IMG/VR virus record: IMGVR_UViG_3300027692_000003
From: a virus
Taxonomy: Duplodnaviria > Heunggongvirae > Uroviricota > Caudoviricetes
Reading direction: 5' to 3' (one strand)
Length of the DNA stretch: 64,000 nucleotides
A model generated the notes under the pieces. The model searched no databases. It was not told the DNA's origin and saw nothing but the letters and a program-made list of their open reading frames with translations. The translations under genes and the position numbers were made by a program. This document shows positions 1-64,000 of this stretch, one piece after another. Numbering within the stretch: position 1 is the first letter of the stretch; each line of letters opens with the position of its first letter.

Positions 1-213
1 CTGGTACTCGTCAGGGTCCATGCCCTCGCACCGGTGGGTCTCGGTGAGGGCGGTGAAGGGTGCGAGGCGGCGTCCGCATCCGGATTCGCACTGCCGGGTG
101 GCCTCGGCGAGCATGTCGGCGAGGGCACCAGGCTTGACCTGGGCGGCGAGGTCCCCGAACGGTCCTTCGGTGAACTGGGCGGCGGTGCACAGGGGGGCAG
201 GACAGTCCGCCAT
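1..213 (-). CDS. Putative head-to-tail adaptor/connector (5' part; runs off left edge)
   Basis: Manual translation from ATG at 213: MADCPAPLCTAAQFTEGPFGDLAAQVKPGALADMLAEATRQCESGCGRRLAPFTALTETHRCEGMDPDEYQ. Position downstream of the capsid gene fits a head-completion gene. Confidence 0.6.
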   Translation of the reverse strand, partial: MADCPAPLCTAAQFTEGPFGDLAAQVKPGALADMLAEATRQCESGCGRRLAPFTALTETHRCEGMDPDEYQ

Positions 214-465
214 CGTGACCCCCTGTCACGGTATGGTCACGACTGCGGGGTAAGCGTGCATGCGGCAGCGGCCACGCCATAACCTGCTACCCGGGCAGGA
301 GGAGACTGGCGTCCTTCCTGCCGCGCGGGTGCTGGGGGGAGTCCAGCCCGTGCCCTCCGCCGGTATCAGGAGCGGGCGGAGGGCACACCGCACCCCCCTC
401 AAGGAGGCGGCGTGCCAGTCGGCCAGCGGACCTGGACCCCCCGAAGTCAGGGAATTCCGGCTGCG

Positions 466-609
466 TCAGGTCCGGGAACACGTCCTGGTCCTCGCAGGCC
501 TGCCAGTCTCGGCGAGCTCAACAGCGCACTCGTGACACAGGGCCGGGCCGCCGCACCGGGCCAGCGCACCGTCCGGCCGTGGCGTGACGTGGCCATGGCC
601 GCCCAGCAC
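466..609 (-). CDS. Small Cys/His-rich phage protein (47 aa)
   Basis: Manual translation VLGGHGHVTPRPDGALARCGGPALCHECAVEL... The GHGHV-PRPDG-ARCGGP-LC-EC motif recurs in actinophage small proteins. Confidence 0.5.
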   Translation of the reverse strand: MLGGHGHVTPRPDGALARCGGPALCHECAVELAETGRPARTRTCSRT

Positions 610-613
610 CGGC

Positions 614-913
614 TTACTTCCCGGTTCCGGGCTTGGCGGCGGCCCGCCTCTTCGGTGCCGGCTCTGTCACCGCGTTGACCGGTGCCGGGGAAGGCTCGGT
701 CACCTCGGAGCGGCCTGCCGCCGGCTCGGTAACCTCCGGGTCGTCCGGTTCCGTTTCCGGCTTCTTCTCGGGGATGACCTCGGTGAACCGGGCCGGGTCG
801 ATCCGGAGGAGGTCGGCTGCTTCCTGCGCCGTGACCTCAGCGACGGAGCCCGCAAGCGGCCAGGTGGTCCCGTACGAGGACGCGCCGGGCACGGTGGATC
901 GAATGAACGGCAT
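614..913 (-). CDS. Phage hypothetical protein (acidic, Pro/Glu-rich tail) in head-completion region
   Basis: 99-aa ORF in operon orientation with EVTEP repeats; lies between capsid and adaptor. Confidence 0.7.
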   Translation of the reverse strand: MPFIRSTVPGASSYGTTWPLAGSVAEVTAQEAADLLRIDPARFTEVIPEKKPETEPDDPEVTEPAAGRSEVTEPSPAPVNAVTEPAPKRRAAAKPGTGK

Positions 914-1053
914 GCCGTTACCAGCACTTTCTCACGTAAAGGGGGGGTGCGGCCGGTGCCCCGGCTGTGCGCTCCGGGGCACCGGCGGCCGGGCAAGCAT
1001 AATCCCGGTGCCCGCCAGGGCTACGGCACGGTGAAGGGTGGCGTGAGGACAGG

Positions 1054-1638
1054 TCAGAACAGGGAGGGCTGGGCTGCTGCACGCTGGGCGGGTACGGCGG
1101 CTGCTATCTCCAGGTCGCCGTGCCAGGCGCGGATCCGCTCGCATTTGGCCCGCAGCCGCTCCTGGTCCGCATCCCACACCGGGACCAGCCCGGTGCCGTC
1201 GGCCGGCCACAGCATCGCGGTTTTCCGGCGCCGGCACCGGTCCGTGTTCTCCCGGTGCGTGACCGGCTCAGTGCACCACGGCCCGACATGCCGGCGGTGC
1301 GGATCCCCGGCACCGCCACGGCACTGCAGGTCCGCGGTGTGGCACAGGTGATCCATCTGCAGCCCGGCAGGGATCGGGACGAAGAAATGCTCCCAGGCGA
1401 CCCGGTGCGCGAGCAGTTTCCGCCCGCCGAGGGTGAAGGTGCCGTAGCCGCCCTTGTTGACCCCGGCGGTCCAGATCCAGCATCCGTCAGGGAGTATCTC
1501 TACCTTGGCCAGGAATCTGGCAAGGGTCCTGTCGTCCGTTGCGATCTGCCCCGTCTGCCCCGTCTGGGCGGTGCCCCGTCCCCTAGGAGTGGGTTCACCA
1601 CGTTCCAGGGGACGGGGTACCGCTATGTCCGGGACATC
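1054..1638 (-). CDS. HNH homing-type endonuclease; start codon unresolved
   Basis: Frame upstream of ATG 1356 reads LARFLAKVEILPDGCWIWTAGVNKGGYGTFTLGGRKLLAHRVAWEHFFVPIPAGLQMDHLCH...EPVTHRENT. Frame is open from a stop at 1639-1641; I found no in-frame ATG/GTG/TTG upstream of the domain. Confidence 0.8.
   Translation of the reverse strand, partial: DVPDIAVPRPLERGEPTPRGRGTAQTGQTGQIATDDRTLARFLAKVEILPDGCWIWTAGVNKGGYGTFTLGGRKLLAHRVAWEHFFVPIPAGLQMDHLCHTADLQCRGGAGDPHRRHVGPWCTEPVTHRENTDRCRRRKTAMLWPADGTGLVPVWDADQERLRAKCERIRAWHGDLEIAAAVPAQRAAAQPSLF
1568..1623. repeat. Long inverted repeat/hairpin between capsid gene and HNH
   Basis: gcggtgccccgtcccct (1568-1584) pairs with aggggacggggtaccgc (1607-1623) at 16 of 17 positions, with a 22-nt loop. 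Confidence 0.85.
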
Positions 1639-1703
1639 CTACCAGGGTTGCCGGTTCTGTGTTCACATCGAACGAAGCACCATCGTTGCTGGTAGAAGAC
1701 CTT

Positions 1704-3077
1704 TCAGACCGCGACTCCGACCCGGCTTAGCCTGCCCAGATAACGAGTGGCCCGGGTCGCGAGGCACATATCCCCGATCAGCGCATACGGCAGCGTGTCC
1801 GGTGCGCTCGTGGTGGGATACACGTCCACAGGCATGCAGTCGCGCACCCAGGGGCGGATGATGTTGTTCCGGTCCCGGGATACCAGGTAGATGTTCTCCA
1901 GGCCGCTGGCGAGCGGGTACATCCCGGTGTTGGTGCCGTAGTACTGGATCGGCAGGGTCGCCGGGACCGTCGCGCCGTTCTGCGGGACCAGGGCCGCGCC
2001 GGTGTCGATGATCGACGTGGTGGTGTAGGGGGTGACCCCGTCGGACTGCAGCGCGAACGCCGCGTCGACATACCCCAGGAACGTCTCACCGCCGGATGCG
2101 GTACCGCGGTACACCTTGTAGGTGATCGCGGCCTGGGAGTCCTGGCCGGTCGGTGCCGAGAACGACAGGGTGATCGTGCTCGTTGCCGTCCCGGACCCGG
2201 ATTCCTGCGACACTTCCGCGCAGGGCAGGATCTCACCCTGACGGGCGATGACCGGGGAGATCTTGTAGTAGTACGTCGTCGACGCCGCGATGGAACCGCC
2301 GGTGGTCGCGGTCGTGGTCGTGACCGCGCCCATGGCATAGTTCCGGCTGGACAGGAAGCTCGTCTTGACCAGGGGAATGTCGCGGTAGGACGGGACGAGG
2401 AGACCAGCCTCGATCTCCACCTTGTCGTTGAACCGCTGCTGGTTCAGGAGCAGCTGCGCCACCTTGGAATGCGCGGTGTTCGACGCGACGATCATCCACG
2501 AGTCGTCGAACACGCTCATGGCGGCGTTCGACTCCACCATGTCGATCAGCTCATCGAAATGCGCGAGGGTCAGGGAGTTGCCGCCCTTGTCGATGGCGTT
2601 CTGGTACGCGCCGGAGTACTGGCTGATCTGGGTGTCGAACCCGTCGAACTGCGGGTGGGCGCCGTTGAGGGTGGATGCGGCGTTACCCCAGCAGATCGCG
2701 GTTTCCGCGTCCCAGTAGTAGCCCCGGATGGAGCCCTCGATTTCCGTCTGGCGCAGGTCCCCGATGACCTGCTGGGTGACTTCCTGCGCGAACCCGGTCA
2801 CGGCACCCACGACCTGCAGGTGAGCCATGTTGAACGAGTTCTGCACGAACGTCGAGTTGGTGACGGGCTGCGCGCCGCCGTCCTGGACGAAGCCGCCGTT
2901 GGCGACCTGGGTCCGCTGGTTGAAGTAGTACGTGTTCGATCCCCACCGCTGCGCCGGGATGGCGCGTACCAGGGGCGCGTAGCGGCGCTGGTACTCCAGG
3001 AGGATGGGGTCGATGATCTTGGGGATAAGGGCGGACGCGCCTGCGGCGGTCAGTGCTTCCCTGAGTTCGGAACTCAC
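1704..3077 (-). CDS. Major capsid protein with inserted Ig/FnIII-like domain
   Basis: 457 aa, directly downstream of protease/scaffold. N-terminus ALIPKIIDPILLEYQRRYAPL... is capsid-like. Internal beta-rich insert (TYYYKISPV...TITLSFSAP...YKVYRGTASGGETFLG...IIDTG). Confidence 0.85.
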   Translation of the reverse strand: MSSELREALTAAGASALIPKIIDPILLEYQRRYAPLVRAIPAQRWGSNTYYFNQRTQVANGGFVQDGGAQPVTNSTFVQNSFNMAHLQVVGAVTGFAQEVTQQVIGDLRQTEIEGSIRGYYWDAETAICWGNAASTLNGAHPQFDGFDTQISQYSGAYQNAIDKGGNSLTLAHFDELIDMVESNAAMSVFDDSWMIVASNTAHSKVAQLLLNQQRFNDKVEIEAGLLVPSYRDIPLVKTSFLSSRNYAMGAVTTTTATTGGSIAASTTYYYKISPVIARQGEILPCAEVSQESGSGTATSTITLSFSAPTGQDSQAAITYKVYRGTASGGETFLGYVDAAFALQSDGVTPYTTTSIIDTGAALVPQNGATVPATLPIQYYGTNTGMYPLASGLENIYLVSRDRNNIIRPWVRDCMPVDVYPTTSAPDTLPYALIGDMCLATRATRYLGRLSRVGVAV

Positions 3078-3109
3078 GGCGGTTTTCCTCTCCGGGCATG
3101 AGAAAAGCC

Positions 3110-3143
3110 CCGGCGCGGTAGTGCGCAGGGGCTAGACCATTGC
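3110..3143 (-). terminator. Intrinsic terminator-like hairpin just upstream of the major capsid gene
   Basis: Minus strand agcccctgcgc-actacc-gcgccggggct followed by tttctc. Confidence 0.55.
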
Positions 3144-3296
3144 TGCCGGATCGGCACCAGGCAGAGCTCATGCCTGCTGGCGGTCAGGAGTTACACAGAT
3201 CGGTAAAAGCGGGGGTGCTGGTGGTGGTTTCCCCGGTGCCCGGCCGTGACAGTGCCAGGCACCGGCACCGGGGAACGCCTCCGGCCGGGGCCGGGG

Positions 3297-5417
3297 TCAG
3301 GCAGCCGGGCGGGACTTGTCCCGGAAGACATGGCCGAGCATCACGGTCCCGGCATGCTGGGTCCACTCGCTCTTGGTCATCTCGTGCGGTGCCTTGTCCG
3401 GGAAGGTGGCCGGCATCCCGTGCGCGTTCAGGCCCTCCTCCGGAGGGGTCTTCGCGGTGTGCTCGCTCACCGCGCCGCCCGCGGCCAGGCCCTTGCGGGC
3501 ACCGAGGCCGCCCGGCTGCTGGGTGAGCCGCTGGACTTCCTCGGTGACGCGCTCGCTGACGAGCCGGCCGATCCGCTCCGCCTCGGTTTCCGTGACCGCC
3601 GCCGCGGCGGCTGGTGCCGGGTCGGCTGCGGGGGCGGGGGCGGGCGCCGCCGCGGGCGCGGACTCCTGCGCCGGGGCCACGGGCGCCGGCCCGCGGGCTG
3701 CGGCGAGGAGCTGCGCGAACTGGTCACTGGTCAGCGTCACAGCTGCTGGTGCCGCTGTCTCCGTGGTGGCCGGGGCTGGGTCGGTGGTTGGGGCAGCGGT
3801 CTGCCCGGCCGCCTCACTGGTGGGCTCGCTCACAGCGGGCTCCTCTCCTTCGGGGGTGGCGGCGGCCGGATCGGGCGCCGGGGTATCGGTGGACTCTGCC
3901 GGGGGATCCGGCTCCGGGCCCTCGTCCGGGGCGGTCTCCGCCGCGCCGGCTGGCCCGGTCCCGTCCGGGCCTGCCGGTACCGGTGCAGGCTGCCCGGCCG
4001 GGGGTTCCGCCGGGGGTTCCGCCGGGGGCAGGCCGATCCCGGCCCGGAACTGGTTCAGGGTCCAGTCGCCGGACCGTTCACGGAGCTCACGGAACGTCGC
4101 CAGGTTCGCCGCGTCCTCCGCCGGCTCAGCGGGTGCGTCACCGTTGGGGTCGGAGTTCGGTCCGACGCCGGGCACGTCGACGTCACCGTCCATGTCGGGG
4201 TCGAGGGCGGCCAGTGCCTTGCAGGCGGCGTCCGCGGCGGCGCGGAGGATGACGTCCAGGTCGGCGGGGTCCATGCAGTACGACGACAGGTCCATGGTGA
4301 CCGGTCCGTTCGACGCACGGACACACCACGAGCCCGCGGTGGACGGGTTCCCGCCCATCCACTCGGTGACCGCCTCGGAGACCTGCCAGGCAGGGGCGAT
4401 CGTCCAGCCCTCAGCGGCGACGGTGACACCGAAGCCCTTGAGGGCCTTGATGATGCGGCCCTTGACCCGCTTCAGCTGCGCCGGGGTGTACGCCTTGGCG
4501 TTGTCACCCTGATTGATGAAGGACCACGCCGCTTTCGCTAGAACTTTCGAAGACACGTCGTAGCGCTGCTTCTTGTCCGCCTGATAGCCAGGGTCGGCCC
4601 AGACGTGGCCGGCACCGGACAGGCCAGAGTCCCGCTTGCCCATCGGCACCGTCGCCGAGGCCTCGGCCAGGCCGTTGCGGAGCACCGGGACAGGCTCGGC
4701 TGCGAGCAGGTCCCGGTAGGCAGCGGCGAGCCCGGCGAGAGCCGCTGCCGCTTTCGGATCGGCCGCGGCGATCCCTTCCGCCAGTCCGGTGGCGAGGGCC
4801 GCCCCGGGCCCGGGGGTTTCCTCGGTGAATGTCACCAGTGCCTCCGGGGCTGTCTCGGTGATGAGCACGCGGTCATCGGTTTCCGCCGTCTCGGTGGCGC
4901 CGCCGGCTGTGTCCTTCGCCCAGGCGAACGCGTCGATCCTGGCGCCCGGAACCCCCGGTGACTTCGTGTAGTCAATTCCGTACAGATTGAGATCGTCGGC
5001 GACCTCGACCGGCGACCCATCCGGTCCTGTCTCGCGGCGGACCTTCCCCACCCACGCACCCCGGATCGAGGTGTTCCGCAGGTAGGCGGGCCGGCCGTCG
5101 CTGGTGTCGACCAGGGCGGCGATCGTCCGGCCATGCTCGGTGTCGGCGATGTCCGCGGTGTACCGGGCTGACCCGTCCTCGGCGAGGGTCATCGAGGTGA
5201 CCCGCCCCGTGATCCTGGTCGAGTCATCCTCGGCCGCGTGATGAGTCAGGTTCGTCAGCGGCTCCTGCTGGCCGGTGAGATACATGCCCTCGCCGCTGAT
5301 CTGCTCCTGTGCCCGTGCGACCATCCGGGCGATCGCCTCACGGGTGTACAGGCGCCGGTTCAGGGAGACGCCGGGGACCAGCGCCACACCGCTGACGGTT
5401 GCTATGCGCCGTGCCAC
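3297..5417 (-). CDS. Prohead protease/scaffold fusion protein
   Basis: 706 aa. N-terminal protease-like region (GVSLNRRLY..., TSIRGAW...IDYTKSPGV), central DUF6582-like WADPGYQADKKQRY...AAWSFINQ domain, long Ala/Pro/Glu scaffold-like C-terminus; precedes capsid. Confidence 0.8.
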   Translation of the reverse strand: MARRIATVSGVALVPGVSLNRRLYTREAIARMVARAQEQISGEGMYLTGQQEPLTNLTHHAAEDDSTRITGRVTSMTLAEDGSARYTADIADTEHGRTIAALVDTSDGRPAYLRNTSIRGAWVGKVRRETGPDGSPVEVADDLNLYGIDYTKSPGVPGARIDAFAWAKDTAGGATETAETDDRVLITETAPEALVTFTEETPGPGAALATGLAEGIAAADPKAAAALAGLAAAYRDLLAAEPVPVLRNGLAEASATVPMGKRDSGLSGAGHVWADPGYQADKKQRYDVSSKVLAKAAWSFINQGDNAKAYTPAQLKRVKGRIIKALKGFGVTVAAEGWTIAPAWQVSEAVTEWMGGNPSTAGSWCVRASNGPVTMDLSSYCMDPADLDVILRAAADAACKALAALDPDMDGDVDVPGVGPNSDPNGDAPAEPAEDAANLATFRELRERSGDWTLNQFRAGIGLPPAEPPAEPPAGQPAPVPAGPDGTGPAGAAETAPDEGPEPDPPAESTDTPAPDPAAATPEGEEPAVSEPTSEAAGQTAAPTTDPAPATTETAAPAAVTLTSDQFAQLLAAARGPAPVAPAQESAPAAAPAPAPAADPAPAAAAAVTETEAERIGRLVSERVTEEVQRLTQQPGGLGARKGLAAGGAVSEHTAKTPPEEGLNAHGMPATFPDKAPHEMTKSEWTQHAGTVMLGHVFRDKSRPAA

Positions 5418-5458
5418 CGGCGTACCTCCTCTGCTTCGTCCTCTTGGTCCGGGCCGGG

Positions 5459-5818
5459 TCAGGAGTAGCCGATGGTGACGGCACCGGACGTGATGGTCCC
5501 CGACGGGTTGGAGAGGTAGACGCCGCTGACAGCGGGCAGGTCGATCGTGATCACCGTGCCGGCGACGTTGAGCGCCGTCGTGGCGACGGGGAGGCTGTAC
5601 AGGAGAGTGCCGGACGCGGCGGACACGCTGTCGTACAGCGACAGGACCCCGCCGGACCCGGCGAGGGCGGTGGTGACCACCAGCTTCAGGACCCGGCCGG
5701 GGCTGCCCTTGATCACCTGCCCGGTGAGGGCCGAGGTGAGGGTGACCGGGGTCGTGAACGCTGCCTGGCCCGGGTAGCCGGCATCGTCGTAAGTGGTGGT
5801 AATACCGTTCTTGGCCAT
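5459..5818 (-). CDS. Small beta-rich virion structural protein (possible head decoration)
   Basis: 119 aa, Thr/Gly/Ser-rich, within head operon. Confidence 0.6.
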   Translation of the reverse strand: MAKNGITTTYDDAGYPGQAAFTTPVTLTSALTGQVIKGSPGRVLKLVVTTALAGSGGVLSLYDSVSAASGTLLYSLPVATTALNVAGTVITIDLPAVSGVYLSNPSGTITSGAVTIGYS

Positions 5819-5896
5819 GGGGAACTGACCGCCTTCCTAGCGGCTCGTGATGTGCGGGGGGACAGGCGGCCTAGGGGGCCGGGGAACGGGCGGCGG

Positions 5897-6310
5897 TCAG
5901 CGGCCGAACAGGGCGATCCCGGCACCGGTGAACGACCCGGTGCCGGCCGTCCACGCGATCTGGCCCCACATGGGCAGGACGAAGTTCGCGGTGGAGTAGC
6001 CGTGCATCCCGCCGGACACCCATTTCCCGGTGCTGCTCGCGGTGATCGCCGTGGTGGTCAGGAGGGGCCCGAACAGGTTCCCCTGGTCGTCATAGACGTT
6101 GAGTACGGCGACCAGGGACGGTGCGCCGCCCGCCGCGGTGCCGCCGTAGACGGACAGCCACACGTCGGTGACGTCCCGGAGGTCCACGGGGGTCTGGGCG
6201 GACGGGACACCCTGCCACGTACCGGAGTTCCCCGCCGCCGCCAGGGTCGTGGACGGCCCGGCGCTGGTCAGGGACCACAGGAGGCGGGCACACGGGTTGT
6301 AGATCGTCAC
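5897..6310 (-). CDS. Beta-rich virion structural protein
   Basis: GTG start at 6310 (VTIYNPCARLLWSLTS...); 137 aa, Thr/Gly/Ala-rich, within head operon. Confidence 0.6.
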   Translation of the reverse strand: MTIYNPCARLLWSLTSAGPSTTLAAAGNSGTWQGVPSAQTPVDLRDVTDVWLSVYGGTAAGGAPSLVAVLNVYDDQGNLFGPLLTTTAITASSTGKWVSGGMHGYSTANFVLPMWGQIAWTAGTGSFTGAGIALFGR

Positions 6311-6368
6311 GTAACCCAGCTCCCTGGCTGCTTGTCGTGCGGAGTCCCTGGACGGCGGGCTGGCTGCT

Positions 6369-6593
6369 TCACGGTGACGGGCTGGCCATCCGCGCGGCCT
6401 GGACCGCTGCCGCGTCCGGTGACTGCACGGGACGGCGGGGTTTTTCCCGCCACCGGTACGGCCGGAACTGGTTCGCGACCCGGACCGGTGCGATGAAGAT
6501 GGCCTGGTGCGGTGTCCCGGCCCAGATGGCCCGCCCGGCGAGCTGCCCTTCCCTGGACAGGCGAAGGACATCCGGCTCACGCAGATGCGGCAC
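6369..6593 (-). CDS. Hypothetical protein
   Basis: 74-aa ORF starting 4 nt after the previous stop, in operon orientation. Confidence 0.4.
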   Translation of the reverse strand: MPHLREPDVLRLSREGQLAGRAIWAGTPHQAIFIAPVRVANQFRPYRWREKPRRPVQSPDAAAVQAARMASPSP

Positions 6594-6596
6594 CTG

Positions 6597-8090
6597 CTAT
6601 CCCCCCAGCCCGAGGAACGATGCGGGGATCCGGCTGCGGGATACGAGACGGCACCTGCATCCGGGATGGCACGGGTACGCCGGGACCGTACTGGGGCTGT
6701 AGGGGCCGCCGTCCGCGTTGTCCTGGCATGCGGCACACGCGGACGCGCCCGCTTCCCAGGTGACCTCGATCAGGGCGCCGGTGACAGCAGCGGCCACCCG
6801 CCGCCACAGGGACAGTGCACCGCCGCCGATCGCGGCCCAGAGCCCGTTCCCGCCGAGGACGGCAACAGCCCGGACCTCGGTACCGCCCGCCGTCTGGACT
6901 GCGGCGCCCAGCATGTCCTCATAGGTGCCGTCGTCGGCGGCCTGCTTCGCGAGGACCCGGGCCAGGTCCACGGCCGCACCGGTGATGATGACGTCGAGGA
7001 GGTCCCTGGCCCGCCCCGGCAGCCCAGGATCGGCGGCGAGCCGGTCATACGCTGCCTGATAGGCGGCATCGGTGCCGAACCCGGTGTGGCCGTCCTGGGC
7101 CGCTGCCATCGCGAGTGCCCCGGCTTCGCCTTCCGCGGCGGCAGCCAGCAGTGCCGTCTCTATGGCGGCGAGGAGGGTGTCATGGCCGCGGGACTGGTAG
7201 ATGCCCCGCAGCCAGCCCAGCGCCACCGCGGTGGCCTCGGTCCTCCAGAACTCCTGGTCCGCGCTCTCGCGGGGGAGGTAGATGGCGGCCCGGTAGCGGG
7301 AGATCAGCTTCCGGGTGTTCAGGGAGTGGATGCAGGTACGCCATGCGTCCAGGATCACTGCGAGATGCGCGGCGAGGAGGGTGCCGGCGCGGGCCTGGAT
7401 CGCGGCCTGCTGGCCTTCGAGGAGGCCGATCGCCAGGATGGTCTCCAGGACAGCCGGGTCATCCCAGTGGCTGACGGCGAGGGCGGCGGCGGCGGTGCAC
7501 CCGGCGCGTACCCGGGGAGTCATCGGGCCGCCGGACAGTGCCCACCCTGCCGCGTATGCCTCGCGGGCCGCGGAAACCACGGCGGCATCGGGCTGTTCGC
7601 TGGCCGCGAACGGGTAGTCGGTGCGGTCGCTTCCGTGCATCACCGAGACCGCGGGGAAAGTCACCGGGATGGTGGCGAGGCGGCCGACCGGGTCCTCGCC
7701 GTCCGGGCCGAGGTAGGTGAGGGTCAGGTGCGGGCAGTACCCGTAGACGGACGGGGAGGTGATCCCGCGGGCACCCAGCCGGTCCGCGGCGTCGCGGTGC
7801 AGGTCGTCGAGGGCGGGTGAGCTGGCCAGGGCGACGATGACGTCCTGGTCCCCGCCGGTGAAGCGGGCGTGGCCGGAGATGACGGCGGTTACCGGATCGC
7901 GGCGGGCGAGGATCTCAGCGACCGCCTTCAGCGCCTGCGGGTCCACGCCGGCGGCGTCGCCGGTGTAGATGACGGTGCAGTGCAGGTCGCTGGCGTGGAG
8001 GCCGCCCGGGATGGCGAGGTCGGCGGCGAGGTCGGGTGGCGGGTAGAGGGCGATCATGCAGGACCCGGAGTAGTCAGGCTGGTCCGCCAT
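6597..8090 (-). CDS. 2H phosphoesterase (Acb1/2'-5' RNA ligase-like) fused to Mu-gpF-like minor head protein
   Basis: Start MADQPDYSG at 8090. Two HxT motifs (LHCTVIY, PHLTLTY) in the first ~160 aa; C-terminal CAACQDN...PAYPCHPGCRC typical of head-morphogenesis proteins. Confidence 0.8.
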   Translation of the reverse strand: MADQPDYSGSCMIALYPPPDLAADLAIPGGLHASDLHCTVIYTGDAAGVDPQALKAVAEILARRDPVTAVISGHARFTGGDQDVIVALASSPALDDLHRDAADRLGARGITSPSVYGYCPHLTLTYLGPDGEDPVGRLATIPVTFPAVSVMHGSDRTDYPFAASEQPDAAVVSAAREAYAAGWALSGGPMTPRVRAGCTAAAALAVSHWDDPAVLETILAIGLLEGQQAAIQARAGTLLAAHLAVILDAWRTCIHSLNTRKLISRYRAAIYLPRESADQEFWRTEATAVALGWLRGIYQSRGHDTLLAAIETALLAAAAEGEAGALAMAAAQDGHTGFGTDAAYQAAYDRLAADPGLPGRARDLLDVIITGAAVDLARVLAKQAADDGTYEDMLGAAVQTAGGTEVRAVAVLGGNGLWAAIGGGALSLWRRVAAAVTGALIEVTWEAGASACAACQDNADGGPYSPSTVPAYPCHPGCRCRLVSRSRIPASFLGLGG

Positions 8091-8153
8091 GCCAGCCTCC
8101 CCGCGCTCAGGAACCGGGGGACTGCCAGCTGCTCTGAAGCACACACAAGACAG

Positions 8154-8205
8154 GTGGCTTATTGTCGTGATTCTCTTGACAATAAGCCACGCGGGTAACT
8201 AGGCT
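8154..8205 (+). promoter_or_regulatory. Sigma70-type promoter overlapped by a 13-bp perfect inverted repeat
   Basis: gtggcttattgtc (8154-8166) / gacaataagccac (8178-8190); TTGACA at 8176-8181, 18-nt spacer, TAGGCT at 8200-8205. Confidence 0.7.
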
Positions 8206-8241
8206 GACCAGCACAGGAACCGCACCCGCAGGAGGCAGAAG

Positions 8242-8445
8242 ATGAGCGTCATCACCGAGGACCGGACCGCCGGCAGCCGCACGATCAGCGAGGACGACGC
8301 CCGCGCCGCCGCCGCGATCCTCGACCAGATTTACAGCGGTCACGCCGAGCAGGCCGACCAGCTCGCCGAGCAGGCCGGCCTCGGGGACCTGTCCGAGACC
8401 CAGCTGGAGCACCTGTGCGGCTTCTTCGGCGTGCCCCTGATCTAG
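8242..8445 (+). CDS. Small acidic hypothetical protein (counter-oriented cargo gene)
   Basis: 67 aa, RBS aggagg, own promoter. Confidence 0.7.
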   Translation: MSVITEDRTAGSRTISEDDARAAAAILDQIYSGHAEQADQLAEQAGLGDLSETQLEHLCGFFGVPLI

Positions 8446-8723
8446 GCGGGGCCAGGCGCGATCCGGGTGACGGTGTGCACCACCGCCCCGAGGTCCGCGA
8501 CCGCACCGTTGAGGGCGGTCAGGTCCAGGGCCGGGTTCGCTGCCTGCAGGGCCGCGAGTTCCGTCTCGATCTTCCCCGCCGCCACCCCGAGCGCATCGAC
8601 CCCGGCGGCGATCCCCGTCACCCTGGCCGCTAGGTCCGCCTGCCCCGACAGGAGCTGGACTATCCTGCCGTCGATGGCTTCGAGGAGCTGCTGGACGTTA
8701 CGGCAGCCGATCACGTACCCCAC
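8442..8723 (-). CDS. Hypothetical coiled-coil protein
   Basis: 93 aa with heptad-like Leu/Ala pattern. Confidence 0.6.
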   Translation of the reverse strand: MGYVIGCRNVQQLLEAIDGRIVQLLSGQADLAARVTGIAAGVDALGVAAGKIETELAALQAANPALDLTALNGAVADLGAVVHTVTRIAPGPA

Positions 8724-8944
8724 CCGCCGTCCTGTCGCTTTTCAAGCCCGGTAATGAGAAGAGGGGGGCCAGGTGGCGGTCCCGTCCACGCGCCCCGGCC
8801 ACCGGGCTACGGGGGGAAGCCCGCGCGGCCGTGCCGGCTAATTCCGGCTCTGCAGGGAAACGGGGTGATAACCGCCCTTGCCGGCGCGTCGACCCGGCCC
8901 GGTCGTTAACTCTTAACCTGCTCCCTGCGGGATGATGGCAGGCT

Positions 8945-9256
8945 ATGGACACGCCCGGCACCGGCTACTGCACCTGCACAGGCTGCCCGCCCGACGTCAG
9001 GAAGATCCTCTTCCACGTCTGGCAGCTGGAAACCTGGGCACGGGAGCAGGTCTTCGAGCCATGCGCCGATGATCCCGCTGAGTGCTGCGGCTGCGGAGAC
9101 GCGATCACGCAGGAAGACCTGCTGTGCGACGAATGCCGTCAACGCGGCGGCATCAGCAGCACCGACACCCGCCGCATCACGACGTTCCTCGAAGCACAGC
9201 CCCCGGACTCAGCGCTGGCCCATTTCGCCCAGCTGCTGACCCGCCCGGGCCAGTAG
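8945..9256 (+). CDS. Cys-rich (Zn-finger-like) hypothetical protein
   Basis: CTCTGC, CCGC and CDEC motifs; 103 aa. Confidence 0.6.
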   Translation: MDTPGTGYCTCTGCPPDVRKILFHVWQLETWAREQVFEPCADDPAECCGCGDAITQEDLLCDECRQRGGISSTDTRRITTFLEAQPPDSALAHFAQLLTRPGQ

Positions 9257-9386
9257 CCAGAGCTGGCAGGCTCAGAGAGGGACAATGACCCGGTGAAGGC
9301 CGATCTCCTGACCGCTGCCGCCTTGTGCGTTACAGGCCGGCAAAAACGCCGGAACATACGGGGTTACACGTCGAGAGGAGGGTGAT

Positions 9387-9635
9387 ATGCCGAGATCAGG
9401 TGCAGCGAGAGAGCCGCTAGCCGGCCCCGAGGAGGTGGCCGAGTACCTCGCCATCCCGGCGCCGACGCTCGCGGCATGGCGCTCGCGGGGCGGCGGCCCG
9501 AAATTTGCCAAGATCGGCGTCCATGTCCGCTACAAATGGGTTGATGTCGACTCGTGGCTAGAGGACCGATTCGCCACCGGCAAGGGTGGGGTGGCCGCAG
9601 AATGGGAGCGCGGGAAGGGTTCCGCCGGCCGGTAA
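9387..9635 (+). CDS. Excisionase/AlpA-like HTH DNA-binding protein
   Basis: PEEVAEYLAIPAPTLAAWRSRGGGPKFAKIGVHVRYKWVDVDSWL; strong RBS gagaggagg. Confidence 0.85.
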   Translation: MPRSGAAREPLAGPEEVAEYLAIPAPTLAAWRSRGGGPKFAKIGVHVRYKWVDVDSWLEDRFATGKGGVAAEWERGKGSAGR

Positions 9636-9662
9636 CCCCGAAGAGGACGCTGCCACCGTAGC

Positions 9663-10277
9663 TCAACGGGCAGAGAATGACCGGGTCGCGCCCGAGGGTG
9701 ACGGCATCAGCCGTGCCAGCATCCGGTAGTCAGCAAGGATGCGCTCAGCGAAACGGTCAGCCTCGGGCGTAACTCCGTAGTCGTAGCCGTAGCGGGGAAG
9801 GCGGCGGACACGAGGCCTGGCGCGGCACTCGGCTCCTGCCTTCGCCAGCCATGCGGGCGTCTCCCGGTCAAGGGCAGGAGGTGACGCGGGTGCGGGCGGT
9901 CGCTCGGTGAAGGTATGACTGGCCCCCGGCGGCGGGTAGAGGGGGTTCCCGTCCTCATCCTCGCCGGCGGGCTCACGGCTGGTGAAGGTGTGGGTCCAGG
10001 GAGGTCCGGGTTCGGGCTCTGGCCTGAAGACGCCATGCAGGAACGGTGCCAGCTTGCCGATATCACCCGGATACAGCACGATCTCCGGCCGCACATTCTG
10101 AGGCGACAGCGGGGGTGCCCACGCCACGGCCTCGCATGCTGCATCGAAGACTGCCAGGAAGTCGACCGAGCAGGACGGGGCGTCGCCGTTCATGGGGACG
10201 GCGAGGCTGTGGCCTACGGGCAGTTCCTCGTCCGGGAGTCCGCATCCGGGACAGGTCCACGTACCGTCGTCGGTCAC
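9663..10277 (-). CDS. Phage hypothetical protein
   Basis: 204 aa, N-terminal CPGC, GTGA overlap with upstream gene. Confidence 0.6.
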   Translation of the reverse strand: MTDDGTWTCPGCGLPDEELPVGHSLAVPMNGDAPSCSVDFLAVFDAACEAVAWAPPLSPQNVRPEIVLYPGDIGKLAPFLHGVFRPEPEPGPPWTHTFTSREPAGEDEDGNPLYPPPGASHTFTERPPAPASPPALDRETPAWLAKAGAECRARPRVRRLPRYGYDYGVTPEADRFAERILADYRMLARLMPSPSGATRSFSAR

Positions 10278-10477
10278 GCTGCGGACCTCCCGGCATCGGC
10301 CAGGTCCCTTTCCGCCTCGCGCTCCGCCGTCAGCCTGGCCAGCGTCTCACCGAAGGTCAGGCAGTAATCCCGCCAGAACGCATCGTGCAGCACGCATTTC
10401 TGGCCGAGGGTGAGCCCGTCGTAAAGGGGACGGAAATCGCCGCCTCCGGTCTCATGCCAGCCTCGCCGGTTACACAT
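10274..10477 (-). CDS. Phage hypothetical protein
   Basis: Start MCNRRGW at 10477 overlapping the previous stop; 67 aa. Confidence 0.55.
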   Translation of the reverse strand: MCNRRGWHETGGGDFRPLYDGLTLGQKCVLHDAFWRDYCLTFGETLARLTAEREAERDLADAGRSAA

Positions 10478-10868
10478 CGCCCGTGTCTTCCGCCGGCCCG
10501 GGCCAGCACCTGGTGGGGGTGTCCGCGTAAACCTCGGAACGGTACGGGCTGCCCGGAGAGATGTAGTCACCGGCTCGTGCCGGCGGGAAAAGCGGCCCCG
10601 TCCAGGAGTCGAGGTACACCGGCCCGGCCGCTACCCCGGGCGTGATACCGGCCGTCATCCGGTCCGGCGGGGTCATCCCTATCGTGCCGGGAAAAGCCAC
10701 GGTCGCTGCGGGAGGGAACGTGATCGTCCGGTAGTACCGCGGCACCTGGGCTGTGGTGCCCCGCGGCGGCTTCAGCGGGTCATGCCCGGTGCAGCCGTAC
10801 CGGGTGCCGGCACCCCAGCCGTACTCGCACACGGCGGGTGCGGTGCAGTCACTGCAGGCCGTGTTCAC
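10470..10868 (-). CDS. Phage hypothetical protein (CxxC N-terminus)
   Basis: GTG 10868 overlaps the stop of the DUF2829 gene; VNTACSDCTAPAVCEYGWG. Confidence 0.55.
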   Translation of the reverse strand: MNTACSDCTAPAVCEYGWGAGTRYGCTGHDPLKPPRGTTAQVPRYYRTITFPPAATVAFPGTIGMTPPDRMTAGITPGVAAGPVYLDSWTGPLFPPARAGDYISPGSPYRSEVYADTPTRCWPGPAEDTGDV

Positions 10869-11155
10869 AGGTCCCCCAGGGGTGCCGCGGACGCGGCAAT
10901 AGGCGTCCAGTCGGCGGCGAGCAGGTCCGCGTGGGCGGGTGCCCAGGGCACGAACGCCCCGGACGGGGTGCGCAGCATCAGGTACGGCGAGAACGTCGCG
11001 GTACCCGCGCCGGCGGACTCCCTGACCGGGCCGGAGAAAATCCGGTCCCCTGGCAGGCTGAATCCTGGCGAGAGCGCCACCCACTGGCCGTACCAGCCGG
11101 CCCGGGCAGCCTTGCCGCCGGCACGCAGCACCGCGAGCGCTTCACCGAAATCCAC
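10865..11155 (-). CDS. DUF2829 / Thoeris anti-defence Tad2-family protein
   Basis: MDFGEALAVLRAGGKAARAGW...YLMLRTPSGAFVPWAPAHADLLAADW matches the family pattern FGEAL..L..G....R.GW / PW..S..D.LA.DW. Confidence 0.8.
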   Translation of the reverse strand: MDFGEALAVLRAGGKAARAGWYGQWVALSPGFSLPGDRIFSGPVRESAGAGTATFSPYLMLRTPSGAFVPWAPAHADLLAADWTPIAASAAPLGDL

Positions 11156-11170
11156 GGGGCCTCCCAGAGG

Positions 11171-12463
11171 TCACCGGCATGTCCGGGTCAGTGCCTGCGA
11201 GGTGAGCTCGGCGACCGCCCCGGCCGGGGCGTCGCTGCGCTTGCATGCCTCGATGACATCGGCGGGGGAGATGCCGTCGAGGTCCGGGATCATGCCCGGG
11301 GTGATGGCATCGCGGTCATACCAGCGGGTGATCAGTTCCCTGACCTGGACGCTTCCGGCGTGCCCGAAATGCTCTACGAGGTCGACGCGGCCGGAGCGGA
11401 TCACCGCGGGGTCGATCGCCTCGGGGGTGTTGGTGGTCAGGACGGTGAGGAGGCCGTGGGGAGTGCCGATCCCGTCGAGGGCGTTCAGCAGCCCGGACAG
11501 GGTGGCCTTGTCGACCCCGTCGTCGTCACGCTGGGTCGCGGCATGGAACACGTCGACGTCTTCGAGGAGCAGCATGGACCGGGGCCCGATCCGGTTCGCG
11601 ACCCGGAGCAGCTCCCCGTCTTTCTTGACGTCGGCGAGGGGCAGGTACCAGACGTCCATCCCGAAATGGGACGCGATCGCCCTCGCTACCGAGGTTTTCC
11701 CGGTCCCGGGGGGCCCTTCGTAGAGGTGGCCGCGGTGCCACGGGATGCAGCGGCGGCCGTACTCGGCTTCGGCGGCGAGGAACCGGCCGACATCGGCGGT
11801 GAGCCGGTCCAGCTGCCCGGCGGGGAGGATGACGCTGTCCAGGGTGCGGGCGGGCACGTCGTCGAGGCGTTCCCAGTCACCCCACTTGTCGAGCATCCTG
11901 AACGCCGGCATGCTTTTCCGCTGGTGGCTGCGCTGCACGACACGGCTGATCTCAGCGAGGAGCGCGTCCCGGGCAGCGGCGGAGGTCATGGTGAACACGA
12001 TCTCCGGTGGTTTCCACGGCCGGTCCTCGGTCCCCCCGGCGGGGATGCTGACGGAGACCCGGATCTTGCAGCCGCCGATCCTGACGGCCTGCTCCCGTGC
12101 CCCGTCGTAGCGGAGCCTGACCGCCGCCGCCTCTGGTACGGCGGGCCGGCCGGAGCTGGACATGGGGATGCATTCGCCGCGGCGGGACGTCCACGCGACG
12201 AGGGCACGCTGATCCTGGCGGGGCAGCAGCCCCAGCACCCATTCATGCAGCTCGTCGTATACGTCGTCGCTGCCGGGGACTTTCACCGTATAGGTGGCAC
12301 GGTCCCGGTACCTGGCACGGGCAGCCCTGGCGAGCGGCAGGGCCATCTGCCCGGCGGCGAGGGCCAGGGCGACGCGTGGTGCGCGTTCCCGGAGGACCGA
12401 CACCAGGTCAGCGGCGGGCCGGTCCCCGGAAGTGGCGGCCTGGGCGGGGTGGTCAGCTGTCAT
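11171..12463 (-). CDS. BCS1-like AAA+ ATPase
   Basis: RGHLYEGPPGTGKT (Walker A), LLLEDVD (Walker B), TLSGLLNALDG, TTN, DPAVIRSGRVD. Confidence 0.9.
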   Translation of the reverse strand: MTADHPAQAATSGDRPAADLVSVLRERAPRVALALAAGQMALPLARAARARYRDRATYTVKVPGSDDVYDELHEWVLGLLPRQDQRALVAWTSRRGECIPMSSSGRPAVPEAAAVRLRYDGAREQAVRIGGCKIRVSVSIPAGGTEDRPWKPPEIVFTMTSAAARDALLAEISRVVQRSHQRKSMPAFRMLDKWGDWERLDDVPARTLDSVILPAGQLDRLTADVGRFLAAEAEYGRRCIPWHRGHLYEGPPGTGKTSVARAIASHFGMDVWYLPLADVKKDGELLRVANRIGPRSMLLLEDVDVFHAATQRDDDGVDKATLSGLLNALDGIGTPHGLLTVLTTNTPEAIDPAVIRSGRVDLVEHFGHAGSVQVRELITRWYDRDAITPGMIPDLDGISPADVIEACKRSDAPAGAVAELTSQALTRTCR

Positions 12464-12523
12464 GATTCCTTCGCTAGTCGGCAGTGTCGAGCGGGAGGCC
12501 CAGCGCGGTGCAGGTGACGGCGG

Positions 12524-12742
12524 TCACCAGGCAGGATCGCGGCTGACATGGAACGGCCTCGCGCATCGCAGTGCCGTCTGCCGGAAGATCTGCACGTCAT
12601 TTCCGGGCTTTGCGGGGGGCAAAGGTACCTGCACCACGTAGTCGCGGCCCTCAGCCCAGCCACGTGCGGCCAGGACGGAAACCACGGAGCGCGGGACCAC
12701 CAGCGGGGCCGGTGCACTGCCGAGGGTGAAGCAGCCCATCAT
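12524..12742 (-). CDS. Hypothetical protein
   Basis: 72 aa, ATGA overlap with the methyltransferase stop. Confidence 0.5.
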   Translation of the reverse strand: MMGCFTLGSAPAPLVVPRSVVSVLAARGWAEGRDYVVQVPLPPAKPGNDVQIFRQTALRCARPFHVSRDPAW

Positions 12743-14373
12743 GCCTCCAGCCCGAACATGGCTGGCTGGACAGCCTTGGACAGCCGTACGCAGGTCAGTG
12801 CGAGTGCCTGCGGGTCACGGTCGACCAGGATCGCGCCGAAGCCATCCAGGGCCGCAGCCTCACCTGTGGTCCCTGTTCCGCTGAAGGGATCCAGGACCAG
12901 GCCACCCGGTGGTGTCACGAGCCGGATAAGCCAGCGCATCAGCTCGAGCGGCTTCACTGTCGGCCACGCCGTGCCGTCCTCGAGGCGGGGACGTTCCGAC
13001 GCTGGGGCCTTGGCCTGATACCGGAAGGCCGGGAAGAAGCGGGACGCGCCCCCGGTGTCGGCGTAGCCTTCCGTGAAGGATCCCGCTGGCCGCGATTCAT
13101 AGCCGAAAGCGGCACTCTGGTTGCCGTCACGGTCAGCGCCGCTTTTCCGCTTCGCCCGCACGATGCCGCCGGTAGGACGTGCACCGGACTGCCGGTCAAG
13201 TTCAGCTACCGGGCAGTCATTCGCGCACGACCACGCCTCGACCGTCTCCATGCCGTCCGCATCCTGATAGCCGCGCATCTCCGACTTATCCTGGCCGCCG
13301 ATCTGGCCGTAAGCGTCGCGGTGTCCCTCCGGAGCGCTGGAACCTGGAGTGTTGGCGCCTTTCACGCGCCGCGTCCCGGTCATCTCGCAGGCTGCTGAGT
13401 GAGTCAGCAGGATGTTCGGCGGCCAGCGGCCAGCATCATGCGAATGTCCCGGAGTCATGCCGAAGTCCATCGCGCGAGTGCGGTTGCCCTCATGACCGCG
13501 ATCCCCCGGTGCATCGTAGCCTCCGCTGCCCATCCGGCATCCGTCGATGTTCAGCGCGCCCGTGCCGTGCTCCAGAACGTTCGCCGCCACGGTCCCGGCC
13601 AGAGGCTTGCGTGCGACGATGACCGGCTCATGTGCTGGCTTGAGTGCGGTTCCCCAGCCATCCCAGCGGGCGGCGTCCTCGGTGGCGGGGGCGGTCAGGT
13701 CATAGTCCTCAGCGCCGATGCCCACGGGGCCGATGGCCGAGCGCGTCCCTTTCCCCTTGGCGCAACTCAGGACGGCGCGCTCCAGACGTCCCCAGTCTTC
13801 TGGGGCAAGGTGGGCCTTGAACTCCTCCCACCACTTATCGCCAGGCGAGTGGCCTTCCTTCGTCCAGTCGTCGAGGTTGCGGCCTGGCACGTTCATGCCA
13901 AGCTCTACCGCCATCAGCACGTAGTCGCGACGTTTCACTTTGTCGATGGCCTTGGACACGTCCAGTGATTTCGGGAAGCCACTGCCGTATATCCAGTGGA
14001 TCGAATCGCGGATATCGAACCCCGCGTCCTCGATGCCGCACGCCAGCCGGTGCCATGTCCGCGTGCCGCCGAACGCCAGCAGGTGCCCGCCGGGCTTGAG
14101 CACCCGCAGGCACTCTGCAGCCCATGCCTGGCACCATGCCTGGAACGGCTGGCCTGCGACGTACGCCTCTGGCGTCGAAGTGACCGACTTGCCGTCAGCG
14201 GGGTTGGTCCGCTGGTCGACCCGCGTCCGGATCCGTGCAGCGGACGGCTTGAACGTATCCCAGCTACGGTGCATGAATTCCAGGCCATATGGCGGATCGC
14301 AGACGACCGCGTCCACGCTCGCGCTTGCCAGCGGCAGGCGGGAGGCGTCCCCGCGAAGAACGACGACGCTCAC
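12739..14373 (-). CDS. DNA N6-adenine/N4-cytosine methyltransferase (beta-class arrangement)
   Basis: VVCDPPYG catalytic motif near the N-terminus, LKPAHEPVIVARKP, and VLDPFSGTGTT SAM-binding motif at the C-terminus. Confidence 0.92.
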   Translation of the reverse strand: MSVVVLRGDASRLPLASASVDAVVCDPPYGLEFMHRSWDTFKPSAARIRTRVDQRTNPADGKSVTSTPEAYVAGQPFQAWCQAWAAECLRVLKPGGHLLAFGGTRTWHRLACGIEDAGFDIRDSIHWIYGSGFPKSLDVSKAIDKVKRRDYVLMAVELGMNVPGRNLDDWTKEGHSPGDKWWEEFKAHLAPEDWGRLERAVLSCAKGKGTRSAIGPVGIGAEDYDLTAPATEDAARWDGWGTALKPAHEPVIVARKPLAGTVAANVLEHGTGALNIDGCRMGSGGYDAPGDRGHEGNRTRAMDFGMTPGHSHDAGRWPPNILLTHSAACEMTGTRRVKGANTPGSSAPEGHRDAYGQIGGQDKSEMRGYQDADGMETVEAWSCANDCPVAELDRQSGARPTGGIVRAKRKSGADRDGNQSAAFGYESRPAGSFTEGYADTGGASRFFPAFRYQAKAPASERPRLEDGTAWPTVKPLELMRWLIRLVTPPGGLVLDPFSGTGTTGEAAALDGFGAILVDRDPQALALTCVRLSKAVQPAMFGLEA

Positions 14374-14376
14374 CTG

Positions 14377-14625
14377 CTACTCCGGTGGCCGGCCCTGACC
14401 GGACATCAGCTGTGTCGTCGGCTGGAATCCGGGAGCTTCCACCTTGGGTTCGCCGAGCCGCTCGACGGTCAGCACCTGATCCCGGTCTACCATCAGGGTC
14501 TCTGTGCCGGCGTCGTCGTGGAAGACCAGCATGCCGGGGAAGCTGGGGGACACCGCGAAACCGGCGGCGAGCACCGTCCTTGCGTTCCTGCTCTTGTCAC
14601 GGAACTCGATCCGGTATTTCCGCAA
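14377..14625 (-). CDS. Hypothetical protein
   Basis: 82 aa, tightly packed in the operon. Confidence 0.6.
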   Translation of the reverse strand: MRKYRIEFRDKSRNARTVLAAGFAVSPSFPGMLVFHDDAGTETLMVDRDQVLTVERLGEPKVEAPGFQPTTQLMSGQGRPPE

Positions 14626-14741
14626 TGTGCTGCTTCCCCCGAGGGTCCGTGGCTTGTCAGCCGATGAGTTTCGGTATCAGGGCCGGCACGTCCTGTGCCC
14701 TGAGCGGATGGTCGATAAGGGACTGCGGCTCGGCCGCAGCT

Positions 14742-15020
14742 TCAGTACCTGGGAGCTGGTAAGGCTCCTCCTGCTGCGGCTGGCCCATCTGCGTCACCGT
14801 CCTCGCCAGGCCGGGCTTCTCCCATGGCACGCAGGTGCGCCCACAGGGCCAGGTTCTGGCGGTCAGCCTGCACCGCGTCATCGTCCTCGCCCGGCCGGAC
14901 GTCCCAGCAGTACGTGCAGGCAATCCACTGGCCGCTGGCCAGGCGCTTGTCCCGTACCGCCCGGATCGCCTCGGCATCGCAGTCCTGGCAGAGCGGGCGG
15001 CATCCGCATACGTGGCTCAT
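14742..15020 (-). CDS. Small Zn-finger protein carrying a copy of the portal C-terminal motif
   Basis: CGC, CQDC and CTYC motifs, then DDAVQADRQNLALWAHLRAM (14/20 identical to portal DDAVLVDRQNLVLWAQMRDM); ATGA overlap with the portal stop. Confidence 0.65.
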   Translation of the reverse strand: MSHVCGCRPLCQDCDAEAIRAVRDKRLASGQWIACTYCWDVRPGEDDDAVQADRQNLALWAHLRAMGEARPGEDGDADGPAAAGGALPAPRY

Positions 15021-16663
15021 GCGGCGGGGAGGTCCCGGAGCGCCTCAGAGAGGCGTGCCTGGTAGGCGGCGTACCGGATCCGCCATGCCTCATCGGGTTC
15101 CGCGGCGGGTTTCCCGGCCGGTGCTTTCCTGCCCGCCGTCGGCTTGCCTGCAGGTGCTGCCTTCCCCTGCCCCCGCCCCTGCTGCTGGTCCTTGCCGGTG
15201 TCGTCGTCCTGGTCCCCGTCAGGTTCCGGTCCCTGGCCAGGTGCGGGCGGGGCGGGGCCGGCTATAGCCAGAGGGGCGCTGCCCTTGCTGTCGATCATCG
15301 CCTGGGACATGTCCCGCATCTGGGCCCACAGGACCAGGTTCTGCCGGTCGACCAGCACTGCGTCATCGCCGCCGGCTACGGGCGGTTCCCCGATCTCTGC
15401 CCTATACCTGTTCAAAGTCCAGGACCCGTTGCGGAGCCGGCTGTCCCGGATTACCTCGATGGTCTGGGAGTCCCGGAGGTCGATGTCCTTGAATTTCAGG
15501 TGCCAGCCGGTGACCTTGAAACCCTGCTTGGCGAGGTGGAAGTTCAGTTTCTCCAGCACCAGTTCAGCGGTCGGCTGGCACGTGTTGACCTGGAATGTTC
15601 GGTTCTGGTCTTCCCCGGTGCCCCCGCCGATGTTCCCGCTTTCGATGATCCCGGCTTTAGCCGGGGGGACACCGTAGCCGGCGACGATCTCGTCGCGGCA
15701 CTGGTCCTTGAACAGCAGGACGTCGGCGACTTTCCCGAACTGCAGCTCGACGATCTTCCCGCCGTTTTTGGTGACGACGGGGCGGCCCATGTTCCGGGGT
15801 CCGACGTTCCGGGCCATGTGCTGGGAAACCCACCGGTTGATGTCGCCGTCCGACATGCCCTGCGGGAAGTCGACATGGAAAATCGACGGGAGGCCCTTGC
15901 GGAACATCTCCTTGCCGCACGACGCCGCGAACAGCCACCCCGTGATGGGCAGCAGGGCGGCCTGTGTCGCGGAGATCCCGAACACCCCCGAGCGGGGGGC
16001 GTCGAGGGCGATGTGGATGACCTCGCGGGGCTCGAACTCGGCACGCTGCCCGAACTCGGTGACCTGCACGTACTTCGTGATGATGCCGTGCTCGTCCGCT
16101 ACCGGGGTGGTGGTGGGGCAGTCCAGGTTGTAGAGGGCGACGGGGATGTCCCCCACCCAGGAGACCTCGATGTAGGCGTCGCCGAACACTTCGAGGTCGG
16201 TGATGACGTTGCGGAGCAGCTGCCGGATATCGGAGGTCGGGTTGCAGAACCCGATCAGTCTTTCGAGTGCGAGGACCTGCGGTGGCTTGTCGGGCTGCTG
16301 CTGGTCCCCTTCGCCGTCGTCCCGGTCCCAGTCCATGACGAGGCCGCCGGCGGTGATGGTCCGCGCGATCGCGTTCACCGACGCCCACGACCACGGGCAT
16401 GCCAGGTACGCCTCGTACAGTTCCTGCATGAGGCTGCGGCGGTCAGTCTGAGTACTGGTCCCCATCGCGGACGTGTACTCGTTCATCCCGCCGCGCGGGA
16501 TCCCCGTCACGTACCCGGCCCGTTCCGGGACCTTCGCCTGCCTGGCCGCCAGGGCGGGGGCAGCCTCCCGGATCTGCCACGAGTACCAGTCGGAGCGGAC
16601 GGGGCGGGCTGCGGCTACCTGCTCGACCAGGGTCGGGGAACGGACAGCGACATCAGCGGCCAT
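15017..16663 (-). CDS. Phage portal protein
   Basis: 548 aa, downstream of terminase; HK97-type portal features (EVIHI, G.S...AA, K.G...L.., GVPP...G, WTLNRYRAEIGEPP). Confidence 0.92.
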   Translation of the reverse strand: MAADVAVRSPTLVEQVAAARPVRSDWYSWQIREAAPALAARQAKVPERAGYVTGIPRGGMNEYTSAMGTSTQTDRRSLMQELYEAYLACPWSWASVNAIARTITAGGLVMDWDRDDGEGDQQQPDKPPQVLALERLIGFCNPTSDIRQLLRNVITDLEVFGDAYIEVSWVGDIPVALYNLDCPTTTPVADEHGIITKYVQVTEFGQRAEFEPREVIHIALDAPRSGVFGISATQAALLPITGWLFAASCGKEMFRKGLPSIFHVDFPQGMSDGDINRWVSQHMARNVGPRNMGRPVVTKNGGKIVELQFGKVADVLLFKDQCRDEIVAGYGVPPAKAGIIESGNIGGGTGEDQNRTFQVNTCQPTAELVLEKLNFHLAKQGFKVTGWHLKFKDIDLRDSQTIEVIRDSRLRNGSWTLNRYRAEIGEPPVAGGDDAVLVDRQNLVLWAQMRDMSQAMIDSKGSAPLAIAGPAPPAPGQGPEPDGDQDDDTGKDQQQGRGQGKAAPAGKPTAGRKAPAGKPAAEPDEAWRIRYAAYQARLSEALRDLPAA

Positions 16664-16669
16664 CTAGGC

Positions 16670-16975
16670 TCACCCGCCGTTCGCGTGCGCGATCTCGCTC
16701 CGCAGCCGCTCGATCTCGGCGAGCATGTCATCCCGTTCCCGCATCATCTCGGCCCTGGGGGGCCGGACAGTGCCGTGCGCGTTCTGCCACCCCAGCCGGA
16801 CCGCCGTCGCCGACCACGCGAAAGCCAGCCACCCGAGCGCGAACCCTTTCGCGACCAGCCACCCGGCCCCGAACAGCACCCCGGTGACCGCGGCCAGGAC
16901 GGTGGCGCCGAACCGGACCTCACGGGCCTGCCTGGAGATCTCCCCGACAGGAACCCGGTCAGTGATCACGGACAT
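16670..16975 (-). CDS. Small membrane protein
   Basis: Hydrophobic segments (VLAAVTGVLFGAGWLVAKGFALGWLAFAW) and a coiled-coil C-terminus. Confidence 0.7.
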   Translation of the reverse strand: MSVITDRVPVGEISRQAREVRFGATVLAAVTGVLFGAGWLVAKGFALGWLAFAWSATAVRLGWQNAHGTVRPPRAEMMRERDDMLAEIERLRSEIAHANGG

Positions 16976-17021
16976 CAGGACCCACCATCCCTGTCTCTGA
17001 TCTGGCTAGGGCGCGCGGTGG

Positions 17022-18623
17022 TTACAGGAACGGGGACTGCTGCACGCCACGTTTCGGCCGGTCAGTGTCATCCCCGGTCCAGAATTCGGGCTCGATCCAC
17101 TGGCCGTCGCGGGGCACCACGACCATCGCCGGGTTCATCGGCACGTACTCCCCGAGGACATCACCAGGCGCCGGCTTGGGCTCGTCGCCGATGACGGGGT
17201 ACCGGGGGCCGGTTCCGAGGTTCAGCAGCCAGTACCTGAGGTCGTCCATCAGGTGATCGGGAGCATCGGAGTTGGCGTCTTCCGGATCACCCTTGGTGGC
17301 GTGCGGGAGGTTCTCCAGCTCCCACCAGGTCTTGGTCAGGGTCCGGAAGAAGTGGATCATCGGGCACTCAGCCCACCCGAGTGCGCGGTGATGCGGGCAC
17401 GCGGGTCCGTCGGCCAGGTAGGTGTGGATCCGCTGCCAGCCCGCCACCCGCGAGCCCGGTCCCTTGCCGGCCGGGGTGAGGTGCACGCCGTTCTCGGCAT
17501 AAACCTGCGAGATCGGCTTCGCCTCGCCGCGGGTTGCCCACATCGCATCGTCACCGAGGCGGATGGTGATCTGCTCATCGTCGGTCTCGGCGGCGAGGAT
17601 CCGCTTCGCCTGGTCCGACTCCAGGACGCCGGCCTCGTAGATCTCCCTGTAGGCGTATGCCCTGCCGTCCTCATCGACGGCGCCCCACAGCACGGCCCAT
17701 GGCTTGGTGAAACCCCAGTCAACGGTGGAGTAGCGGCGCCACGACGATGGCAGCCGGAACGGGTCGATGACGTGCCGGTCCCACCGGATCTCCGGGAACA
17801 TCTGGCCGGCGAACTGTCCCCAGTCGCCATCGCGCATCGCCGCCCGCCGCGCGGGATCCTTGATCGAGTCGAGGCGGTGGCGGTAAGCGGCATCGAGGTA
17901 GGGATTATCGGTGGCCTTCGCCGGGATGAACCGCCGGGTCAGGCCGTGCTCATCGGTGACGACCTCGGCACCGCGCCCGGTCGGCTCCACATAGCGGTCC
18001 TTGACCTCGCCGTGTGAGGGGCCGCCGGGGTTGCTGGTCGACCTGATCCCCAGGACCGGGATACCGCGCGAGGAGCGGAGCCGTTCCAAGGCGATGACGT
18101 CAACCACGCCGGGAGGCAGGAGCGTACGTTCATCAACACACAGGAGCTGGTAGGCGCCCCCCTGGCGCTTGCTCGCATCCTCCAGGTTGTCCATGTACCG
18201 GAGCCGGATGACCGACCGGTTCAGGAAGGTCAGTTCCTTCTCGGTCTTGTTCCAGGACGCACCGAGCGCCCTAGCCCAGCTGATCTGCTGGAACTCCGGG
18301 TACACGCTCTCGGCGAGCTCGTCATAGGTACGACGCAGGATCAGGACCCGGATGCCCGGATACCGGACGCAGGCCCTGACGGATTCCATGACGATCGCGC
18401 AGGTCTTGCCGCCACCCGCCGCGCCGCCATAGAGGACGTCATCCTCGGTGGCGGCGTGGAAGAGTTCCTGCGGGCACTGGCCGCACGGCTCGGGCAGCCC
18501 GAGGTCGCCGCGGAGCTTCGCCGCGACGCGCGGCTTGCACGTCGGCTCGTAGCCGAGGATCTCGAACGCGTTGTCCGGCGGGTCCAGCTGGTCGGCGAGC
18601 GATGAGGCAAAGCCGGTCGCCAC
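17022..18623 (-). CDS. Terminase large subunit
   Basis: Start GTG 18623 (VATGFASS). YGGAAGGGKT Walker A, LCVDE Walker B, STSNPGGP, nuclease VDWGF...DHLMDDLRY. Confidence 0.95.
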   Translation of the reverse strand: MATGFASSLADQLDPPDNAFEILGYEPTCKPRVAAKLRGDLGLPEPCGQCPQELFHAATEDDVLYGGAAGGGKTCAIVMESVRACVRYPGIRVLILRRTYDELAESVYPEFQQISWARALGASWNKTEKELTFLNRSVIRLRYMDNLEDASKRQGGAYQLLCVDERTLLPPGVVDVIALERLRSSRGIPVLGIRSTSNPGGPSHGEVKDRYVEPTGRGAEVVTDEHGLTRRFIPAKATDNPYLDAAYRHRLDSIKDPARRAAMRDGDWGQFAGQMFPEIRWDRHVIDPFRLPSSWRRYSTVDWGFTKPWAVLWGAVDEDGRAYAYREIYEAGVLESDQAKRILAAETDDEQITIRLGDDAMWATRGEAKPISQVYAENGVHLTPAGKGPGSRVAGWQRIHTYLADGPACPHHRALGWAECPMIHFFRTLTKTWWELENLPHATKGDPEDANSDAPDHLMDDLRYWLLNLGTGPRYPVIGDEPKPAPGDVLGEYVPMNPAMVVVPRDGQWIEPEFWTGDDTDRPKRGVQQSPFL

Positions 18624-18634
18624 GCGGTCTCGTC

Positions 18635-19219
18635 CTAGGCCGCCGCGGGGGCCAGCCGGAGATGCCGGGCCACCAGGGTGCGCGCCTCGCGCTGCTTCTC
18701 GACAGGAAGGCCCATCTCCCCGAGGGCTGCGGTCAGGGCGGCCACCGTCATCGCCGCCTGCTGCTCGGTAACCTTGGTGAGCCGTTCCTCGATGTTCAGC
18801 TTGGCGATGTCGACCAGCAGCCGCCCGCACCGGTCCATGGCCCGCTCCAGGACGGCGACCTCGGCGCGGAGCTGCTCGCTGCTGCTCTCGCCTCCGCTTT
18901 CGTACCGGATGGAGCCGAGCTTGTTGACGAGTTCCCCGATGGTCTCCTCAAGCGCCAGGGCGCGGCCGGCGAGGCGCTGGAGGGCTTCGAGAGGGTCGTT
19001 GACCGGTCCCGCGTCATGCTTGTACAGGAGCTGCCGGGCCTGCTCGTTGATGGCGGCGATGCGGTTGCCCGGCATGCATCCGCCGTGCAGCTTGCACTGG
19101 CCGGCTCCGGCGTGGTCGGTGCCCCAGCCGGCCGGGCGGGTGCAGGTGCCTTCCCCCTGCTTCTTCTTCGCGCCGCACTTGGGCTTGTCATGGCGTGGCC
19201 CGGAAGCGGCTGCTGTCAT
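18635..19219 (-). CDS. Putative terminase small subunit (HGG-motif protein)
   Basis: CGAKKK..G..CTRPAGWGTDH.G.GQCKLHGG N-terminus, helical C-terminus; directly upstream of TerL. Confidence 0.75.
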   Translation of the reverse strand: MTAAASGPRHDKPKCGAKKKQGEGTCTRPAGWGTDHAGAGQCKLHGGCMPGNRIAAINEQARQLLYKHDAGPVNDPLEALQRLAGRALALEETIGELVNKLGSIRYESGGESSSEQLRAEVAVLERAMDRCGRLLVDIAKLNIEERLTKVTEQQAAMTVAALTAALGEMGLPVEKQREARTLVARHLRLAPAAA

Positions 19220-19524
19220 GGCGTGGCGCCGGAAGTCAGCGCTCGTGCGGCCTGGGTGCCTGCACGGCAGATGACGTTCTCGTACCACTCGCGGACGGGC
19301 CCGGGACCCGCGGCTGCGGCCATCTCGCGGAGCACGGGTTCCGGCGGGCAGTCACCGGGGTCATCCCATGCCTCCACTGGATCGTCGCGGAGGGCGGTGG
19401 TCCAGCCGGAACCGCAGCCTCGTGCGGGCAGCTCAGCGCAGCGGCGGGACAGGAGGGCGCGGACCAGCGTTTCCTGCCGCGAAGTGAGGGTGACGGCCTT
19501 GCCGGCAGTGGTCCAGCCTCGCAT
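19216..19524 (-). CDS. Hypothetical protein
   Basis: Start MRGWTT at 19524; ATGA overlap with the TerS start. Confidence 0.5.
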   Translation of the reverse strand: MRGWTTAGKAVTLTSRQETLVRALLSRRCAELPARGCGSGWTTALRDDPVEAWDDPGDCPPEPVLREMAAAAGPGPVREWYENVICRAGTQAARALTSGATP

Positions 19525-19573
19525 GGCGGCCCCTCCGGCGGTGATTGACCGGACCGGCCAGCCGCCGGTAATG

Positions 19574-19600
19574 TGTCGTAGTTGTCTTGACAGTAAGCCA
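19574..19600 (+). promoter_or_regulatory. Second copy of the TGTCGT..TT.TCTTGACA.TAAGCCA promoter/operator box
   Basis: 23/27 identical to 8163-8189; contains TTGACA; upstream of the counter-oriented gene at 19621. Confidence 0.7.
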
Positions 19601-19620
19601 TCGTGTCGTGAGGGAGGAAC

Positions 19621-20373
19621 GTGGAAGCCGCCCGGATCATTCTCGCCCTGACCGCCATCACTCGCGGTCTCGCCGGGGACGAGGCCGGGCCGGACCTGGC
19701 CGGGTTCCTCCCCGGGGAGGATCACGCTGCCGCTATTGCTCACGCGGTCGCGGAGGCCGGGGAGTGGCGGGCCGTCACCTGGCGGGGCGCCGTGCTGCGC
19801 GAGGGCATCGGGGTGTGGAAGGCCAGGTCCGGGAACCTCAGGACCACCAGCCGCGACCCTGGCGACGCGGAGCTGTTCCTCACCTGGGAGAGCGTGCTGG
19901 CGGTCATCGGCCGCGGGTGCCGGGACGGCAACCTGGAACGGTACGCCGCGGCGTCAGGGACGGCGAGGGCGGCGGCGGCGGAGCTGATCATCCGGCATGG
20001 CTGCGAGGCGGAGTGGCTGCAGCCCGGTCCTGGCGGCCTCCCGGACGCTGCTGAGCTGACCGCGGCGGTCCGGCAGCTGATCGGCGAGGCACGCGCCGCC
20101 GGGCGGCGGGATCCGCTGCGGGCGGCGGCCCGGCTCCTGGACCGGTTCAGGCCTGCGGTCGATGAGCCGGCCGACACGCGGAGAGCCGCTGATTGGCTGG
20201 GGATCCAGCCGGCATCGGTGTACCGGGAGAAGGACCGGGTGAACGCGGACGGGTCACCGCGGTGGGCGGAGCCGGACGGGAAGCACGGCAACTCGGAAGT
20301 GTGGACGTACCGGGCCATCGTCCTGGCCAGGGCCCAGATGCCCCGCAAGGGACGGCCCCGGAAAGACAGCTGA
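19621..20373 (+). CDS. Protein with C-terminal AlpA-like HTH
   Basis: TRRAADWLGIQPASVYR...RWAEPDG...WTY..I...RAQMPRKGRPRK; RBS gggagg. Confidence 0.7.
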   Translation: MEAARIILALTAITRGLAGDEAGPDLAGFLPGEDHAAAIAHAVAEAGEWRAVTWRGAVLREGIGVWKARSGNLRTTSRDPGDAELFLTWESVLAVIGRGCRDGNLERYAAASGTARAAAAELIIRHGCEAEWLQPGPGGLPDAAELTAAVRQLIGEARAAGRRDPLRAAARLLDRFRPAVDEPADTRRAADWLGIQPASVYREKDRVNADGSPRWAEPDGKHGNSEVWTYRAIVLARAQMPRKGRPRKDS

Positions 20374-20564
20374 TCCTGCCAGGGTGCCCGGCCCGCCGGG
20401 GTGCCGCCCCGTACCCCCGCGTGGGGTGAACGGGGGAGGTACGGGGCGGCTGCGGGTGCAGGCGGCAGCCAGGTGGCACTGCGCGGGACCGGGACGGCGT
20501 GGCGGCCGGTGACGGGCGGTGCGGGCACGGTAGCGTTCAGGTGAGTCAGAGGGGTTTGCGGGCT

Positions 20565-20912
20565 CTACGCGGTGGCCCGGCGGATGTCCCTGCCCCCGAG
20601 GGGTGTCACGCCGGGCACCGTACTCTCTGTGCGGCGGGTGGCGGCGCGGACGGCGGGATGCCGGGAATCACGCGGCCACCACGGCCGGGCTGCTTCCGGG
20701 AACGCCGACGTGACATGCTCCTCGAAGGACAGGTCGCTGCCGAGGGCGGCGCCGAGGATCTCGATGCCGGTCACGGTGCCGTCCGGGCCGTAGTCCACGA
20801 TCACCCTGCCGTCGAGCTGCTGCTGCCGTGCACTCGTACGGACGTCACCGACCGCGATGTAGACGGCGGACGCTGCCGGGTCGGCGGTGACCCGTACCGG
20901 GACAGGTGCCAT
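20565..20912 (-). CDS. DUF2283 family protein
   Basis: TADPAASAVYIAV...VIVDYGPDGTVTGIEILG pattern. Confidence 0.8.
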   Translation of the reverse strand: MAPVPVRVTADPAASAVYIAVGDVRTSARQQQLDGRVIVDYGPDGTVTGIEILGAALGSDLSFEEHVTSAFPEAARPWWPRDSRHPAVRAATRRTESTVPGVTPLGGRDIRRATA

Positions 20913-20989
20913 GGGCGGGGCCTGCCTCTCAGCGCCTGATGCCGGTGCGGCCCGGGTGACGTGCGTGCATGGTGTGCATGGTGTGCATG

Positions 20990-21223
20990 CTACGCGGTGA
21001 GGGAACGGGCGAACTCAGCCCAGTCCCTCGGGGGCGGCTCCCCGTACCTGATCGCGCGTTCCACCGCGGCCAGGGTGCGGACGTCGAACAGGGTGAGGCC
21101 GGTGCGGGTGCGGCCGAGACGGGGGATGCGGTACCGGGTGGCCCAGACATGGATTGTGCGGGGGGACCGGTGCAGCAGCACCGCGGCGTCCGCGGCGGTG
21201 ATGAGCGTGTCGTAGGGGTACAC
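20990..21223 (-). CDS. MerR/excisionase-like HTH protein
   Basis: LITAADAAVLLHRSPRTIHVWATR...LFDVRTL; GTG start at 21223. Confidence 0.65.
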   Translation of the reverse strand: MYPYDTLITAADAAVLLHRSPRTIHVWATRYRIPRLGRTRTGLTLFDVRTLAAVERAIRYGEPPPRDWAEFARSLTA

Positions 21224-21366
21224 GGACCCCCCGGCAACGCGGAATGCCCCCTGGTCACGTCCGGGAACCCGGCGACCAGAGGGCATGACTGTGGTGGATG
21301 TGATTCTTACACACAGGCAGCGGCGATGCCAAGCCATGCCAGCCGTGCCACGCCGGGACCCGGCGG

Positions 21367-22566
21367 TCACCCCGCACGCATACCGGGCATCCTGGGACCG
21401 AACACCCGCCGTGACATCACCGTCAGCAGGTCCCGCAGCACCCCGGAATGCTCCTGCCAGGTCCCCTCCGCCGCCACGTCACCGCCAGCGCGGACCGCCA
21501 GGACGGAGGTGACCCCGTCCGGGCCCGCGACAGCGGTGATGATGTCCCCGGCAGCCCATTCGGCCTGGATCCCGCCGTCCGGCAGCGGATAGTAGGCGGG
21601 GGGCATGAACTGGGGGCGCATCACCGCGACGATCACCTCATGGACCGCGGCGGCGGCGGCGGGGGTGACCTTGCGGGCACGGTGCCCGTCCCACCCGGCC
21701 GGGAGGGCGAGGAGGGCGGCGACCTTCGCGTTCATGTGGTTGATGTACCAGGCGCCGTGCGCGAGGAGGGCCGTCCAGCGGGCGTACTCGTCCTCATCCG
21801 GTGCATGCCGGCACATCGTGCAGCTGATCCTGTTCTCCCCGGCGGTCCGGACCAGGGTCAGGCTGTCGCAGCGGGGGCACGGGGCACCCATCTCCTCCCG
21901 TTCGAGGAAATGGCCGAGGATGTGGCGGGCGCGGCCGTGGAGGGCGATGATCTCCCCGGCCGCGTCGGTGCCGGACAGGTCCCGGACCACCTCCGCCCAC
22001 TCCGCCGAGACATGCACGATGCCGGTGTCGCCGGCCTCGACGTCCTCGATGCGGACCGCGCGGGTCACCGGCGCGGCCGGGAGTGACAGCAGCACCGCCA
22101 GGTTCATCGCCAGGGTCTGGACGTAGAGGGCGACGGCGACCATGTCGCGGCGGTGCCGGGCCGCCTGCGTGCCGGGGAAGTACCGGCCGGCGGTGTCCCG
22201 GACCCGCTCATCCCAGGAGGCGAGGACCGCGACGTACTCCCGTTTCAGGGCGTCGATGTCGAGGCGGACCGGGACCGGCGGGGTCCGGGACCCTGACACC
22301 CGCTCGGGGGTGCCGGATTTCTCCCCGGTCTCGGCGTCCAGGGCGTGGTACATCTCCGGGAGCTCGTCCAGGCACTGGGCGATGTGCCGTTCGCACGGGT
22401 CGCAGAGCGCTCTCGGGGTGAGGGCGGGGACCCGCTGGGTGCCCTCTATCCGGTACCCGCGGCACCAGGTCCCCTGCGCGCACGGGCTGAGATCAGCATT
22501 ATCGCTGGCGGGATGGTAGCTGGCGGGTGCGGGGAGGTCGGAGTGGTGCCTGGGAATGATGATCAC
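21367..22566 (-). CDS. Zn-finger protein at the head of the late operon (putative late-gene regulator)
   Basis: LCDPCE, RVSGSRTPPVPVRLD and APCPRC...ISCTMC motifs, as in actinophage proteins that precede terminase genes. Regulatory role inferred from position only. Confidence 0.6.
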   Translation of the reverse strand: MIIIPRHHSDLPAPASYHPASDNADLSPCAQGTWCRGYRIEGTQRVPALTPRALCDPCERHIAQCLDELPEMYHALDAETGEKSGTPERVSGSRTPPVPVRLDIDALKREYVAVLASWDERVRDTAGRYFPGTQAARHRRDMVAVALYVQTLAMNLAVLLSLPAAPVTRAVRIEDVEAGDTGIVHVSAEWAEVVRDLSGTDAAGEIIALHGRARHILGHFLEREEMGAPCPRCDSLTLVRTAGENRISCTMCRHAPDEDEYARWTALLAHGAWYINHMNAKVAALLALPAGWDGHRARKVTPAAAAAVHEVIVAVMRPQFMPPAYYPLPDGGIQAEWAAGDIITAVAGPDGVTSVLAVRAGGDVAAEGTWQEHSGVLRDLLTVMSRRVFGPRMPGMRAG

Positions 22567-22913
22567 CTCCGGGAAGATGATCCACGTATACGCGCCCCGG
22601 CCCGGCCCCGCGCGAACCGTGCTGCCAGCAGTTACGTGGCGTCAGCGCCGGACCGTCACCGATGCTGAGGGCCTCCGGTGCCTGACCGCCGCAAGACCAC
22701 GCCGGAGGCAGCCGGCGCGGAGACGGGACAATCCGGCGTGAGGGCTGACCAGATCTGGCGGGAAGCAGCAGGACATGCCGACCACGCCAGGGTGGCTCGC
22801 ATGCTCGCCCACGTCGAGGAGCAGCGCGCCCAGCTTCCCGCATCCCACAGGTGAGCGAGGAAGTGGCCGCTCCAGGGCTAGCGGTGCGGCAGCAGCAGTG
22901 CCGGTGCCTAGCC

Positions 22914-23252
22914 TCAGCCGGTGTAGACCTCCGGCGGGAGCCCGGCGGGATCCCGCAGGACCTCAGGTGCCAGGGACGATAGCGGCTGATGTTCCAGCAA
23001 CCGCGACTCCTCCGCGTCCCGCCGCATCCGTTCTTCGGCAGCGGCCGGCGACGGCGACCCGTACAGCATGCACCGTACGACCCGCTGCGCGGTTTCCCGG
23101 TCGACGCCTTCGTCGTCGAGGATCACTTCGAGCAGGTCCAGGGTGTCCCGCAGGACCGTCATCTCGTATTTGTAGAGGCCGTCGAGGCCTGAATCGGGCG
23201 GCACGCATCGGCGCCGGAAGTAGTTCTCCACGAGAGCGTGCGTGTATCCCAC
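22914..23252 (-). CDS. Hypothetical protein
   Basis: 112 aa, globular-looking composition. Confidence 0.6.
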   Translation of the reverse strand: MGYTHALVENYFRRRCVPPDSGLDGLYKYEMTVLRDTLDLLEVILDDEGVDRETAQRVVRCMLYGSPSPAAAEERMRRDAEESRLLEHQPLSSLAPEVLRDPAGLPPEVYTG

Positions 23253-23433
23253 GCCCGCGACGCTACCAGCCGGGGTACCGCACTGGCCGCATCGTCAACG
23301 TCAGACACGCCAGTACCTCCGCATAACGTGATCATCTTCCGTCCGCCCCTCCCCTCCGTGATCTGTGTGTTACGTTCCGGCCTACGCGCCGCGAGTCGCG
23401 CCAGGGCGGCGACCCACGACACCCGGAGGGTGC

Positions 23434-24147
23434 ATGAGTACTGGTTACGGGCACGACGCGACAGCAGCCGGCTTCAGGCCGCGCCGTCACAAGGCCCCAG
23501 GCGCGGCGGCACGGGCAGCCGGGAAGGCAGCACCGCCCCTGGCCATCGCAGGCCTCCTGTTCGGGTTCCCCCACCCCGGCACCCAGCCACGGCACATCAC
23601 CGTGAAAGCCGGGGACACGCTCTCCGGCATCTCCGCCAGCCTCTACGGGAACCCCGCCGGCTGGCATGCCCTGTACGCCGCGAACCGGGGCGTGATCACC
23701 GACCCGGACCGGATCTTCCCGGGTGAGGTCCTCACCGTCCCCGCCGCCGCAGTCCGCCCTGGGGGCGCCCTGGCGGTCACATCCGGCCAGCAGGGCACCT
23801 ACCGGCCCCGGCACGCGAAACGGCCCGTCACCGTCCTCCAGGACCAGGTGACCGGCGGCACCCTCGGCTGCGGAGGCCTCGAAGACCTGTGGGAAGACGC
23901 AGGCGGCGCCGCCGGCGAGGCTGAGGTGGCGGCGTCGGTCGCGATGGCGGAATCCGGCGGGAACCAGTACGCCCTCAGCCCCACCGACGACTACGGGTAC
24001 TGGCAGATCAACGGCTCCTGGGGGCCGGCCCTCGCCACCTTCGATGCCATGGGCAACGCCCGTGCCGCCGTGCAGATCTCCTCGGACGGCGACGACTGGG
24101 CCCCGTGGACCACTTACACCGACGGTGCCTACGCAGGACGCTGCTGA
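23434..24147 (+). CDS. LysM domain + lysozyme-like/SLT transglycosylase
   Basis: TVKAGDTLSGIS...W.ALYAANR..I.DPDRIFPGEVLTVP (LysM); VAMAESGGN...YGYWQIN...NARAA..I..G.DW.PW.TY (SLT-like with catalytic Glu). Confidence 0.9.
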   Translation: MSTGYGHDATAAGFRPRRHKAPGAAARAAGKAAPPLAIAGLLFGFPHPGTQPRHITVKAGDTLSGISASLYGNPAGWHALYAANRGVITDPDRIFPGEVLTVPAAAVRPGGALAVTSGQQGTYRPRHAKRPVTVLQDQVTGGTLGCGGLEDLWEDAGGAAGEAEVAASVAMAESGGNQYALSPTDDYGYWQINGSWGPALATFDAMGNARAAVQISSDGDDWAPWTTYTDGAYAGRC

Positions 24148-24165
24148 ACACGAGGGAGTTAAGAC

Positions 24166-24205
24166 GGAGGGCCGGTCCTGTGCCTGCTGCCGGGGCCGGC
24201 CCTCC
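24166..24205 (+). terminator. GC-rich hairpin after the LysM gene
   Basis: ggagggccgg (24166-24175) / ccggccctcc (24196-24205). Confidence 0.55.
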
Positions 24206-24254
24206 GCGCTCGCGACGGCTCCAGCTGCTTTCCCCGTCGCCGGGTCACACTTTG

Positions 24255-24308
24255 CTTACCTTCCCGGATAGCACTTGTATGTCGTAGGACTCAGGATAGT
24301 CTGTACAC
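24255..24308 (+). promoter_or_regulatory. Conserved box plus promoter of a probable leaderless transcript
   Basis: cttaccttcccggatagcacttgtatgtc; TTGTAT-16 nt-TAGTCT; ATG 6 nt after the -10 and no RBS. Confidence 0.6.
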
Positions 24309-24578
24309 ATGAATCCTGATACGGACCGGTGGGTCCGCAGCGACGAGGCCCGGAACAAGCTCCGGGACCTGCTCGACGAAGTGACCCGCGGCGGCGCGCA
24401 CGTCTACGTGCTGCGCTACGACAAGCCAGAGGCCGTCATCGTGCCCGTCGGGTGGTACGAGGAGATGCGGGCCGTGCTGGCCGACCACGACATCAAGGCC
24501 GGACCGCACTCCGAGGACACCTCGAAAGAGCAGCTCGCTGCCTACCGGCACGCGGACGGCTCAGGTGAACCGCAGTGA
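24309..24578 (+). CDS. Phd/YefM-family antitoxin-like protein
   Basis: SDEARNKLRDLLDEVTRGGAHVYVLRYDKPEAVIVPVGWYE. Confidence 0.85.
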   Translation: MNPDTDRWVRSDEARNKLRDLLDEVTRGGAHVYVLRYDKPEAVIVPVGWYEEMRAVLADHDIKAGPHSEDTSKEQLAAYRHADGSGEPQ

Positions 24579-25129
24579 GCGCCACCTTCCCGGCCGTAGC
24601 CGGCTGGCCCCTCAGCGGCACAGCAGACCCCGCCGAAGCCGCAGCAGCCTTCGACCGCCTCCAGCTCCCCGACTCTGCCGGCGAGGACCTGTGCCCGTGG
24701 CCTGACCCCGCCAGCCTGGCCGCAGCCGTCCAGGACGGCACCCTGACCCTCTTCGAGGGAACCGGGACGGCCCGTGCCCTCTACGTCACCCGCGCGGCAC
24801 TGGCGGCGCTCCCAGACGGTGACCACGACGGACTGCGGCCCCGCGCGAGCGTCCGGCTGGAGGCACGCCGCGCCCTCATGCGCCTGCTCATCTCATCGTT
24901 CACCGCGTTCATCGCAGGGGCTGACACCGGTCACCTCGCCGCCGTCGCCGCTTTCCGCGTCAAGGACGGGACACAGGTCCCGTCCGGCCTGGGCGGCACC
25001 GTCCCAGGCGAATCGCTGGTCCTCGCCCTCTGGGATGAGGTCCGCGAGCCTGTCCTTGAGGCCGCTGCCGCCTGGGAAGCCGAGAACGCCGACCCCGCTG
25101 GCACGCGCTGGCCCGGCGAGAACTACTGA
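24575..25129 (+). CDS. Hypothetical protein coupled to Phd-like gene
   Basis: 184 aa, GTGA overlap. Confidence 0.7.
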   Translation: MSATFPAVAGWPLSGTADPAEAAAAFDRLQLPDSAGEDLCPWPDPASLAAAVQDGTLTLFEGTGTARALYVTRAALAALPDGDHDGLRPRASVRLEARRALMRLLISSFTAFIAGADTGHLAAVAAFRVKDGTQVPSGLGGTVPGESLVLALWDEVREPVLEAAAAWEAENADPAGTRWPGENY

Positions 25130-25156
25130 CCGCGCGGCGAGAGGAGACCCGCCATC

Positions 25157-25540
25157 ATGACCACCACCCATCCCGAGGTTGAGGCCAGCTTCCGCGCAGA
25201 CGGCCACGGCGGGTTCATCTCCCGCAACGGCGGCGGGTTCGTCTCCTGCCCGCCCTACGTCATCGCCGCCGCAGCGGCCCGCGCAGCCGCGGGCTTGCTG
25301 GTGCTGCCCGAGGGTTACGGCACGCACATCCTGGAACAGGTCAAGAACCTCACCGGATGGGCGGAACGAGACGTGCACGTCTCGGGACGGCAGGCTGAGG
25401 AACTCGCCGAGATCGGGCGGCAGCTCCTCGCGGCCGGCGAGGAGAAGATCAGCCCGCCGCTGGGTTACTTCGAGCGGCAGTCGGTAGAGCACCTCGTACG
25501 GCTCACTGAGGCCGTGAAGACAGGAGACCAGAAGTCATGA
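25157..25540 (+). CDS. Hypothetical protein
   Basis: 127 aa, RBS gaggag. Confidence 0.7.
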   Translation: MTTTHPEVEASFRADGHGGFISRNGGGFVSCPPYVIAAAAARAAAGLLVLPEGYGTHILEQVKNLTGWAERDVHVSGRQAEELAEIGRQLLAAGEEKISPPLGYFERQSVEHLVRLTEAVKTGDQKS

Positions 25541-26118
25541 CCGCCGAGACCACGACGGCAGCGCAGCTCACAGGCCGCAACCAGAGCGGCTGGCTGGCAG
25601 CGTTCTGGACCGAGGACGGCAAGATCGCCTACCGGGTGATCGCGACCCCGGCGAAGAACTTCGACGCCGGCCTGATGATCTGCTACGGCTGGTCCGGCAG
25701 CGTGAAGCCGTCCTACGAGCACTTCGGCGGCGACGTGGGCGAGACGCTGGCCTGGGCCGCCAGCTACACCGGAGGCTACGAGCCGGTCACCGGGTACCCG
25801 CTGCACGCTTTCTGCAACCGGTGCGGTGAGCCTGTCTCCCTCGATGAGGGCAGTAGCGGCTGGCACCACGACGCGGCAGGAAGCCGCGACCTCATGCCGT
25901 ACCGGAGTCCGCAGCCGCTGCCGGGGCCGTTCGTCCAGTGCGAGCCGGCCGGCGGCGAAGAGACAACCGTGGCCGTCCTCACCTGCGGTCACATGAAGCG
26001 GCTGCCCGTACCGGTAGAGCTGCCAGACGTAACCATGTGCGGGGTCTGCGACCCGGACATGGAGAGGGAGATCACCGCGATAGTCGGTGACGGGGACGAG
26101 ACAGGAGACCAGACATGA
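25537..26118 (+). CDS. Hypothetical protein with Cys motifs
   Basis: 193 aa, CNRC and CGVC, ATGA overlaps at both ends. Confidence 0.7.
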   Translation: MTAETTTAAQLTGRNQSGWLAAFWTEDGKIAYRVIATPAKNFDAGLMICYGWSGSVKPSYEHFGGDVGETLAWAASYTGGYEPVTGYPLHAFCNRCGEPVSLDEGSSGWHHDAAGSRDLMPYRSPQPLPGPFVQCEPAGGEETTVAVLTCGHMKRLPVPVELPDVTMCGVCDPDMEREITAIVGDGDETGDQT

Positions 26119-26381
26119 CCGGCCGCGAGCTGCCCCTAGCCGAGCGCATCAAGCAGATGCGCGACCGCGACCGCCGTCACGCGGAACTCATGGCGCTCCC
26201 CGTCAAGGCCGTATGCGAGTGCATCAGCCGGGCAGGCGAGAACTTTTGGGGCGGCTTCCGCTTCGGTGACGACCCGCAGTGCCCGGGCCACGGCATCCGC
26301 GCAGTATCAGCCCGCGAGCTCACAGACGGCGAGCTCGACCAGCTCCGCGAGGACATGGGCTATGACACCTACGAGCGCTGA
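26115..26381 (+). CDS. Hypothetical protein
   Basis: 88 aa, CEC...CPGH. Confidence 0.65.
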   Translation: MTGRELPLAERIKQMRDRDRRHAELMALPVKAVCECISRAGENFWGGFRFGDDPQCPGHGIRAVSARELTDGELDQLREDMGYDTYER

Positions 26382-26452
26382 GATTTCCAGACTGGCGGGG
26401 CGCATTTATCCAGGCTGTCGGGGTGATCGTGTGCCCGGTTAAGTGACAGTTC

Positions 26453-26508
26453 CTTGCCTTCCCGGATACCGCTTGTGTGTCCAGTCCTGCGCATGTACAG
26501 TTATGAAC
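26453..26508 (+). promoter_or_regulatory. Second copy of the conserved box plus leaderless-type promoter
   Basis: cttgccttcccggataccgcttgtgtgtc, 25/29 identical to 24255-24283; TTGTGT-17 nt-TACAGT; ATG at 26509. Confidence 0.65.
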
Positions 26509-26916
26509 ATGAGCGAGACTTACTACCGGTTCCACCAGGGCGATGCCCCTGCATTCAGCGCCGGCAACGCATGGTCCGCGCTGTGGGGGTCAGAGTTCAG
26601 CGCCGACGGCACGCAGAACCGGTGCCACGGCTGCGACGGCGAGGGAACCGACTGGGACCGCGAAGACGGCACCTGCCAGACCTGCGACGGCACCTGCTGG
26701 GAGGACTGCCTGCGCGGCTACTCCTGCTGCTGGGACGCAGAATCACTCATCGACTACTTCGCCGAGCGCGGAATCCCCGCCGATGACCATGGCGTCGTGG
26801 TCATCTTCACCGGCCGCCGTGTCGGCAGCGGATTCGACGGCGAGCCGCTGGCCATCCCCGAAATCGTCACCGGGACCCTGACATGGGCTGAGTTCACCGC
26901 GAGGACGGCAGCGTGA
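26509..26916 (+). CDS. Protein with DnaJ-type Zn-finger (CxxCxGxG) repeats
   Basis: CHGCDGEG and CQTCDGTC, plus RGYSCC. Confidence 0.7.
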   Translation: MSETYYRFHQGDAPAFSAGNAWSALWGSEFSADGTQNRCHGCDGEGTDWDREDGTCQTCDGTCWEDCLRGYSCCWDAESLIDYFAERGIPADDHGVVVIFTGRRVGSGFDGEPLAIPEIVTGTLTWAEFTARTAA

Positions 26917-27875
26917 AGCTTACTCACCACCCGTTCCAGCGGGCCGGAGCGTGGTCGGCTTGCGCACTTACCGGCAAGCAGGAGCCGGCCCTTCTTGATG
27001 ACGGCAACCTGGATGACCTCGCCGCGATGATCAGCCGCGACGCCACCCGCGCAGCGCTCGCAGCCAAGGACGGACCCGGCTACGCCTGGTGGAAAGTACT
27101 GCTTGCCTGCTACCCGAACAGCCCGGCCACGCACGCGGCACGGGCACGCTGGGGCCAGGACTGCATCGGCGCGAAGATCGCTGACCTTTTCGCGCCCGAC
27201 GACGACGCCCGCATCGAAGGCCCCTGCGACCTGTGCGGCACCCCGGCGTCAGCCCGCTGGGGCAAGTCGCTGCGCCCCCTGGCCGCACCGGCGAACCACG
27301 TCAACAGCCAGCCTGCGGGCGGCTGGCCGATCTGCCGCGAATGCCGGATCGCCATGTGGCTGCTGCCCTACGGGTCGGCCAGCAACGGCCACCTCATACT
27401 CACATGCGGCACCGTAGCCGGCGAAGCGCTTGAGGCGGCCATCGCCCGGAACTGCGTCACAGCGAACCGCCATGCGATCGACGCTGGGCTGGCGGCGTGG
27501 CCGGAAGGACACGAGTGGCTCAGTCCCGTCTTCGCCGGCCTCGCCGAGCATCCCGGCGCCCCCGAGCTTCTCCGCTGGCGCAACGACAACAAGGCGCCAT
27601 TTCTCACACCGCTGCGCGTCGACGAGAACACGGCCCTCCGCATAGAGGCGTGGGAGCATCTCGCTGCCCTGATCGACAGCGCCCCCGCCACCCAGGACGG
27701 CATCCGCGAGCTCGCCGCCGAGCAGCTTGGGCTTCTCCGCGACCGCGAGTGGATCATCCGGAATGCGTACGCGGCCGGCCTGAACGTCAACCAGATCCAC
27801 AAGCGGTCCGGCATCAGCCGGACCACCATCTACAAGACTGTCGCCGGTAACGGCGGGACAGGAGAGACATCGTGA
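26913..27875 (+). CDS. Stand-alone truncated Cas8b1/Cst1 (CXXC-CXXC)-like protein fused to a C-terminal HTH
   Basis: LTHHPFQRAGAW, YAWWKVLLACYPNS, PCDLCG, GWPICRECRIAMWLLPYG and WRNDNK follow, in order, the motifs I recall for actinobacterial type I-B Cas8b1. The last ~45 aa (AYAAGLNVNQIHKRSGISRTTIYKTV) is an HTH. Confidence 0.7.
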   Translation: MKLTHHPFQRAGAWSACALTGKQEPALLDDGNLDDLAAMISRDATRAALAAKDGPGYAWWKVLLACYPNSPATHAARARWGQDCIGAKIADLFAPDDDARIEGPCDLCGTPASARWGKSLRPLAAPANHVNSQPAGGWPICRECRIAMWLLPYGSASNGHLILTCGTVAGEALEAAIARNCVTANRHAIDAGLAAWPEGHEWLSPVFAGLAEHPGAPELLRWRNDNKAPFLTPLRVDENTALRIEAWEHLAALIDSAPATQDGIRELAAEQLGLLRDREWIIRNAYAAGLNVNQIHKRSGISRTTIYKTVAGNGGTGETS

Positions 27876-28168
27876 AGCGCATCCTTGACCATTTCAGGTA
27901 CCGCCGCTGCCCTCAGTGCGGCCACCTCGCCGCAGTGGTGACCACCGGTTTCGCGCCGGCGCCCCTCATGACGCACGTCCGCCGCGTCCCGCTGTGGATC
28001 CGCCATCGCGGATGCCCCGACACCCCCGTCAGCAAGGCTGCCCGGCACATCGCGTGCCAGCCGGCATGGGAGGCACCCCTCGCCGACTGGGAACTGGCGA
28101 TCCTCGCCGAGGTCGAGGTCGCCAATACCCGCGTCGCCGCCAACGGCGAGGCTGGAGAATCGTCATGA
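27872..28168 (+). CDS. Hypothetical protein (CxxC)
   Basis: 98 aa, RCPQCG, GTGA overlap. Confidence 0.6.
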   Translation: MKRILDHFRYRRCPQCGHLAAVVTTGFAPAPLMTHVRRVPLWIRHRGCPDTPVSKAARHIACQPAWEAPLADWELAILAEVEVANTRVAANGEAGESS

Positions 28169-28689
28169 CCACCGTTTACAACTACGTCACCCAGCAGTAC
28201 GGCGGGTACCACGAAGCCGTCAGGTTCGCCAGCTTCCCGCAAGCCGTCCGCTGCGCGGCATCCGATGTGCACCAGCTGGTGTGGCTGCACGAAGCCGAAG
28301 CGCACGGCGAGGCAGATGCCCGGCCGCAGGAGATCCTGGCACCCATCGCGCGTGTCGCCGTCTATGCCCTCGCCGCCCCGCAGTGGGCGGCGGCCATCGG
28401 CACCGGCGACTCCCGGAACCCCGGGACGCACGGCCGGGAGGCTGCGGACAGCATGCCCGCCCGCGTCATTGCGGCGCAGGCCGCCCTTGAAGCGATGACC
28501 GGGGCCGGGTACTGCCTCGAATGGGCTTACGCCAAGGAACTGATCGCTTACGAGGCGGCGAGCGCGCTCACCGCGCTCTGGTATGCGAACCGGAACGTCC
28601 GCGGCAGCACGCCCCTCGGTGCGCCGGCCATCAGGGAAATCCTTCGCGCAGTGGCGGGCCAGCCGGTAGCGGTAGGTGCGGCATCATGA
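28165..28689 (+). CDS. Hypothetical protein
   Basis: ATG 28165 overlapping the previous stop; 174 aa. Confidence 0.65.
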   Translation: MTTVYNYVTQQYGGYHEAVRFASFPQAVRCAASDVHQLVWLHEAEAHGEADARPQEILAPIARVAVYALAAPQWAAAIGTGDSRNPGTHGREAADSMPARVIAAQAALEAMTGAGYCLEWAYAKELIAYEAASALTALWYANRNVRGSTPLGAPAIREILRAVAGQPVAVGAAS

Positions 28690-29000
28690 CCACCGAGACC
28701 ACCACCGAGACGCGCGAGGACCGCGAATCCGAGGCCCGCACCACCCTGGCGCGGCACGGCGTCCACCTGGACTCGCACCGGCCGTTCTCCCTCGAGGAAA
28801 TCGAGAAGCTGGCCGAGGTCGCCGCGTTCTTCCGCGACAACGGCGCCGATGGCCACCCCGCCCGCGTCCGCTTCGCCGACTTCTACACCGCCACCTACGG
28901 CGATGTAGGCAACGGGGCGCGGGCGCTCACTGTCGAGACCGAGGAGCCGATGGAGATACGCCCCCTCGGTGACCGCAGGATCATCATCAAGCGGGCATGA
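28686..29000 (+). CDS. Hypothetical protein
   Basis: ATG 28686 overlapping the previous stop; 104 aa. Confidence 0.65.
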   Translation: MTTETTTETREDRESEARTTLARHGVHLDSHRPFSLEEIEKLAEVAAFFRDNGADGHPARVRFADFYTATYGDVGNGARALTVETEEPMEIRPLGDRRIIIKRA

Positions 29001-29017
29001 CCCCCCCCCCCGCGCAC

Positions 29018-29057
29018 ACAGCGGCACCCCGCTTCCTATGCGGGGTGCCGCTGTTTT
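29018..29057 (+). terminator. Intrinsic terminator
   Basis: cagcggcaccccgc-ttcctat-gcggggtgccgctg followed by tttt. Confidence 0.85.
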
Positions 29058-29108
29058 CCGGGGCGTCACCGATTCTGCCTCGCCACGTCCGGCCTGGTCA
29101 CCGCGCGG

Positions 29109-29426
29109 TCAGTTGAACTGGGCGCAGGCTGACTGCGGATAGGTCCAGACGTGGAGGAGGTGCCCGGCTTCAGACCAGCCGGTGACCGGGTGCCGTCCGC
29201 AGGATGCCGTGGCGAGGTGAGTCGTCGCGGCGGTGTCACGGGTGTCACGGCCTGCTTCGGTGCCTGTGCTGGCGCATGCACGGCAGTACCAGGCCCACGG
29301 GTCGTCCCGGCAGGCTTCCGCTTCTTCGGCGGCGAGCTTCTCCCAGCCGACAGGGCGCTCGGCGAGGTCACGGAGGATCTTCCCGGCAAGCTCTTGCAGG
29401 TGCGCCATGTGAGCGTCCTGGTCCAT
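29109..29426 (-). CDS. Hypothetical protein (CxxC/His)
   Basis: 105 aa, WYCRAC...HL...C. Confidence 0.55.
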   Translation of the reverse strand: MDQDAHMAHLQELAGKILRDLAERPVGWEKLAAEEAEACRDDPWAWYCRACASTGTEAGRDTRDTAATTHLATASCGRHPVTGWSEAGHLLHVWTYPQSACAQFN

Positions 29427-29572
29427 GGCGGCCAGGATAACGGAGGGCCGGCCCTGGTGACCCCTAGTTCACCTGGACCGGCCCTCGGCCCTAACCCGAG
29501 GCGCCGAACATACCACGCCCCGTGACGAGGGCGTCAGTACGGGCGGGATACCAGCGGGCTAGGCTCGCTGCC

Positions 29573-29950
29573 ATGACCGGGACTGAGACGAACCTGACAG
29601 CCGAGCGTGTCGAGAACCTGTTCGGAGAGTGCCTCGCTCACGAGGGCGTGGCCGTTGAGGGAATCATGTGCACGACCCGGTTCAGCCCGGATGCCATCGG
29701 GGCGCACCGCGCCGAAATCACCGCGATGCTCGCCGAGCTGCCCGATGAGTTCCGCAGGTCAGGCGGGGGCGGCTGGACGTTCCTGAACGCCTGCCTTGAC
29801 CGGCACGGTGTCCAGTGGACTGGCCTGCACAGGGTGATGGAGCAGCTGTTCATGCTCGGTCTCGCAGCGGGGCTCGTGTCTGAGCTGATGCCCCGCGACA
29901 TGTGGAGGGTCCTGCCGGGCGGGATGCCGTACTACGTGGTGGACCTGTAA
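29573..29950 (+). CDS. Conserved phage hypothetical protein
   Basis: GGGWTFLNACLDRHGVQWTG.H..MEQLF.LG...G...LPGGMPYY motif, familiar from diverse phages. Confidence 0.75.
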   Translation: MTGTETNLTAERVENLFGECLAHEGVAVEGIMCTTRFSPDAIGAHRAEITAMLAELPDEFRRSGGGGWTFLNACLDRHGVQWTGLHRVMEQLFMLGLAAGLVSELMPRDMWRVLPGGMPYYVVDL

Positions 29951-30136
29951 GACCCGCCGGAGGGTGCCGGGTTCCGCGCGGGTAGGCTGCTCGCGCCCCC
30001 GTGCTGGATTGCGTGCGCCTTGCTGACACCTTGGTGCTCCCCGGCACGGGGGTCTTCTCCGCCCATCGGGGTTGCGTTTGCTGGTAGTTCCGGGCATAAT
30101 GGTGGTGTCAGCAAGGCATCACGCAAGGAGCACCCG

Positions 30137-30892
30137 ATGGAGCAGATCCACCCGGACATCCCGGTCAGCAAGGCATGGAAGACCAGCCGCACCATCTTCG
30201 TCACCGCCGGCTACAACTCGGTCCTGTCCGGCGAGATGTACGATCTCGGCGCGAAGTGGGACCGTGACGAGCACGCGTTCCGCACCGGCCCCGGCAAGCT
30301 CGACACAGTCATCCCGCTGATCCTGGCCGACCTCGGCCGGGCCGCGAAGACAGCGGACATCAAGTCCGCAGGGCTGTGGGTGAAAATCCCGTTCGAGGCA
30401 CATGCCATACGCGACCAGGCCAAGAATCTCGGTGCCCGCTGGGACAAGGACCGCAAGGAATGGGCGATGCCCGGCGAGGAGTCCCTCGCCCAGGTCCGCG
30501 AGCTCGTCTCGGCTCACGGCCAGGCGGAGAAAGACCGGAAGACGGCCGCCAGGGCGAAGAAGGCAGCCGAGGCAGCGGTCACCGACGAGGAGATCATCAC
30601 CCGGTCAGGACGCACCCTGGTCAGTGACGTGCGGGTCGGCCTGGAACGCCACGAGTCCCAGTGGCGGATGAAGCGCGCCGAGGCCGAGAAGTACGCACCG
30701 GAACGCGGCGAGATCCAGCGCACCCGCGACGGGAAATACTGGCTGATCCTCTCGGCCGCTAAAGCGGACTTCTGGAATGAGGACACCTGCGCCGACCTCG
30801 CCCCCCACCTGCAGCCAGGCTGGCACTACAGCTTCGCCGGGGTCGAGGTCACGCCCACCGCCGAGGAAATCGCGAAGGACGCGGCACGGTGA
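30137..30892 (+). CDS. DUF5710-like domain protein
   Basis: Two GA(K/R)WD repeats, including IPFEAHAIRDQAKNLGARWDKDRKEW; RBS aaggag. Confidence 0.7.
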   Translation: MEQIHPDIPVSKAWKTSRTIFVTAGYNSVLSGEMYDLGAKWDRDEHAFRTGPGKLDTVIPLILADLGRAAKTADIKSAGLWVKIPFEAHAIRDQAKNLGARWDKDRKEWAMPGEESLAQVRELVSAHGQAEKDRKTAARAKKAAEAAVTDEEIITRSGRTLVSDVRVGLERHESQWRMKRAEAEKYAPERGEIQRTRDGKYWLILSAAKADFWNEDTCADLAPHLQPGWHYSFAGVEVTPTAEEIAKDAAR

Positions 30893-31302
30893 TGGCCCGG
30901 ACCCGGGACGCCCGGGCGGCCGACGCGGCGGCTCTGGCAGGCAGCCTGAGCGCCGCGGCGATCGCCCGGCGGCTCGGCGTCCACGAGCGGACCGTCCGCC
31001 GCTGGCTCGGCGCCTACGGGATCCCGCTGCGGCGCGGCCCGAGACCGTCCGCGCCGGGCCGCCCACGCCGCCCGATCGGCGACGCTGACGCGGCGGCTCT
31101 GGCATCGCTGTGGCAGTCCCTGCCGCCCCCGCCCCGCGGCGGAGGGGGCCACGACCTGCGCGGTACCGGCGGCCAGGAACTGGTGCGGCTCCTCACCGGG
31201 CACCGCCGCGAAGGTGTCACCGCCGCGGCGCTGGGCGCCGTGCTCGGCGTGTCCGGGCAGTACATCCGGCGCATCACCGCAGGAGGCGGCCGTGACCAGT
31301 GA
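30889..31302 (+). CDS. Tandem HTH DNA-binding protein
   Basis: SAAAIARRLGVHERTVRRWL and VTAAALGAVLGVSGQYIRRI. Confidence 0.75.
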   Translation: MMARTRDARAADAAALAGSLSAAAIARRLGVHERTVRRWLGAYGIPLRRGPRPSAPGRPRRPIGDADAAALASLWQSLPPPPRGGGGHDLRGTGGQELVRLLTGHRREGVTAAALGAVLGVSGQYIRRITAGGGRDQ

Positions 31303-32683
31303 CCGGTACGCCGTCGTGATCCCCGAGGAGCCCGCCGGGGCCGTGCGGTCCTGGCGCAAGCTGGTCAGTGCCGTCGACGGCGGCCGCGGCGGCGCCTACG
31401 CGCTCCGGGGCGGCTGGCTGGACCCCGACAAGGCCTACGAGCTCCCCGCCAGCGCCCTCGTGGTTGCCTGCGACACGTTCCCCGAGGTCCGAGAGGTCGT
31501 CCTCTACAAGGCCGCCGGCGGGACACTGGAGACGGTGAAGCAGTGGACGCTGCGGACCCCGCTCGGGAAACGCGTCACCGATTTCACGGCACGCAGGCTC
31601 GCTCCGGGCGCCTCCGGGCACCGGGCGGTCCCGCTGGAGGACCTCGCGAACCGGTACGACGGCCGCTGCCGCACCTGCCGGCAGCCCGTCCCCGCCCTCA
31701 CCGGACGGGCGTGGACCGCGCGGGACGGCAGCCGCACGGTCGCGCACCGGGAAGGGGAATGCCCGCCGCCTCCGCCTCCGCCGCCCCGGGTGGAACCGAA
31801 CCTGTACGCGGACGCGTGCCTGTGGTGCGGCGGCTGGGTCGCCGCGGAGACCGGGGCGGCGATCCTGGGCGAGCAGGCCGAGCCGGGCCGCCGGGGCCTG
31901 TACCGGGCCGTCCACCAGGTGTGCCCGCCCGATCCGCTGCCGGGCCCGGTGAACTCGCGGGAGGCATGGTGCTCGGAATGCTCCGGGATCGTCGCCGGGC
32001 AGGCTGGCTGCTGGGTCCTCCAGCCAGGCGGCGGCAGGCTGCTGCGCCACCACCCGGCCTGCCCCGGCACCGCCCCCGCTGAGCCGCGGTGGATCGTCGG
32101 CGCTGAAGGCCGTACAGGCGACGCGGTGACCGCCCGTGCCGACCTGCGCCGCGGCGGCCCGGCCATCCCCGAGACCGTTCCGGGGTACCGGATCCTGGAC
32201 GATCAGGGCTTGTACATCCAGTTCTACGGGGTCATCACCGCCGTCATACGCGGCAGGTACGGCAAGTGGGAGACCCAGGTCCGTGCCGCCACCCTGGACG
32301 AGGCGGCACCGCTGGTCGCCGCCGAAGCGGAGCAGGCCCTGATTGCCGCCCCGCACGATCCCGGGTTCCGGGGTGCGTGGCATGCGGAGATCATCGGCCC
32401 GCACCGGCCGTGGCTGGCCCGCCTCACCGGCTATGACCCGGACTACGGGCTGCGCCGCGTCTTCCTCCGCCCGAAGGAAGACTGGCTGGACGCGAACCGG
32501 AAAGGGACCCGCGGCGTGCAGTGCTGGTGGACCCTCGAGCTGAACGAGGTCTACGAGGCGTGCTGGCGGCAGACGTGGAACTCCGAACTCCGCGAGTTCC
32601 TCCGGGTCACCCCCGAAGGGGACGTCACCACCATCACCCGGGAGGAGGCCGAAGCATGGCTGGCAATGCCGCACGTACGCTGA
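31292..32683 (+). CDS. Multidomain protein with three CxxC..H..C zinc-ribbon repeats
   Basis: NRYDGRCRTC, NLYADACLWC and NSREAWCSEC repeats; C-terminal RPWLARLTG..P.YG..R.FL...DANRKGTRG domain; overlaps the ibrA-like start. Confidence 0.7.
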   Translation: MTSDRYAVVIPEEPAGAVRSWRKLVSAVDGGRGGAYALRGGWLDPDKAYELPASALVVACDTFPEVREVVLYKAAGGTLETVKQWTLRTPLGKRVTDFTARRLAPGASGHRAVPLEDLANRYDGRCRTCRQPVPALTGRAWTARDGSRTVAHREGECPPPPPPPPRVEPNLYADACLWCGGWVAAETGAAILGEQAEPGRRGLYRAVHQVCPPDPLPGPVNSREAWCSECSGIVAGQAGCWVLQPGGGRLLRHHPACPGTAPAEPRWIVGAEGRTGDAVTARADLRRGGPAIPETVPGYRILDDQGLYIQFYGVITAVIRGRYGKWETQVRAATLDEAAPLVAAEAEQALIAAPHDPGFRGAWHAEIIGPHRPWLARLTGYDPDYGLRRVFLRPKEDWLDANRKGTRGVQCWWTLELNEVYEACWRQTWNSELREFLRVTPEGDVTTITREEAEAWLAMPHVR

Positions 32684-33918
32684 GCCGCACCAAGCGGGGC
32701 CTCGGCATCGACGTCCTCACCGCCGCCCGGCAGCGGATCCGCCGGGTCTTCGACGATTTCCCGGATGTCTATTGCTCTTTCAGCGGAGGAAAGGACAGCG
32801 GCGTCTGCCTGGAACTCGCCGCGGTGGAGGCACGGGCGCGGGGCCGGCGGCTCGGCTGCCTCATCGTGGACCTCGAGGCCCAGTACCAGCACACCATCGA
32901 CTACATCCACCTCATGCTCGAGCGGCACGCCGATGTCCTGGACGTGTACTGGGTGTGCCTGCCGATCTCCCTCCGCAACGCCGTGTCCCAGTTCCAGCCG
33001 AAATGGCAGTGCTGGGACCCGGACGCCCGCGACTGGTGGGTGCGGGAATACCCCGTGCATCCCGGGGTCATCACCGACCCGGGGTTCTTCCCGTTCTTCC
33101 GGCGGGGAATGGAGTTCGAGGAGCTCGTCCCCGAGTTCGGCTGGTGGCTGTCGGAGCAGCACGGCGGGAAGCTGACGGCATGCCTGGTCGGGATCCGGTC
33201 CGATGAGTCACTCAACCGGTACCGGACCATCGCGTCCCGGGTCAAGCGCGTCCACGAGGGACTGCGGTGGACGACCTGGACCGGGCATGCCGCCTACAAC
33301 GCCTACCCGGTCTATGACTGGCGGACCGAGGACATCTGGCGGTACTACGGCAAGACCGGCACCCCCTACAACCAGGTGTATGACCTGATGCACCGTGCCG
33401 GGGTATCCATCCACCAGGCCCGCCTGTGCCAGCCGTACGGCGATGACCAGCGCAAGGGCCTGTGGCTCTACCACACCCTCGAACCCCGCACCTGGTCCAG
33501 GGTCGTCGCCCGGGTCCAGGGCGCCAACTTCGGTGCCCGGTACGCCCGCGAGACCGGGAACATCATGGGCCGCATCCAGATCACGAAACCGGACAGCATC
33601 ACCTGGGAGCAGTACGCCATGGGCCTCCTGGACTCCATGCCGGAGGACACCGCGGAAGCGTTCCGGTGCAAGATCGCCTGGTTCATCCGCTGGTATGAGA
33701 ACAACCGCGGGTACGGCGGCGGCATCATCCCCGACGACGGCCCCCTCGGTAAAGGGAGCCCGTCATGGCGGCGGATCTGCAAGGTCATCCTCAGTTTCGA
33801 TTATTACTGCAAAGCGCTCACCTTCAGTGCGCCCGCGCATCCCGCCGCGTTCGAGGCGTACAAGAAGCGGATGGCGGCCCGGCGCCAGGAGTGGGGTTAC
33901 AGTGACCGGGGCCTGTGA
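32656..33918 (+). CDS. PAPS-reductase-like/DUF3440 protein (IbrA/YbdN family)
   Basis: YCSFSGGKDS PP-loop, VDLEAQY, LVGIRSDESLNRY, YPVYDWRTEDIW, RLCQPYGDDQRKGL, SWRRICK.IL..DY.CK.L.F. Confidence 0.9.
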   Translation: MAGNAARTLSRTKRGLGIDVLTAARQRIRRVFDDFPDVYCSFSGGKDSGVCLELAAVEARARGRRLGCLIVDLEAQYQHTIDYIHLMLERHADVLDVYWVCLPISLRNAVSQFQPKWQCWDPDARDWWVREYPVHPGVITDPGFFPFFRRGMEFEELVPEFGWWLSEQHGGKLTACLVGIRSDESLNRYRTIASRVKRVHEGLRWTTWTGHAAYNAYPVYDWRTEDIWRYYGKTGTPYNQVYDLMHRAGVSIHQARLCQPYGDDQRKGLWLYHTLEPRTWSRVVARVQGANFGARYARETGNIMGRIQITKPDSITWEQYAMGLLDSMPEDTAEAFRCKIAWFIRWYENNRGYGGGIIPDDGPLGKGSPSWRRICKVILSFDYYCKALTFSAPAHPAAFEAYKKRMAARRQEWGYSDRGL

Positions 33919-33928
33919 CATCGTGCGC

Positions 33929-34315
33929 ATGGCGAATACCGGCCCCGGGTTCTATCCGCTGCTCGGCCCGTACCTGGCCTCCCGGCAGGTCGCCGCGGAC
34001 CTCGGCGAGCAGCCGTGGGACGACCCCGGCAAGACCTGGTGGGTGATGGCCCCCGGAGGCGCCGTGGCGGGGTTCGCCGCCGCGGCGGACCTCGGGACGC
34101 ACCTGGCGTGGTGCTCGGCGTGGACCGCCCCCGCCTGGCGCGGGAAAGGGGTCTGGTCCGCGCTCGCCGCCGGACGGGACACCGCGGCGGCCGGGCGTGA
34201 GGTGCGGGTCCTGTGCCGGCCCGTGCTCGAGGCGGCATACCTGCGGATGGGGTTCACGGTGACCGGCCGCACCGCCGGCTACGCCCGGATGCGGCGGCAG
34301 TCCCTGGCCGGCTAG
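33929..34315 (+). CDS. GNAT-fold acetyltransferase-like protein
   Basis: SAWTAPAWRGKGVWSAL acetyl-CoA motif; AAYLRMGF. Confidence 0.7.
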   Translation: MANTGPGFYPLLGPYLASRQVAADLGEQPWDDPGKTWWVMAPGGAVAGFAAAADLGTHLAWCSAWTAPAWRGKGVWSALAAGRDTAAAGREVRVLCRPVLEAAYLRMGFTVTGRTAGYARMRRQSLAG

Positions 34316-34316
34316 C

Positions 34317-34330
34317 TTTCCTTAAGGAAA
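34317..34330. promoter_or_regulatory. 14-bp palindrome upstream of the second Phd-like gene (candidate operator)
   Basis: tttccttaaggaaa, an AT-rich perfect palindrome in a GC-rich context. Confidence 0.6.
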
Positions 34331-34348
34331 TAGCTTAAGGTTCAGGGT

Positions 34349-34525
34349 ATGCATGAACGTGAGACCGGAGTCGAGGAAGCCCGGAAGATCCTCGGGGACC
34401 TGGCCGACGACGCCGCGGACGGCACCGTCACCTGGCTGACCCGCCACCGGCGCCGCATCGCCGCGATCGTACCCGTCGACCTCGCCGAGCTCGCCATCCG
34501 CGAGACACTGGAAGAGGGCCTGTGA
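34349..34525 (+). CDS. Phd/YefM-like antitoxin (58 aa; not in ORF track)
   Basis: Manual translation MHERETGVEEARKILGDLADDAADGTVTWLTRHRRRIAAIVPVDLAELAIRETLEEGL. Confidence 0.75.
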   Translation: MHERETGVEEARKILGDLADDAADGTVTWLTRHRRRIAAIVPVDLAELAIRETLEEGL

Positions 34526-34911
34526 AGCTGCTCTCCCTCACCAGCGCAGACCCCCGGTTCTACCCGCTCCTGGGCCGGTTCCTCGCGAACCGGGACGTCG
34601 TCGCCTACCTCGGCGGCCACCTGTGGGACGACCCCGCCAAGACCTGGACCATCGCCATCAGCACGGAGGGGGTCCGCGGGTTCATCGCCACCGTCCCATC
34701 CCGCGGCGCGGTCAAAGCCCAGTCCTGCTACGTCCTCGACGGCGAGGACACCCTCACCGGCGACCTGATCCGCGCCGTCGTCCAGGCACACGCCCCTTCA
34801 CCGGTCACCGCGGTGGTCCGCGCCGGCCACGCCGGGCCCTGGCACGAGGAAGGTTTCGTGACCGTCGCCGACAAAGGCCGTTTCCTGCACCTGGCCAGGA
34901 AAGGCTCCTGA
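34522..34911 (+). CDS. Degenerate GNAT-like paralogue of 33929-34315
   Basis: Shares FYPLLG..LA.R.V.A.LG...WDDP.KTW; lacks RGKG; GTGA overlap with the Phd-like gene. Confidence 0.7.
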   Translation: MKLLSLTSADPRFYPLLGRFLANRDVVAYLGGHLWDDPAKTWTIAISTEGVRGFIATVPSRGAVKAQSCYVLDGEDTLTGDLIRAVVQAHAPSPVTAVVRAGHAGPWHEEGFVTVADKGRFLHLARKGS

Positions 34912-34913
34912 CC

Positions 34914-35600
34914 ATGGATCTCCTGTCATCCGCCCTCGTCGACTCCGCGGCGGCCCTGTTCGAGCAGCTGGACGGCATCCCCGAAGCCGAGCGGATCGAG
35001 GTCATCAACGAGATCAGGCTCGCGTTGCGGGAGCATTCCCCGATGAAAGCTGAGCCGGTCGACTGCGTCCTGTGGGTGCCCTCGGCCCGTGTCGCCGGGA
35101 ACGAGTACAACCCGAACGTAGTCGCTCCCCCCGAGATGCGGCTCCTCACCAGGTCTATCGAAGCGGACGGCTTCACGCAGCCGATCGTGGCGTGGCCCGT
35201 GGGAGACGGCTATGAGGTGATCGACGGGTTCCATCGTCACCGGGTCGGCAAGGAGAGCAAGCCGGTCCGCGCACGGGTCCGGGGGCACCTCCCGCTGGCG
35301 GTGATCAACGGGGACCGGGCGGCCCTGGAGGACCGGCAGGCGGCGACAATCCGGCACAACCGGGCGCGCGGGGTGCACACGGTGGACGGCATGAGCGAGA
35401 TCGTCACCGACCTGCACAGACGAGGGAAAGGGGACGAGTGGATCGCCGCCGAGCTCGGCATGGACCCTGACGAGGTCCTGCGGCTGCGGCAGACCGCCGG
35501 TATCGCCGAGCTGTTCTCAGGCCAGGAATTCTCCGAGGCCTGGGAAGCGGACACCTGGGCCGGGCAGGGCGCCGCCGAGCAGCCCGGCAGTGACCTGTGA
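34914..35600 (+). CDS. ParB/Srx-like protein (IbrB/YbdM family)
   Basis: NEYNPNVVAPPEMRLL..SI..DGFTQPIV...EVIDGFHR...ATIRHNRARG.H...IAAELGMDPDEVLRL.Q..G.AELF. Confidence 0.9.
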   Translation: MDLLSSALVDSAAALFEQLDGIPEAERIEVINEIRLALREHSPMKAEPVDCVLWVPSARVAGNEYNPNVVAPPEMRLLTRSIEADGFTQPIVAWPVGDGYEVIDGFHRHRVGKESKPVRARVRGHLPLAVINGDRAALEDRQAATIRHNRARGVHTVDGMSEIVTDLHRRGKGDEWIAAELGMDPDEVLRLRQTAGIAELFSGQEFSEAWEADTWAGQGAAEQPGSDL

Positions 35601-35792
35601 ACCGCGGCAGGGCGATCCGGGCGCTGGCCCGGGCCGTGCTCACCGCGGAGGCGGCAGCGTGAGACCCACCCACGGCGGCGCCGCCAGCAGCGGCCCGCAG
35701 GGGGATCATCACGGCCGGCCTCGCGGCGGAACGCGGTGACCCACGAGACCCAGCTGCTCTACTCCCCGGCCCGTGGCGGGGCGCCGCTACGT

Positions 35793-36191
35793 TCAGCACT
35801 TCACGGTCACGCTGTTGACGTACTTCGCGCCCTGGCTCGTGATGGTGACCTGCATGATGTTGTCCTCGGTGCGGCCCGGCTGTACCGGTGACGCGAGGGT
35901 CCCGATATTGATCCCGGAGTAGGCGCCGGACGGGTCGGAGGCGTCGACCGTGCACTGCGGATCACCCGCCGTCTTCCCGGTGTTCGTGACGGTGAAGTAG
36001 ACGTTCAGGTCCGCAGGATTCACCACGGTGTAGGTAGCGACCGCGGCCTTGTACTGCGCCGCCGACTGGGCCTGGTCCTTCGCGCCGAGATGGACCGCCA
36101 GGAGTATGGCCCCGACGACTGCCACGACGACGACGAGCGCGCATCCTTGCGCCGCCCCTGACGGTTTCCCCTTATTCTGCGTACCTGTCAT
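35793..36191 (-). CDS. Membrane-anchored secreted beta-sandwich protein
   Basis: N-terminal TM (CALVVVVAVVGAILLAV), FTVTNTG..AG...C.V, C-terminal C. Confidence 0.7.
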   Translation of the reverse strand: MTGTQNKGKPSGAAQGCALVVVVAVVGAILLAVHLGAKDQAQSAAQYKAAVATYTVVNPADLNVYFTVTNTGKTAGDPQCTVDASDPSGAYSGINIGTLASPVQPGRTEDNIMQVTITSQGAKYVNSVTVKC

Positions 36192-36594
36192 TTCCAGCCC
36201 CTTCATCCCGGTTCCCTTTGCGGGGCATTCTTGCGCGGAGAAGGGGATATACCGCCACCCGCGACCGTATCGAGACGCGAATGTGTCGGCAGGGATAGGA
36301 AAACGTGGCCCCCGGGACAGGGGGTTGCTGCTCCCGGACACATCGCGTTATCCGGCCTGCTGCGCCTGACGCGCGAGGGAGAATGATGGCCGGCACCCGC
36401 TGCCGGACGGCCGGTAACGCCGCTACCAGCACGTCCTGCGCATCGTCACCGAGCTGCACGTCGAGCGGCCCCTCCTCCTCGGCGAGTCCTGGCTCTGCGT
36501 CCGGTTCCTCGCCGTACCTCGGGTCATCCAGTCCGGGGACTGCCATCAGGAGGATCAGGGCACACAGGACCAGGATGCCGAACAGGACGTACAC
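36172..36594 (-). CDS. Possible small membrane protein (boundaries uncertain)
   Basis: N-terminal hydrophobic YVLFGILVLCALILLMAVPG, then an acidic segment. Confidence 0.35.
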   Translation of the reverse strand: MYVLFGILVLCALILLMAVPGLDDPRYGEEPDAEPGLAEEEGPLDVQLGDDAQDVLVAALPAVRQRVPAIILPRASGAAGRITRCVREQQPPVPGATFSYPCRHIRVSIRSRVAVYPLLRARMPRKGNRDEGAGNDRYAE

Positions 36595-36755
36595 GAATGC
36601 CGATCAGGAGAGGAACTCAGCGGGAGGAGCGCTGCGGCCAGGAAAGGCGAATGCGCTGGTCACGATCCTATCAGCGGCGCGGCGTCATCCCGGCGAGAGG
36701 GTCAGCCGGCGACTAGGCTCCTGTCCGACCCTGAACGGACCAGGAAGGAACCGCG

Positions 36756-37106
36756 ATGCCCGCCGAAGTGACCGTTACCAAGACCGAGCTGCTCAAAGTC
36801 CTCGAAGCGAACCGGGCCACGCATCGCGAGACCTTCATCGCTGCACAGTCCGGCTTCCGCGCCAGGGTGATCGAGGAGCTTGACCGCCGGCTAGCGGAGG
36901 CTCGCGCCGGTCATCACGTCGACCTGATGATCCGCCTCCCTGAGCCGGAAGACCACACCGAAGACTACGACCGCGAGATCCGGATGCTGCAGATGCACAC
37001 CGGGGACACTGTAACTGTCGGGGCGCACCTGTTCGACCAGATCGTCATGGACCGCTGGGGCTGGTCGACCTCGTTCAACACGACCAATTCGGCCTACCTG
37101 CCGTGA
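36756..37106 (+). CDS. Conserved phage hypothetical protein
   Basis: ELLKVLEANRATH...LPEPEDHTEDYDREIRML.MH...FDQIVMDRWGW; RBS aggaagg. Confidence 0.8.
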   Translation: MPAEVTVTKTELLKVLEANRATHRETFIAAQSGFRARVIEELDRRLAEARAGHHVDLMIRLPEPEDHTEDYDREIRMLQMHTGDTVTVGAHLFDQIVMDRWGWSTSFNTTNSAYLP

Positions 37107-37510
37107 GGGAGTGACCCGTCCGCGGCGGCCTGGTGCCGGTAGCGCCTGCGTCCTTTCATGGTGCTGGCTACGGTCGACCGCTTCCACCGGTGGACGCCGT
37201 GCTCAGTATCGTCGGGGGCGGGCCAGCGGCCGCGGCTGATGTCGGAGCGGATTGTGGATCCGGACAGGCCGGTCTCGGCGGCGATGCGTGCGACGTCCAG
37301 GAGCTCGTCAGGGTCGCCGTCGGGGAGCGGGGTCCGGCCGGCGATCGTCGCGACCGCGGCGGCGACCTCGGCGGCGTCGTACTCCTTGTAGCGGCCGCGT
37401 TTGCCGGCGGCTGCCGGCCAGGCCGGGTGGGGTACCCACTGGGTCCGGATCGTGCCGGGTGTGCGGTCGTATTTCTGGGCGATCTCGGGGATGATGAGCC
37501 GCTGTATCAT
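37094..37510 (-). CDS. Tandem AlpA/excisionase-like HTH protein
   Basis: IPEIAQKYDRTPGTIRTQW and LLDVARIAAETGLSGSTIRSDISRGRWPAPD; RBS ggagg. Confidence 0.75.
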   Translation of the reverse strand: MIQRLIIPEIAQKYDRTPGTIRTQWVPHPAWPAAAGKRGRYKEYDAAEVAAAVATIAGRTPLPDGDPDELLDVARIAAETGLSGSTIRSDISRGRWPAPDDTEHGVHRWKRSTVASTMKGRRRYRHQAAADGSLPHGR

Positions 37511-37673
37511 GGTGGTTACCTCCATTTCTGGTGGTGGTTGTGTGCGGGGCCGGCGGCTTTCCGGATTTTCCTGCCTGCGGGCAGGTGCCGCCGGCCCTGT
37601 CGTATGCCTGGGGTGCTTCTTTTCGTGGTGGATCCTCCCCCCGGAGGTGACTCCGGGGGGAGGGTGACGCGTG

Positions 37674-38060
37674 CTACTCGTCTTCGAGCATCGACCTGAG
37701 GATTCTCAGGCCGGCTGCTATCCGTCCGAGTGCCGTATCAAGTCCGTCGACCCGCCATGGTGCCGGGCCTGCGGATTTGATCGCGGCGGCGAGCTCGTAG
37801 GCAACGAGCCATTCGAGCACGAGGCCTTCGAAGCCGATCTTCAGGATTTCCGGGATGGGCTCCTCGCTGATGAGCGATCGGCTCCTGTCCACGGCTGGGA
37901 TTGCCAGCTGCGGGTCCCAGGTTTCCTGGTCGATCGGGGGGAGCCCGATCGGGATCGGCAGGCCGGCGAGCTGGTGGAGGATGATGTCGTAAGCCCACAT
38001 CAGGGCCTCCATGAGTTCGCGTGCCCGTCCCTTTTCGGGGTCGGCCTCGTCGTGGTCCAC
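37674..38060 (-). CDS. Hypothetical helical protein, paralogue A
   Basis: 128 aa, LEWLVAYEL...G.APWRV motif; RBS gaggagg. Confidence 0.75.
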   Translation of the reverse strand: MDHDEADPEKGRARELMEALMWAYDIILHQLAGLPIPIGLPPIDQETWDPQLAIPAVDRSRSLISEEPIPEILKIGFEGLVLEWLVAYELAAAIKSAGPAPWRVDGLDTALGRIAAGLRILRSMLEDE

Positions 38061-38132
38061 CGTGTGGACCTCCTCTCTGTAGTTGTTGTGTGCTGCCGGG
38101 CGGGGTTTCCGGTCCCCGTTCCGACATGACTA

Positions 38133-38175
38133 ACTATACAGAGTAACGGCAGGTTTTGCAATACTTATGGCAGGA
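38133..38175 (-). promoter_or_regulatory. Sigma70-type promoter of paralogue A
   Basis: Minus strand TTGCAA-17 nt-TATAGT. Confidence 0.7.
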
Positions 38176-38206
38176 AATACAAGACTGGTTCTGCGGTGTG
38201 CCCCGG

Positions 38207-38581
38207 TTACCCGAGGTCGGCCGCCACCCGCCGGGCGGCGGCGCGGAAATGGGCTAGCGACGCCGCGATACTCTCCAGCCGCCACGGGGTGATGCCGTGC
38301 TCGCTCGTCAGCTGGAAGATCTCGTACGCGGTGATCCACGCGATGATCGCGGCCCGGACATGGCCGCGGGCCTGCCCGGTGAGGCCGGGCTGCCACTCCA
38401 GCAGCACGCTGGCGCGGTGCAGGCCCGGCACCACCAGGTTGACTGTGGCGGGATCGCCGGGGTCCATGATGTACAGCACCGGGACGGGGAGGCAGGAGAG
38501 GACGAAGCCAAGCTGGTGGTAGGTCTCGGTCAGGTCCTCCCGGAGCTTTGCTCGCTGCTCTTTCGCGCTGGCCTGGTCCAT
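38207..38581 (-). CDS. Hypothetical helical protein, paralogue B
   Basis: 124 aa, IAWITAYEI...GITPWRL motif; RBS gaggagg. Confidence 0.75.
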   Translation of the reverse strand: MDQASAKEQRAKLREDLTETYHQLGFVLSCLPVPVLYIMDPGDPATVNLVVPGLHRASVLLEWQPGLTGQARGHVRAAIIAWITAYEIFQLTSEHGITPWRLESIAASLAHFRAAARRVAADLG

Positions 38582-38616
38582 GCCTGCCTCCTCGCCGCAC
38601 CTGCTTGCATATCAGA

Positions 38617-38659
38617 GTTTACAGCATTAACGGCATGTTTTGCAACACGCTTGGCGGGA
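38617..38659 (-). promoter_or_regulatory. Sigma70-type promoter of paralogue B (duplicate of A promoter)
   Basis: TTGCAA-18 nt-TAAACT; 38628-38659 is 26/32 identical to 38144-38175. Confidence 0.7.
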
Positions 38660-38680
38660 TTCCCCGGCTAGACCCCCCGG

Positions 38681-38896
38681 TCACCGCAGCAGCAGGCTGA
38701 ACCCCGAGAACAGCACCCGGCCCTCCGGCTGCTCCACCCTCACTCTGAACCGCCGGCCCGGCAGCTGGGCCACCTCAAGGCCAGCCTCGCCGGCCACCGC
38801 CGCCGCCGGCCAGCGCGCCACATCACCCGCATCACCGCCGTCGATTATGAACTCGGCATGGTCGCCGACTACCAGCAGGCACGACACGACGACCAT
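38681..38896 (-). CDS. Hypothetical protein
   Basis: 71 aa in operon orientation. Confidence 0.45.
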   Translation of the reverse strand: MVVVSCLLVVGDHAEFIIDGGDAGDVARWPAAAVAGEAGLEVAQLPGRRFRVRVEQPEGRVLFSGFSLLLR

Positions 38897-39023
38897 CCGG
38901 CCATCACCTGTACCGCTCACAGCCCCATCATCCTTTCCGTCCAGGTCCCGGCACCCACGTGCCCGGCACCATCATCAGCTGCAGTCCTCCGCGCCGCGAG
39001 CCGGCGCCTGCCCGATCCTGGCA

Positions 39024-39311
39024 TTACCGCGCCCTGCGGATAACGCGCCGCGCTGCCTGGGCAATAGCGTCAGCGTAGGGCTGCTCCCTCTCCTGCATGA
39101 GCGGGCTCAGCTGATCAAAAGGGACCAGGCAGGGATGCGCGGGGGTGCGGTCCGTGTAGTAAGCGCACCAGGCGTCGTGCACGTCCGCCAGGGTGACGTC
39201 CTCGCCCCGCACCAGGACCAGCAGGACGTAGAGCCTTATGAGCCCGGCCGGGAGTCCCTGCATGACCTCGTAGCTGGTCAGGATCTCGGCTATCTCGTCG
39301 AAGTACATCAT
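39024..39311 (-). CDS. Conserved phage hypothetical protein
   Basis: LYVLLVLVRGEDVTLADVHDAW...HPCLVPFDQLS...Q..E..Y..AI motif; ATGA overlap. Confidence 0.75.
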   Translation of the reverse strand: MMYFDEIAEILTSYEVMQGLPAGLIRLYVLLVLVRGEDVTLADVHDAWCAYYTDRTPAHPCLVPFDQLSPLMQEREQPYADAIAQAARRVIRRAR

Positions 39312-39799
39312 GACCGGGGGCTGCCTCCCGCCGGCTCGTCCCATGCCCGGCACGCCGCGGCAAGCCGGGCGCATCCGGCCGCGTGTCCTTGCCCGGCGTC
39401 TGCGGGGCCGCCCGCATCGGGGCCGCGGTCGGTGACGGTGGCGCCGCACTGCGGGCACGTCCACGGGACAGCGGGGCCGCTGCCGTAGTCGGCGGCGAAA
39501 CAGGCGAACGCTTCTGCTGGCCAGTCTTCCGGGCTGAGCGTCGTGCCGTCAAACAGCACCTCCCCGATCTCGCCCCAGGTCTGGCCGGCCTCCCGCGCAG
39601 CCCGCGCGAACTCGGCTAGGAGGCTGGTGATGGCATGCCGCAGCGGGAGGGCGGCACGGATCCCGTCAAGGGGCGCGGGCCCGGCGACCGTGCCGAATTC
39701 CGGGTGACCGGGGACCGCCTGGCTGGTGACCATCCGTGCGCCGTTCCCCCGGGCCGCGGTCGCGATGACATTGCGGATGAGCTCGCGGTCGGTGCTCAT
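39308..39799 (-). CDS. Hypothetical protein (CPQC motif)
   Basis: ARAAREAGQTWGEIGEVL, WTCPQCGA.VTD.GP...GHAAGC. Confidence 0.7.
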   Translation of the reverse strand: MSTDRELIRNVIATAARGNGARMVTSQAVPGHPEFGTVAGPAPLDGIRAALPLRHAITSLLAEFARAAREAGQTWGEIGEVLFDGTTLSPEDWPAEAFACFAADYGSGPAVPWTCPQCGATVTDRGPDAGGPADAGQGHAAGCARLAAACRAWDEPAGGSPRS

Positions 39800-40866
39800 G
39801 CCTGCCGCCTGTCCCCGATGGAGACGACACGCTGCGCCTGCTGTGCCGCGAGCGCGAGCACCTTCCCGGCGCGCTCGTGGCCGATGCTAGCCCGGCCGCC
39901 CGCCTGCTCGCGGATGACCTTGACGACTCTCGTCGGCGACACGTCGCCCTCGGCGAGCAGCGGGATGATGAGGGCCGCCAGGTCGTCGTCGGAGGCCTTC
40001 GCCGGGACGAGCCGGCGGCCCCTCGTGACGGGGGCTTGCGAGGGGCTCGCGGCGGGGGTTCCGCCGGCAGTGCCAGCGGTGCTCCCGGAGGCCTCACCCG
40101 GAGGGGTCCCGGCTGTGCTGGCGGGGGGGTCCTGCGAGGGGGTCGCGGGAGGGGGCGCGGAGGCCTCGGCGCGGGCCGCGCGGAGGACCTCCGCAGTGCG
40201 CTCCGGGAGGGTCACCGCGGCGGCTATCCACGCTTCCACGGCGGGCTCCCAGACGGTCGCGCCGCCGTACCTCGCGCCACTGCCGATAGCCTCCATGACC
40301 TTGGCCGGGAGGCGCCCGGAGAGCAGCTGGCGGCGGAGCAGGACGGGGGCGCGGAAACGCCAGGAGAGGCCGAGCCCGGAACGCAGCATGTCCCTGGCAT
40401 GGGCCTGCGCGTCGGCGAGGGTGACGGCGGCGGCGCGTTCCTCCGGTGTCACCTTCAGGCGGCGGACGAGGATCTTCGCGAACAGCAGCTGGCCGTAGAA
40501 CGCGGTCACGACGATCACGTGCGCGATGGCGTCCGGGACCGCTCCGCGGGCGGCGTAGATGTTGAGCCAGTAACTCCCCGCCGCGCTCGCTGTCAGGAGG
40601 GCGCCGAGCATCCACGTGACAGCGCGCGGCGGCGTGTCCTTCAGGTCGAGCAGCAGCCAGCCCGCGTACAGGCCGGTGAACATGCCCTCCGCCGATGCCG
40701 GGACGATCCACGCCCAGTCCCCCATCCACTGGTGAACCAGGTGGGTGACGGTGAAGTAGATCTCCACGAACGCGAAGAAGCCGACCGCTGCGCACAGGAG
40801 CCCGTAGACGGCGGCGAGGCCGAGTTCCCAGGCGGTCCACCCGCCGCCAGCCCGGTGGCCCTTCAC
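39796..40866 (-). CDS. DUF2637/SpdA-like membrane spread protein
   Basis: Four N-terminal TM segments (WAWIVPASAEG, SYWLNIYAA), low-complexity Pro/Ala linker, C-terminal HTH-like SPTRVVKVIR...SIGHERA. Confidence 0.7.
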   Translation of the reverse strand: MKGHRAGGGWTAWELGLAAVYGLLCAAVGFFAFVEIYFTVTHLVHQWMGDWAWIVPASAEGMFTGLYAGWLLLDLKDTPPRAVTWMLGALLTASAAGSYWLNIYAARGAVPDAIAHVIVVTAFYGQLLFAKILVRRLKVTPEERAAAVTLADAQAHARDMLRSGLGLSWRFRAPVLLRRQLLSGRLPAKVMEAIGSGARYGGATVWEPAVEAWIAAAVTLPERTAEVLRAARAEASAPPPATPSQDPPASTAGTPPGEASGSTAGTAGGTPAASPSQAPVTRGRRLVPAKASDDDLAALIIPLLAEGDVSPTRVVKVIREQAGGRASIGHERAGKVLALAAQQAQRVVSIGDRRQA

Positions 40867-41138
40867 TGCCCGTCACCGTCTGGCCCGAACGTGCAGTCGA
40901 GCCAGCGGCCGGACCGGTGAATCAGCGGTGCCGCGGCGATCAGCATGATTACCGTCACCGGGATGACGGTGCTGATGGCCAGCCCGGTCATCCACGGGTT
41001 GCGCCACGACGGCATTCCGGGCACTCCCGGCAGGAATGCCCACGCGGCGCAGGCCGCGATCACGAGCAGGGTGCGCGTGCCGCGCCGTGACTGGCACGGC
41101 GGTGGCGGCGCAGCCTCGGGAACGTCCATGCGGGCCAT
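40863..41138 (-). CDS. Small membrane protein
   Basis: Two hydrophobic segments; GTGA overlap. Confidence 0.55.
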   Translation of the reverse strand: MARMDVPEAAPPPPCQSRRGTRTLLVIAACAAWAFLPGVPGMPSWRNPWMTGLAISTVIPVTVIMLIAAAPLIHRSGRWLDCTFGPDGDGQ

Positions 41139-41327
41139 CCTTGCCTCCGTCGCTGATCGCTGTCAGGCGGTTTCTGGTTACCGGCACTTGCATCCGGGGC
41201 AGGTGCACCGGCAGCTGGTGGGGCACAGGCACCAGATACGGCGGCAGCACGTGCCGCCGGACATATTTCAGTCATTCCGGGCCGGTGCGTCCGGGACGAA
41301 CCCTCCCCTGCCGGTCACGGCGGGTGA

Positions 41328-41454
41328 TTGTCCACTTGTCCACGGCGTTGTCCGCGGGAATTGTCCGCTTGTCCAGATGGATGATCCTCGCGGGCCTGCG
41401 CGCGCCTGCGCGCGTAGGGGCGCGGGCCGGTCCTCCAGTCGTCCGCTCGTCCGC
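41328..41454. repeat. Cluster of 8-bp direct repeats, candidate clt/TRS for TraB
   Basis: TTGTCCAC 41328 and 41336; TTGTCCGC 41348 and 41361; TTGTCCAG 41369; TCGTCCGC 41439 and 41447. Immediately downstream of traB. Confidence 0.7.
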
Positions 41455-41468
41455 GCCCTGGACGACAC

Positions 41469-43577
41469 TCACGCTGCGTTCACTTTCCGGGCGTCCCTGA
41501 ACAGGGCATCCCGTTCCCTCGTGATGGCTTCCATCGCCTCGGTCACGGACGTCCCGGGGAGCGGGGCGTAACGGCCGCGGGACAGCTGGGTGACGGCGCC
41601 GTGCTCGATCAGGGCGGCGAGCATGGGGTGGATCCAGGACGTTGACATGCCGGACTCGGCTTTCAGCTGGGCGGGGGAGATGCCGCCGGCCGCACCGGCG
41701 AGGGCGGTGGCGAACATGTCCCGCTGCCGTTCCAGGACCGGCCGCAGGTCCGCCGGCGGGGGAGTCCAGCCTTCGGGGACCTCGCCGTACATCGCGTCCA
41801 GGTCCGCTTCGATCCTGTCCGCGACAGCACGGGCCCCGGACCCGGCGGGGGAGGGCGCCGGCGATGACTCCGATGCGGCTGCCGCAGCCGCCGCGGTAAC
41901 GCCGAACTGCCGGACCGCCGCCTGGTACTGGGGGGAGAACTCCCTGAACCTGGGGTCCAGGCGCAGCCAGCGTGTGTCCCACCATTCCTGCCAGGTGACG
42001 CCGAGCGGCGACATCTCAGCGCCGCAGAACAGCCGCACCGGATCACGCGGGCCGATCAGGGCGGCGTTCTGCTCGCAGATCCGCTTCAGCAGTTCGTGGG
42101 GCATGTGCGGGGCGCGGACCTGCTCGGCGGTTGTCTCCGGGCCGTCTTTCATCAGGAACGTGCCGAGTTCCTCGAGCCGGGACGCGTCATACCGTGACCA
42201 GTCATCGAACGCGAACTGTCCATGCGAGGCTGACTCGACCCGGTACACGAACCGCAGGCGCAGGTTCCCGCGGGTCTGCTCGGTGCGGACTGATTCCTCG
42301 AGCGACCCGTACTGGGTGTCGATGTCTGTATAGATCTCGACGGCGCTGCCCTGGCTCGCCAGGGTGGCCAGGTAGCGGGCGCATTCGGCGTCCCCGTTGG
42401 TGACCGAGGTGAGGCCGTGGGTCTCATCGATCTCCACGTGCCATGCCGGCAGCCCGGTGGTTGCCTTGAGCTGGTCATCGCCGTCGTAGGCTCCCGCGCC
42501 GCGGGCGTCGATCTCCCGGGTGGTCATCAGCAGGAACATCCGGGCCTCGTCCACGGTGGTGATGACATGCTCCGCGGACCCTGCCTCGAGCACGGGCCGT
42601 GCGGACCGGCCGCCTTTCAGGGCGATGAGGACCTGCCGGTCATCGGGGCAGCCGGACAGGGACGCGATGCGGGCCAGGAGATGATTGGTCTTCCCGCTGC
42701 GGGTCGTGCCGATGATGAAGCTGTTGCACCGCAGGCTGCCCATCCGCCATAGACCGGTCTCGGTGACGCCGAGGGGGGCCAGGTCGTGGACTGAGCGCGG
42801 GGCGATGTCCGGATCCCACTGGACGACGGCGGCGAGGGGGTTCTCCCGCTTGAAGCGCAGCCTGAAGTGGCTCGGCTTGCCCTTGACGGTCTCGCAGCTG
42901 ACCCGGCCGACGTCCACCATGCCGTCCAGGGCCGACTCGATCAGCGGGACGACCTGCTGGACGTGGGAGAGGGCGTGCCGGCCGGGCAGGCCTGCGACCT
43001 CCAGGGCCACGGTGACACCGGAGGCCTTGGCGTCCACGACCCTGGACCCGCCAAGGTTCCAGGACCAGCAGTGGGACTGCCACCAGGCGTCCCACTTGCC
43101 GATGAGGGCCTCGCGCCTGCGGCGGCCGCGGGGCCGCTTGTGACGCCACCACAGCACGCCCCACGCGGTGCTGAGGGGGGCCAGGGCAGAGCCGAGGATG
43201 ATGCCGGGCAATCCGGCGGCAGGGCCGGTGAACGCCGCGGCAGTTACCCAGCTGGCGGCGGCGACGGCGGACAAGCGGGCATAGAGCAGCTCGGGGGGCC
43301 GGTCCCATCTGTGCGGAGCGAAATACCACAGGCCTGCGGCGGCGACAGCGGAGGCGGTCGCGATATAGGGGGCGGCATGCAGCGCGAAGGATGTTTCCCC
43401 GGCCAGCCACAGGACCGGCGGGACCCCGATGGGGACGGAGACGTGCCGGTTGCGGGCCAGGGAGCGGCCGGCGGCGATGATGGCACTGCCGGACGGCCGG
43501 AGGCCTGCCTCCCATGGCGGACTGCCTGCCGGTGCCGGCGGGACGTAAGGACGCGGCACCAGGTCCCCTCCTGGCAT
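41469..43577 (-). CDS. traB: TraB-like FtsK/SpoIIIE DNA translocase
   Basis: N-terminal TM segments, IIGTTRSGKTN Walker A, HVEIDE Walker B, C-terminal winged helix (ISPAQLKAESGMSTSWIHPMLAALIEHGAVTQLSRGRY). Confidence 0.8.
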   Translation of the reverse strand: MPGGDLVPRPYVPPAPAGSPPWEAGLRPSGSAIIAAGRSLARNRHVSVPIGVPPVLWLAGETSFALHAAPYIATASAVAAAGLWYFAPHRWDRPPELLYARLSAVAAASWVTAAAFTGPAAGLPGIILGSALAPLSTAWGVLWWRHKRPRGRRRREALIGKWDAWWQSHCWSWNLGGSRVVDAKASGVTVALEVAGLPGRHALSHVQQVVPLIESALDGMVDVGRVSCETVKGKPSHFRLRFKRENPLAAVVQWDPDIAPRSVHDLAPLGVTETGLWRMGSLRCNSFIIGTTRSGKTNHLLARIASLSGCPDDRQVLIALKGGRSARPVLEAGSAEHVITTVDEARMFLLMTTREIDARGAGAYDGDDQLKATTGLPAWHVEIDETHGLTSVTNGDAECARYLATLASQGSAVEIYTDIDTQYGSLEESVRTEQTRGNLRLRFVYRVESASHGQFAFDDWSRYDASRLEELGTFLMKDGPETTAEQVRAPHMPHELLKRICEQNAALIGPRDPVRLFCGAEMSPLGVTWQEWWDTRWLRLDPRFREFSPQYQAAVRQFGVTAAAAAAASESSPAPSPAGSGARAVADRIEADLDAMYGEVPEGWTPPPADLRPVLERQRDMFATALAGAAGGISPAQLKAESGMSTSWIHPMLAALIEHGAVTQLSRGRYAPLPGTSVTEAMEAITRERDALFRDARKVNAA

Positions 43578-44419
43578 CAGGGGGCACCCGTCTCGGTCAG
43601 CTCACGGTAATGCGGTGCCTGTCTCGGGGACCTGGCCAGCTCCCCGAGGCTCATGCCCAGCAGGGTGCCGAGTGCGGTGTCGGCCTCGCCCAGGACCATG
43701 GCGGCAGCCTGGAAATGCTGCCCGGACCGGGCGACCGGCTCGGTGATCTCCGGGCCGTAGTGCCCCTGGTCGGTCATGCCGCGGGAGATCGCGACCGCGG
43801 TCGTGTTCGCGCGCAGCCCGACCTCGGACAGGGCCCGCATGACCCGGTGCTTGTCGTGGGCGTTCCCGGCGGATGCTTCGGCGCGGAGGCGCTGCAGTCC
43901 TTCTATCACCATCTCGAGCGAACCGGATCCGGCCATGCTGGGGGATGTTCCTTCCGTGACTGGAGGGTGACCGGCTGATACCGGGCCTGGCGGGGAGCTG
44001 GCCGGGACGCCGGGTGCAGGGCCCTGCTGCGGCGGCGGTCCGAGGACGTCGGCAACATCGTCCCCGCCGAGGCGCAGTATCCGGGACGGGGCGTGCGTGC
44101 CTCGGCCGCCGCGGGCAGATGGCGGTCCGGCGGCCGGTGCTGCGGCGGGACCCCCGGCGGACGCCGGGCCGTGCCGGCGTTCGTGGCGGCGCTGCTCGAG
44201 CCAGTCCGCGGCCTGTGCCTTCGCCCATGCCCTGCTGATCTCGGCGGCTGCCGCTGCCCTCATGTTCCGCGGCGACATCAGGCGGGCACCGGCGGCGCCG
44301 CGGCTGGCTACGCGGGGATTCCTGGAGTTCGCTGCGGCGCGGGACACCGTGCGGGAGAGCACGAGGAACGCCCCGCCGATGACGAGCAGGGCGAGGAGGA
44401 CCTGCCCGGTGGCGTGCAC
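43577..44419 (-). CDS. TraA-like/plasmid transfer accessory protein
   Basis: N-terminal TM, Pro-rich linker, helical C-terminal domain; directly upstream of traB as in actinomycete plasmids. Confidence 0.55.
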   Translation of the reverse strand: MHATGQVLLALLVIGGAFLVLSRTVSRAAANSRNPRVASRGAAGARLMSPRNMRAAAAAEISRAWAKAQAADWLEQRRHERRHGPASAGGPAAAPAAGPPSARGGRGTHAPSRILRLGGDDVADVLGPPPQQGPAPGVPASSPPGPVSAGHPPVTEGTSPSMAGSGSLEMVIEGLQRLRAEASAGNAHDKHRVMRALSEVGLRANTTAVAISRGMTDQGHYGPEITEPVARSGQHFQAAAMVLGEADTALGTLLGMSLGELARSPRQAPHYRELTETGAP

Positions 44420-44422
44420 GGG

Positions 44423-44884
44423 TCAGCCTCCCAGCAGGCGCGCGAGGGAGGCTACGGCCTGCTGGGCGGGGACGGCTGTCAGCTGGTAGGCGCTGGCGGC
44501 GATCCCGCCCCCGGCCAGGCACGCCAGGAACGGGGTCCCGGCCGCTGCGTAGGCGATGCCAGGGTCGGGTTCCCAGATGAGGGCTACGGTGATGGCGGCG
44601 AGGAGGAACAGGACCGCGATCGTGACCGCGGCCCACCCCAGGCCCGTAGAGACCCCGCCGAGCCACCTGGTGGCGTCCCGCTCGATCCCGGTGATGAACT
44701 CACCTGCCGGGGTCACTACCAGGGCGCAGCCGGCGCAGTACATGAGGGCGATGATGAGCCGCCCTGTCCACGGGTGGGTGGCGGAGGGGAACCGGTGCCG
44801 GTGCGTCATCGTCAGCACGCAGGCGCCGATGGTGATGACCGCGGCACCGGAGCCGAGCCAGCCGCCTGCACCGTGGAGGTTCAC
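44423..44884 (-). CDS. Multi-pass membrane protein (pilin/Spd-like)
   Basis: GTG 44884 overlaps the WhiB stop; about 4 hydrophobic segments. Confidence 0.65.
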   Translation of the reverse strand: MNLHGAGGWLGSGAAVITIGACVLTMTHRHRFPSATHPWTGRLIIALMYCAGCALVVTPAGEFITGIERDATRWLGGVSTGLGWAAVTIAVLFLLAAITVALIWEPDPGIAYAAAGTPFLACLAGGGIAASAYQLTAVPAQQAVASLARLLGG

Positions 44885-45219
44885 GCGGCCTCCGACTGCT
44901 GCGGGCTGCCCTGGGGCAGCGCGGCCTGGTGTCGCATGCGGCGCCGCTGGCGTGCGGTCGTCCCGCCGAGGATCCCGTGGCCGTCGCCGATGGCGAGCGC
45001 CCATTCCAGGCACTGCGCCCGGACTTCGCAGCCCTGGCAGATCCGCTTCGCGTGGCGGCTGGTGCAGCCTTTCTCCGGGTGCCACAGGTCGGGGTCGGCC
45101 TCTGCGCACCGGGCGCCGTCCTGCCAGGACAGGTCACCCGTGCCCCGCTCCGGGTACAGGGCGGACCGCAGGCCGCGCAGGGCCGGTTCCGGATGCGCCG
45201 CGCCCGGCGGGGTGCTCAT
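44881..45219 (-). CDS. whiB: WhiB-family Fe-S transcription factor
   Basis: WQDGARCAEADPDLWHP...AKRICQGCEVRAQCLEWAL...GILGGTTARQRRR (GxWGG variant). Confidence 0.92.
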   Translation of the reverse strand: MSTPPGAAHPEPALRGLRSALYPERGTGDLSWQDGARCAEADPDLWHPEKGCTSRHAKRICQGCEVRAQCLEWALAIGDGHGILGGTTARQRRRMRHQAALPQGSPQQSEAA

Positions 45220-45365
45220 GCGGGGATCCGGCCGGTGACCGCGGTGTGCCGGCGGTGCCGGCGCAGGAAGTGAAGGGCGCGGGCCCGGAGGCGGCGGGAT
45301 GGCGGGCGCAGGTGCCTGGGGGTAGTGATGCGGTAAGCGGCGCTCGGGGGGGTTTCGGGGTTCAT
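45216..45365 (-). CDS. Small Arg-rich protein, first gene of the tra operon (49 aa)
   Basis: Manual translation MNPETPPSAAYRITTPRHLRPPSRRLRARALHFLRRHRRHTAVTGRIPA; ATGA overlap with whiB. Confidence 0.45.
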   Translation of the reverse strand: MNPETPPSAAYRITTPRHLRPPSRRLRARALHFLRRHRRHTAVTGRIPA

Positions 45366-45399
45366 CGGGTTCCGTTCGGCGCGAGGGATTCACGATGCC

Positions 45400-45428
45400 A
45401 GTTCACGGTTAACGGCTAACCGTGAACT
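45400..45428. promoter_or_regulatory. 12-bp perfect inverted repeat between the divergent tra operon and GntR (Kor-type operator candidate)
   Basis: agttcacggtta-acggc-taaccgtgaact. Confidence 0.75.
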
Positions 45429-45552
45429 ACGATACACCATGGACTCACGCGTAGCCGTTGTCAACTTGCAGCCCGGTTCTGCGGGTGCGGGAGTGACCGG
45501 GCTCTACGATTGGCGCAGGACCGGGACCAGGATCGGGAGGAGACGCCGCCAC

Positions 45553-46089
45553 ATGGACCTGACGCCGCCTGTGGCGCGCTATGAGCAGGTCGCGCGGCAC
45601 CTGAAGGCGCAGATCCTGTCCGGGGCCTACCAGGCGGGCGACACGCTGCCCGGCGCTCCCGCCCTGGCCGGCATGCTGGGCACCTCCCAGTCGGTGGTGC
45701 AGAAGGCATACGAGATGCTCGACGCCGCCGGGCTGGTACGCAGCGAGGTCGGCCGCGGCACCGTGGTCGTGGCCCGCCGCCGCTACCAGGTCCGGGTCGA
45801 GGTGCCGCGGCGGGGGGCACCCCGGGACGCCGCCGCCGAGCCTGGCGCCCTGCGTGCCGCACTGGAGGACGCCGCACGGAATGAAGCCGCGATCACCGAG
45901 ATCGGATTCGCCGGCGCCGGGCCCTACGGCGCCTCAGTGCTGATGACGGTGGAAGCGGCAGATCCCCGGCGTGCCGTCGACGCGGGATATCCCGTCGTGC
46001 TGGCAGCCGGTGTACAGGCGGGATGGAGCTGGGATGGCTGGGGCCTGGACGCTGCATCTGTCAGCGCGCGGCCCGGGCAGGATCCGTGA
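45553..46089 (+). CDS. GntR-family regulator (KorA/TraR-like)
   Basis: RYEQVARHLKAQILSGAYQAGDTLP...LAGMLGTSQSVVQKAYEMLDAAGLVRSEVGRGTVV. Confidence 0.9.
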   Translation: MDLTPPVARYEQVARHLKAQILSGAYQAGDTLPGAPALAGMLGTSQSVVQKAYEMLDAAGLVRSEVGRGTVVVARRRYQVRVEVPRRGAPRDAAAEPGALRAALEDAARNEAAITEIGFAGAGPYGASVLMTVEAADPRRAVDAGYPVVLAAGVQAGWSWDGWGLDAASVSARPGQDP

Positions 46090-46890
46090 CGGGCAGGCTC
46101 GCGGGCTCCTGGCCTGCCTGGCGGCAGTTAACTCCGGACCCCCGACGGGGATCTCGTAGACCAGGGCGTACCGCTCGACGGGGAGCACGATATCGGCGGT
46201 CTCCACTGCCATCTGCTCTGTCCGGTAGGTGCGGGCGATGGTGAGCACAGCCGATCCTGCCCGGATCCGGAGCCGTTCCGCTTCGGCGGCCAGGGCGGCG
46301 CGGGCGGAGACGACTTCCTCAGCGCGGATGACCCGCTGCCCGATGACGGCCATCCGGTCCACGACCCCGGCGCCGGCGTGGGGTCCTTCCTCGGGGAACA
46401 TGATGGCGGTGCCGCTGGTGAGCGTCGCGGGTTCCCACGAGGTGGACAGCATGACCGGCTCCCCGTCCCGGAGGAACGTGTACGCGGTGCGCATGGCCAG
46501 CTGGCCGGGTCCGGCACCGAGGCGGCCGGTGATCGCCGGGGTCATGGGGGCACGGTCGGTGGAGGCTTCCCAGGTGCCGGCGGCGCCGGACTGCTCAGCG
46601 TCGGCACGGAACGGTGACCCGCCCGGGCGGGTGGTGTACCAGGCGCGCGTGAGGCGCTGCCGTTCGGGGCGCTGCCGGACGTAGGTTCCTGATCCTGGCC
46701 TGCTCTCGGCGAATCCCTCGGCGGTCAGCAGGCGGACGGCCTCGACGGCTACCCGGTCCGATACGCCGTACTGGCGGGCGAGCTGGTGGCGGCTGGGGAT
46801 GCGGGCACCGGCGGTGAGGTTCCCGTCAACGATGTCGCGGCGCAGTTCGTCGGCGATGCGCCGGTAAGTGGATTCCGCCATGGATGACAT
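45934..46890 (-). CDS. GntR/HutC regulator with UTRA domain (KorSA-like)
   Basis: YRRIADELRRDI..G.L..G.RIPS...LA..YGVS...EAV..L..EG....RPGSGTYV plus UTRA ending YEIPV (~46144). The frame runs on ~70 codons into the convergent GntR gene. Confidence 0.88.
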   Translation of the reverse strand: MSSMAESTYRRIADELRRDIVDGNLTAGARIPSRHQLARQYGVSDRVAVEAVRLLTAEGFAESRPGSGTYVRQRPERQRLTRAWYTTRPGGSPFRADAEQSGAAGTWEASTDRAPMTPAITGRLGAGPGQLAMRTAYTFLRDGEPVMLSTSWEPATLTSGTAIMFPEEGPHAGAGVVDRMAVIGQRVIRAEEVVSARAALAAEAERLRIRAGSAVLTIARTYRTEQMAVETADIVLPVERYALVYEIPVGGPELTAARQARSPRACPSRILPGPRADRCSVQAPAIPAPSRLYTGCQHDGISRVDGTPGICRFHRHQH

Positions 46891-46901
46891 CTTGACGAAG
46901 G

Positions 46902-46936
46902 TGAGTACTCAGGTGCAAGCTGAGTACTCAGCTTGC
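46902..46936. promoter_or_regulatory. Perfect 22-bp palindrome plus adjacent core repeat (GntR operator candidate)
   Basis: gcaagctgagtactcagcttgc at 46915-46936; second tgagtactca at 46902-46911. Confidence 0.8.
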
Positions 46937-46963
46937 TTTCATGTGTCGCGTTAAGGAGGGGCC

Positions 46964-47113
46964 GTGGACCTGTCGGCCTCGGGGGCGCCGGTGGAGGAGA
47001 TCGCGCGGCTGGCTGGGCACTCGAGCTCACGTACGACGGAGGTTATCTACCGGAAGGAGCTCCGTCCGGTCCTGGTCAAGGGGGCCGAGGTCATGGACCA
47101 GATCTTCGGATGA
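46964..47113 (+). pseudogene. C-terminal 49-aa fragment of a tyrosine integrase
   Basis: Manual translation VDLSASGAPVEEIARLAGHSSSRTTEVIYRKELRPVLVKGAEVMDQIFG retains the LxGH...Y catalytic end; aaggagg precedes the GTG. Confidence 0.75.
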
Positions 47114-47414
47114 TCAACCACAGAAAGGAGTCCGTGCGCGCTGAGAGTCTCGCCCACGGCTCAGACCAGCACGGATAAATAATCGGCACTCAAAACGTTC
47201 CGTGATCCTTGATGGTATCCGTCATGCGGGAGCGGTGGCCGCGTGGGGAAGCGCAATCCGAGTCCCCGAGGCGGTACAACTGCCCATTCCTGACTGTGCC
47301 GCAGCGCGACTCCCGGCCTGCTGATGGGCCGGGTACGGCCCAGGTAAGGTTTCCGTAGGGTGCTGATCGGTCTACTTTCTACTATCAGCCTGGGCCCGTG
47401 GTCGGCCCTTGTTA

Positions 47415-48890
47415 TCAGTCTGTCGTAGTGTCCATCGCTCCGAGAGATGATGCAATTGCAGCGAACTGGTCCAGAGCCGCTTGCAGGTCCTCGACGATCT
47501 CGGCGGCAATCAGCTCTGGAGCTGGCAGGTTACCGGTATCCTCCAGCGATTCGTCGCGGAGCCAGAAGATGTCCAGGGACGCCTTATCTCTCGCGGCCAG
47601 CTCGTCATAGGAGAACGCCCTGAACCGCTCCGTCTCCGTGCGCTCGTGGCGGTCCGCCGGGTTGTAGCAGGCCACGAAGTCATCAAGGTCCGTCCGCACG
47701 AGAGCCCGGGTCTTCAGCGTGAAGTTCTGGTTGGTGCGGAAGTCGTAGATCCACAGCTTCTGCGTCCACGGGTTCTCCGACGGCGGCTTGCGGTCGAAGA
47801 GCAGCACGTTCGCCTTCACGCCGCCCGCGTAGAAGATCCCGGTCGGCAGCCGCAGGAGGGTGTGCACGTCGCACTGCTCCAGCAGCTGTCTCCGTACCGT
47901 CTCGCCCGCGCCGCCCTCGAACAGGACGTTGTCGGGTACGACAATGGCGGCGCGACCGTTGATGGTGAGCAATGACCGGACGTGCTGGAGGAAGTTGAGC
48001 TGCTTGTTGGAAGTAGTCGCCCAGAAGTCCTCGCGGAGGTAGCTCATCTCCTCCCGTTCGGTCTCGCCCTGGGCGTTGACCACCTTGTAGGAGGACTTCC
48101 TGCCGAACGGCGGATTGGTCAGTACCATGTCGAAGTGGTCCGACGGAGTGGACCTGAGCGAGTCATCCACGGTGATCAGGCTCGGACTTTCCGGTGCACT
48201 GATCCCGTGAAGCAGGAGGTTCATGGCGCACAGCCGAGCGGTTGCATCGACGATCTCCCAGCCTCGCAGCGCCACGTCCCGGAGGAACCTCTTCTCGTCC
48301 GGGTCAAGGCTGCCTGACTTCATCTGCTCGTAGGCGGCCAAGAGGAAGCCCCCAGTGCCAGCCGCCGGGTCGCATACCCGCATGGATGCCGTTGGCCGCA
48401 TGACATCCACGATGGCCTTGATCAGCGGGCGCGGGGTGAAGTACTGGCCTGCGCCTGACTTGACGTCCTCGGCGTTTTTGGCGAGCAGCCCCTCGTAGGC
48501 ATCGCCTTTGACATCCGCGTCGAGTGTCATCCACTGCTCGCGGTCGATCAGGTCGGAGACGAGCCGCTTCAGCTTCGCCGGGTCTTGGATTTTGTTCTGC
48601 GCCTTGCGAAAGATGACACCCAGGGTGCCGGGCCATTTGGCGAGTTCAGCCAGGACGTGCCGGTAGTGAACCTCAAGGTCGTCACCGTCCAGACGCACCA
48701 ACGATAGCCAGTCGAGGCCCCTCGGAACGATCGCAGGTCTGCTGAAAGGTGGGTGCGCCTGCTCATCGGCCATCTTTAGGAAGAGCAAAAAGGTTAGTTG
48801 TTCGATGTAGTCCTGGTATGACAGCCCATCGTCCCGTAGGACACTACAGTAGTTCCAGAGCTTCTGCACGATGGTGGCACTGTCGCTCAT
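47415..48890 (-). CDS. hsdM: Type I R-M methyltransferase subunit
   Basis: IVQKLWNYC.VLRDDG..Y.DY.EQLT.LLFLK, GAGQYFTPRPLI, DPAAGTGGFL, TNPPFG, AAIVVPDNVLFEGG. Confidence 0.97.
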   Translation of the reverse strand: MSDSATIVQKLWNYCSVLRDDGLSYQDYIEQLTFLLFLKMADEQAHPPFSRPAIVPRGLDWLSLVRLDGDDLEVHYRHVLAELAKWPGTLGVIFRKAQNKIQDPAKLKRLVSDLIDREQWMTLDADVKGDAYEGLLAKNAEDVKSGAGQYFTPRPLIKAIVDVMRPTASMRVCDPAAGTGGFLLAAYEQMKSGSLDPDEKRFLRDVALRGWEIVDATARLCAMNLLLHGISAPESPSLITVDDSLRSTPSDHFDMVLTNPPFGRKSSYKVVNAQGETEREEMSYLREDFWATTSNKQLNFLQHVRSLLTINGRAAIVVPDNVLFEGGAGETVRRQLLEQCDVHTLLRLPTGIFYAGGVKANVLLFDRKPPSENPWTQKLWIYDFRTNQNFTLKTRALVRTDLDDFVACYNPADRHERTETERFRAFSYDELAARDKASLDIFWLRDESLEDTGNLPAPELIAAEIVEDLQAALDQFAAIASSLGAMDTTTD

Positions 48891-50308
48891 GACGTGACCT
48901 TCTCTTGGGACGCGAGACTGGCGCGGCGCCGTCTCGGCTTCTGGCCATCAGATGCCGTCCGTTTTGCACTAATTCGTTCGAGAAGAACGGATGCTGGTTC
49001 GTCCATCGGATCCTGCGAAACGAGTTGGCCAGAGAATGCTGCAGCGAGAACAGCAAATCGGAGTCGTTGTTCCCTGACCTTGGCGGCCTGCAGGTCGGCC
49101 TCTAGTCTTTCGAGTGATGACAGGACTCGCTTGACCTCATTAACGATCCGGATGATTTCTGTGAACGGCGGGATGCCTACCACGGTAGCGTCGATTGACG
49201 GTGCGTTTAGGTTTAGCCGCCCGATGCCGGCGCTCTTCCCGATGAGCTGCCTCTGGATGTGCGGAGCCTGAAAGAGGAAGAAGAGATACTCTGAGAAGAC
49301 AATTGGCAGTCCGAACCGATAGAGAATCAAATAAGCCCCTGGAATCGCTGGGCGATCCTCGGCGATGAACGCGACGGTGCCGATGCTCCCCGTGCGAGTT
49401 ACGAGAATATCCCCAGGCATGACGTGGTATTTTTGAAAGTCGGATTTGCTCAACGCTAGTTTCGGTGCTTGGCCAACTCGTATTCGTCCGTAGGGTGTTA
49501 TGTCTGTCGTACGTAGTACCGGTACACCTGATGCGACATAGTCGCTGCTAGTAAATCGCGGCCCATACAGAGACCAATTCTTCAGTTCGCCGATAGTCGT
49601 ACGCACCCATCCGGGTGGATGGCAAGTCTCGCTACCTTCGAAGTTTTTATTATAAGTCTTCATCCAGACAGATGCGGGCTCATCGTTTAGATCTTGGGGA
49701 ATAAGCTGGCCCGTTACTGCAGCCTGAAGAACCGCCGCGCGCATTCGCTGAAGATTCTGCTGCACCCGGCCCAACGCTGCGGCTCCGGCGTTGATACGGG
49801 AGAACTGTTCCTCGATGGCAGCGACAATTCGCTCCTGCTCAAGCCGCGGAGGAAGCGGTATGCGGATACGCCGCAGTCCCGAGAGTGGAACAGTCATTTG
49901 GGCTGTCCCAGTCGCATATTTAGTCGCTTGATCGAAAATAGCTCGGCTACTCATAAGTAGCGCTATGAAGGAGGGGTAAATTTCGCGCGAGGGTCGCAGA
50001 ATGCCGATATGGCGTTGAACGCAGAACGGCATGTCGTCTCTTACCAGTGCGGAAATGCCATACGACCCAACTAGGGAGTAAAGCACATCGCCCTTCTGGG
50101 GGCGACGGACTGGATCGAGTGACTCAAAATATTCCGGTGGCACATGCCTGCAGCCCGTGAAGTCAAGCTTCTGAGTTCGGATATTGCCGATCACTAGGAA
50201 CGGTACCCCCGCCGGAACTTGAGGTGGGGCTTGATGATCACCGTCGCTGATTGAGGTGCAAACCTGAGATAGTTCTGCCCAAGCCCACCCCGTTGGTAGT
50301 TCGTTCAC
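48887..50308 (-). CDS. hsdS: Type I R-M specificity subunit
   Basis: ELPTGWAWAEL, two TRD regions, IPLPPRLEQERIV..IE..FS, L.AA..GQLV.QDP.DEPAS.LLERI; visibly lower GC. Confidence 0.95.
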   Translation of the reverse strand: MNELPTGWAWAELSQVCTSISDGDHQAPPQVPAGVPFLVIGNIRTQKLDFTGCRHVPPEYFESLDPVRRPQKGDVLYSLVGSYGISALVRDDMPFCVQRHIGILRPSREIYPSFIALLMSSRAIFDQATKYATGTAQMTVPLSGLRRIRIPLPPRLEQERIVAAIEEQFSRINAGAAALGRVQQNLQRMRAAVLQAAVTGQLIPQDLNDEPASVWMKTYNKNFEGSETCHPPGWVRTTIGELKNWSLYGPRFTSSDYVASGVPVLRTTDITPYGRIRVGQAPKLALSKSDFQKYHVMPGDILVTRTGSIGTVAFIAEDRPAIPGAYLILYRFGLPIVFSEYLFFLFQAPHIQRQLIGKSAGIGRLNLNAPSIDATVVGIPPFTEIIRIVNEVKRVLSSLERLEADLQAAKVREQRLRFAVLAAAFSGQLVSQDPMDEPASVLLERISAKRTASDGQKPRRRRASLASQEKVTS

Positions 50309-51318
50309 GCTGCCAAAGCCTCTGTCAACTCGTCAAGGAGCGGGGTGAGTCTGTCCCCGAAGACTTGTGCCGCCTTGCCGATGCCCCCATGCTCCACAAA
50401 GGGCGTGTACTCGAATGACTCTGGGGATATCCCGAGCTCTCCTGTGATGTTCTCTTTCATCCAGGTCAGCCACTGCAGCTGCTCCACCGTGAATGAGACC
50501 CGCTTCTGCTGCTGTGCGCTCAGCCATGCTGCAAACCGTTCCTCGACCTGATCGCGGAACGGGATTAGTTCCTCGTCCAGATGCAGGGTGTACCGTACCA
50601 GCGACACGATGTCAGTGAGCATCCTGTCACCAGAGCCGCGTACTTTCGACTGGTCGAGCAGCTCGTATGCGCGCCAGAGCACGTCCGGGGTCCACTGGCG
50701 CGGTGGGCGTTCGATGGCCCTGGCCAGCTCCTTGATCTCGGTGAAGGTTAGCCGTTCCTTATGCGGGCGGCTGTAGAGCACCTGCAGGGCTCTGATGTCG
50801 TCCTTGTGCTCCTCGATGTACTCCCTGAACGAGGAGATCATGGCGGAGGCCTTCCCGCGGGCCTCTGCGGAATGCCCGGCAAAGAGCAGCTTGTCCCAGC
50901 CCTCATCTATCGTCTGCACGTACGATTTGCGGACGTCAAGGATCGCGTTGCGTAGTCCGGGGTTCGTGGCCAGCGGTTCCAGGGCCTGGGTGAGCATGGC
51001 AGTCGCCATCGCGGCGACGGCGACGGGGTCGTCGGTGGACTGGCCTGCCGCTTCGGTAGCGGCGATTTGCTGGTCGGGATCGAGCGCATCGACCAGGTGG
51101 TGGGCGATCGTGCCCAGGTCGGTGCCTTCGGCCAGGCCGGTGAGCACGTCCCGGTCATCCTTAGTCAGATGCTTGTCGAGGCGGGCGAGGCGCCCGGCGA
51201 TTGAGGATGCGACCTGCGGGTCTCTGCTGCCGAGAGCGACCAGCTTGAACAGCTCCTTCAGGCTCTGGGCTGGCTTGCGTTCCAGAGGTTGTACGGTCTC
51301 GGCGAGCGGGGTGTCCAT
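50305..51318 (-). pseudogene. hsdR: C-terminal fragment of type I restriction subunit (no nuclease or helicase domains)
   Basis: PLERKP..SLKEL, DIRALQVLYSRP, LTDIVSLVRY...L.PF.DQVEERFAAWL, FT.EQ..WL, EHGGIGKA..VFG.RL..L.DEL.E.LA. Homology stops near 51333. Confidence 0.85.
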
Positions 51319-51696
51319 GACGCCGACACATCCGTCACCTTCCCGGGCATCGCGGCTATTGTCCCATCCGTACGGCGGTGGGTGCGCGGCATACTCGCCG
51401 ATTCCCCCCGCACCGACGACATGGAGCTCATCGCCTCCGAACTCGCAACCAACGCGATCAGGCACACCCCGTCCGGGACCCCGGGCGGCTCGTTCACGGT
51501 CACGGTACGGACCGGACCCGCGTGGGCCAGGCTCGAAGTCGCCGATACCGGGACCGGGGTGTGGTCCGCCCCGGAGGGCCAGGACCACGACGCCGAGTAC
51601 GGGCGCGGCCTGGAGATCGTCGCGATCGTGGCCGACAAGCTCGGCCACGACATCGGGCCGGCATGCCAGGTCATGTGGGCAGAGGTCCTCTGGTAA
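51289..51696 (+). CDS. HATPase_c anti-sigma-like ATP-binding protein (AbaA-like); 5' end uncertain
   Basis: TFPG....V..VRRWV, ELIASELATNAIRH, RLEVAD.G, EYGRGL.IV...AD..G; N-terminus abuts the hsdR fragment head-to-head. Confidence 0.8.
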   Translation: MYGLGERGVHDADTSVTFPGIAAIVPSVRRWVRGILADSPRTDDMELIASELATNAIRHTPSGTPGGSFTVTVRTGPAWARLEVADTGTGVWSAPEGQDHDAEYGRGLEIVAIVADKLGHDIGPACQVMWAEVLW

Positions 51697-51833
51697 GCCG
51701 CAGCACCGCACACCGGAGGGTTTTACCGCCGCTTACGGGCGCCTTACCCTATAGTGTGCGGACGGCCACAGACCGGTTATCACCTACGAGACAGTCGGCC
51801 AGGACCTCGCAGCCGGCGACTACAGTGAACCGC

Positions 51834-52643
51834 ATGACCCTCCTGCCTGGCGGTTACGAACCTGACCGGATCGTGGTCGCCGGCGACTGGCACGGCCGCA
51901 CCACGCAGGCGGTGGCGGCGATCAGGACCGCTGCGGGGCTCCTCGCCGATCAGTCTTACCCGGTTATCGTGCACTGCGGCGACTTCGGGATCTGGCCCGG
52001 AGCGGTGGGCCTGGCCTACCTGTCAGCAGTGAGCCGGGAACTTGCCCGGACCCGCGGGGTCCTCCTGTTCGGCGACGGGAACCACGAGGACTTCACCCGC
52101 CTGGACGCGCTCGCCGCCGATGCGGACGAGGGCGGCTGGCCGCTGCCGGAGCCGGTGCCGGTGACCGGGAACCGGCGGGTCCTGTGGCTGCGCCGCGGCG
52201 CGAGGTGGCGGTGGCATGGCCGGGAATGGCTGGCCCTGGGCGGCGGGGTCAGCCTCGACAAGGCCAGGCGCACCGAGGGCAGGGACTGGTGGCCGCAGGA
52301 AGCCATCACCCCGCGGCAGGAAGAGGCGGTGTCCGCTGCCGGGCCTGCTGACGTGATGGTCACCCATGACTGCCCGGCAGGTGTCGTGCACGCGTTCCCG
52401 CCGCCGCCGGCATGGTGGGACCTGGCCGATATCGCCCGGTCCGATCCGCACCGGGAGCGTCTCCAGCGGATCGTGGACACGGTCCGGCCGTCGTACCTGA
52501 TGCACGGCCACCTGCACATCGGGTACCAGCGGATGTGTGACTTCGGGTACGGCCCGGTCCAGGTGACCGGGCTGGACTGTGAAGGCGAGACGTGGAATTA
52601 CGCGGTCCTCGACGTCAGGTCGATGGAATGGGCTGCCGGCTGA
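51834..52643 (+). CDS. Calcineurin-like metallophosphoesterase
   Basis: GDWHG, HCGDFG, DGNHED, VTHDCP and HGHLH motifs. Confidence 0.92.
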   Translation: MTLLPGGYEPDRIVVAGDWHGRTTQAVAAIRTAAGLLADQSYPVIVHCGDFGIWPGAVGLAYLSAVSRELARTRGVLLFGDGNHEDFTRLDALAADADEGGWPLPEPVPVTGNRRVLWLRRGARWRWHGREWLALGGGVSLDKARRTEGRDWWPQEAITPRQEEAVSAAGPADVMVTHDCPAGVVHAFPPPPAWWDLADIARSDPHRERLQRIVDTVRPSYLMHGHLHIGYQRMCDFGYGPVQVTGLDCEGETWNYAVLDVRSMEWAAG

Positions 52644-52902
52644 CCGGCGCCGCTGCCACAGGATGCCGGCGCGCCGGCTGACAACGGCAGCCAGGTTGCG
52701 GGTAATGTCCGGCACGGGCGGGGCTGTGACCTTCGCGCGGGAAGGGGCAGCGATGGGCGACAGCGGAGCCAGCCGGACAACGGACCCGGAACCCGGCCGC
52801 GGTGAGGCTGAGATGGCCGAACCGTACGTCCTCACCGGTTTCGCCCGCGGATACCCGGTCCCGCGCCTGCCAGCTGAGCTGCAGCCAGGGACGGAACCAG
52901 GC

Positions 52903-53169
52903 TTAACCCTGCTGAGGAGGCTCCACCCCAGGCAGCTGGCCGTCCGGACCCAGGTCGAACTCGCCGTCCTTGACACCCAGGACGAACGCTTCCCATTCCG
53001 CCTCAGTGAAGTACAGCTTGTCTCCGTCGGGGTCGGCCGCGTCGAACATCACGTAGAGCTTAGGCTGGTCCGCCTTATTACCGGCGCCGGACGTGTCAGT
53101 GGCCTCAGTCACCGTCACGTGGCTTTCCTGGGGCTGGCCGACGGGCATCTGGCCGCTGGTTCTCGCCAT
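52903..53169 (-). CDS. DUF397-like protein (divergent)
   Basis: DAADPDGDKLYFTEAEWEAFVLGVKDGEFD. Confidence 0.8.
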   Translation of the reverse strand: MARTSGQMPVGQPQESHVTVTEATDTSGAGNKADQPKLYVMFDAADPDGDKLYFTEAEWEAFVLGVKDGEFDLGPDGQLPGVEPPQQG

Positions 53170-53331
53170 CCGGTCAGGTTACCGGAATTTTCTCGCGTGC
53201 TAGAGGGGCTTGGCGGTAAGCGATCTTGCCCGGTGAGTCTATGCTGCTTACAGGGTCGGCATTACCGCGAGAAAACCCCCAGACGCCCGTTGCGCCTGGG
53301 GGTTTCCTCCATTTCCGGGTGGACCAGCCTT

Positions 53332-53535
53332 CTAGCTGTGGTCGCCTGCCTTCAGCCCGTCAGTGAACTCGCGCCACGCCGCGGCGCCGAAGGACAGGAC
53401 AGGGCCGCTCCTGTCCTTCGTGTCCCGTACGGCCACCAGCTCCAGCCCGGCGTGGCCGACTTCGACGCAGCTATCCTGCGCTCCGCTGTATGTCGCTTTC
53501 CGCCACCCATGGGCGGCATGCTCGGTAAGGGTCAT
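53332..53535 (-). CDS. DUF397 protein (Scr2/BldB-like)
   Basis: WRKATYSG...CVEVG...VAVRDTKDR.GPVL.F...AWREF..GLK. Confidence 0.95.
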   Translation of the reverse strand: MTLTEHAAHGWRKATYSGAQDSCVEVGHAGLELVAVRDTKDRSGPVLSFGAAAWREFTDGLKAGDHS

Positions 53536-53555
53536 TACCGCGCTCCTTATGGTCT

Positions 53556-54407
53556 TCAGCCTTTCACCGAGGCTTTCTCGGCGAAACTGATGGTCTCACG
53601 CTGGGATAGGGCGGCGGCTGTGAGGTCGCTGAATATTCGGCTGAACCGATCGAGATCGTACAGTTCCTCCACGTATATGTCACCGGCGAGCGTCCTCAGG
53701 TAAGCCGAGTCGTCGTATCCCTCCTCGGGGTACTGCAGGATGGTGAACGCTCCGGACATCGCCGAGTACGCTCCCGCGCTGAACGGCAGGATCTGGATAT
53801 CGACATGGGGGATGGCGGCGGCCTCGGCCAGGTGCAGCAGCTGGCTGTACATGATCTCGTCGCTTCCGACAACCCGCCGGATAGCGGCCTCATCGATGAC
53901 CGCCCACAGCCGGGTAGGCGGATTGCGCCGCAGGATGGCCTGCCGGTTCATCCGCAGCCCGACGAGCCGCTCGACCTGCTCCTCGTTCGGCGGCGGCGAC
54001 CCTGATTTGATGACCGCGCGCGCGTACTCCTGCGTCTGGAGCAGGCCGGGGATGTAGGTCGTCTCGAAGGTCCGCACGGCCGAGGCGGCGTCCTCAAGTC
54101 CTACGTAAGTGACCTGGGGATCTGAGACGAGATCCCGGTAGTCGTGCCACCAGCCCCTGAGCCGCGCTTCGCGGCAGACAGTCAGGAGCCGGTCCGCCTG
54201 CAGGACGGGTACCCCGTAGAAGTCCAGCAGCATGCGTACGTCAGCTACGGAAGCCGGGGAGACGCCAGCTTCCATCCGGCTGATCTTGGACTGGGCACAG
54301 CCCAGCTGCTCGGCTGCCTGCGCGGCGGTGATCCCGGCTGCCTTCCGGGCCTTGGAGAGCTCTGCGGCGAGATACCGCCGCCTGATTGTCGGGCTGCTGT
54401 CGGTCAT
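53556..54407 (-). CDS. XRE-HTH + DUF5753 regulator (Scr1/WhiJ-like)
   Basis: RRRYLAAELSKARK.AG.T...AA..LG...SKISRME.G, GWW, IPGLLQT.EYA.AVI, RMNRQ.IL, WAVIDEAAIRR.VG..EIM..QL.HL. Confidence 0.95.
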   Translation of the reverse strand: MTDSSPTIRRRYLAAELSKARKAAGITAAQAAEQLGCAQSKISRMEAGVSPASVADVRMLLDFYGVPVLQADRLLTVCREARLRGWWHDYRDLVSDPQVTYVGLEDAASAVRTFETTYIPGLLQTQEYARAVIKSGSPPPNEEQVERLVGLRMNRQAILRRNPPTRLWAVIDEAAIRRVVGSDEIMYSQLLHLAEAAAIPHVDIQILPFSAGAYSAMSGAFTILQYPEEGYDDSAYLRTLAGDIYVEELYDLDRFSRIFSDLTAAALSQRETISFAEKASVKG

Positions 54408-54667
54408 CCTGGCACCTCAGGGTTACGGGAGAGGAGAGTTGTCACGGAAACTCGGACATTTCGGATACATTCTATCGTGGATATTGCATCGTTAACAGGT
54501 GCATGACACTCTGATCATGCAGGCACTCCCTGCCTTCTCTAGACCCTGGGGGGATGGGCATGAGGCTGCTAGCGGGTCCCTGTTAATCGTGGCACGGGAT
54601 GCGTCAGCGGCCTCTTGCTGAGGCGGATTTACGTGCCTGGGAATAACCGTGAAAGGGAGGGACAGAA

Positions 54668-55168
54668 GTGAGTCAGGATCCCATTCAGGCCCGGCTCCGG
54701 GCACTCCAGGAGGATTACCCCGCCTGGGATATCCGGTTTACCCAGAGCAAGCAGAATAGCACTGGAGCGCCCATAGCGACGCGACTCACGGCGCCGACAA
54801 ACGAGATGATCGCCGCGGGTGTTCACTACACCGTCGCAACGTCGGCCTCCCTCCGCGACCCCCATGAGCAGCTGGATGACCTGCGGGGACAGCTGCTAGC
54901 CCAGGAACGGGCCGATGAGCGGTTCCTCGCCTCGGCAACTTCTTTAAGCGGCCAGTTCCCGAACCCGGTGTGCATCACGGGCCGGTATATGGCAGTATCG
55001 TCAGCGACGAAGCCCGCCCTAACCTTGAGGCGGGCTCTTGGGAACAGCCTTCGCGGTCTCCTGCTGGGTGCGGGCGGACGGAAGGGATCCCCGAGGACGG
55101 CCGTCCGGTGCTCTGGCAAGTTCACCGGCCGGCCGTTTCTGTTTCCCCCCGCGGCCGTGACGATATGA
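54668..55168 (+). CDS. Hypothetical protein
   Basis: RLRALQEDYPAWDI... N-terminus typical of small actinomycete proteins divergent from XRE genes; RBS gggaggg. Confidence 0.55.
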   Translation: MSQDPIQARLRALQEDYPAWDIRFTQSKQNSTGAPIATRLTAPTNEMIAAGVHYTVATSASLRDPHEQLDDLRGQLLAQERADERFLASATSLSGQFPNPVCITGRYMAVSSATKPALTLRRALGNSLRGLLLGAGGRKGSPRTAVRCSGKFTGRPFLFPPAAVTI

Positions 55169-55255
55169 CCCATTCCGCGTATTTCCGCGCGTAAAGCTAT
55201 GCCTGGGCACTCACCGGTATCGCGTGGTTGACGATGATCACCAGCCGGGCTTAGC

Positions 55256-55290
55256 GTGACCCTCTGGCGCAATTGCGCCAGGAGGGTCGC
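55256..55290. repeat. Long inverted repeat/hairpin
   Basis: gaccctc-tggcgc-aatt-gcgcca-g-gagggtc. Confidence 0.6.
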
Positions 55291-55426
55291 TGTTCTCACC
55301 CAGCCCGGAGGGGACCGGGGTTAACCTGCGCGGCGGATAAAGCTGGCCGCCGGGCAAGTCCGTTGAGGGAGGGAAGCGGTACCCGGGCGTCCCGCACCAG
55401 GGACGCCATCCGGATGCCGCGAGGAG

Positions 55427-55840
55427 ATGGATGCGGACCCAGTACCGCATGTCACGAAGTCCCGCCGCGTGGCCACGCACTGGCCCCGCGCCGTCGGGTG
55501 GGCCACCCTGGCAGCACTGTGGCCCGCCATACTCACGATCAGCAGCAGGCTGCCCGCCAGGGATGCCTTCACCGTGGACAACCTGGACGAGATGGGCCGC
55601 ACGGCTACGGTGATCCTCGTCTTCTTCCTGCTCGTCGTCCCGGTCGCCGCCCGGGCATTCGAGGCGCTCATCGTGCAGGTGTGCGAGGAGGCGAGGGAGA
55701 TATCGGATGCTTCCGCGGCGCGCATCGCCGCGGCGGTCGCCGACGAGGTCCGGGGCCGGGAGACCAGGAGGCCGGCCGGGGACGGCCGCTGGCTCCGGGT
55801 CGCGCAGAAGGACCAGGGGGGACAGCCCCCGGAGGCTTAG
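55427..55840 (+). CDS. Two-TM membrane protein
   Basis: WATLAALWPAILTIS and VILVFFLLVVPVAA; converges on the repressor stop. Confidence 0.6.
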   Translation: MDADPVPHVTKSRRVATHWPRAVGWATLAALWPAILTISSRLPARDAFTVDNLDEMGRTATVILVFFLLVVPVAARAFEALIVQVCEEAREISDASAARIAAAVADEVRGRETRRPAGDGRWLRVAQKDQGGQPPEA

Positions 55841-56391
55841 GCGCTCTCGGCCGGGCCGCCGTTGCCGTCGCTGCCCTGCGGTTCCGCCCGGCGGGCATTC
55901 TCGATGTCCCGGCGGGCATTCTCGATGTCCTGGCGGGCATTCTCGATGTCCCTGCGGACGTTCCGGAACCGGCGGACATCCGTGGCCCGCCGCAGCGGGT
56001 CGGGGTTGGCGACCAGGCGGTCCTCGATGGCGTCCAGCATGTCATTGCCGGCATCCACGATCTGCTGGTACGCGAGGGTCAGGGCATCGGCTCCGAGCGG
56101 GGCTCCCGGTGCGGGCGGCAGCACGGCAGGATCCCCGGACTCGATGTAGGCGAGGATCGACCCGGCGGGCATCTCATAGACCCGCTCGAGGCTCGCGAGC
56201 ATCGCCGGCTTGTACGTCTTCCGCACCCCGGTCTCGATGTCGCGTATGACGCTCCCGCTGATCATGGCGCGGGTTACCCGGTCGCTTGCCGCGAACCGTG
56301 ACCGGCGCCGCCACTGCGGGCTCAGCTGCCCGCGCCGCCCCTGCAGGAAGGCCCCCAGGCGCTTCCAGTCATCAGCCTGCGGTCCTTGCAC
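55837..56391 (-). CDS. XRE-type phage immunity repressor
   Basis: DWKRLGAFLQGRR..L...W..RS.FA...ISGSVIRDIETG.RKTY....LASLERVYE...GSI; divergent from Cro-like gene. Confidence 0.75.
   Translation of the reverse strand: MQGPQADDWKRLGAFLQGRRGQLSPQWRRRSRFAASDRVTRAMISGSVIRDIETGVRKTYKPAMLASLERVYEMPAGSILAYIESGDPAVLPPAPGAPLGADALTLAYQQIVDAGNDMLDAIEDRLVANPDPLRRATDVRRFRNVRRDIENARQDIENARRDIENARRAEPQGSDGNGGPAESA
55890..55952. repeat. 3 x 21-bp in-frame tandem repeat in the repressor
   Basis: ggcgggcattctcgatgtcc(c/t) x3, encoding (R/Q)DIENAR heptads. Confidence 0.95.
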
Positions 56392-56578
56392 GTACACCCT
56401 CGCTGGTAGACGCCTTGCTGGCGGGAAAAATGTTAACAGAAACCGTCGCAAGCCAGGGACGGGGCCCGTGAACGGGGGGTGCTGGGTTTACGGCATTAGA
56501 ACCCTAATCTTCATGCCACGGAAAATAAAGTGCCAAAACACTTGCCCCGCCGCCCGGCCGGCGACTAAATTCCCCCAC

Positions 56579-56908
56579 ATGACCAAAACAGCTGGCCACC
56601 CCGGCGGCGTCGTCATCCGGCACGATCCGGGCGTCATGCGCGACACAAGACGGGCCCTCGGCCTGTCCATCGTGGAACTGGCCGGCAGGGCCGGGCGCTC
56701 CCGCAGCGTCATCTCGCGGTATGAGCGCGGCGAGAGGAACATGACCTGGGAGTCGCTGCATGCGGTCGCGCGCAGCCTGCACTTCGATAACCCTGCCGAC
56801 CTGCTGGTAGAGCCCTTCGCCCAGAGGATGCGGGCCGCCCAGCGGCGGCAGCGGGCCGCCCAGCGGCGCGAGGAGGCCGGGCGCGAGAGCGAGCCGATCG
56901 CCTCATGA
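56579..56908 (+). CDS. Cro-like XRE HTH protein
   Basis: MRDTRRALGLSIVELAGRAGRSRSVISRYERGER....SLHAVARSL. Confidence 0.85.
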   Translation: MTKTAGHPGGVVIRHDPGVMRDTRRALGLSIVELAGRAGRSRSVISRYERGERNMTWESLHAVARSLHFDNPADLLVEPFAQRMRAAQRRQRAAQRREEAGRESEPIAS

Positions 56909-57159
56909 GCGCCGTCCTGACCGCTGAGGAGATCGCGGCGATCCGCGCCCTTCCCCCGATCGACCCAGAGATGGCATACCGGATCGCCCGGATCATGCCT
57001 CTCGAGCCTGCGAGCAGCGGCAGCACAGCAGCCTTACCAGCCCGGACAAGAATTTGGGACCCCTGCCCGTTGCGCCGGGCAGAGGTCCCCAGGTTAGAAG
57101 CAGGACCCAACTGCCAAGTCGGTGTTCCACAGCTTCGTGCATTCAGGATAAGCGACTAG
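56905..57159 (+). CDS. Small hypothetical protein after cro
   Basis: ATGA overlap; N-terminus LTAEEIAAIRALPPID plausible, C-terminus doubtful. Confidence 0.45.
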   Translation: MSAVLTAEEIAAIRALPPIDPEMAYRIARIMPLEPASSGSTAALPARTRIWDPCPLRRAEVPRLEAGPNCQVGVPQLRAFRISD

Positions 57160-57228
57160 GGGCGGGAGGGCCACCTTGTTGGCCATTGGAGAAAGTGACA
57201 AAACCCTTACCAGTAAGGGGATCCGGTC

Positions 57229-57435
57229 ATGAGCGGCGACCGGGAAGCCGAGCCGCTGCTGACGCCGGCGGAGGTCGCCACGATGTTCCGTGTCGACCCC
57301 AAGACCGTCACGCGGTGGGCGAAGGCAGGGAAACTGACCTCGATCCGCACGCTGGGCGGCCACCGCAGGTACCGGGAGAAAGAGGTCCGGTACCTGCTTG
57401 CTGGCGTGCCTGAGCCGGCGGCGGCACGGTCATGA
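57229..57435 (+). CDS. bldC: BldC-family developmental regulator
   Basis: AEPLLTPAEVATMFRVDPKTVTRWAKAGKLTSIRTLGGHRRYRE matches Streptomyces BldC as I recall it; 68 aa. Confidence 0.95.
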   Translation: MSGDREAEPLLTPAEVATMFRVDPKTVTRWAKAGKLTSIRTLGGHRRYREKEVRYLLAGVPEPAAARS

Positions 57436-59168
57436 CTGCGGAGGCCGGGGCACCCGCCGCCTGTGACGAGGCGGCGGCCGTGCCCGTGACGAGCGGGGAC
57501 GCGGCAGTACCCGGGGATGAGCCCCGGGCTGCTGCTGCTGCCCCGGCCTCGGCTGGACCCGTCCCGGACCCGGCCCCGCCGGCGGGACGGGCGCTCATCC
57601 CGCCGCCGGGATCACCGTTCCCCCCGTTCGCGCACCTGCCGGTCGTCGTCCGGTGCGAGATCGCCACCCTGACCTGCCGTCCCGAGGACGCATGCGACGC
57701 CACCTGGACCGCACCCGACGCCCAGTACACCGTGGAGGCCGCCATGGCGGCGGCCCGCCGCGAAGGCTGGGGTTACGGCGGCTGGCGCCTCCGGATGTGC
57801 CCCGAGCACCAGCAGGAGCCACTGCCCCGGCGGGAACCACTGCCCCGCCGGAACGGACCCCCCAGACCCCCGGTACCACCCGGACCCGTACCACCCGCAC
57901 CCGTACAGGTGCCCGTCCGCTTCTTAACAGCCACCCGTAACCCGAGATCTCAAGGAACTTGCCACATGACTCAGCCAGCCCCGGTAGCCGAGGAGCCGTC
58001 GCCTGTCCGCGTGGCCGACGACGAGACCAGCGAGCGGTATTACCCCTACCCGCCGACCAGAGAGCGCCTGGATTCCGTGACCATGGTCATCTCCTGCACG
58101 GACTTCAAGCCGTGGATACCAGGCTGGTACAGCAGGTCATCGACAGCCTGGTGCGTCGACCACATCAGCCGCGTCCGCCGGGTGAAGCGCCGCCACGGCC
58201 GTGACGCCGCGATCCTGCTCGGGAAGGACGCCGCCGAGCAGGAGCGCCACATCAAGGCCGACGCGGGCACATACGTCCACGACGTCAAGGAGGCCCTGCT
58301 GCGGTGGGCGTGGCTCCCCGGCCGGTCCGGGGCCAGCATCGCCCTGCCGGAATTTCCCCCCCATCTCGCCCGCGCCCTGTACGACGGGGAGCCGGTGGCC
58401 GAGGTGATCGACTTCATGGTCACGGGTTTCGTCAACTTCGTCTCCGCCTGCAGCCCCCGGTTCCTGGCGACCGAGATGACGGTGTACAACCAGCCCCTGG
58501 GGATCGCGGGGACCCTCGACGGGATCATGGAGCTGGACGGGTACGCGATCAGCATCGGGACGGGCCTGCACGGCGCCGACGAGGTCATCGCCTGCCCCGG
58601 CAGCATCCTGACTCTCTGCGAGGACACCAAGACCGGCAGGAACCCGGACGGCACGTGGAAAGAGCAGCTCGCCGCATACCGGCGGATGCGCGAATGCAGG
58701 CCGGACCGGCAGTTCGATGACCTGTACCCGATGCTGCCCACGGACGCCGCGGTGGTGCTGCACCTGCGCCCGGAGTACCCGGACGGCTGGCTGCTGATGC
58801 TGGTCTCCGCCGGGGAAGAGGAGGCGGCGTGGGACCGGTTCCAGGGCGCCGCCCGTATCTACCGGGACCGGCAGGCGGTCAGGAACAAGCCCGGAGTCTC
58901 CATCCGGCCGCTCCGTGCCGACGGCACATTGCCGGGACCCCGGCTGTGCGACCTCGCCGCCGAAGGGTACGGCCGGGCGCTGGCGCCGCTGCGGGAAGCA
59001 CTCGGCGGCGGCGCCGAACTCGAAGACATCGCCAGGTTCACGGCGGGCGAGCTGCTCGCGGTGAGAGGTGTCGGGCCGAAGCTGATCGAGACGATCCGCG
59101 TGATGCTCCGCGACCACGGCCTCGCCCTGGCCGAGGACAGCGCCGTCACTGTGCAGAAGGCCGCCTGA
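57432..59168 (+). CDS. PD-(D/E)xK exonuclease (RecE/Cas4-like) with C-terminal HhH domain; Pro-rich Zn-finger N-terminal extension may be a separate gene (internal ATG 57966)
   Basis: AGTYVH, FLATEMTVY, IAGTLDGI, EDTKTG, EQLAAY; ELLAVRGVGPKLIETIR. Confidence 0.8.
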   Translation: MTAEAGAPAACDEAAAVPVTSGDAAVPGDEPRAAAAAPASAGPVPDPAPPAGRALIPPPGSPFPPFAHLPVVVRCEIATLTCRPEDACDATWTAPDAQYTVEAAMAAARREGWGYGGWRLRMCPEHQQEPLPRREPLPRRNGPPRPPVPPGPVPPAPVQVPVRFLTATRNPRSQGTCHMTQPAPVAEEPSPVRVADDETSERYYPYPPTRERLDSVTMVISCTDFKPWIPGWYSRSSTAWCVDHISRVRRVKRRHGRDAAILLGKDAAEQERHIKADAGTYVHDVKEALLRWAWLPGRSGASIALPEFPPHLARALYDGEPVAEVIDFMVTGFVNFVSACSPRFLATEMTVYNQPLGIAGTLDGIMELDGYAISIGTGLHGADEVIACPGSILTLCEDTKTGRNPDGTWKEQLAAYRRMRECRPDRQFDDLYPMLPTDAAVVLHLRPEYPDGWLLMLVSAGEEEAAWDRFQGAARIYRDRQAVRNKPGVSIRPLRADGTLPGPRLCDLAAEGYGRALAPLREALGGGAELEDIARFTAGELLAVRGVGPKLIETIRVMLRDHGLALAEDSAVTVQKAA

Positions 59169-59170
59169 GC

Positions 59171-60298
59171 ATGCCTATCACCGGATTCGCGGACCTGCAG
59201 CGCCGCTCCGCCCACCTCGGCGAGATCCGCATCGGCACCTCCATCGCGGTGCCCGGGACAAAGGGCCGGCAGCCGGTCAGGCTGTGGACCTACCGGCTGA
59301 CAACGTTCAACGAGTACGCCGCCGACGTCGCCGCAGCCGAGTACGGCGGGACCGTCACCCCGTGGGAACGGCAGAAGGGCAAGTTCGAGGTCACCACGGA
59401 CCGGTCATCCCTGGACGTGTGGGTGCCGCCCCGCGGCGCCGCCGTCGACGCGAACATGGAACTGTGGGTCAATAACTGCCGGAAACGGAAATGCGACGGG
59501 GAAACCGAGTCTGAGTCGGGCCGGCCGTGCATGTGCCCCCGGGACCGGGATGAGCGGCTCCGCCTCGCCGCGATGCGGCCCCCGCGGGCGTGCAGCCCGC
59601 AGACGCTGATGCACGTCACCCTGGACGCCCTCCCCGGCCTGACGGGGGTGTGGCGCCTGGCCACCGGGTCGGCGAGTGCCGCGGTGGAATCCGCCGACAA
59701 CGGGGACGTCATGGCGATCGCGCGGGACAGCAACGTGTTCCTGCCGGCGACCCTCATCATCGAGCGCCGGTACCGGGTCGGTGACGGGTCCCCGTACCCG
59801 GTCCCGGCCCTGCACCCCCGTTCATCGCTGCGGGAGTTCGCGTCGGGCAGCCTCCCAGCCGGTCCTCTGGGGCTGCTGGCCCAGATCCAGGGCGGCCCCG
59901 AGCGGATCGCCATCACCAGCGGCCGGCCCCCGGGGCGCCCGGCACCCGGCATCCCGGTCACCGGCCCCGGCGAGGCCGGTACGCCGGGCCAGGGTCCCGG
60001 CGTGCAGGGGATCGCCCAGCGGATCGCTGACGAGGCCATGCAGGCGACCACCCAGGAGCAGGTGGCCGGGCTCGGCAAGCAGGCTGCCGCGGCGAAGGCC
60101 GGGGAAGTGACGGTCAAGGTCATCGAGGACGGCGAGGAGCTGCTGACCGAGCTGCACCCGTGGCTGCAGGACCGGTGGCGTGAGCTCCCCGCCGCGCCCG
60201 CGACCTTGCCGCCGTCAGCCCCGGTCCCGGCGGCCCGTGCGGCCCGGCCTGAGGATGACGAGCCGTGGCCCGACGCCCCAGCAGGGGCGGCAGCATGA
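59171..60298 (+). CDS. Gp3-like recombination directionality factor / ssDNA-annealing family protein
   Basis: LQRR.A.LGEIRIG, YRLTT, YGG.V.PW, RKCDGE, CMCP, C.P.T...V.L..LPGL.GVWRL.T.S..A..E. Confidence 0.7.
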   Translation: MPITGFADLQRRSAHLGEIRIGTSIAVPGTKGRQPVRLWTYRLTTFNEYAADVAAAEYGGTVTPWERQKGKFEVTTDRSSLDVWVPPRGAAVDANMELWVNNCRKRKCDGETESESGRPCMCPRDRDERLRLAAMRPPRACSPQTLMHVTLDALPGLTGVWRLATGSASAAVESADNGDVMAIARDSNVFLPATLIIERRYRVGDGSPYPVPALHPRSSLREFASGSLPAGPLGLLAQIQGGPERIAITSGRPPGRPAPGIPVTGPGEAGTPGQGPGVQGIAQRIADEAMQATTQEQVAGLGKQAAAAKAGEVTVKVIEDGEELLTELHPWLQDRWRELPAAPATLPPSAPVPAARAARPEDDEPWPDAPAGAAA

Positions 60299-60456
60299 CA
60301 GCCCAGGACGCGGACGCCATGGTGGCTGCCTTCGCGGACACCGCCACCGGCATGGGCCAGGAGTGCGTGCCGTTCACGATGGACACCGATGCCGGGGGGA
60401 ACCTGGCTGTCAGGTGCACCCACGGTCACGTGATAGCCCTCGGGGAGGCATCGTGA
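60295..60456 (+). CDS. Small hypothetical protein
   Basis: 53 aa, ATGA/GTGA overlaps. Confidence 0.5.
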   Translation: MTAQDADAMVAAFADTATGMGQECVPFTMDTDAGGNLAVRCTHGHVIALGEAS

Positions 60457-60983
60457 ACGCCAGCTGCAGATTCGGCCGCGCGTTCCGGAGCCAGGCCAGT
60501 GCTGATGGCGCGGTATGGAAGGGCGCGGACGGTGATCACCCGTTCAAGTGCCGGATCTGCCCGGCATGGCATCTTCACAAGGCAGCGCAGCACACCGGGT
60601 TCAGCGACGGCGTGAAACTCGCTGTCCGGCGCCGCGCCGGCGGCGGCGACATCTTCGAGGCTGTCTGCGAGGCGTGCGGGAGCATGCTCAGGGAGAAGCT
60701 CGGGGAAATCCAGCACATTGTCGCCCGCGGCGCCGGGGGGACCTCCCTCGCCGTGATGGACAGCTGCGCGAACGCTGCCCTGCTGTGCGGTTCAGCGGTC
60801 TGGCATGAAGGCTGCCACGCGAAATGTGAGGACCGTGACCCGGGCATGGCGGCCGACGGGTTCTTCATCACCCACCGCAAGGACCCCCGCACTATCCCGA
60901 TGAGACTGCACGACGGCCGTGACGTGTACCGGTCCGTGGACGGCTCCTACCTCGATGACATGCCTGAACTGGAGGCAGCGTGA
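60453..60983 (+). CDS. HNH-like endonuclease with N-terminal Zn finger
   Basis: CRICPAWH; CEACG...IQHIVARGAGG...NAALLCG...GCH. Confidence 0.7.
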   Translation: MNASCRFGRAFRSQASADGAVWKGADGDHPFKCRICPAWHLHKAAQHTGFSDGVKLAVRRRAGGGDIFEAVCEACGSMLREKLGEIQHIVARGAGGTSLAVMDSCANAALLCGSAVWHEGCHAKCEDRDPGMAADGFFITHRKDPRTIPMRLHDGRDVYRSVDGSYLDDMPELEAA

Positions 60984-61531
60984 ACGACCTCACCGTGTAC
61001 CGGACTGCCGACCCGGACACCATCCGTATCTGGCGGGACGCCTGTACCGCGGTCGACACCTACATTGACCGGATCCGGGATGTGCTGGCCGCGCACGGCG
61101 CCGGCGAGTACGCCGTCATGACCAGGACGGACGGGTGGCGTCCCTGCGAGTTCGCCGGGATCCGGGTCCCGCCCGGCGAGCACCCGCCGGACGGCTGGCG
61201 GCGCGGCCAGGACTGCGAGATACCCGACCGCCGCGTGAAAGCAGGCCAGGCGATCGCCGCCGCACTCGCCGAGGTCATCCACCCTGGCAGCCCTAAGAAC
61301 TCGCTGAAAGGCATGCCGTCGATGGTGTACACCGGCGCTGGCCTGGCCCACCCCGGCGCCGAACTCCTGGAAGGCGGCACCGCCCTGTACGTCCGGTGGG
61401 GCAGGGGTGACCCCGAAGCCACCGGAGGGGAACGGCGGGACCCCGGAGGCAGCGTCGACCACGGGATCTGGGAGCGGATCCCGCTGTCCAGGTACTACCT
61501 GGTGAAGGAGACCGAGGCGGCCGGTGCCTAG
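60980..61531 (+). CDS. Phage hypothetical protein
   Basis: 183 aa, GTGA overlap; WERIPLSRYY C-terminus. Confidence 0.7.
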   Translation: MNDLTVYRTADPDTIRIWRDACTAVDTYIDRIRDVLAAHGAGEYAVMTRTDGWRPCEFAGIRVPPGEHPPDGWRRGQDCEIPDRRVKAGQAIAAALAEVIHPGSPKNSLKGMPSMVYTGAGLAHPGAELLEGGTALYVRWGRGDPEATGGERRDPGGSVDHGIWERIPLSRYYLVKETEAAGA

Positions 61532-61898
61532 CACGGACTGCGCGGACAGCTGTCCCGCACGCATCGCCGCCGCCTGCCGCGAGGCAGGTACGGAGGTCAC
61601 CGTCTCAGCCGGTCCCCCCGCCGCCGGGTCAGGCACTCCGCAGGCGTACCGCTGCCCGCACGACGTCACCTACTGGGTCACCCCGGCCAGCGGCCACGCC
61701 GCCGCAGCGGACGCCAGCGAGGCAGCTGCCGCACACCAGGCACAGCGGGGCACCTGGGCACAGGCCATCAGCGCCGGCCACAAGGCAGGCCGGGCAGCAC
61801 GCAGCAACCCGAGGGCGCGCCACGCACGGTCCGCCCGCCCCCGTCCGGGCATGATCCGGCGGATGCCGCCCGGCGGCAGTCCCGGAGGCGCAGCATGA
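61524..61898 (+). CDS. Hypothetical protein
   Basis: 124 aa, YRCPHDVTYW motif. Confidence 0.5.
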   Translation: MPSTDCADSCPARIAAACREAGTEVTVSAGPPAAGSGTPQAYRCPHDVTYWVTPASGHAAAADASEAAAAHQAQRGTWAQAISAGHKAGRAARSNPRARHARSARPRPGMIRRMPPGGSPGGAA

Positions 61899-62080
61899 GG
61901 CCGCTGTCCACCTGCCTGGGCATCCGCCCGGCCCGGGACCGTGAAACCGCTGACGCCGAGGCCCGTCAGGCAGACCAGGACCAGGCAGCCATGGTCGCCC
62001 GTGTCCTGCTCGCCACCGCCCCGACCGACAGGGCACTCACCGGCTGGTGCCCCTTCGATACACGGGAGGTGCATCCGTGA
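61895..62080 (+). CDS. Small hypothetical protein
   Basis: 61 aa, overlaps at both ends. Confidence 0.45.
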   Translation: MRPLSTCLGIRPARDRETADAEARQADQDQAAMVARVLLATAPTDRALTGWCPFDTREVHP

Positions 62081-63465
62081 ACGGCGTGCCGGAGCCGTAT
62101 ACGGCCCTGCTCGAAGCCAGGGCGCAGCTGGACACCGCCACCGGGTTCGAGCCTGTCTGGCTGCCTGATTTCCTGTTCCCGTTCCAGCAGGCGATGACGG
62201 CCTGGGCTGTCCGGCAGGGCCGCGGGGCGCTGTTTGAGGACTGCGGGCTGGGCAAGTCGATCCAGGCGCTCACCTGGGCACGGAACGTCCACCTGCACAC
62301 TGGCCGGCCCGTGCTGCTCCTGGCTCCGCTCGGTGTCACGTTCCAGATCCGGGATGAGGCCGCCAAGTTCGGCATCGACGCCGCTGTCTCCCGCGACGGC
62401 TCAGTCAAGGCCGAGGTGACGATCGCGAACTACGAGCGGCTGCACCTGTTCAGCCGCGACGATTTCGCCGGCGTGGTGTGCGACGAGTCGAGCTGCATCA
62501 AGGACTTCGACGGGACCCGCAAGGGCCTGGTGACGGATTTCCTGCGCCGGATGCCGTACCGGCTGCTGGGCACCGCGACTGCGGCGCCGAACGACTACAC
62601 CGAGCTCGGCACCTCCAGCGAGGCCCTGGGCTACCTCGGCTACATGGACATGCTGTCCAGGTTCTTCACCAACAAGCACGGCACATCCAAGGGGTACAGG
62701 GGGAAGTGGCGGGACCCGGGCGGGTGGAGGTTCAAGGGGCACGCCGAGGACGCGTTCTGGCGGTGGGTGGCGTCGTTCGCCCGGTCTCTGCGTCGCCCGT
62801 CCGACCTCGGGTTCGACGACGGCGGGTTCGTGCTGCCCCCGCTGGAGTACCGGCAGCACGTCACCGATCCGAGGACCCGGCCTGACGACGGGACGCTGTT
62901 CGACGTGGCAGCGGCCGGGCTGCGGGAGGAACGCGCCGAAGCGAAGAGGACCATCACCGAGCGGTGCGAGACAGCTGCCGGGCTGCTCGAGGACGCCGAC
63001 TCGGCGATCGCCTGGTGCAACCTGAACGCTGAGGGAGACCTGCTCGAGCACCTCATTGACGGGGCGGTCCAGGTGTCGGGGCCGGAGGAACCGGATGCGA
63101 AGGAAGCCAAGCTTGCCGGGTTCACCCGCGGGGAGTTCCGGGTGCTGGTCACCAAGCCGCGTATCGGGGCGCGGGGCCTGAATTTCCAGCACTGCCACCG
63201 GATGACCCGTTTCCCTACCTGGAGTTATGAGGAGCATTACCAGGCGGTCCGCCGCTGCTGGCGGTTCGGCCAGCAGCATCCGGTCACCGTCGACATCATC
63301 ACCACGCCGGGCGGGATCAACATCCTCGCCGGCCTGGAACGCAAGGCGCAGCAGGCGGACCTCATGTTCTCCTCGCTCACCGCCTGCATGCGCAGCGCCC
63401 TGGCCGTCCGCCGCGCAGACACCTACGACCTGGACATGGAGGTACCGTCATGGGCCGTGTCCTAG
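62077..63465 (+). CDS. SF2 (SNF2-like) helicase
   Basis: LFPFQQ, ALFEDCGLGKS, VVCDESS, LGTATAAPND, VLVTKPRI...GLNFQHC, QAVRRCWRFGQ. Confidence 0.92.
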   Translation: MNGVPEPYTALLEARAQLDTATGFEPVWLPDFLFPFQQAMTAWAVRQGRGALFEDCGLGKSIQALTWARNVHLHTGRPVLLLAPLGVTFQIRDEAAKFGIDAAVSRDGSVKAEVTIANYERLHLFSRDDFAGVVCDESSCIKDFDGTRKGLVTDFLRRMPYRLLGTATAAPNDYTELGTSSEALGYLGYMDMLSRFFTNKHGTSKGYRGKWRDPGGWRFKGHAEDAFWRWVASFARSLRRPSDLGFDDGGFVLPPLEYRQHVTDPRTRPDDGTLFDVAAAGLREERAEAKRTITERCETAAGLLEDADSAIAWCNLNAEGDLLEHLIDGAVQVSGPEEPDAKEAKLAGFTRGEFRVLVTKPRIGARGLNFQHCHRMTRFPTWSYEEHYQAVRRCWRFGQQHPVTVDIITTPGGINILAGLERKAQQADLMFSSLTACMRSALAVRRADTYDLDMEVPSWAVS

Positions 63466-64000
63466 ACCAGCTCATCACCCCCTCGTACGCGATCTACTGC
63501 GGCGACGCGATGGAGGTGATGCCGGGGCTGCCCGACAGGTCAGTGCACCTGTCCGTCTACTCCCCCCCGTTCTGCGGCCTGTACCACTACTCATCGAGTG
63601 AGCGGGACCTGTCCAACGCCGGCGGGTATGAGGAGTTCTTCGCGCAGTACGCGTTCTTCGTCGCCGAGATCGCCCGGCTGACGATGCCGGGCAGGTGCAC
63701 GGCGGTGCACTGCGCGGAGGTGCCGACCGGGAACTCGGGCGGGGACGCGTACACCGATTTCCCCGGGGACATCATCAGGCTGCACGAACAGTACGGGTTC
63801 GGGTACGTCGCACGGCACTGCATCTGGAAAGCGCCCCTCAAGGTTTTCAACCGGACCCTGAAGAAGGATCTCGCGCACCGCACGATCGTCGACGACGCCG
63901 CGATGGCGTCGGTCGCGTCAGCCGACTACCTGCTGGTGTTCCGCCGCGCCGGCGTCAATCCTGTCCCGGTCACCCACCCAGCGGGGTTCATGCGCTACCA
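63450..64000 (+). CDS. DNA N4-C/N6-A methyltransferase (partial; runs off right edge)
   Basis: Manual translation MGRVLDQLITPSYAIYCGDAMEVMPGLPDRSVHLSVYSPPFCGLYHYSSSERDLSN...; SPPF catalytic motif. Confidence 0.88.
   Translation, partial: MGRVLDQLITPSYAIYCGDAMEVMPGLPDRSVHLSVYSPPFCGLYHYSSSERDLSNAGGYEEFFAQYAFFVAEIARLTMPGRCTAVHCAEVPTGNSGGDAYTDFPGDIIRLHEQYGFGYVARHCIWKAPLKVFNRTLKKDLAHRTIVDDAAMASVASADYLLVFRRAGVNPVPVTHPAGFMRY

Follow-up and report, generated by a model that had tools for sequence, protein, structure and literature searches.

A stretch of viral DNA of 64,000 nucleotides (here called the window) very probably encodes a TraB-type pump that is native to a phage and has its cognate site. 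Judged from gene content and synteny, the module that carries them is a native, conserved part of an uncultivated tailed actinomycete phage lineage and not an inserted element. Such a pump would spread phage dsDNA between hyphae in addition to virions, a statement that we regard as moderately probable when taken whole, horizontal spread included. The architecture and fold of the ATPase, its remote TraB homology, the conservation of the site, the way in which repeat word and recognition helix vary together, and the linkage to phage genes are demonstrated. What we infer is that the pump binds and moves DNA, and which way and to what biological end transfer would go.

The module is a translationally coupled minus-strand operon (45365 to 39024) that encodes a WhiB protein, a 4-TM protein, a single-pass helical-bundle protein, a 702-aa ATPase, a 2-TM protein and an SpdB/DUF2637-like protein. 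All of its open reading frames (ORFs) are GC3 supported and lie on the minus strand, where neighbors overlap by 4 or 1 nt or are separated by 3 nt; the one wider interval is a 330-bp gap 3′ of the ATPase gene. The whiB, membrane and ATPase genes, the leftward operon, the divergent GntR gene, the inverted repeat and the octamers named in a preliminary description of this DNA are all present where it placed them. A 49-aa ORF (45365-45216) comes first and is followed by the WhiB-like regulator (45219-44881, ORF open up to 45393; Pfam Whib, 1e-17; PHROG WhiB, 1.4e-20), found in equivalent position in 18 loci. Next is a 153-aa multipass membrane protein with four TM segments by hydropathy (44884-44423), whose homologues occupy the equivalent position in 32 loci. 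The 280-aa protein encoded immediately 5′ of the ATPase gene, here (44419-43577) and in 46 loci, has an N-terminal TM helix, a Pro/Ala-rich linker and a conserved C-terminal three-helix bundle in an AF2 model (pLDDT 90), and its stop codon overlaps the ATPase start. It had been labeled TraA-like, a label that homology did not confirm: the protein had no family match, plasmid match or significant PDB structural match.

Downstream of the 330-bp gap, the first gene encodes a 91-aa two-TM protein (41138-40863) and overlaps by 4 nt the gene for a 356-aa membrane protein with a C-terminal soluble domain (40866-39796). The latter was previously called Spd-like. That name is supported by a protein language model (feature similarity of 0.92 to DUF2637, "conjugal transfer protein" and SpdB_N/HTH_SpdB_C clusters) but not by BLASTP against pIJ101 SpdB or tblastn against plasmids, both of which were negative. 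Homologues of the 356-aa protein come after the cis element in L002, L015/16 and L050. A 163-aa protein gene (39799-39308) is coupled to it, and a DUF7701 gene (39024-39314) is next, both on the minus strand. Sequence searches detected no homology of the module partner proteins to plasmid Spd or TraA proteins. Across dozens of metagenomic and IMG/VR contigs, the conserved block consists of WhiB, the TM protein, the 280-aa protein, the ATPase and the cis site.

The operon is predicted to be controlled from a divergent GntR-family gene on the plus strand (45553-46089, ORF open from 45439; Pfam GntR, 2e-16), whose product combines a winged helix with a C-terminal domain without an assigned family. 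Between this gene and the operon start lies the perfect inverted repeat that the preliminary description regarded as operator-like (12+12 nt with a 5-nt spacer, 45400-45411 and 45417-45428, 100% complementary), and it remains a candidate operator. In L004 and L008/L039, GntR homologues are likewise oriented divergently from the module. A HutC-type GntR+UTRA regulator (45934-46890, minus strand; Pfam GntR, 5e-17; UTRA, 1.4e-11) has a 13-nt perfect palindrome just upstream (46915-46936). The gene order of GntR, divergent operon, pump and spd-like membrane genes parallels that of pIJ101 and pZL12.

Sequence and model comparisons identify the ATPase (43577-41469, minus strand) as TraB-type by architecture, fold and remote profile homology, and it is too diverged for curated family models. 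TM helices at about residues 44 to 147, four of which are predicted and conserved, precede an FtsK-type motor (about 170 to 560) and a C-terminal winged helix (612 to 672; Pfam HTH_IclR at 625 to 665, 8.5e-6). The Walker A (G290-K296) and Walker B (D384-E385) residues are invariant across 40 homologues. The AF2 model (pLDDT 84) matched the TcpA conjugation coupling protein and the FtsK motor in the PDB (E, 1e-17 to 1e-14). Its best match among 550k reviewed (Swiss-Prot) models was pIJ101 Tra, with residues 29 to 676 aligned and the TM and winged-helix ends included. In hhalign, the family profile matched pIJ101 Tra (94.6%; E, 7e-8) and the FtsK-like Tra of pZL12 (94.7%; E, 6e-8), and a PHROG match was to FtsK/SpoIIIE-like proteins (3.5e-11). 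A profile search of 1.84 billion proteins gave 1200 matches, among them a halo of 600- to 700-aa proteins matched over the TM and motor regions (E, 1e-30 to 1e-47); NCBIfam plasmid_TraB was the best family for 10 of 10 sampled (1e-31 to 1e-59). Architecture, fold and profile homology bear out the earlier name traB, whereas the Pfam FtsK_SpoIIIE and NCBIfam TraB models did not match the ATPase even at permissive E values. The family had no BLAST-level relative in 72,556 plasmids (PLSDB) and was not found in 185,579 species genomes, and tblastn of the ATPase against 50,697 phage genomes gave no match at an E value of 1e-5 or better.

The gap 3′ of the ATPase gene holds a clt-like cis element (41139-41468, minus strand) with a tripartite build: an inverted left arm (41439-41465), a conserved, roughly 45-bp, extremely GC-rich core, and a direct right arm, with 3 to 7 direct repeats. 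In the window, the right arm consists of five GGACAA octamers (41328-41376), followed by AATCAC-N6-GTGA at about 41314-41329. The core profile matched once in the 64 kb (41376-41428; E, 2.6e-11), and the core is present in 50 of 58 related loci, in a single copy on the same strand 28 to 64 bp past the ATPase stop codon. The octamers previously noticed behind traB proved to be part of this site. The 64 kb contains 14 copies of G[CT]GGAC[AG]A, a total not above chance; six copies fall within 127 bp (41328-41454), all on the minus strand, with a seventh, variant copy at 41369 (Poisson probability of about 6e-13 per 127 bp). GGACAA is found 8 times on the plus strand and 15 times on the minus strand, with 5 of these inside the site. 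When the repeat word was picked from the right arm alone, left-arm copies were reverse rather than forward by 42 to 10 (27 loci versus 3; p = 8e-6). The conserved core has no counterpart among described clt loci.

The repeat word varies between loci in step with the recognition helix. Six loci pair the helix motif RGRTW with the word CGAACA; one of them, L007, has a motor only about 60 to 65% identical to those of the others. L026 and L028 have motors that are 91% identical and differ in helix (RSRTW versus RGRTW) and in word (GACAGT versus GCGAAC). L006 (helix RSRSW) and L026 have the same repeat word. TraB is reported to read 8-bp clt repeats with its winged helix, through helix alpha-3 (as cited in PMC3583192 and PMC4447253), and the co-variation is consistent with this recognition mode.

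In the loci with enough flank (L002, L004, L008/L039, L011 and an ENA contig), the module continues, without a change of strand, into terminase and portal genes 3.4 to 5 kb downstream. The portal, TerL and TerS-like genes that belong to this phage backbone lie at 15017-19288 in the window (minus strand; Pfam Phage_portal, 7e-23; Terminase_6N). TerL is 67 to 76% identical to terminases downstream of the module in independent contigs, and the portal and TerS-like genes are 66% identical to their module-neighbor counterparts (comparisons including L002, L008 and L011). IMG/VR includes nine viral contigs with the module; tyrosine integrases were present in three of five that were searched, and one contig (G003; CheckV, 100%) has portal and terminase genes. 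Contigs of the lineage reach 131 to 165 kb. The comparison with related phage contigs proposed in the preliminary description thus places the module on phage backbones in independent contigs and agrees with its reading of a single element. WhiB, BldC-like and DUF397/DUF5753 genes and 70% GC are what suggests a mycelial host.

The same description offered a decayed AICE inserted in or between prophages as an alternative, and a conjugative plasmid could be placed there likewise. The kinds of genes present (GntR, TraB-like and membrane genes) are AICE-like, and a 49-aa C-terminal tip of a tyrosine recombinase does lie at 46964-47113 (plus strand), with a weak Pfam Phage_integrase match (E, 0.005; profile positions 139 to 167 of 172, about the last 30). 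However, this remnant lies against a low-GC type I RM island (47415-51711, minus strand; GC, 0.55 to 0.63; hsdM, hsdS and an hsdR reduced to its C-terminal domain), of which it is more plausibly a part than of the module. Module GC (71 to 75%) is similar to that of the head genes, in contrast with 55 to 63% in the island. No direct repeats of at least 16 nt flank the module, and it has no att pair; nor did the window show a rep gene or a tRNA, or an intact integrase or att site that would back the excised prophage circle invoked in the preliminary description. Together with the terminase/portal synteny and the lack of plasmid matches to the pump family, these results largely refute such an insertion, which we consider very improbable.

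The published precedent for a plasmid-phage is pZL12/phage ZL12 (GQ919031; Zhong et al., J Bacteriol 2010, as cited in PMC3583192 and PMC4487206). It too is a tailed-phage genome with an FtsK/SpoIIIE-like 725-aa tra gene (pZL12.71c), downstream of a divergent GntR gene and membrane-protein genes and a few kilobases upstream of head genes. Its transfer reportedly requires the main tra gene together with two genes next to it (PMC3583192); in the window, two conserved genes precede the pump. The homology is nevertheless remote and confined to the motor domain (28% over 273 columns), and no obvious repeat array was apparent on reading 200 bp past pZL12.71c. Whereas pZL12 is maintained as a plasmid and encodes ParAB, no ParAB was seen in the window, relatives carry integrases, and the lineage is uncultivated. 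The TraB/Tra/TraA-clt systems of pSVH1, pIJ101, pJV1 and pWTY27, of the type by which Streptomyces plasmids conjugate and move dsDNA from hypha to hypha, share the three-part pump build, and Streptomyces plasmids and AICEs share a divergent GntR "kor" regulator and downstream spd-type membrane genes. clt is described as element-specific 5- to 9-bp direct and inverted repeats at or just past the 3′ end of the pump gene (PMC3583192), a position and make-up matched by the window's site. In contrast with those plasmids, the partners here are unrelated in sequence to SpdA, SpdB and TraA, the GC-rich core sits between opposed arms, and the carrier is a virion-forming phage. With FtsK/SpoIIIE and KOPS/SRS the module shares the FtsK motor fold bound to dsDNA (6t8b and 2ius), a C-terminal winged helix where the gamma domain sits, and short oriented words. 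Unlike KOPS, the words cluster in one roughly 130-bp site beside the gene rather than being spread with strand skew, and the N-terminal TM domain aligns with Tra rather than FtsK. SpdB2 homologues have been annotated in cultured actinophages (Thoma et al.), and FtsK-like genes are also recorded for several Streptomyces phages (PMC11536984; bioRxiv 10.1101/2024.02.16.580700), although these reports are annotations that lack a cis site and point to a role in replication.

We propose that the module would act as a membrane-anchored, hexameric-type FtsK/TraB dsDNA translocase with two conserved membrane partners upstream, an SpdB/DUF2637-like membrane protein downstream, a WhiB-like regulator, GntR-type repressor control and the tripartite site. 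Once GntR repression is lifted, the pump would enter the hyphal membrane or septum, and its C-terminal winged helix would dock on the phage-specific 6- to 8-bp repeats, where a ring would assemble on phage dsDNA. ATP hydrolysis would then drive the genome through the pore into a neighboring hyphal compartment or a contacting hypha, so that the phage would pass as naked dsDNA as well as in virions.

An FtsK-type pump with a cognate site fits segregation as well as it fits horizontal transfer. In a system like FtsK/SpoIIIE/SffA, pump and site would shift phage genomes across closing cross-walls or sporulation septa, or retain them, and every compartment or spore would receive a replicating or plasmid-state genome with no transfer to other mycelia. 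The motor fold and the gamma-like winged helix are compatible with this role, as are the conserved WhiB-like developmental regulator and the arms opposed around a core, which resemble polar loading sites of the KOPS type and centromeres organized about a site for a host factor; absence of the family from the species genomes would fit a nonintegrated lifestyle. Yet the closest full-length relatives by fold and profile are conjugative Tra/TraB rather than chromosomal FtsK, an SpdB/DUF2637-like protein follows the site, several relatives with integrases would need no partition system, and the window offers no ParAB for comparison. We consider segregation unlikely.

Quite unlikely, in our estimate, is a role of the ATPase and repeats in phage replication or genome processing without membrane crossing, as an iteron origin or concatemer-handling site. 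Iteron-like repeats with a conserved central element do adjoin the gene of their probable binder, and papers on Streptomyces phages suggest that their FtsK-like proteins "might be used during replication" (PMC11536984). This role leaves aside the four conserved TM helices and three further membrane proteins; moreover, motors of the FtsK type run along duplex DNA and are not known to act as initiators, the core lacks the AT richness of an unwinding element, and a separate early operon in the window has a helicase and a Gp3-like protein. In a host-directed or exclusion role, the pump might instead throw out or bar DNA arriving from rival phages or plasmids, or pull in the rest of the phage's own genome after injection, as could be read from the PHROGs category of matching FtsK/SpoIIIE-like families ("moron, auxiliary metabolic gene and host takeover") and from the module's early place in the operon in L003 and L005. 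A cognate site on the phage itself, co-evolving with the pump's recognition helix, points instead to the phage's own DNA as substrate, and the conserved tripartite site would be left unexplained; we give this reading only a slim chance.

A point against transfer between hyphae is that, in relatives, the operon containing the module runs into late genes, which suggests expression during lytic growth. Transfer of a killing genome in lytic growth would be different biology from plasmid conjugation. If the proposal is true, a large actinomycete phage from soil may have a virion-free way to spread its genome, for which the plasmid-phage pZL12 is the one cultured precedent.

The DNA of the window is about 70% GC, of the actinomycete type, and its genes were mapped with a GC3-based gene call combined with Pfam, NCBIfam, and PHROG scans. 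Head genes occupy 1.7-19.3 kb on the minus strand and comprise the portal gene (15017-16663; Pfam match, 7e-23), the TerL gene (17022-18830), and a weak SU10-type capsid (MCP) match; TerL has 34 to 35% identity with terminases annotated in cultured phages. A plus-strand cargo block lies at 23.4-34.9 kb, and the operon under study runs leftward from 45.4 to 39.0 kb. Beyond it are two GntR genes (45.4-46.9 kb), a 49-aa tip of a tyrosine recombinase (46964-47113), and a type I restriction-modification (RM) island of low GC content (55-63%; 47.4-51.7 kb). An XRE/DUF5753 and cI/cro-like switch begins at about 55.8 kb; after it comes an early operon that reads rightward and encodes a Gp3-like protein and a helicase. 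The preliminary description of this DNA had placed a conjugation module between the head genes and the immunity switch, and the gene map agrees. The whiB gene and the divergent GntR gene that it named were likewise recovered with solid Pfam matches, together with a perfect 12+12 inverted repeat at 45400-45428. Neighboring genes of the operon overlap by 4 nt or 1 nt or stand 3 nt apart, with the sole exception of a 330-bp gap after the ATPase gene.

The 702-aa product of the ATPase gene (41469-43577, minus strand) had been labeled TraB. The cutoffs of the curated models did not bear this out: Pfam returned only HTH_IclR (residues 625-665; 8.5e-6), with PF01580 FtsK_SpoIIIE absent at E values up to 5, and NCBIfam gave no match at E values up to 0.1, so that the cutoff of the equivalog NF041214 plasmid_TraB was not reached. 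No match was obtained by tblastn against INPHARED phages and PLSDB plasmids or by phmmer against PDB sequences. Two peptide patterns scanned over 185,579 species genomes found no relative, a pattern-dependent absence that is weak evidence. Evidence for a TraB-type translocase comes from fold and profile comparisons, where the label held in architecture, fold, and remote homology. A PHROG FtsK/SpoIIIE-like family matched at 3.5e-11. Among 40 aligned homologues (47-63% identity), Walker A and B residues are invariant (G290, G295, K296, D384, and E385). An AlphaFold model built from this alignment (pLDDT 84) has four N-terminal transmembrane (TM) helices, with hydrophobic helices at 44-65, 69-90, 94-117, and 122-147, a central alpha/beta domain, and a C-terminal winged helix (612-672). 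By Foldseek against the PDB, the center resembles the pCW3 conjugation coupling protein TcpA and the dsDNA-bound FtsK motor (E, 1e-17 to 1e-14). The top reviewed AlphaFold model was Tra of the Streptomyces plasmid pIJ101, matched end to end (29-676 versus 2-616; E, 3e-22) with the N-terminal TM region aligned from Tra residue 2 onward; FtsK proteins came next, aligned from the motor through the gamma domain. With hhalign, the family profile showed remote homology to pIJ101 Tra (94.6%; E, 7e-8) and to pZL12.71c, the FtsK-like Tra encoded by pZL12, a Streptomyces plasmid-phage (E, 6e-8). A profile search of 1.84 billion representatives yielded 1,200 relatives, and many proteins of 600-700 aa among these match at 1e-30 to 1e-47 across both the TM and the motor region. 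For 10 of 10 sampled relatives of this size, NCBIfam plasmid_TraB was the best family, which provides a transitive link to TraB. Together, the fold and profile matches indicate that the predicted pump is a far-diverged branch of the TraB superfamily, outside the curated equivalog.

Some pump homologues are longer (about 1,050-1,070 aa) and carry a LAGLIDADG-type intein (PF14528), as seen among the homologues P0006, P0083, and P0120 and the related metagenomic loci L009 and L013. Portal genes of related contigs (L002 and an ENA contig) likewise carry inteins, and NUDIX fusions. A second pZL12 protein, pZL12.20c, was considered as a relative of the pump, and comparison showed no relationship.

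The 330-bp gap holds a structured DNA element. The octamer G[CT]GGAC[AG]A occurs 14 times in the window, against 14.7 expected from shuffles. Six of these copies fall within 127 bp, all on the operon coding strand and with a seventh variant alongside (Poisson probability, ~6e-13); the seven lie in 41328-41454, the first 15 bp past the pump stop codon. The octamer repeats that had been noticed behind traB are thus clustered, and within a larger conserved structure they make up the right arm. Across related loci, one to three reverse-oriented units follow the stop codon; after them come a conserved core some 45 bp long and three to seven forward units. The core consensus is roughly CCCC-TACGCGCGCAGGCG-yGCGCGCG-GCGCGAGGA, in which G-Y-AGGCG is invariant. 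A nucleotide profile of the core matches 50 of the 58 loci that include the gene 3' end, in each case once, on the same strand, and 28-64 bp past the stop; its one match in the window is at 41376-41428. Arm orientation was tested with the repeat word picked from the right arm alone, to avoid bias. Left-arm copies were reverse rather than forward by 42 to 10 (27 loci versus 3; P = 8e-6). RNAalifold on 43 cores gave just a 4-bp hairpin (-2.9 kcal/mol) with no covariation, and an Rfam scan of 39.0-47.5 kb had no match. With neither a conserved fold nor an Rfam match, the core was rejected as an RNA or terminator; it is conserved as DNA. A further motif after the right arm, AATCAC-N6-GTGA, was present in just 11 of 43 distinct loci and was rejected as a core feature of the site.

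The repeat unit varies by locus; examples include GGACAA (window), GGACGA, CGAACA, GGAGGAT, GGACAGT, CCGGAA, GGACACC, and GTGGAAA. The unit tracks the start of the recognition helix of the winged helix: the helix motif RGRTW occurs with CGAACA in six loci, RSR[ST]W with GACAGT, and MS[TS]SWIHP with GGAC[GA]A. Loci L026 and L028 have motors that are 91% identical, yet their motifs and units differ, and the unit of L026 is the same as in L006. Conversely, L007 has its motif and unit in common with a group to which its motor is only 60-65% identical. The unit goes with the helix motif rather than with overall relatedness. The winged helix is the predicted reader of the repeats; the domain is present (HTH_IclR, 8.5e-6), and its motif covaries with the word. 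TraB is reported to read the 8-bp repeats of the plasmid site clt with helix alpha-3 of its winged helix (cited in PMC3583192 and PMC4447253), and the covariation seen here would reflect the same mode of recognition. The tripartite site is new and widely conserved, and its covariation with the pump is clear.

The 356-aa membrane protein encoded after the cis element, described as Spd-like, shares 205 of 256 features (similarity, 0.92) with DUF2637, SpdB, and "conjugal transfer protein" clusters, a likeness in language-model features only; it had no Pfam match, and both BLASTP against pIJ101 SpdB and a search of plasmids were negative. The 280-aa protein had been called TraA-like, a label that found no support. 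Its C-terminal domain is a confident three-helix bundle whose fold has no PDB match at an E value of 0.001 or better, and a search of plasmids with the protein was negative. The predicted complex of this domain with the pump scored 0.30 (mark, 0.32). The domain (43580-43969), a helical bundle, is very conserved and has a YGPEITEP motif; its C-terminal tail, also conserved, stops exactly at the pump start codon. WXG100/EsxA proteins are substrates of FtsK-like EccC ATPases; hairpins of this kind appear among the weak structural rows for the bundle, far below significance, and are not evidence.

The alternative put forward in the preliminary description was a decayed AICE inserted in or between prophages, with the integrase remnant as its support. 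That remnant covers the last 30 profile positions only (E, 0.005), and it adjoins the foreign-looking RM island. An att pair flanking the module had been named as a sign against its belonging to the phage; a direct-repeat search around 34-56.5 kb gave only imperfect chance matches. No tRNA was found, and no Rep-like family was present among the module proteins. AICEs carry their own integrase, an att pair, and a replication gene beside tra, and the module has none of these. Because att-like repeats, a tRNA, and a rep gene are lacking and the 49-aa integrase tip lies against the RM island, AICE insertion was rejected.

The carrier, in turn, is a tailed-phage genome, with the portal (7e-23), TerL, and weak SU10 MCP matches on the backbone of the module and synteny in relatives. 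One 16-kb metagenome contig, the window's own, runs unbroken across the right edge. Scans of IMG/VR and JGI metagenomes, together with context look-ups, gave 70 related loci. The gene order WhiB, 153-aa TM protein, 280-aa protein, ATPase is kept (18, 32, 46, and 70 loci, respectively). Comparison with related phage contigs, which the preliminary description had suggested, showed the module to be conserved and syntenic with the terminase and portal genes: where the locus flank was long enough to be scored, a same-strand run leads from the operon into these genes, 3.4-5 kb downstream, in L002, L004, L008/L039, L011, and an ENA contig. Window TerL is 74-76% identical to those of L002 and L011 and 67% identical to that of L008, and the portal and TerS-like genes are 66% identical to their L008 counterparts. 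A 399-aa gene (21367-22566) is likewise shared, in the corresponding position. The window differs from them in about 16 kb of extra cargo between module and terminase (22.6-39.3 kb), including a LysM+SLT_3 lysozyme-like gene (23365-24147), a DUF5710 protein (30020-30892), and a PAPS-reductase/DUF3440 gene (32521-33918). Nine module-bearing contigs are classed as viral in IMG/VR, and tyrosine integrases were found in three of the five searched. Among the viral contigs with a CheckV value of 100%, G003 had portal and terminase matches and G004 had no match with the three families searched. The module is native to the phage and is of the TraB-clt kind.

Further features were observed in the regulatory region. 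A second candidate operator, a perfect 13-nt palindrome (GCAAGCTGAGTAC / GTACTCAGCTTGC), lies at 46898-46936, just upstream of the HutC-type GntR gene. The two GntR open reading frames (ORFs) converge and share 156 nt (45934-46089); over its last ~70 residues the HutC ORF does not look protein-like, and its real end may be earlier. In the RM island (47415-51711), hsdM and hsdS look intact, and all that is left of hsdR is the EcoEI_R_C C-terminal domain; together with the adjoining recombinase tip, this may be what remains of a mobile island that landed in the phage regulatory region and has kept methylation only. Three tandem 21-bp repeats (89-100% identical) lie at 55887-55963, within the leftward cI-like ORF (55837-56451) or at its edge, and may be operators of the immunity switch; a related copy is found at 56154-56172. 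The small MerR/BldC-like gene of the early operon (57229-57435) has homologues in L003 (5263-5430) and L005 (7394-7525), at 46-60% identity, and in several relatives such homologues come first in the same operon as the pump. That this gene opens the pump operon in relatives suggests that the module of the window was separated from the switch by the GntR and RM insertions.

The layout has counterparts in known systems. Known clt loci, which lie at the tra gene or beside it, are variable clusters that combine 5- to 9-bp direct repeats with inverted repeats (PMC3583192), and the cis element described here is likewise a variable repeat cluster at a tra-type gene. In pIJ101, the same order of divergent GntR gene, pump gene, and spd-type membrane genes is seen. 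A direct phage precedent is pZL12 (GQ919031): in its GenBank annotation, a 725-aa FtsK-like tra gene lies a few kilobases upstream of head genes, along with GntR and membrane-protein genes. The Tra of pZL12 is matched by the pump family only remotely (E, 6e-8). Transfer of pZL12 is reported to require the tra gene and two neighbors (PMC3583192). The idea itself is not new: a transferring plasmid-phage, pZL12, was reported in 2010, and in 2015 Thoma et al. pointed to SpdB2 homologues carried by actinophages as possible agents in the spread of phage DNA (PMC4447253). Several Streptomyces phages have genes annotated as FtsK-like, with no transfer role proposed (PMC11536984). To this, the present analysis adds how broad the lineage is, together with the conserved site and the covariation.

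We infer, with good support, that phage dsDNA is pumped in a sequence-directed way through a pore in a membrane or septum. The pump probably serves horizontal spread, the purpose that we prefer; the main rival, segregation into compartments or spores, appears unlikely. More tentatively, uncultivated and widespread tailed soil actinophages (contigs of ~60 kb to >130 kb) may routinely use a second, virion-independent infection route. In this proposal of horizontal spread, a highly diverged TraB-type pump would load at the tripartite site, with the arms setting specificity and direction and the conserved GC-rich core serving as a new common loading or host-factor element; the genome would be moved between hyphal compartments or hyphae, and pump and site would diversify together like incompatibility groups.

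The 43 distinct natural pump-site pairs provide a ready-made code for how FtsK/TraB motors achieve specificity in winged-helix recognition. Cross-walled, mycelial hosts restrict the reach of a phage burst. If the proposal is true, a phage-borne conjugation-type pump would spread the genome within and between mycelia without an extracellular stage. This would blur the boundary between phage, plasmid, and AICE and would bear on how phage host range, defense systems, and gene flow in soil actinomycetes are read.
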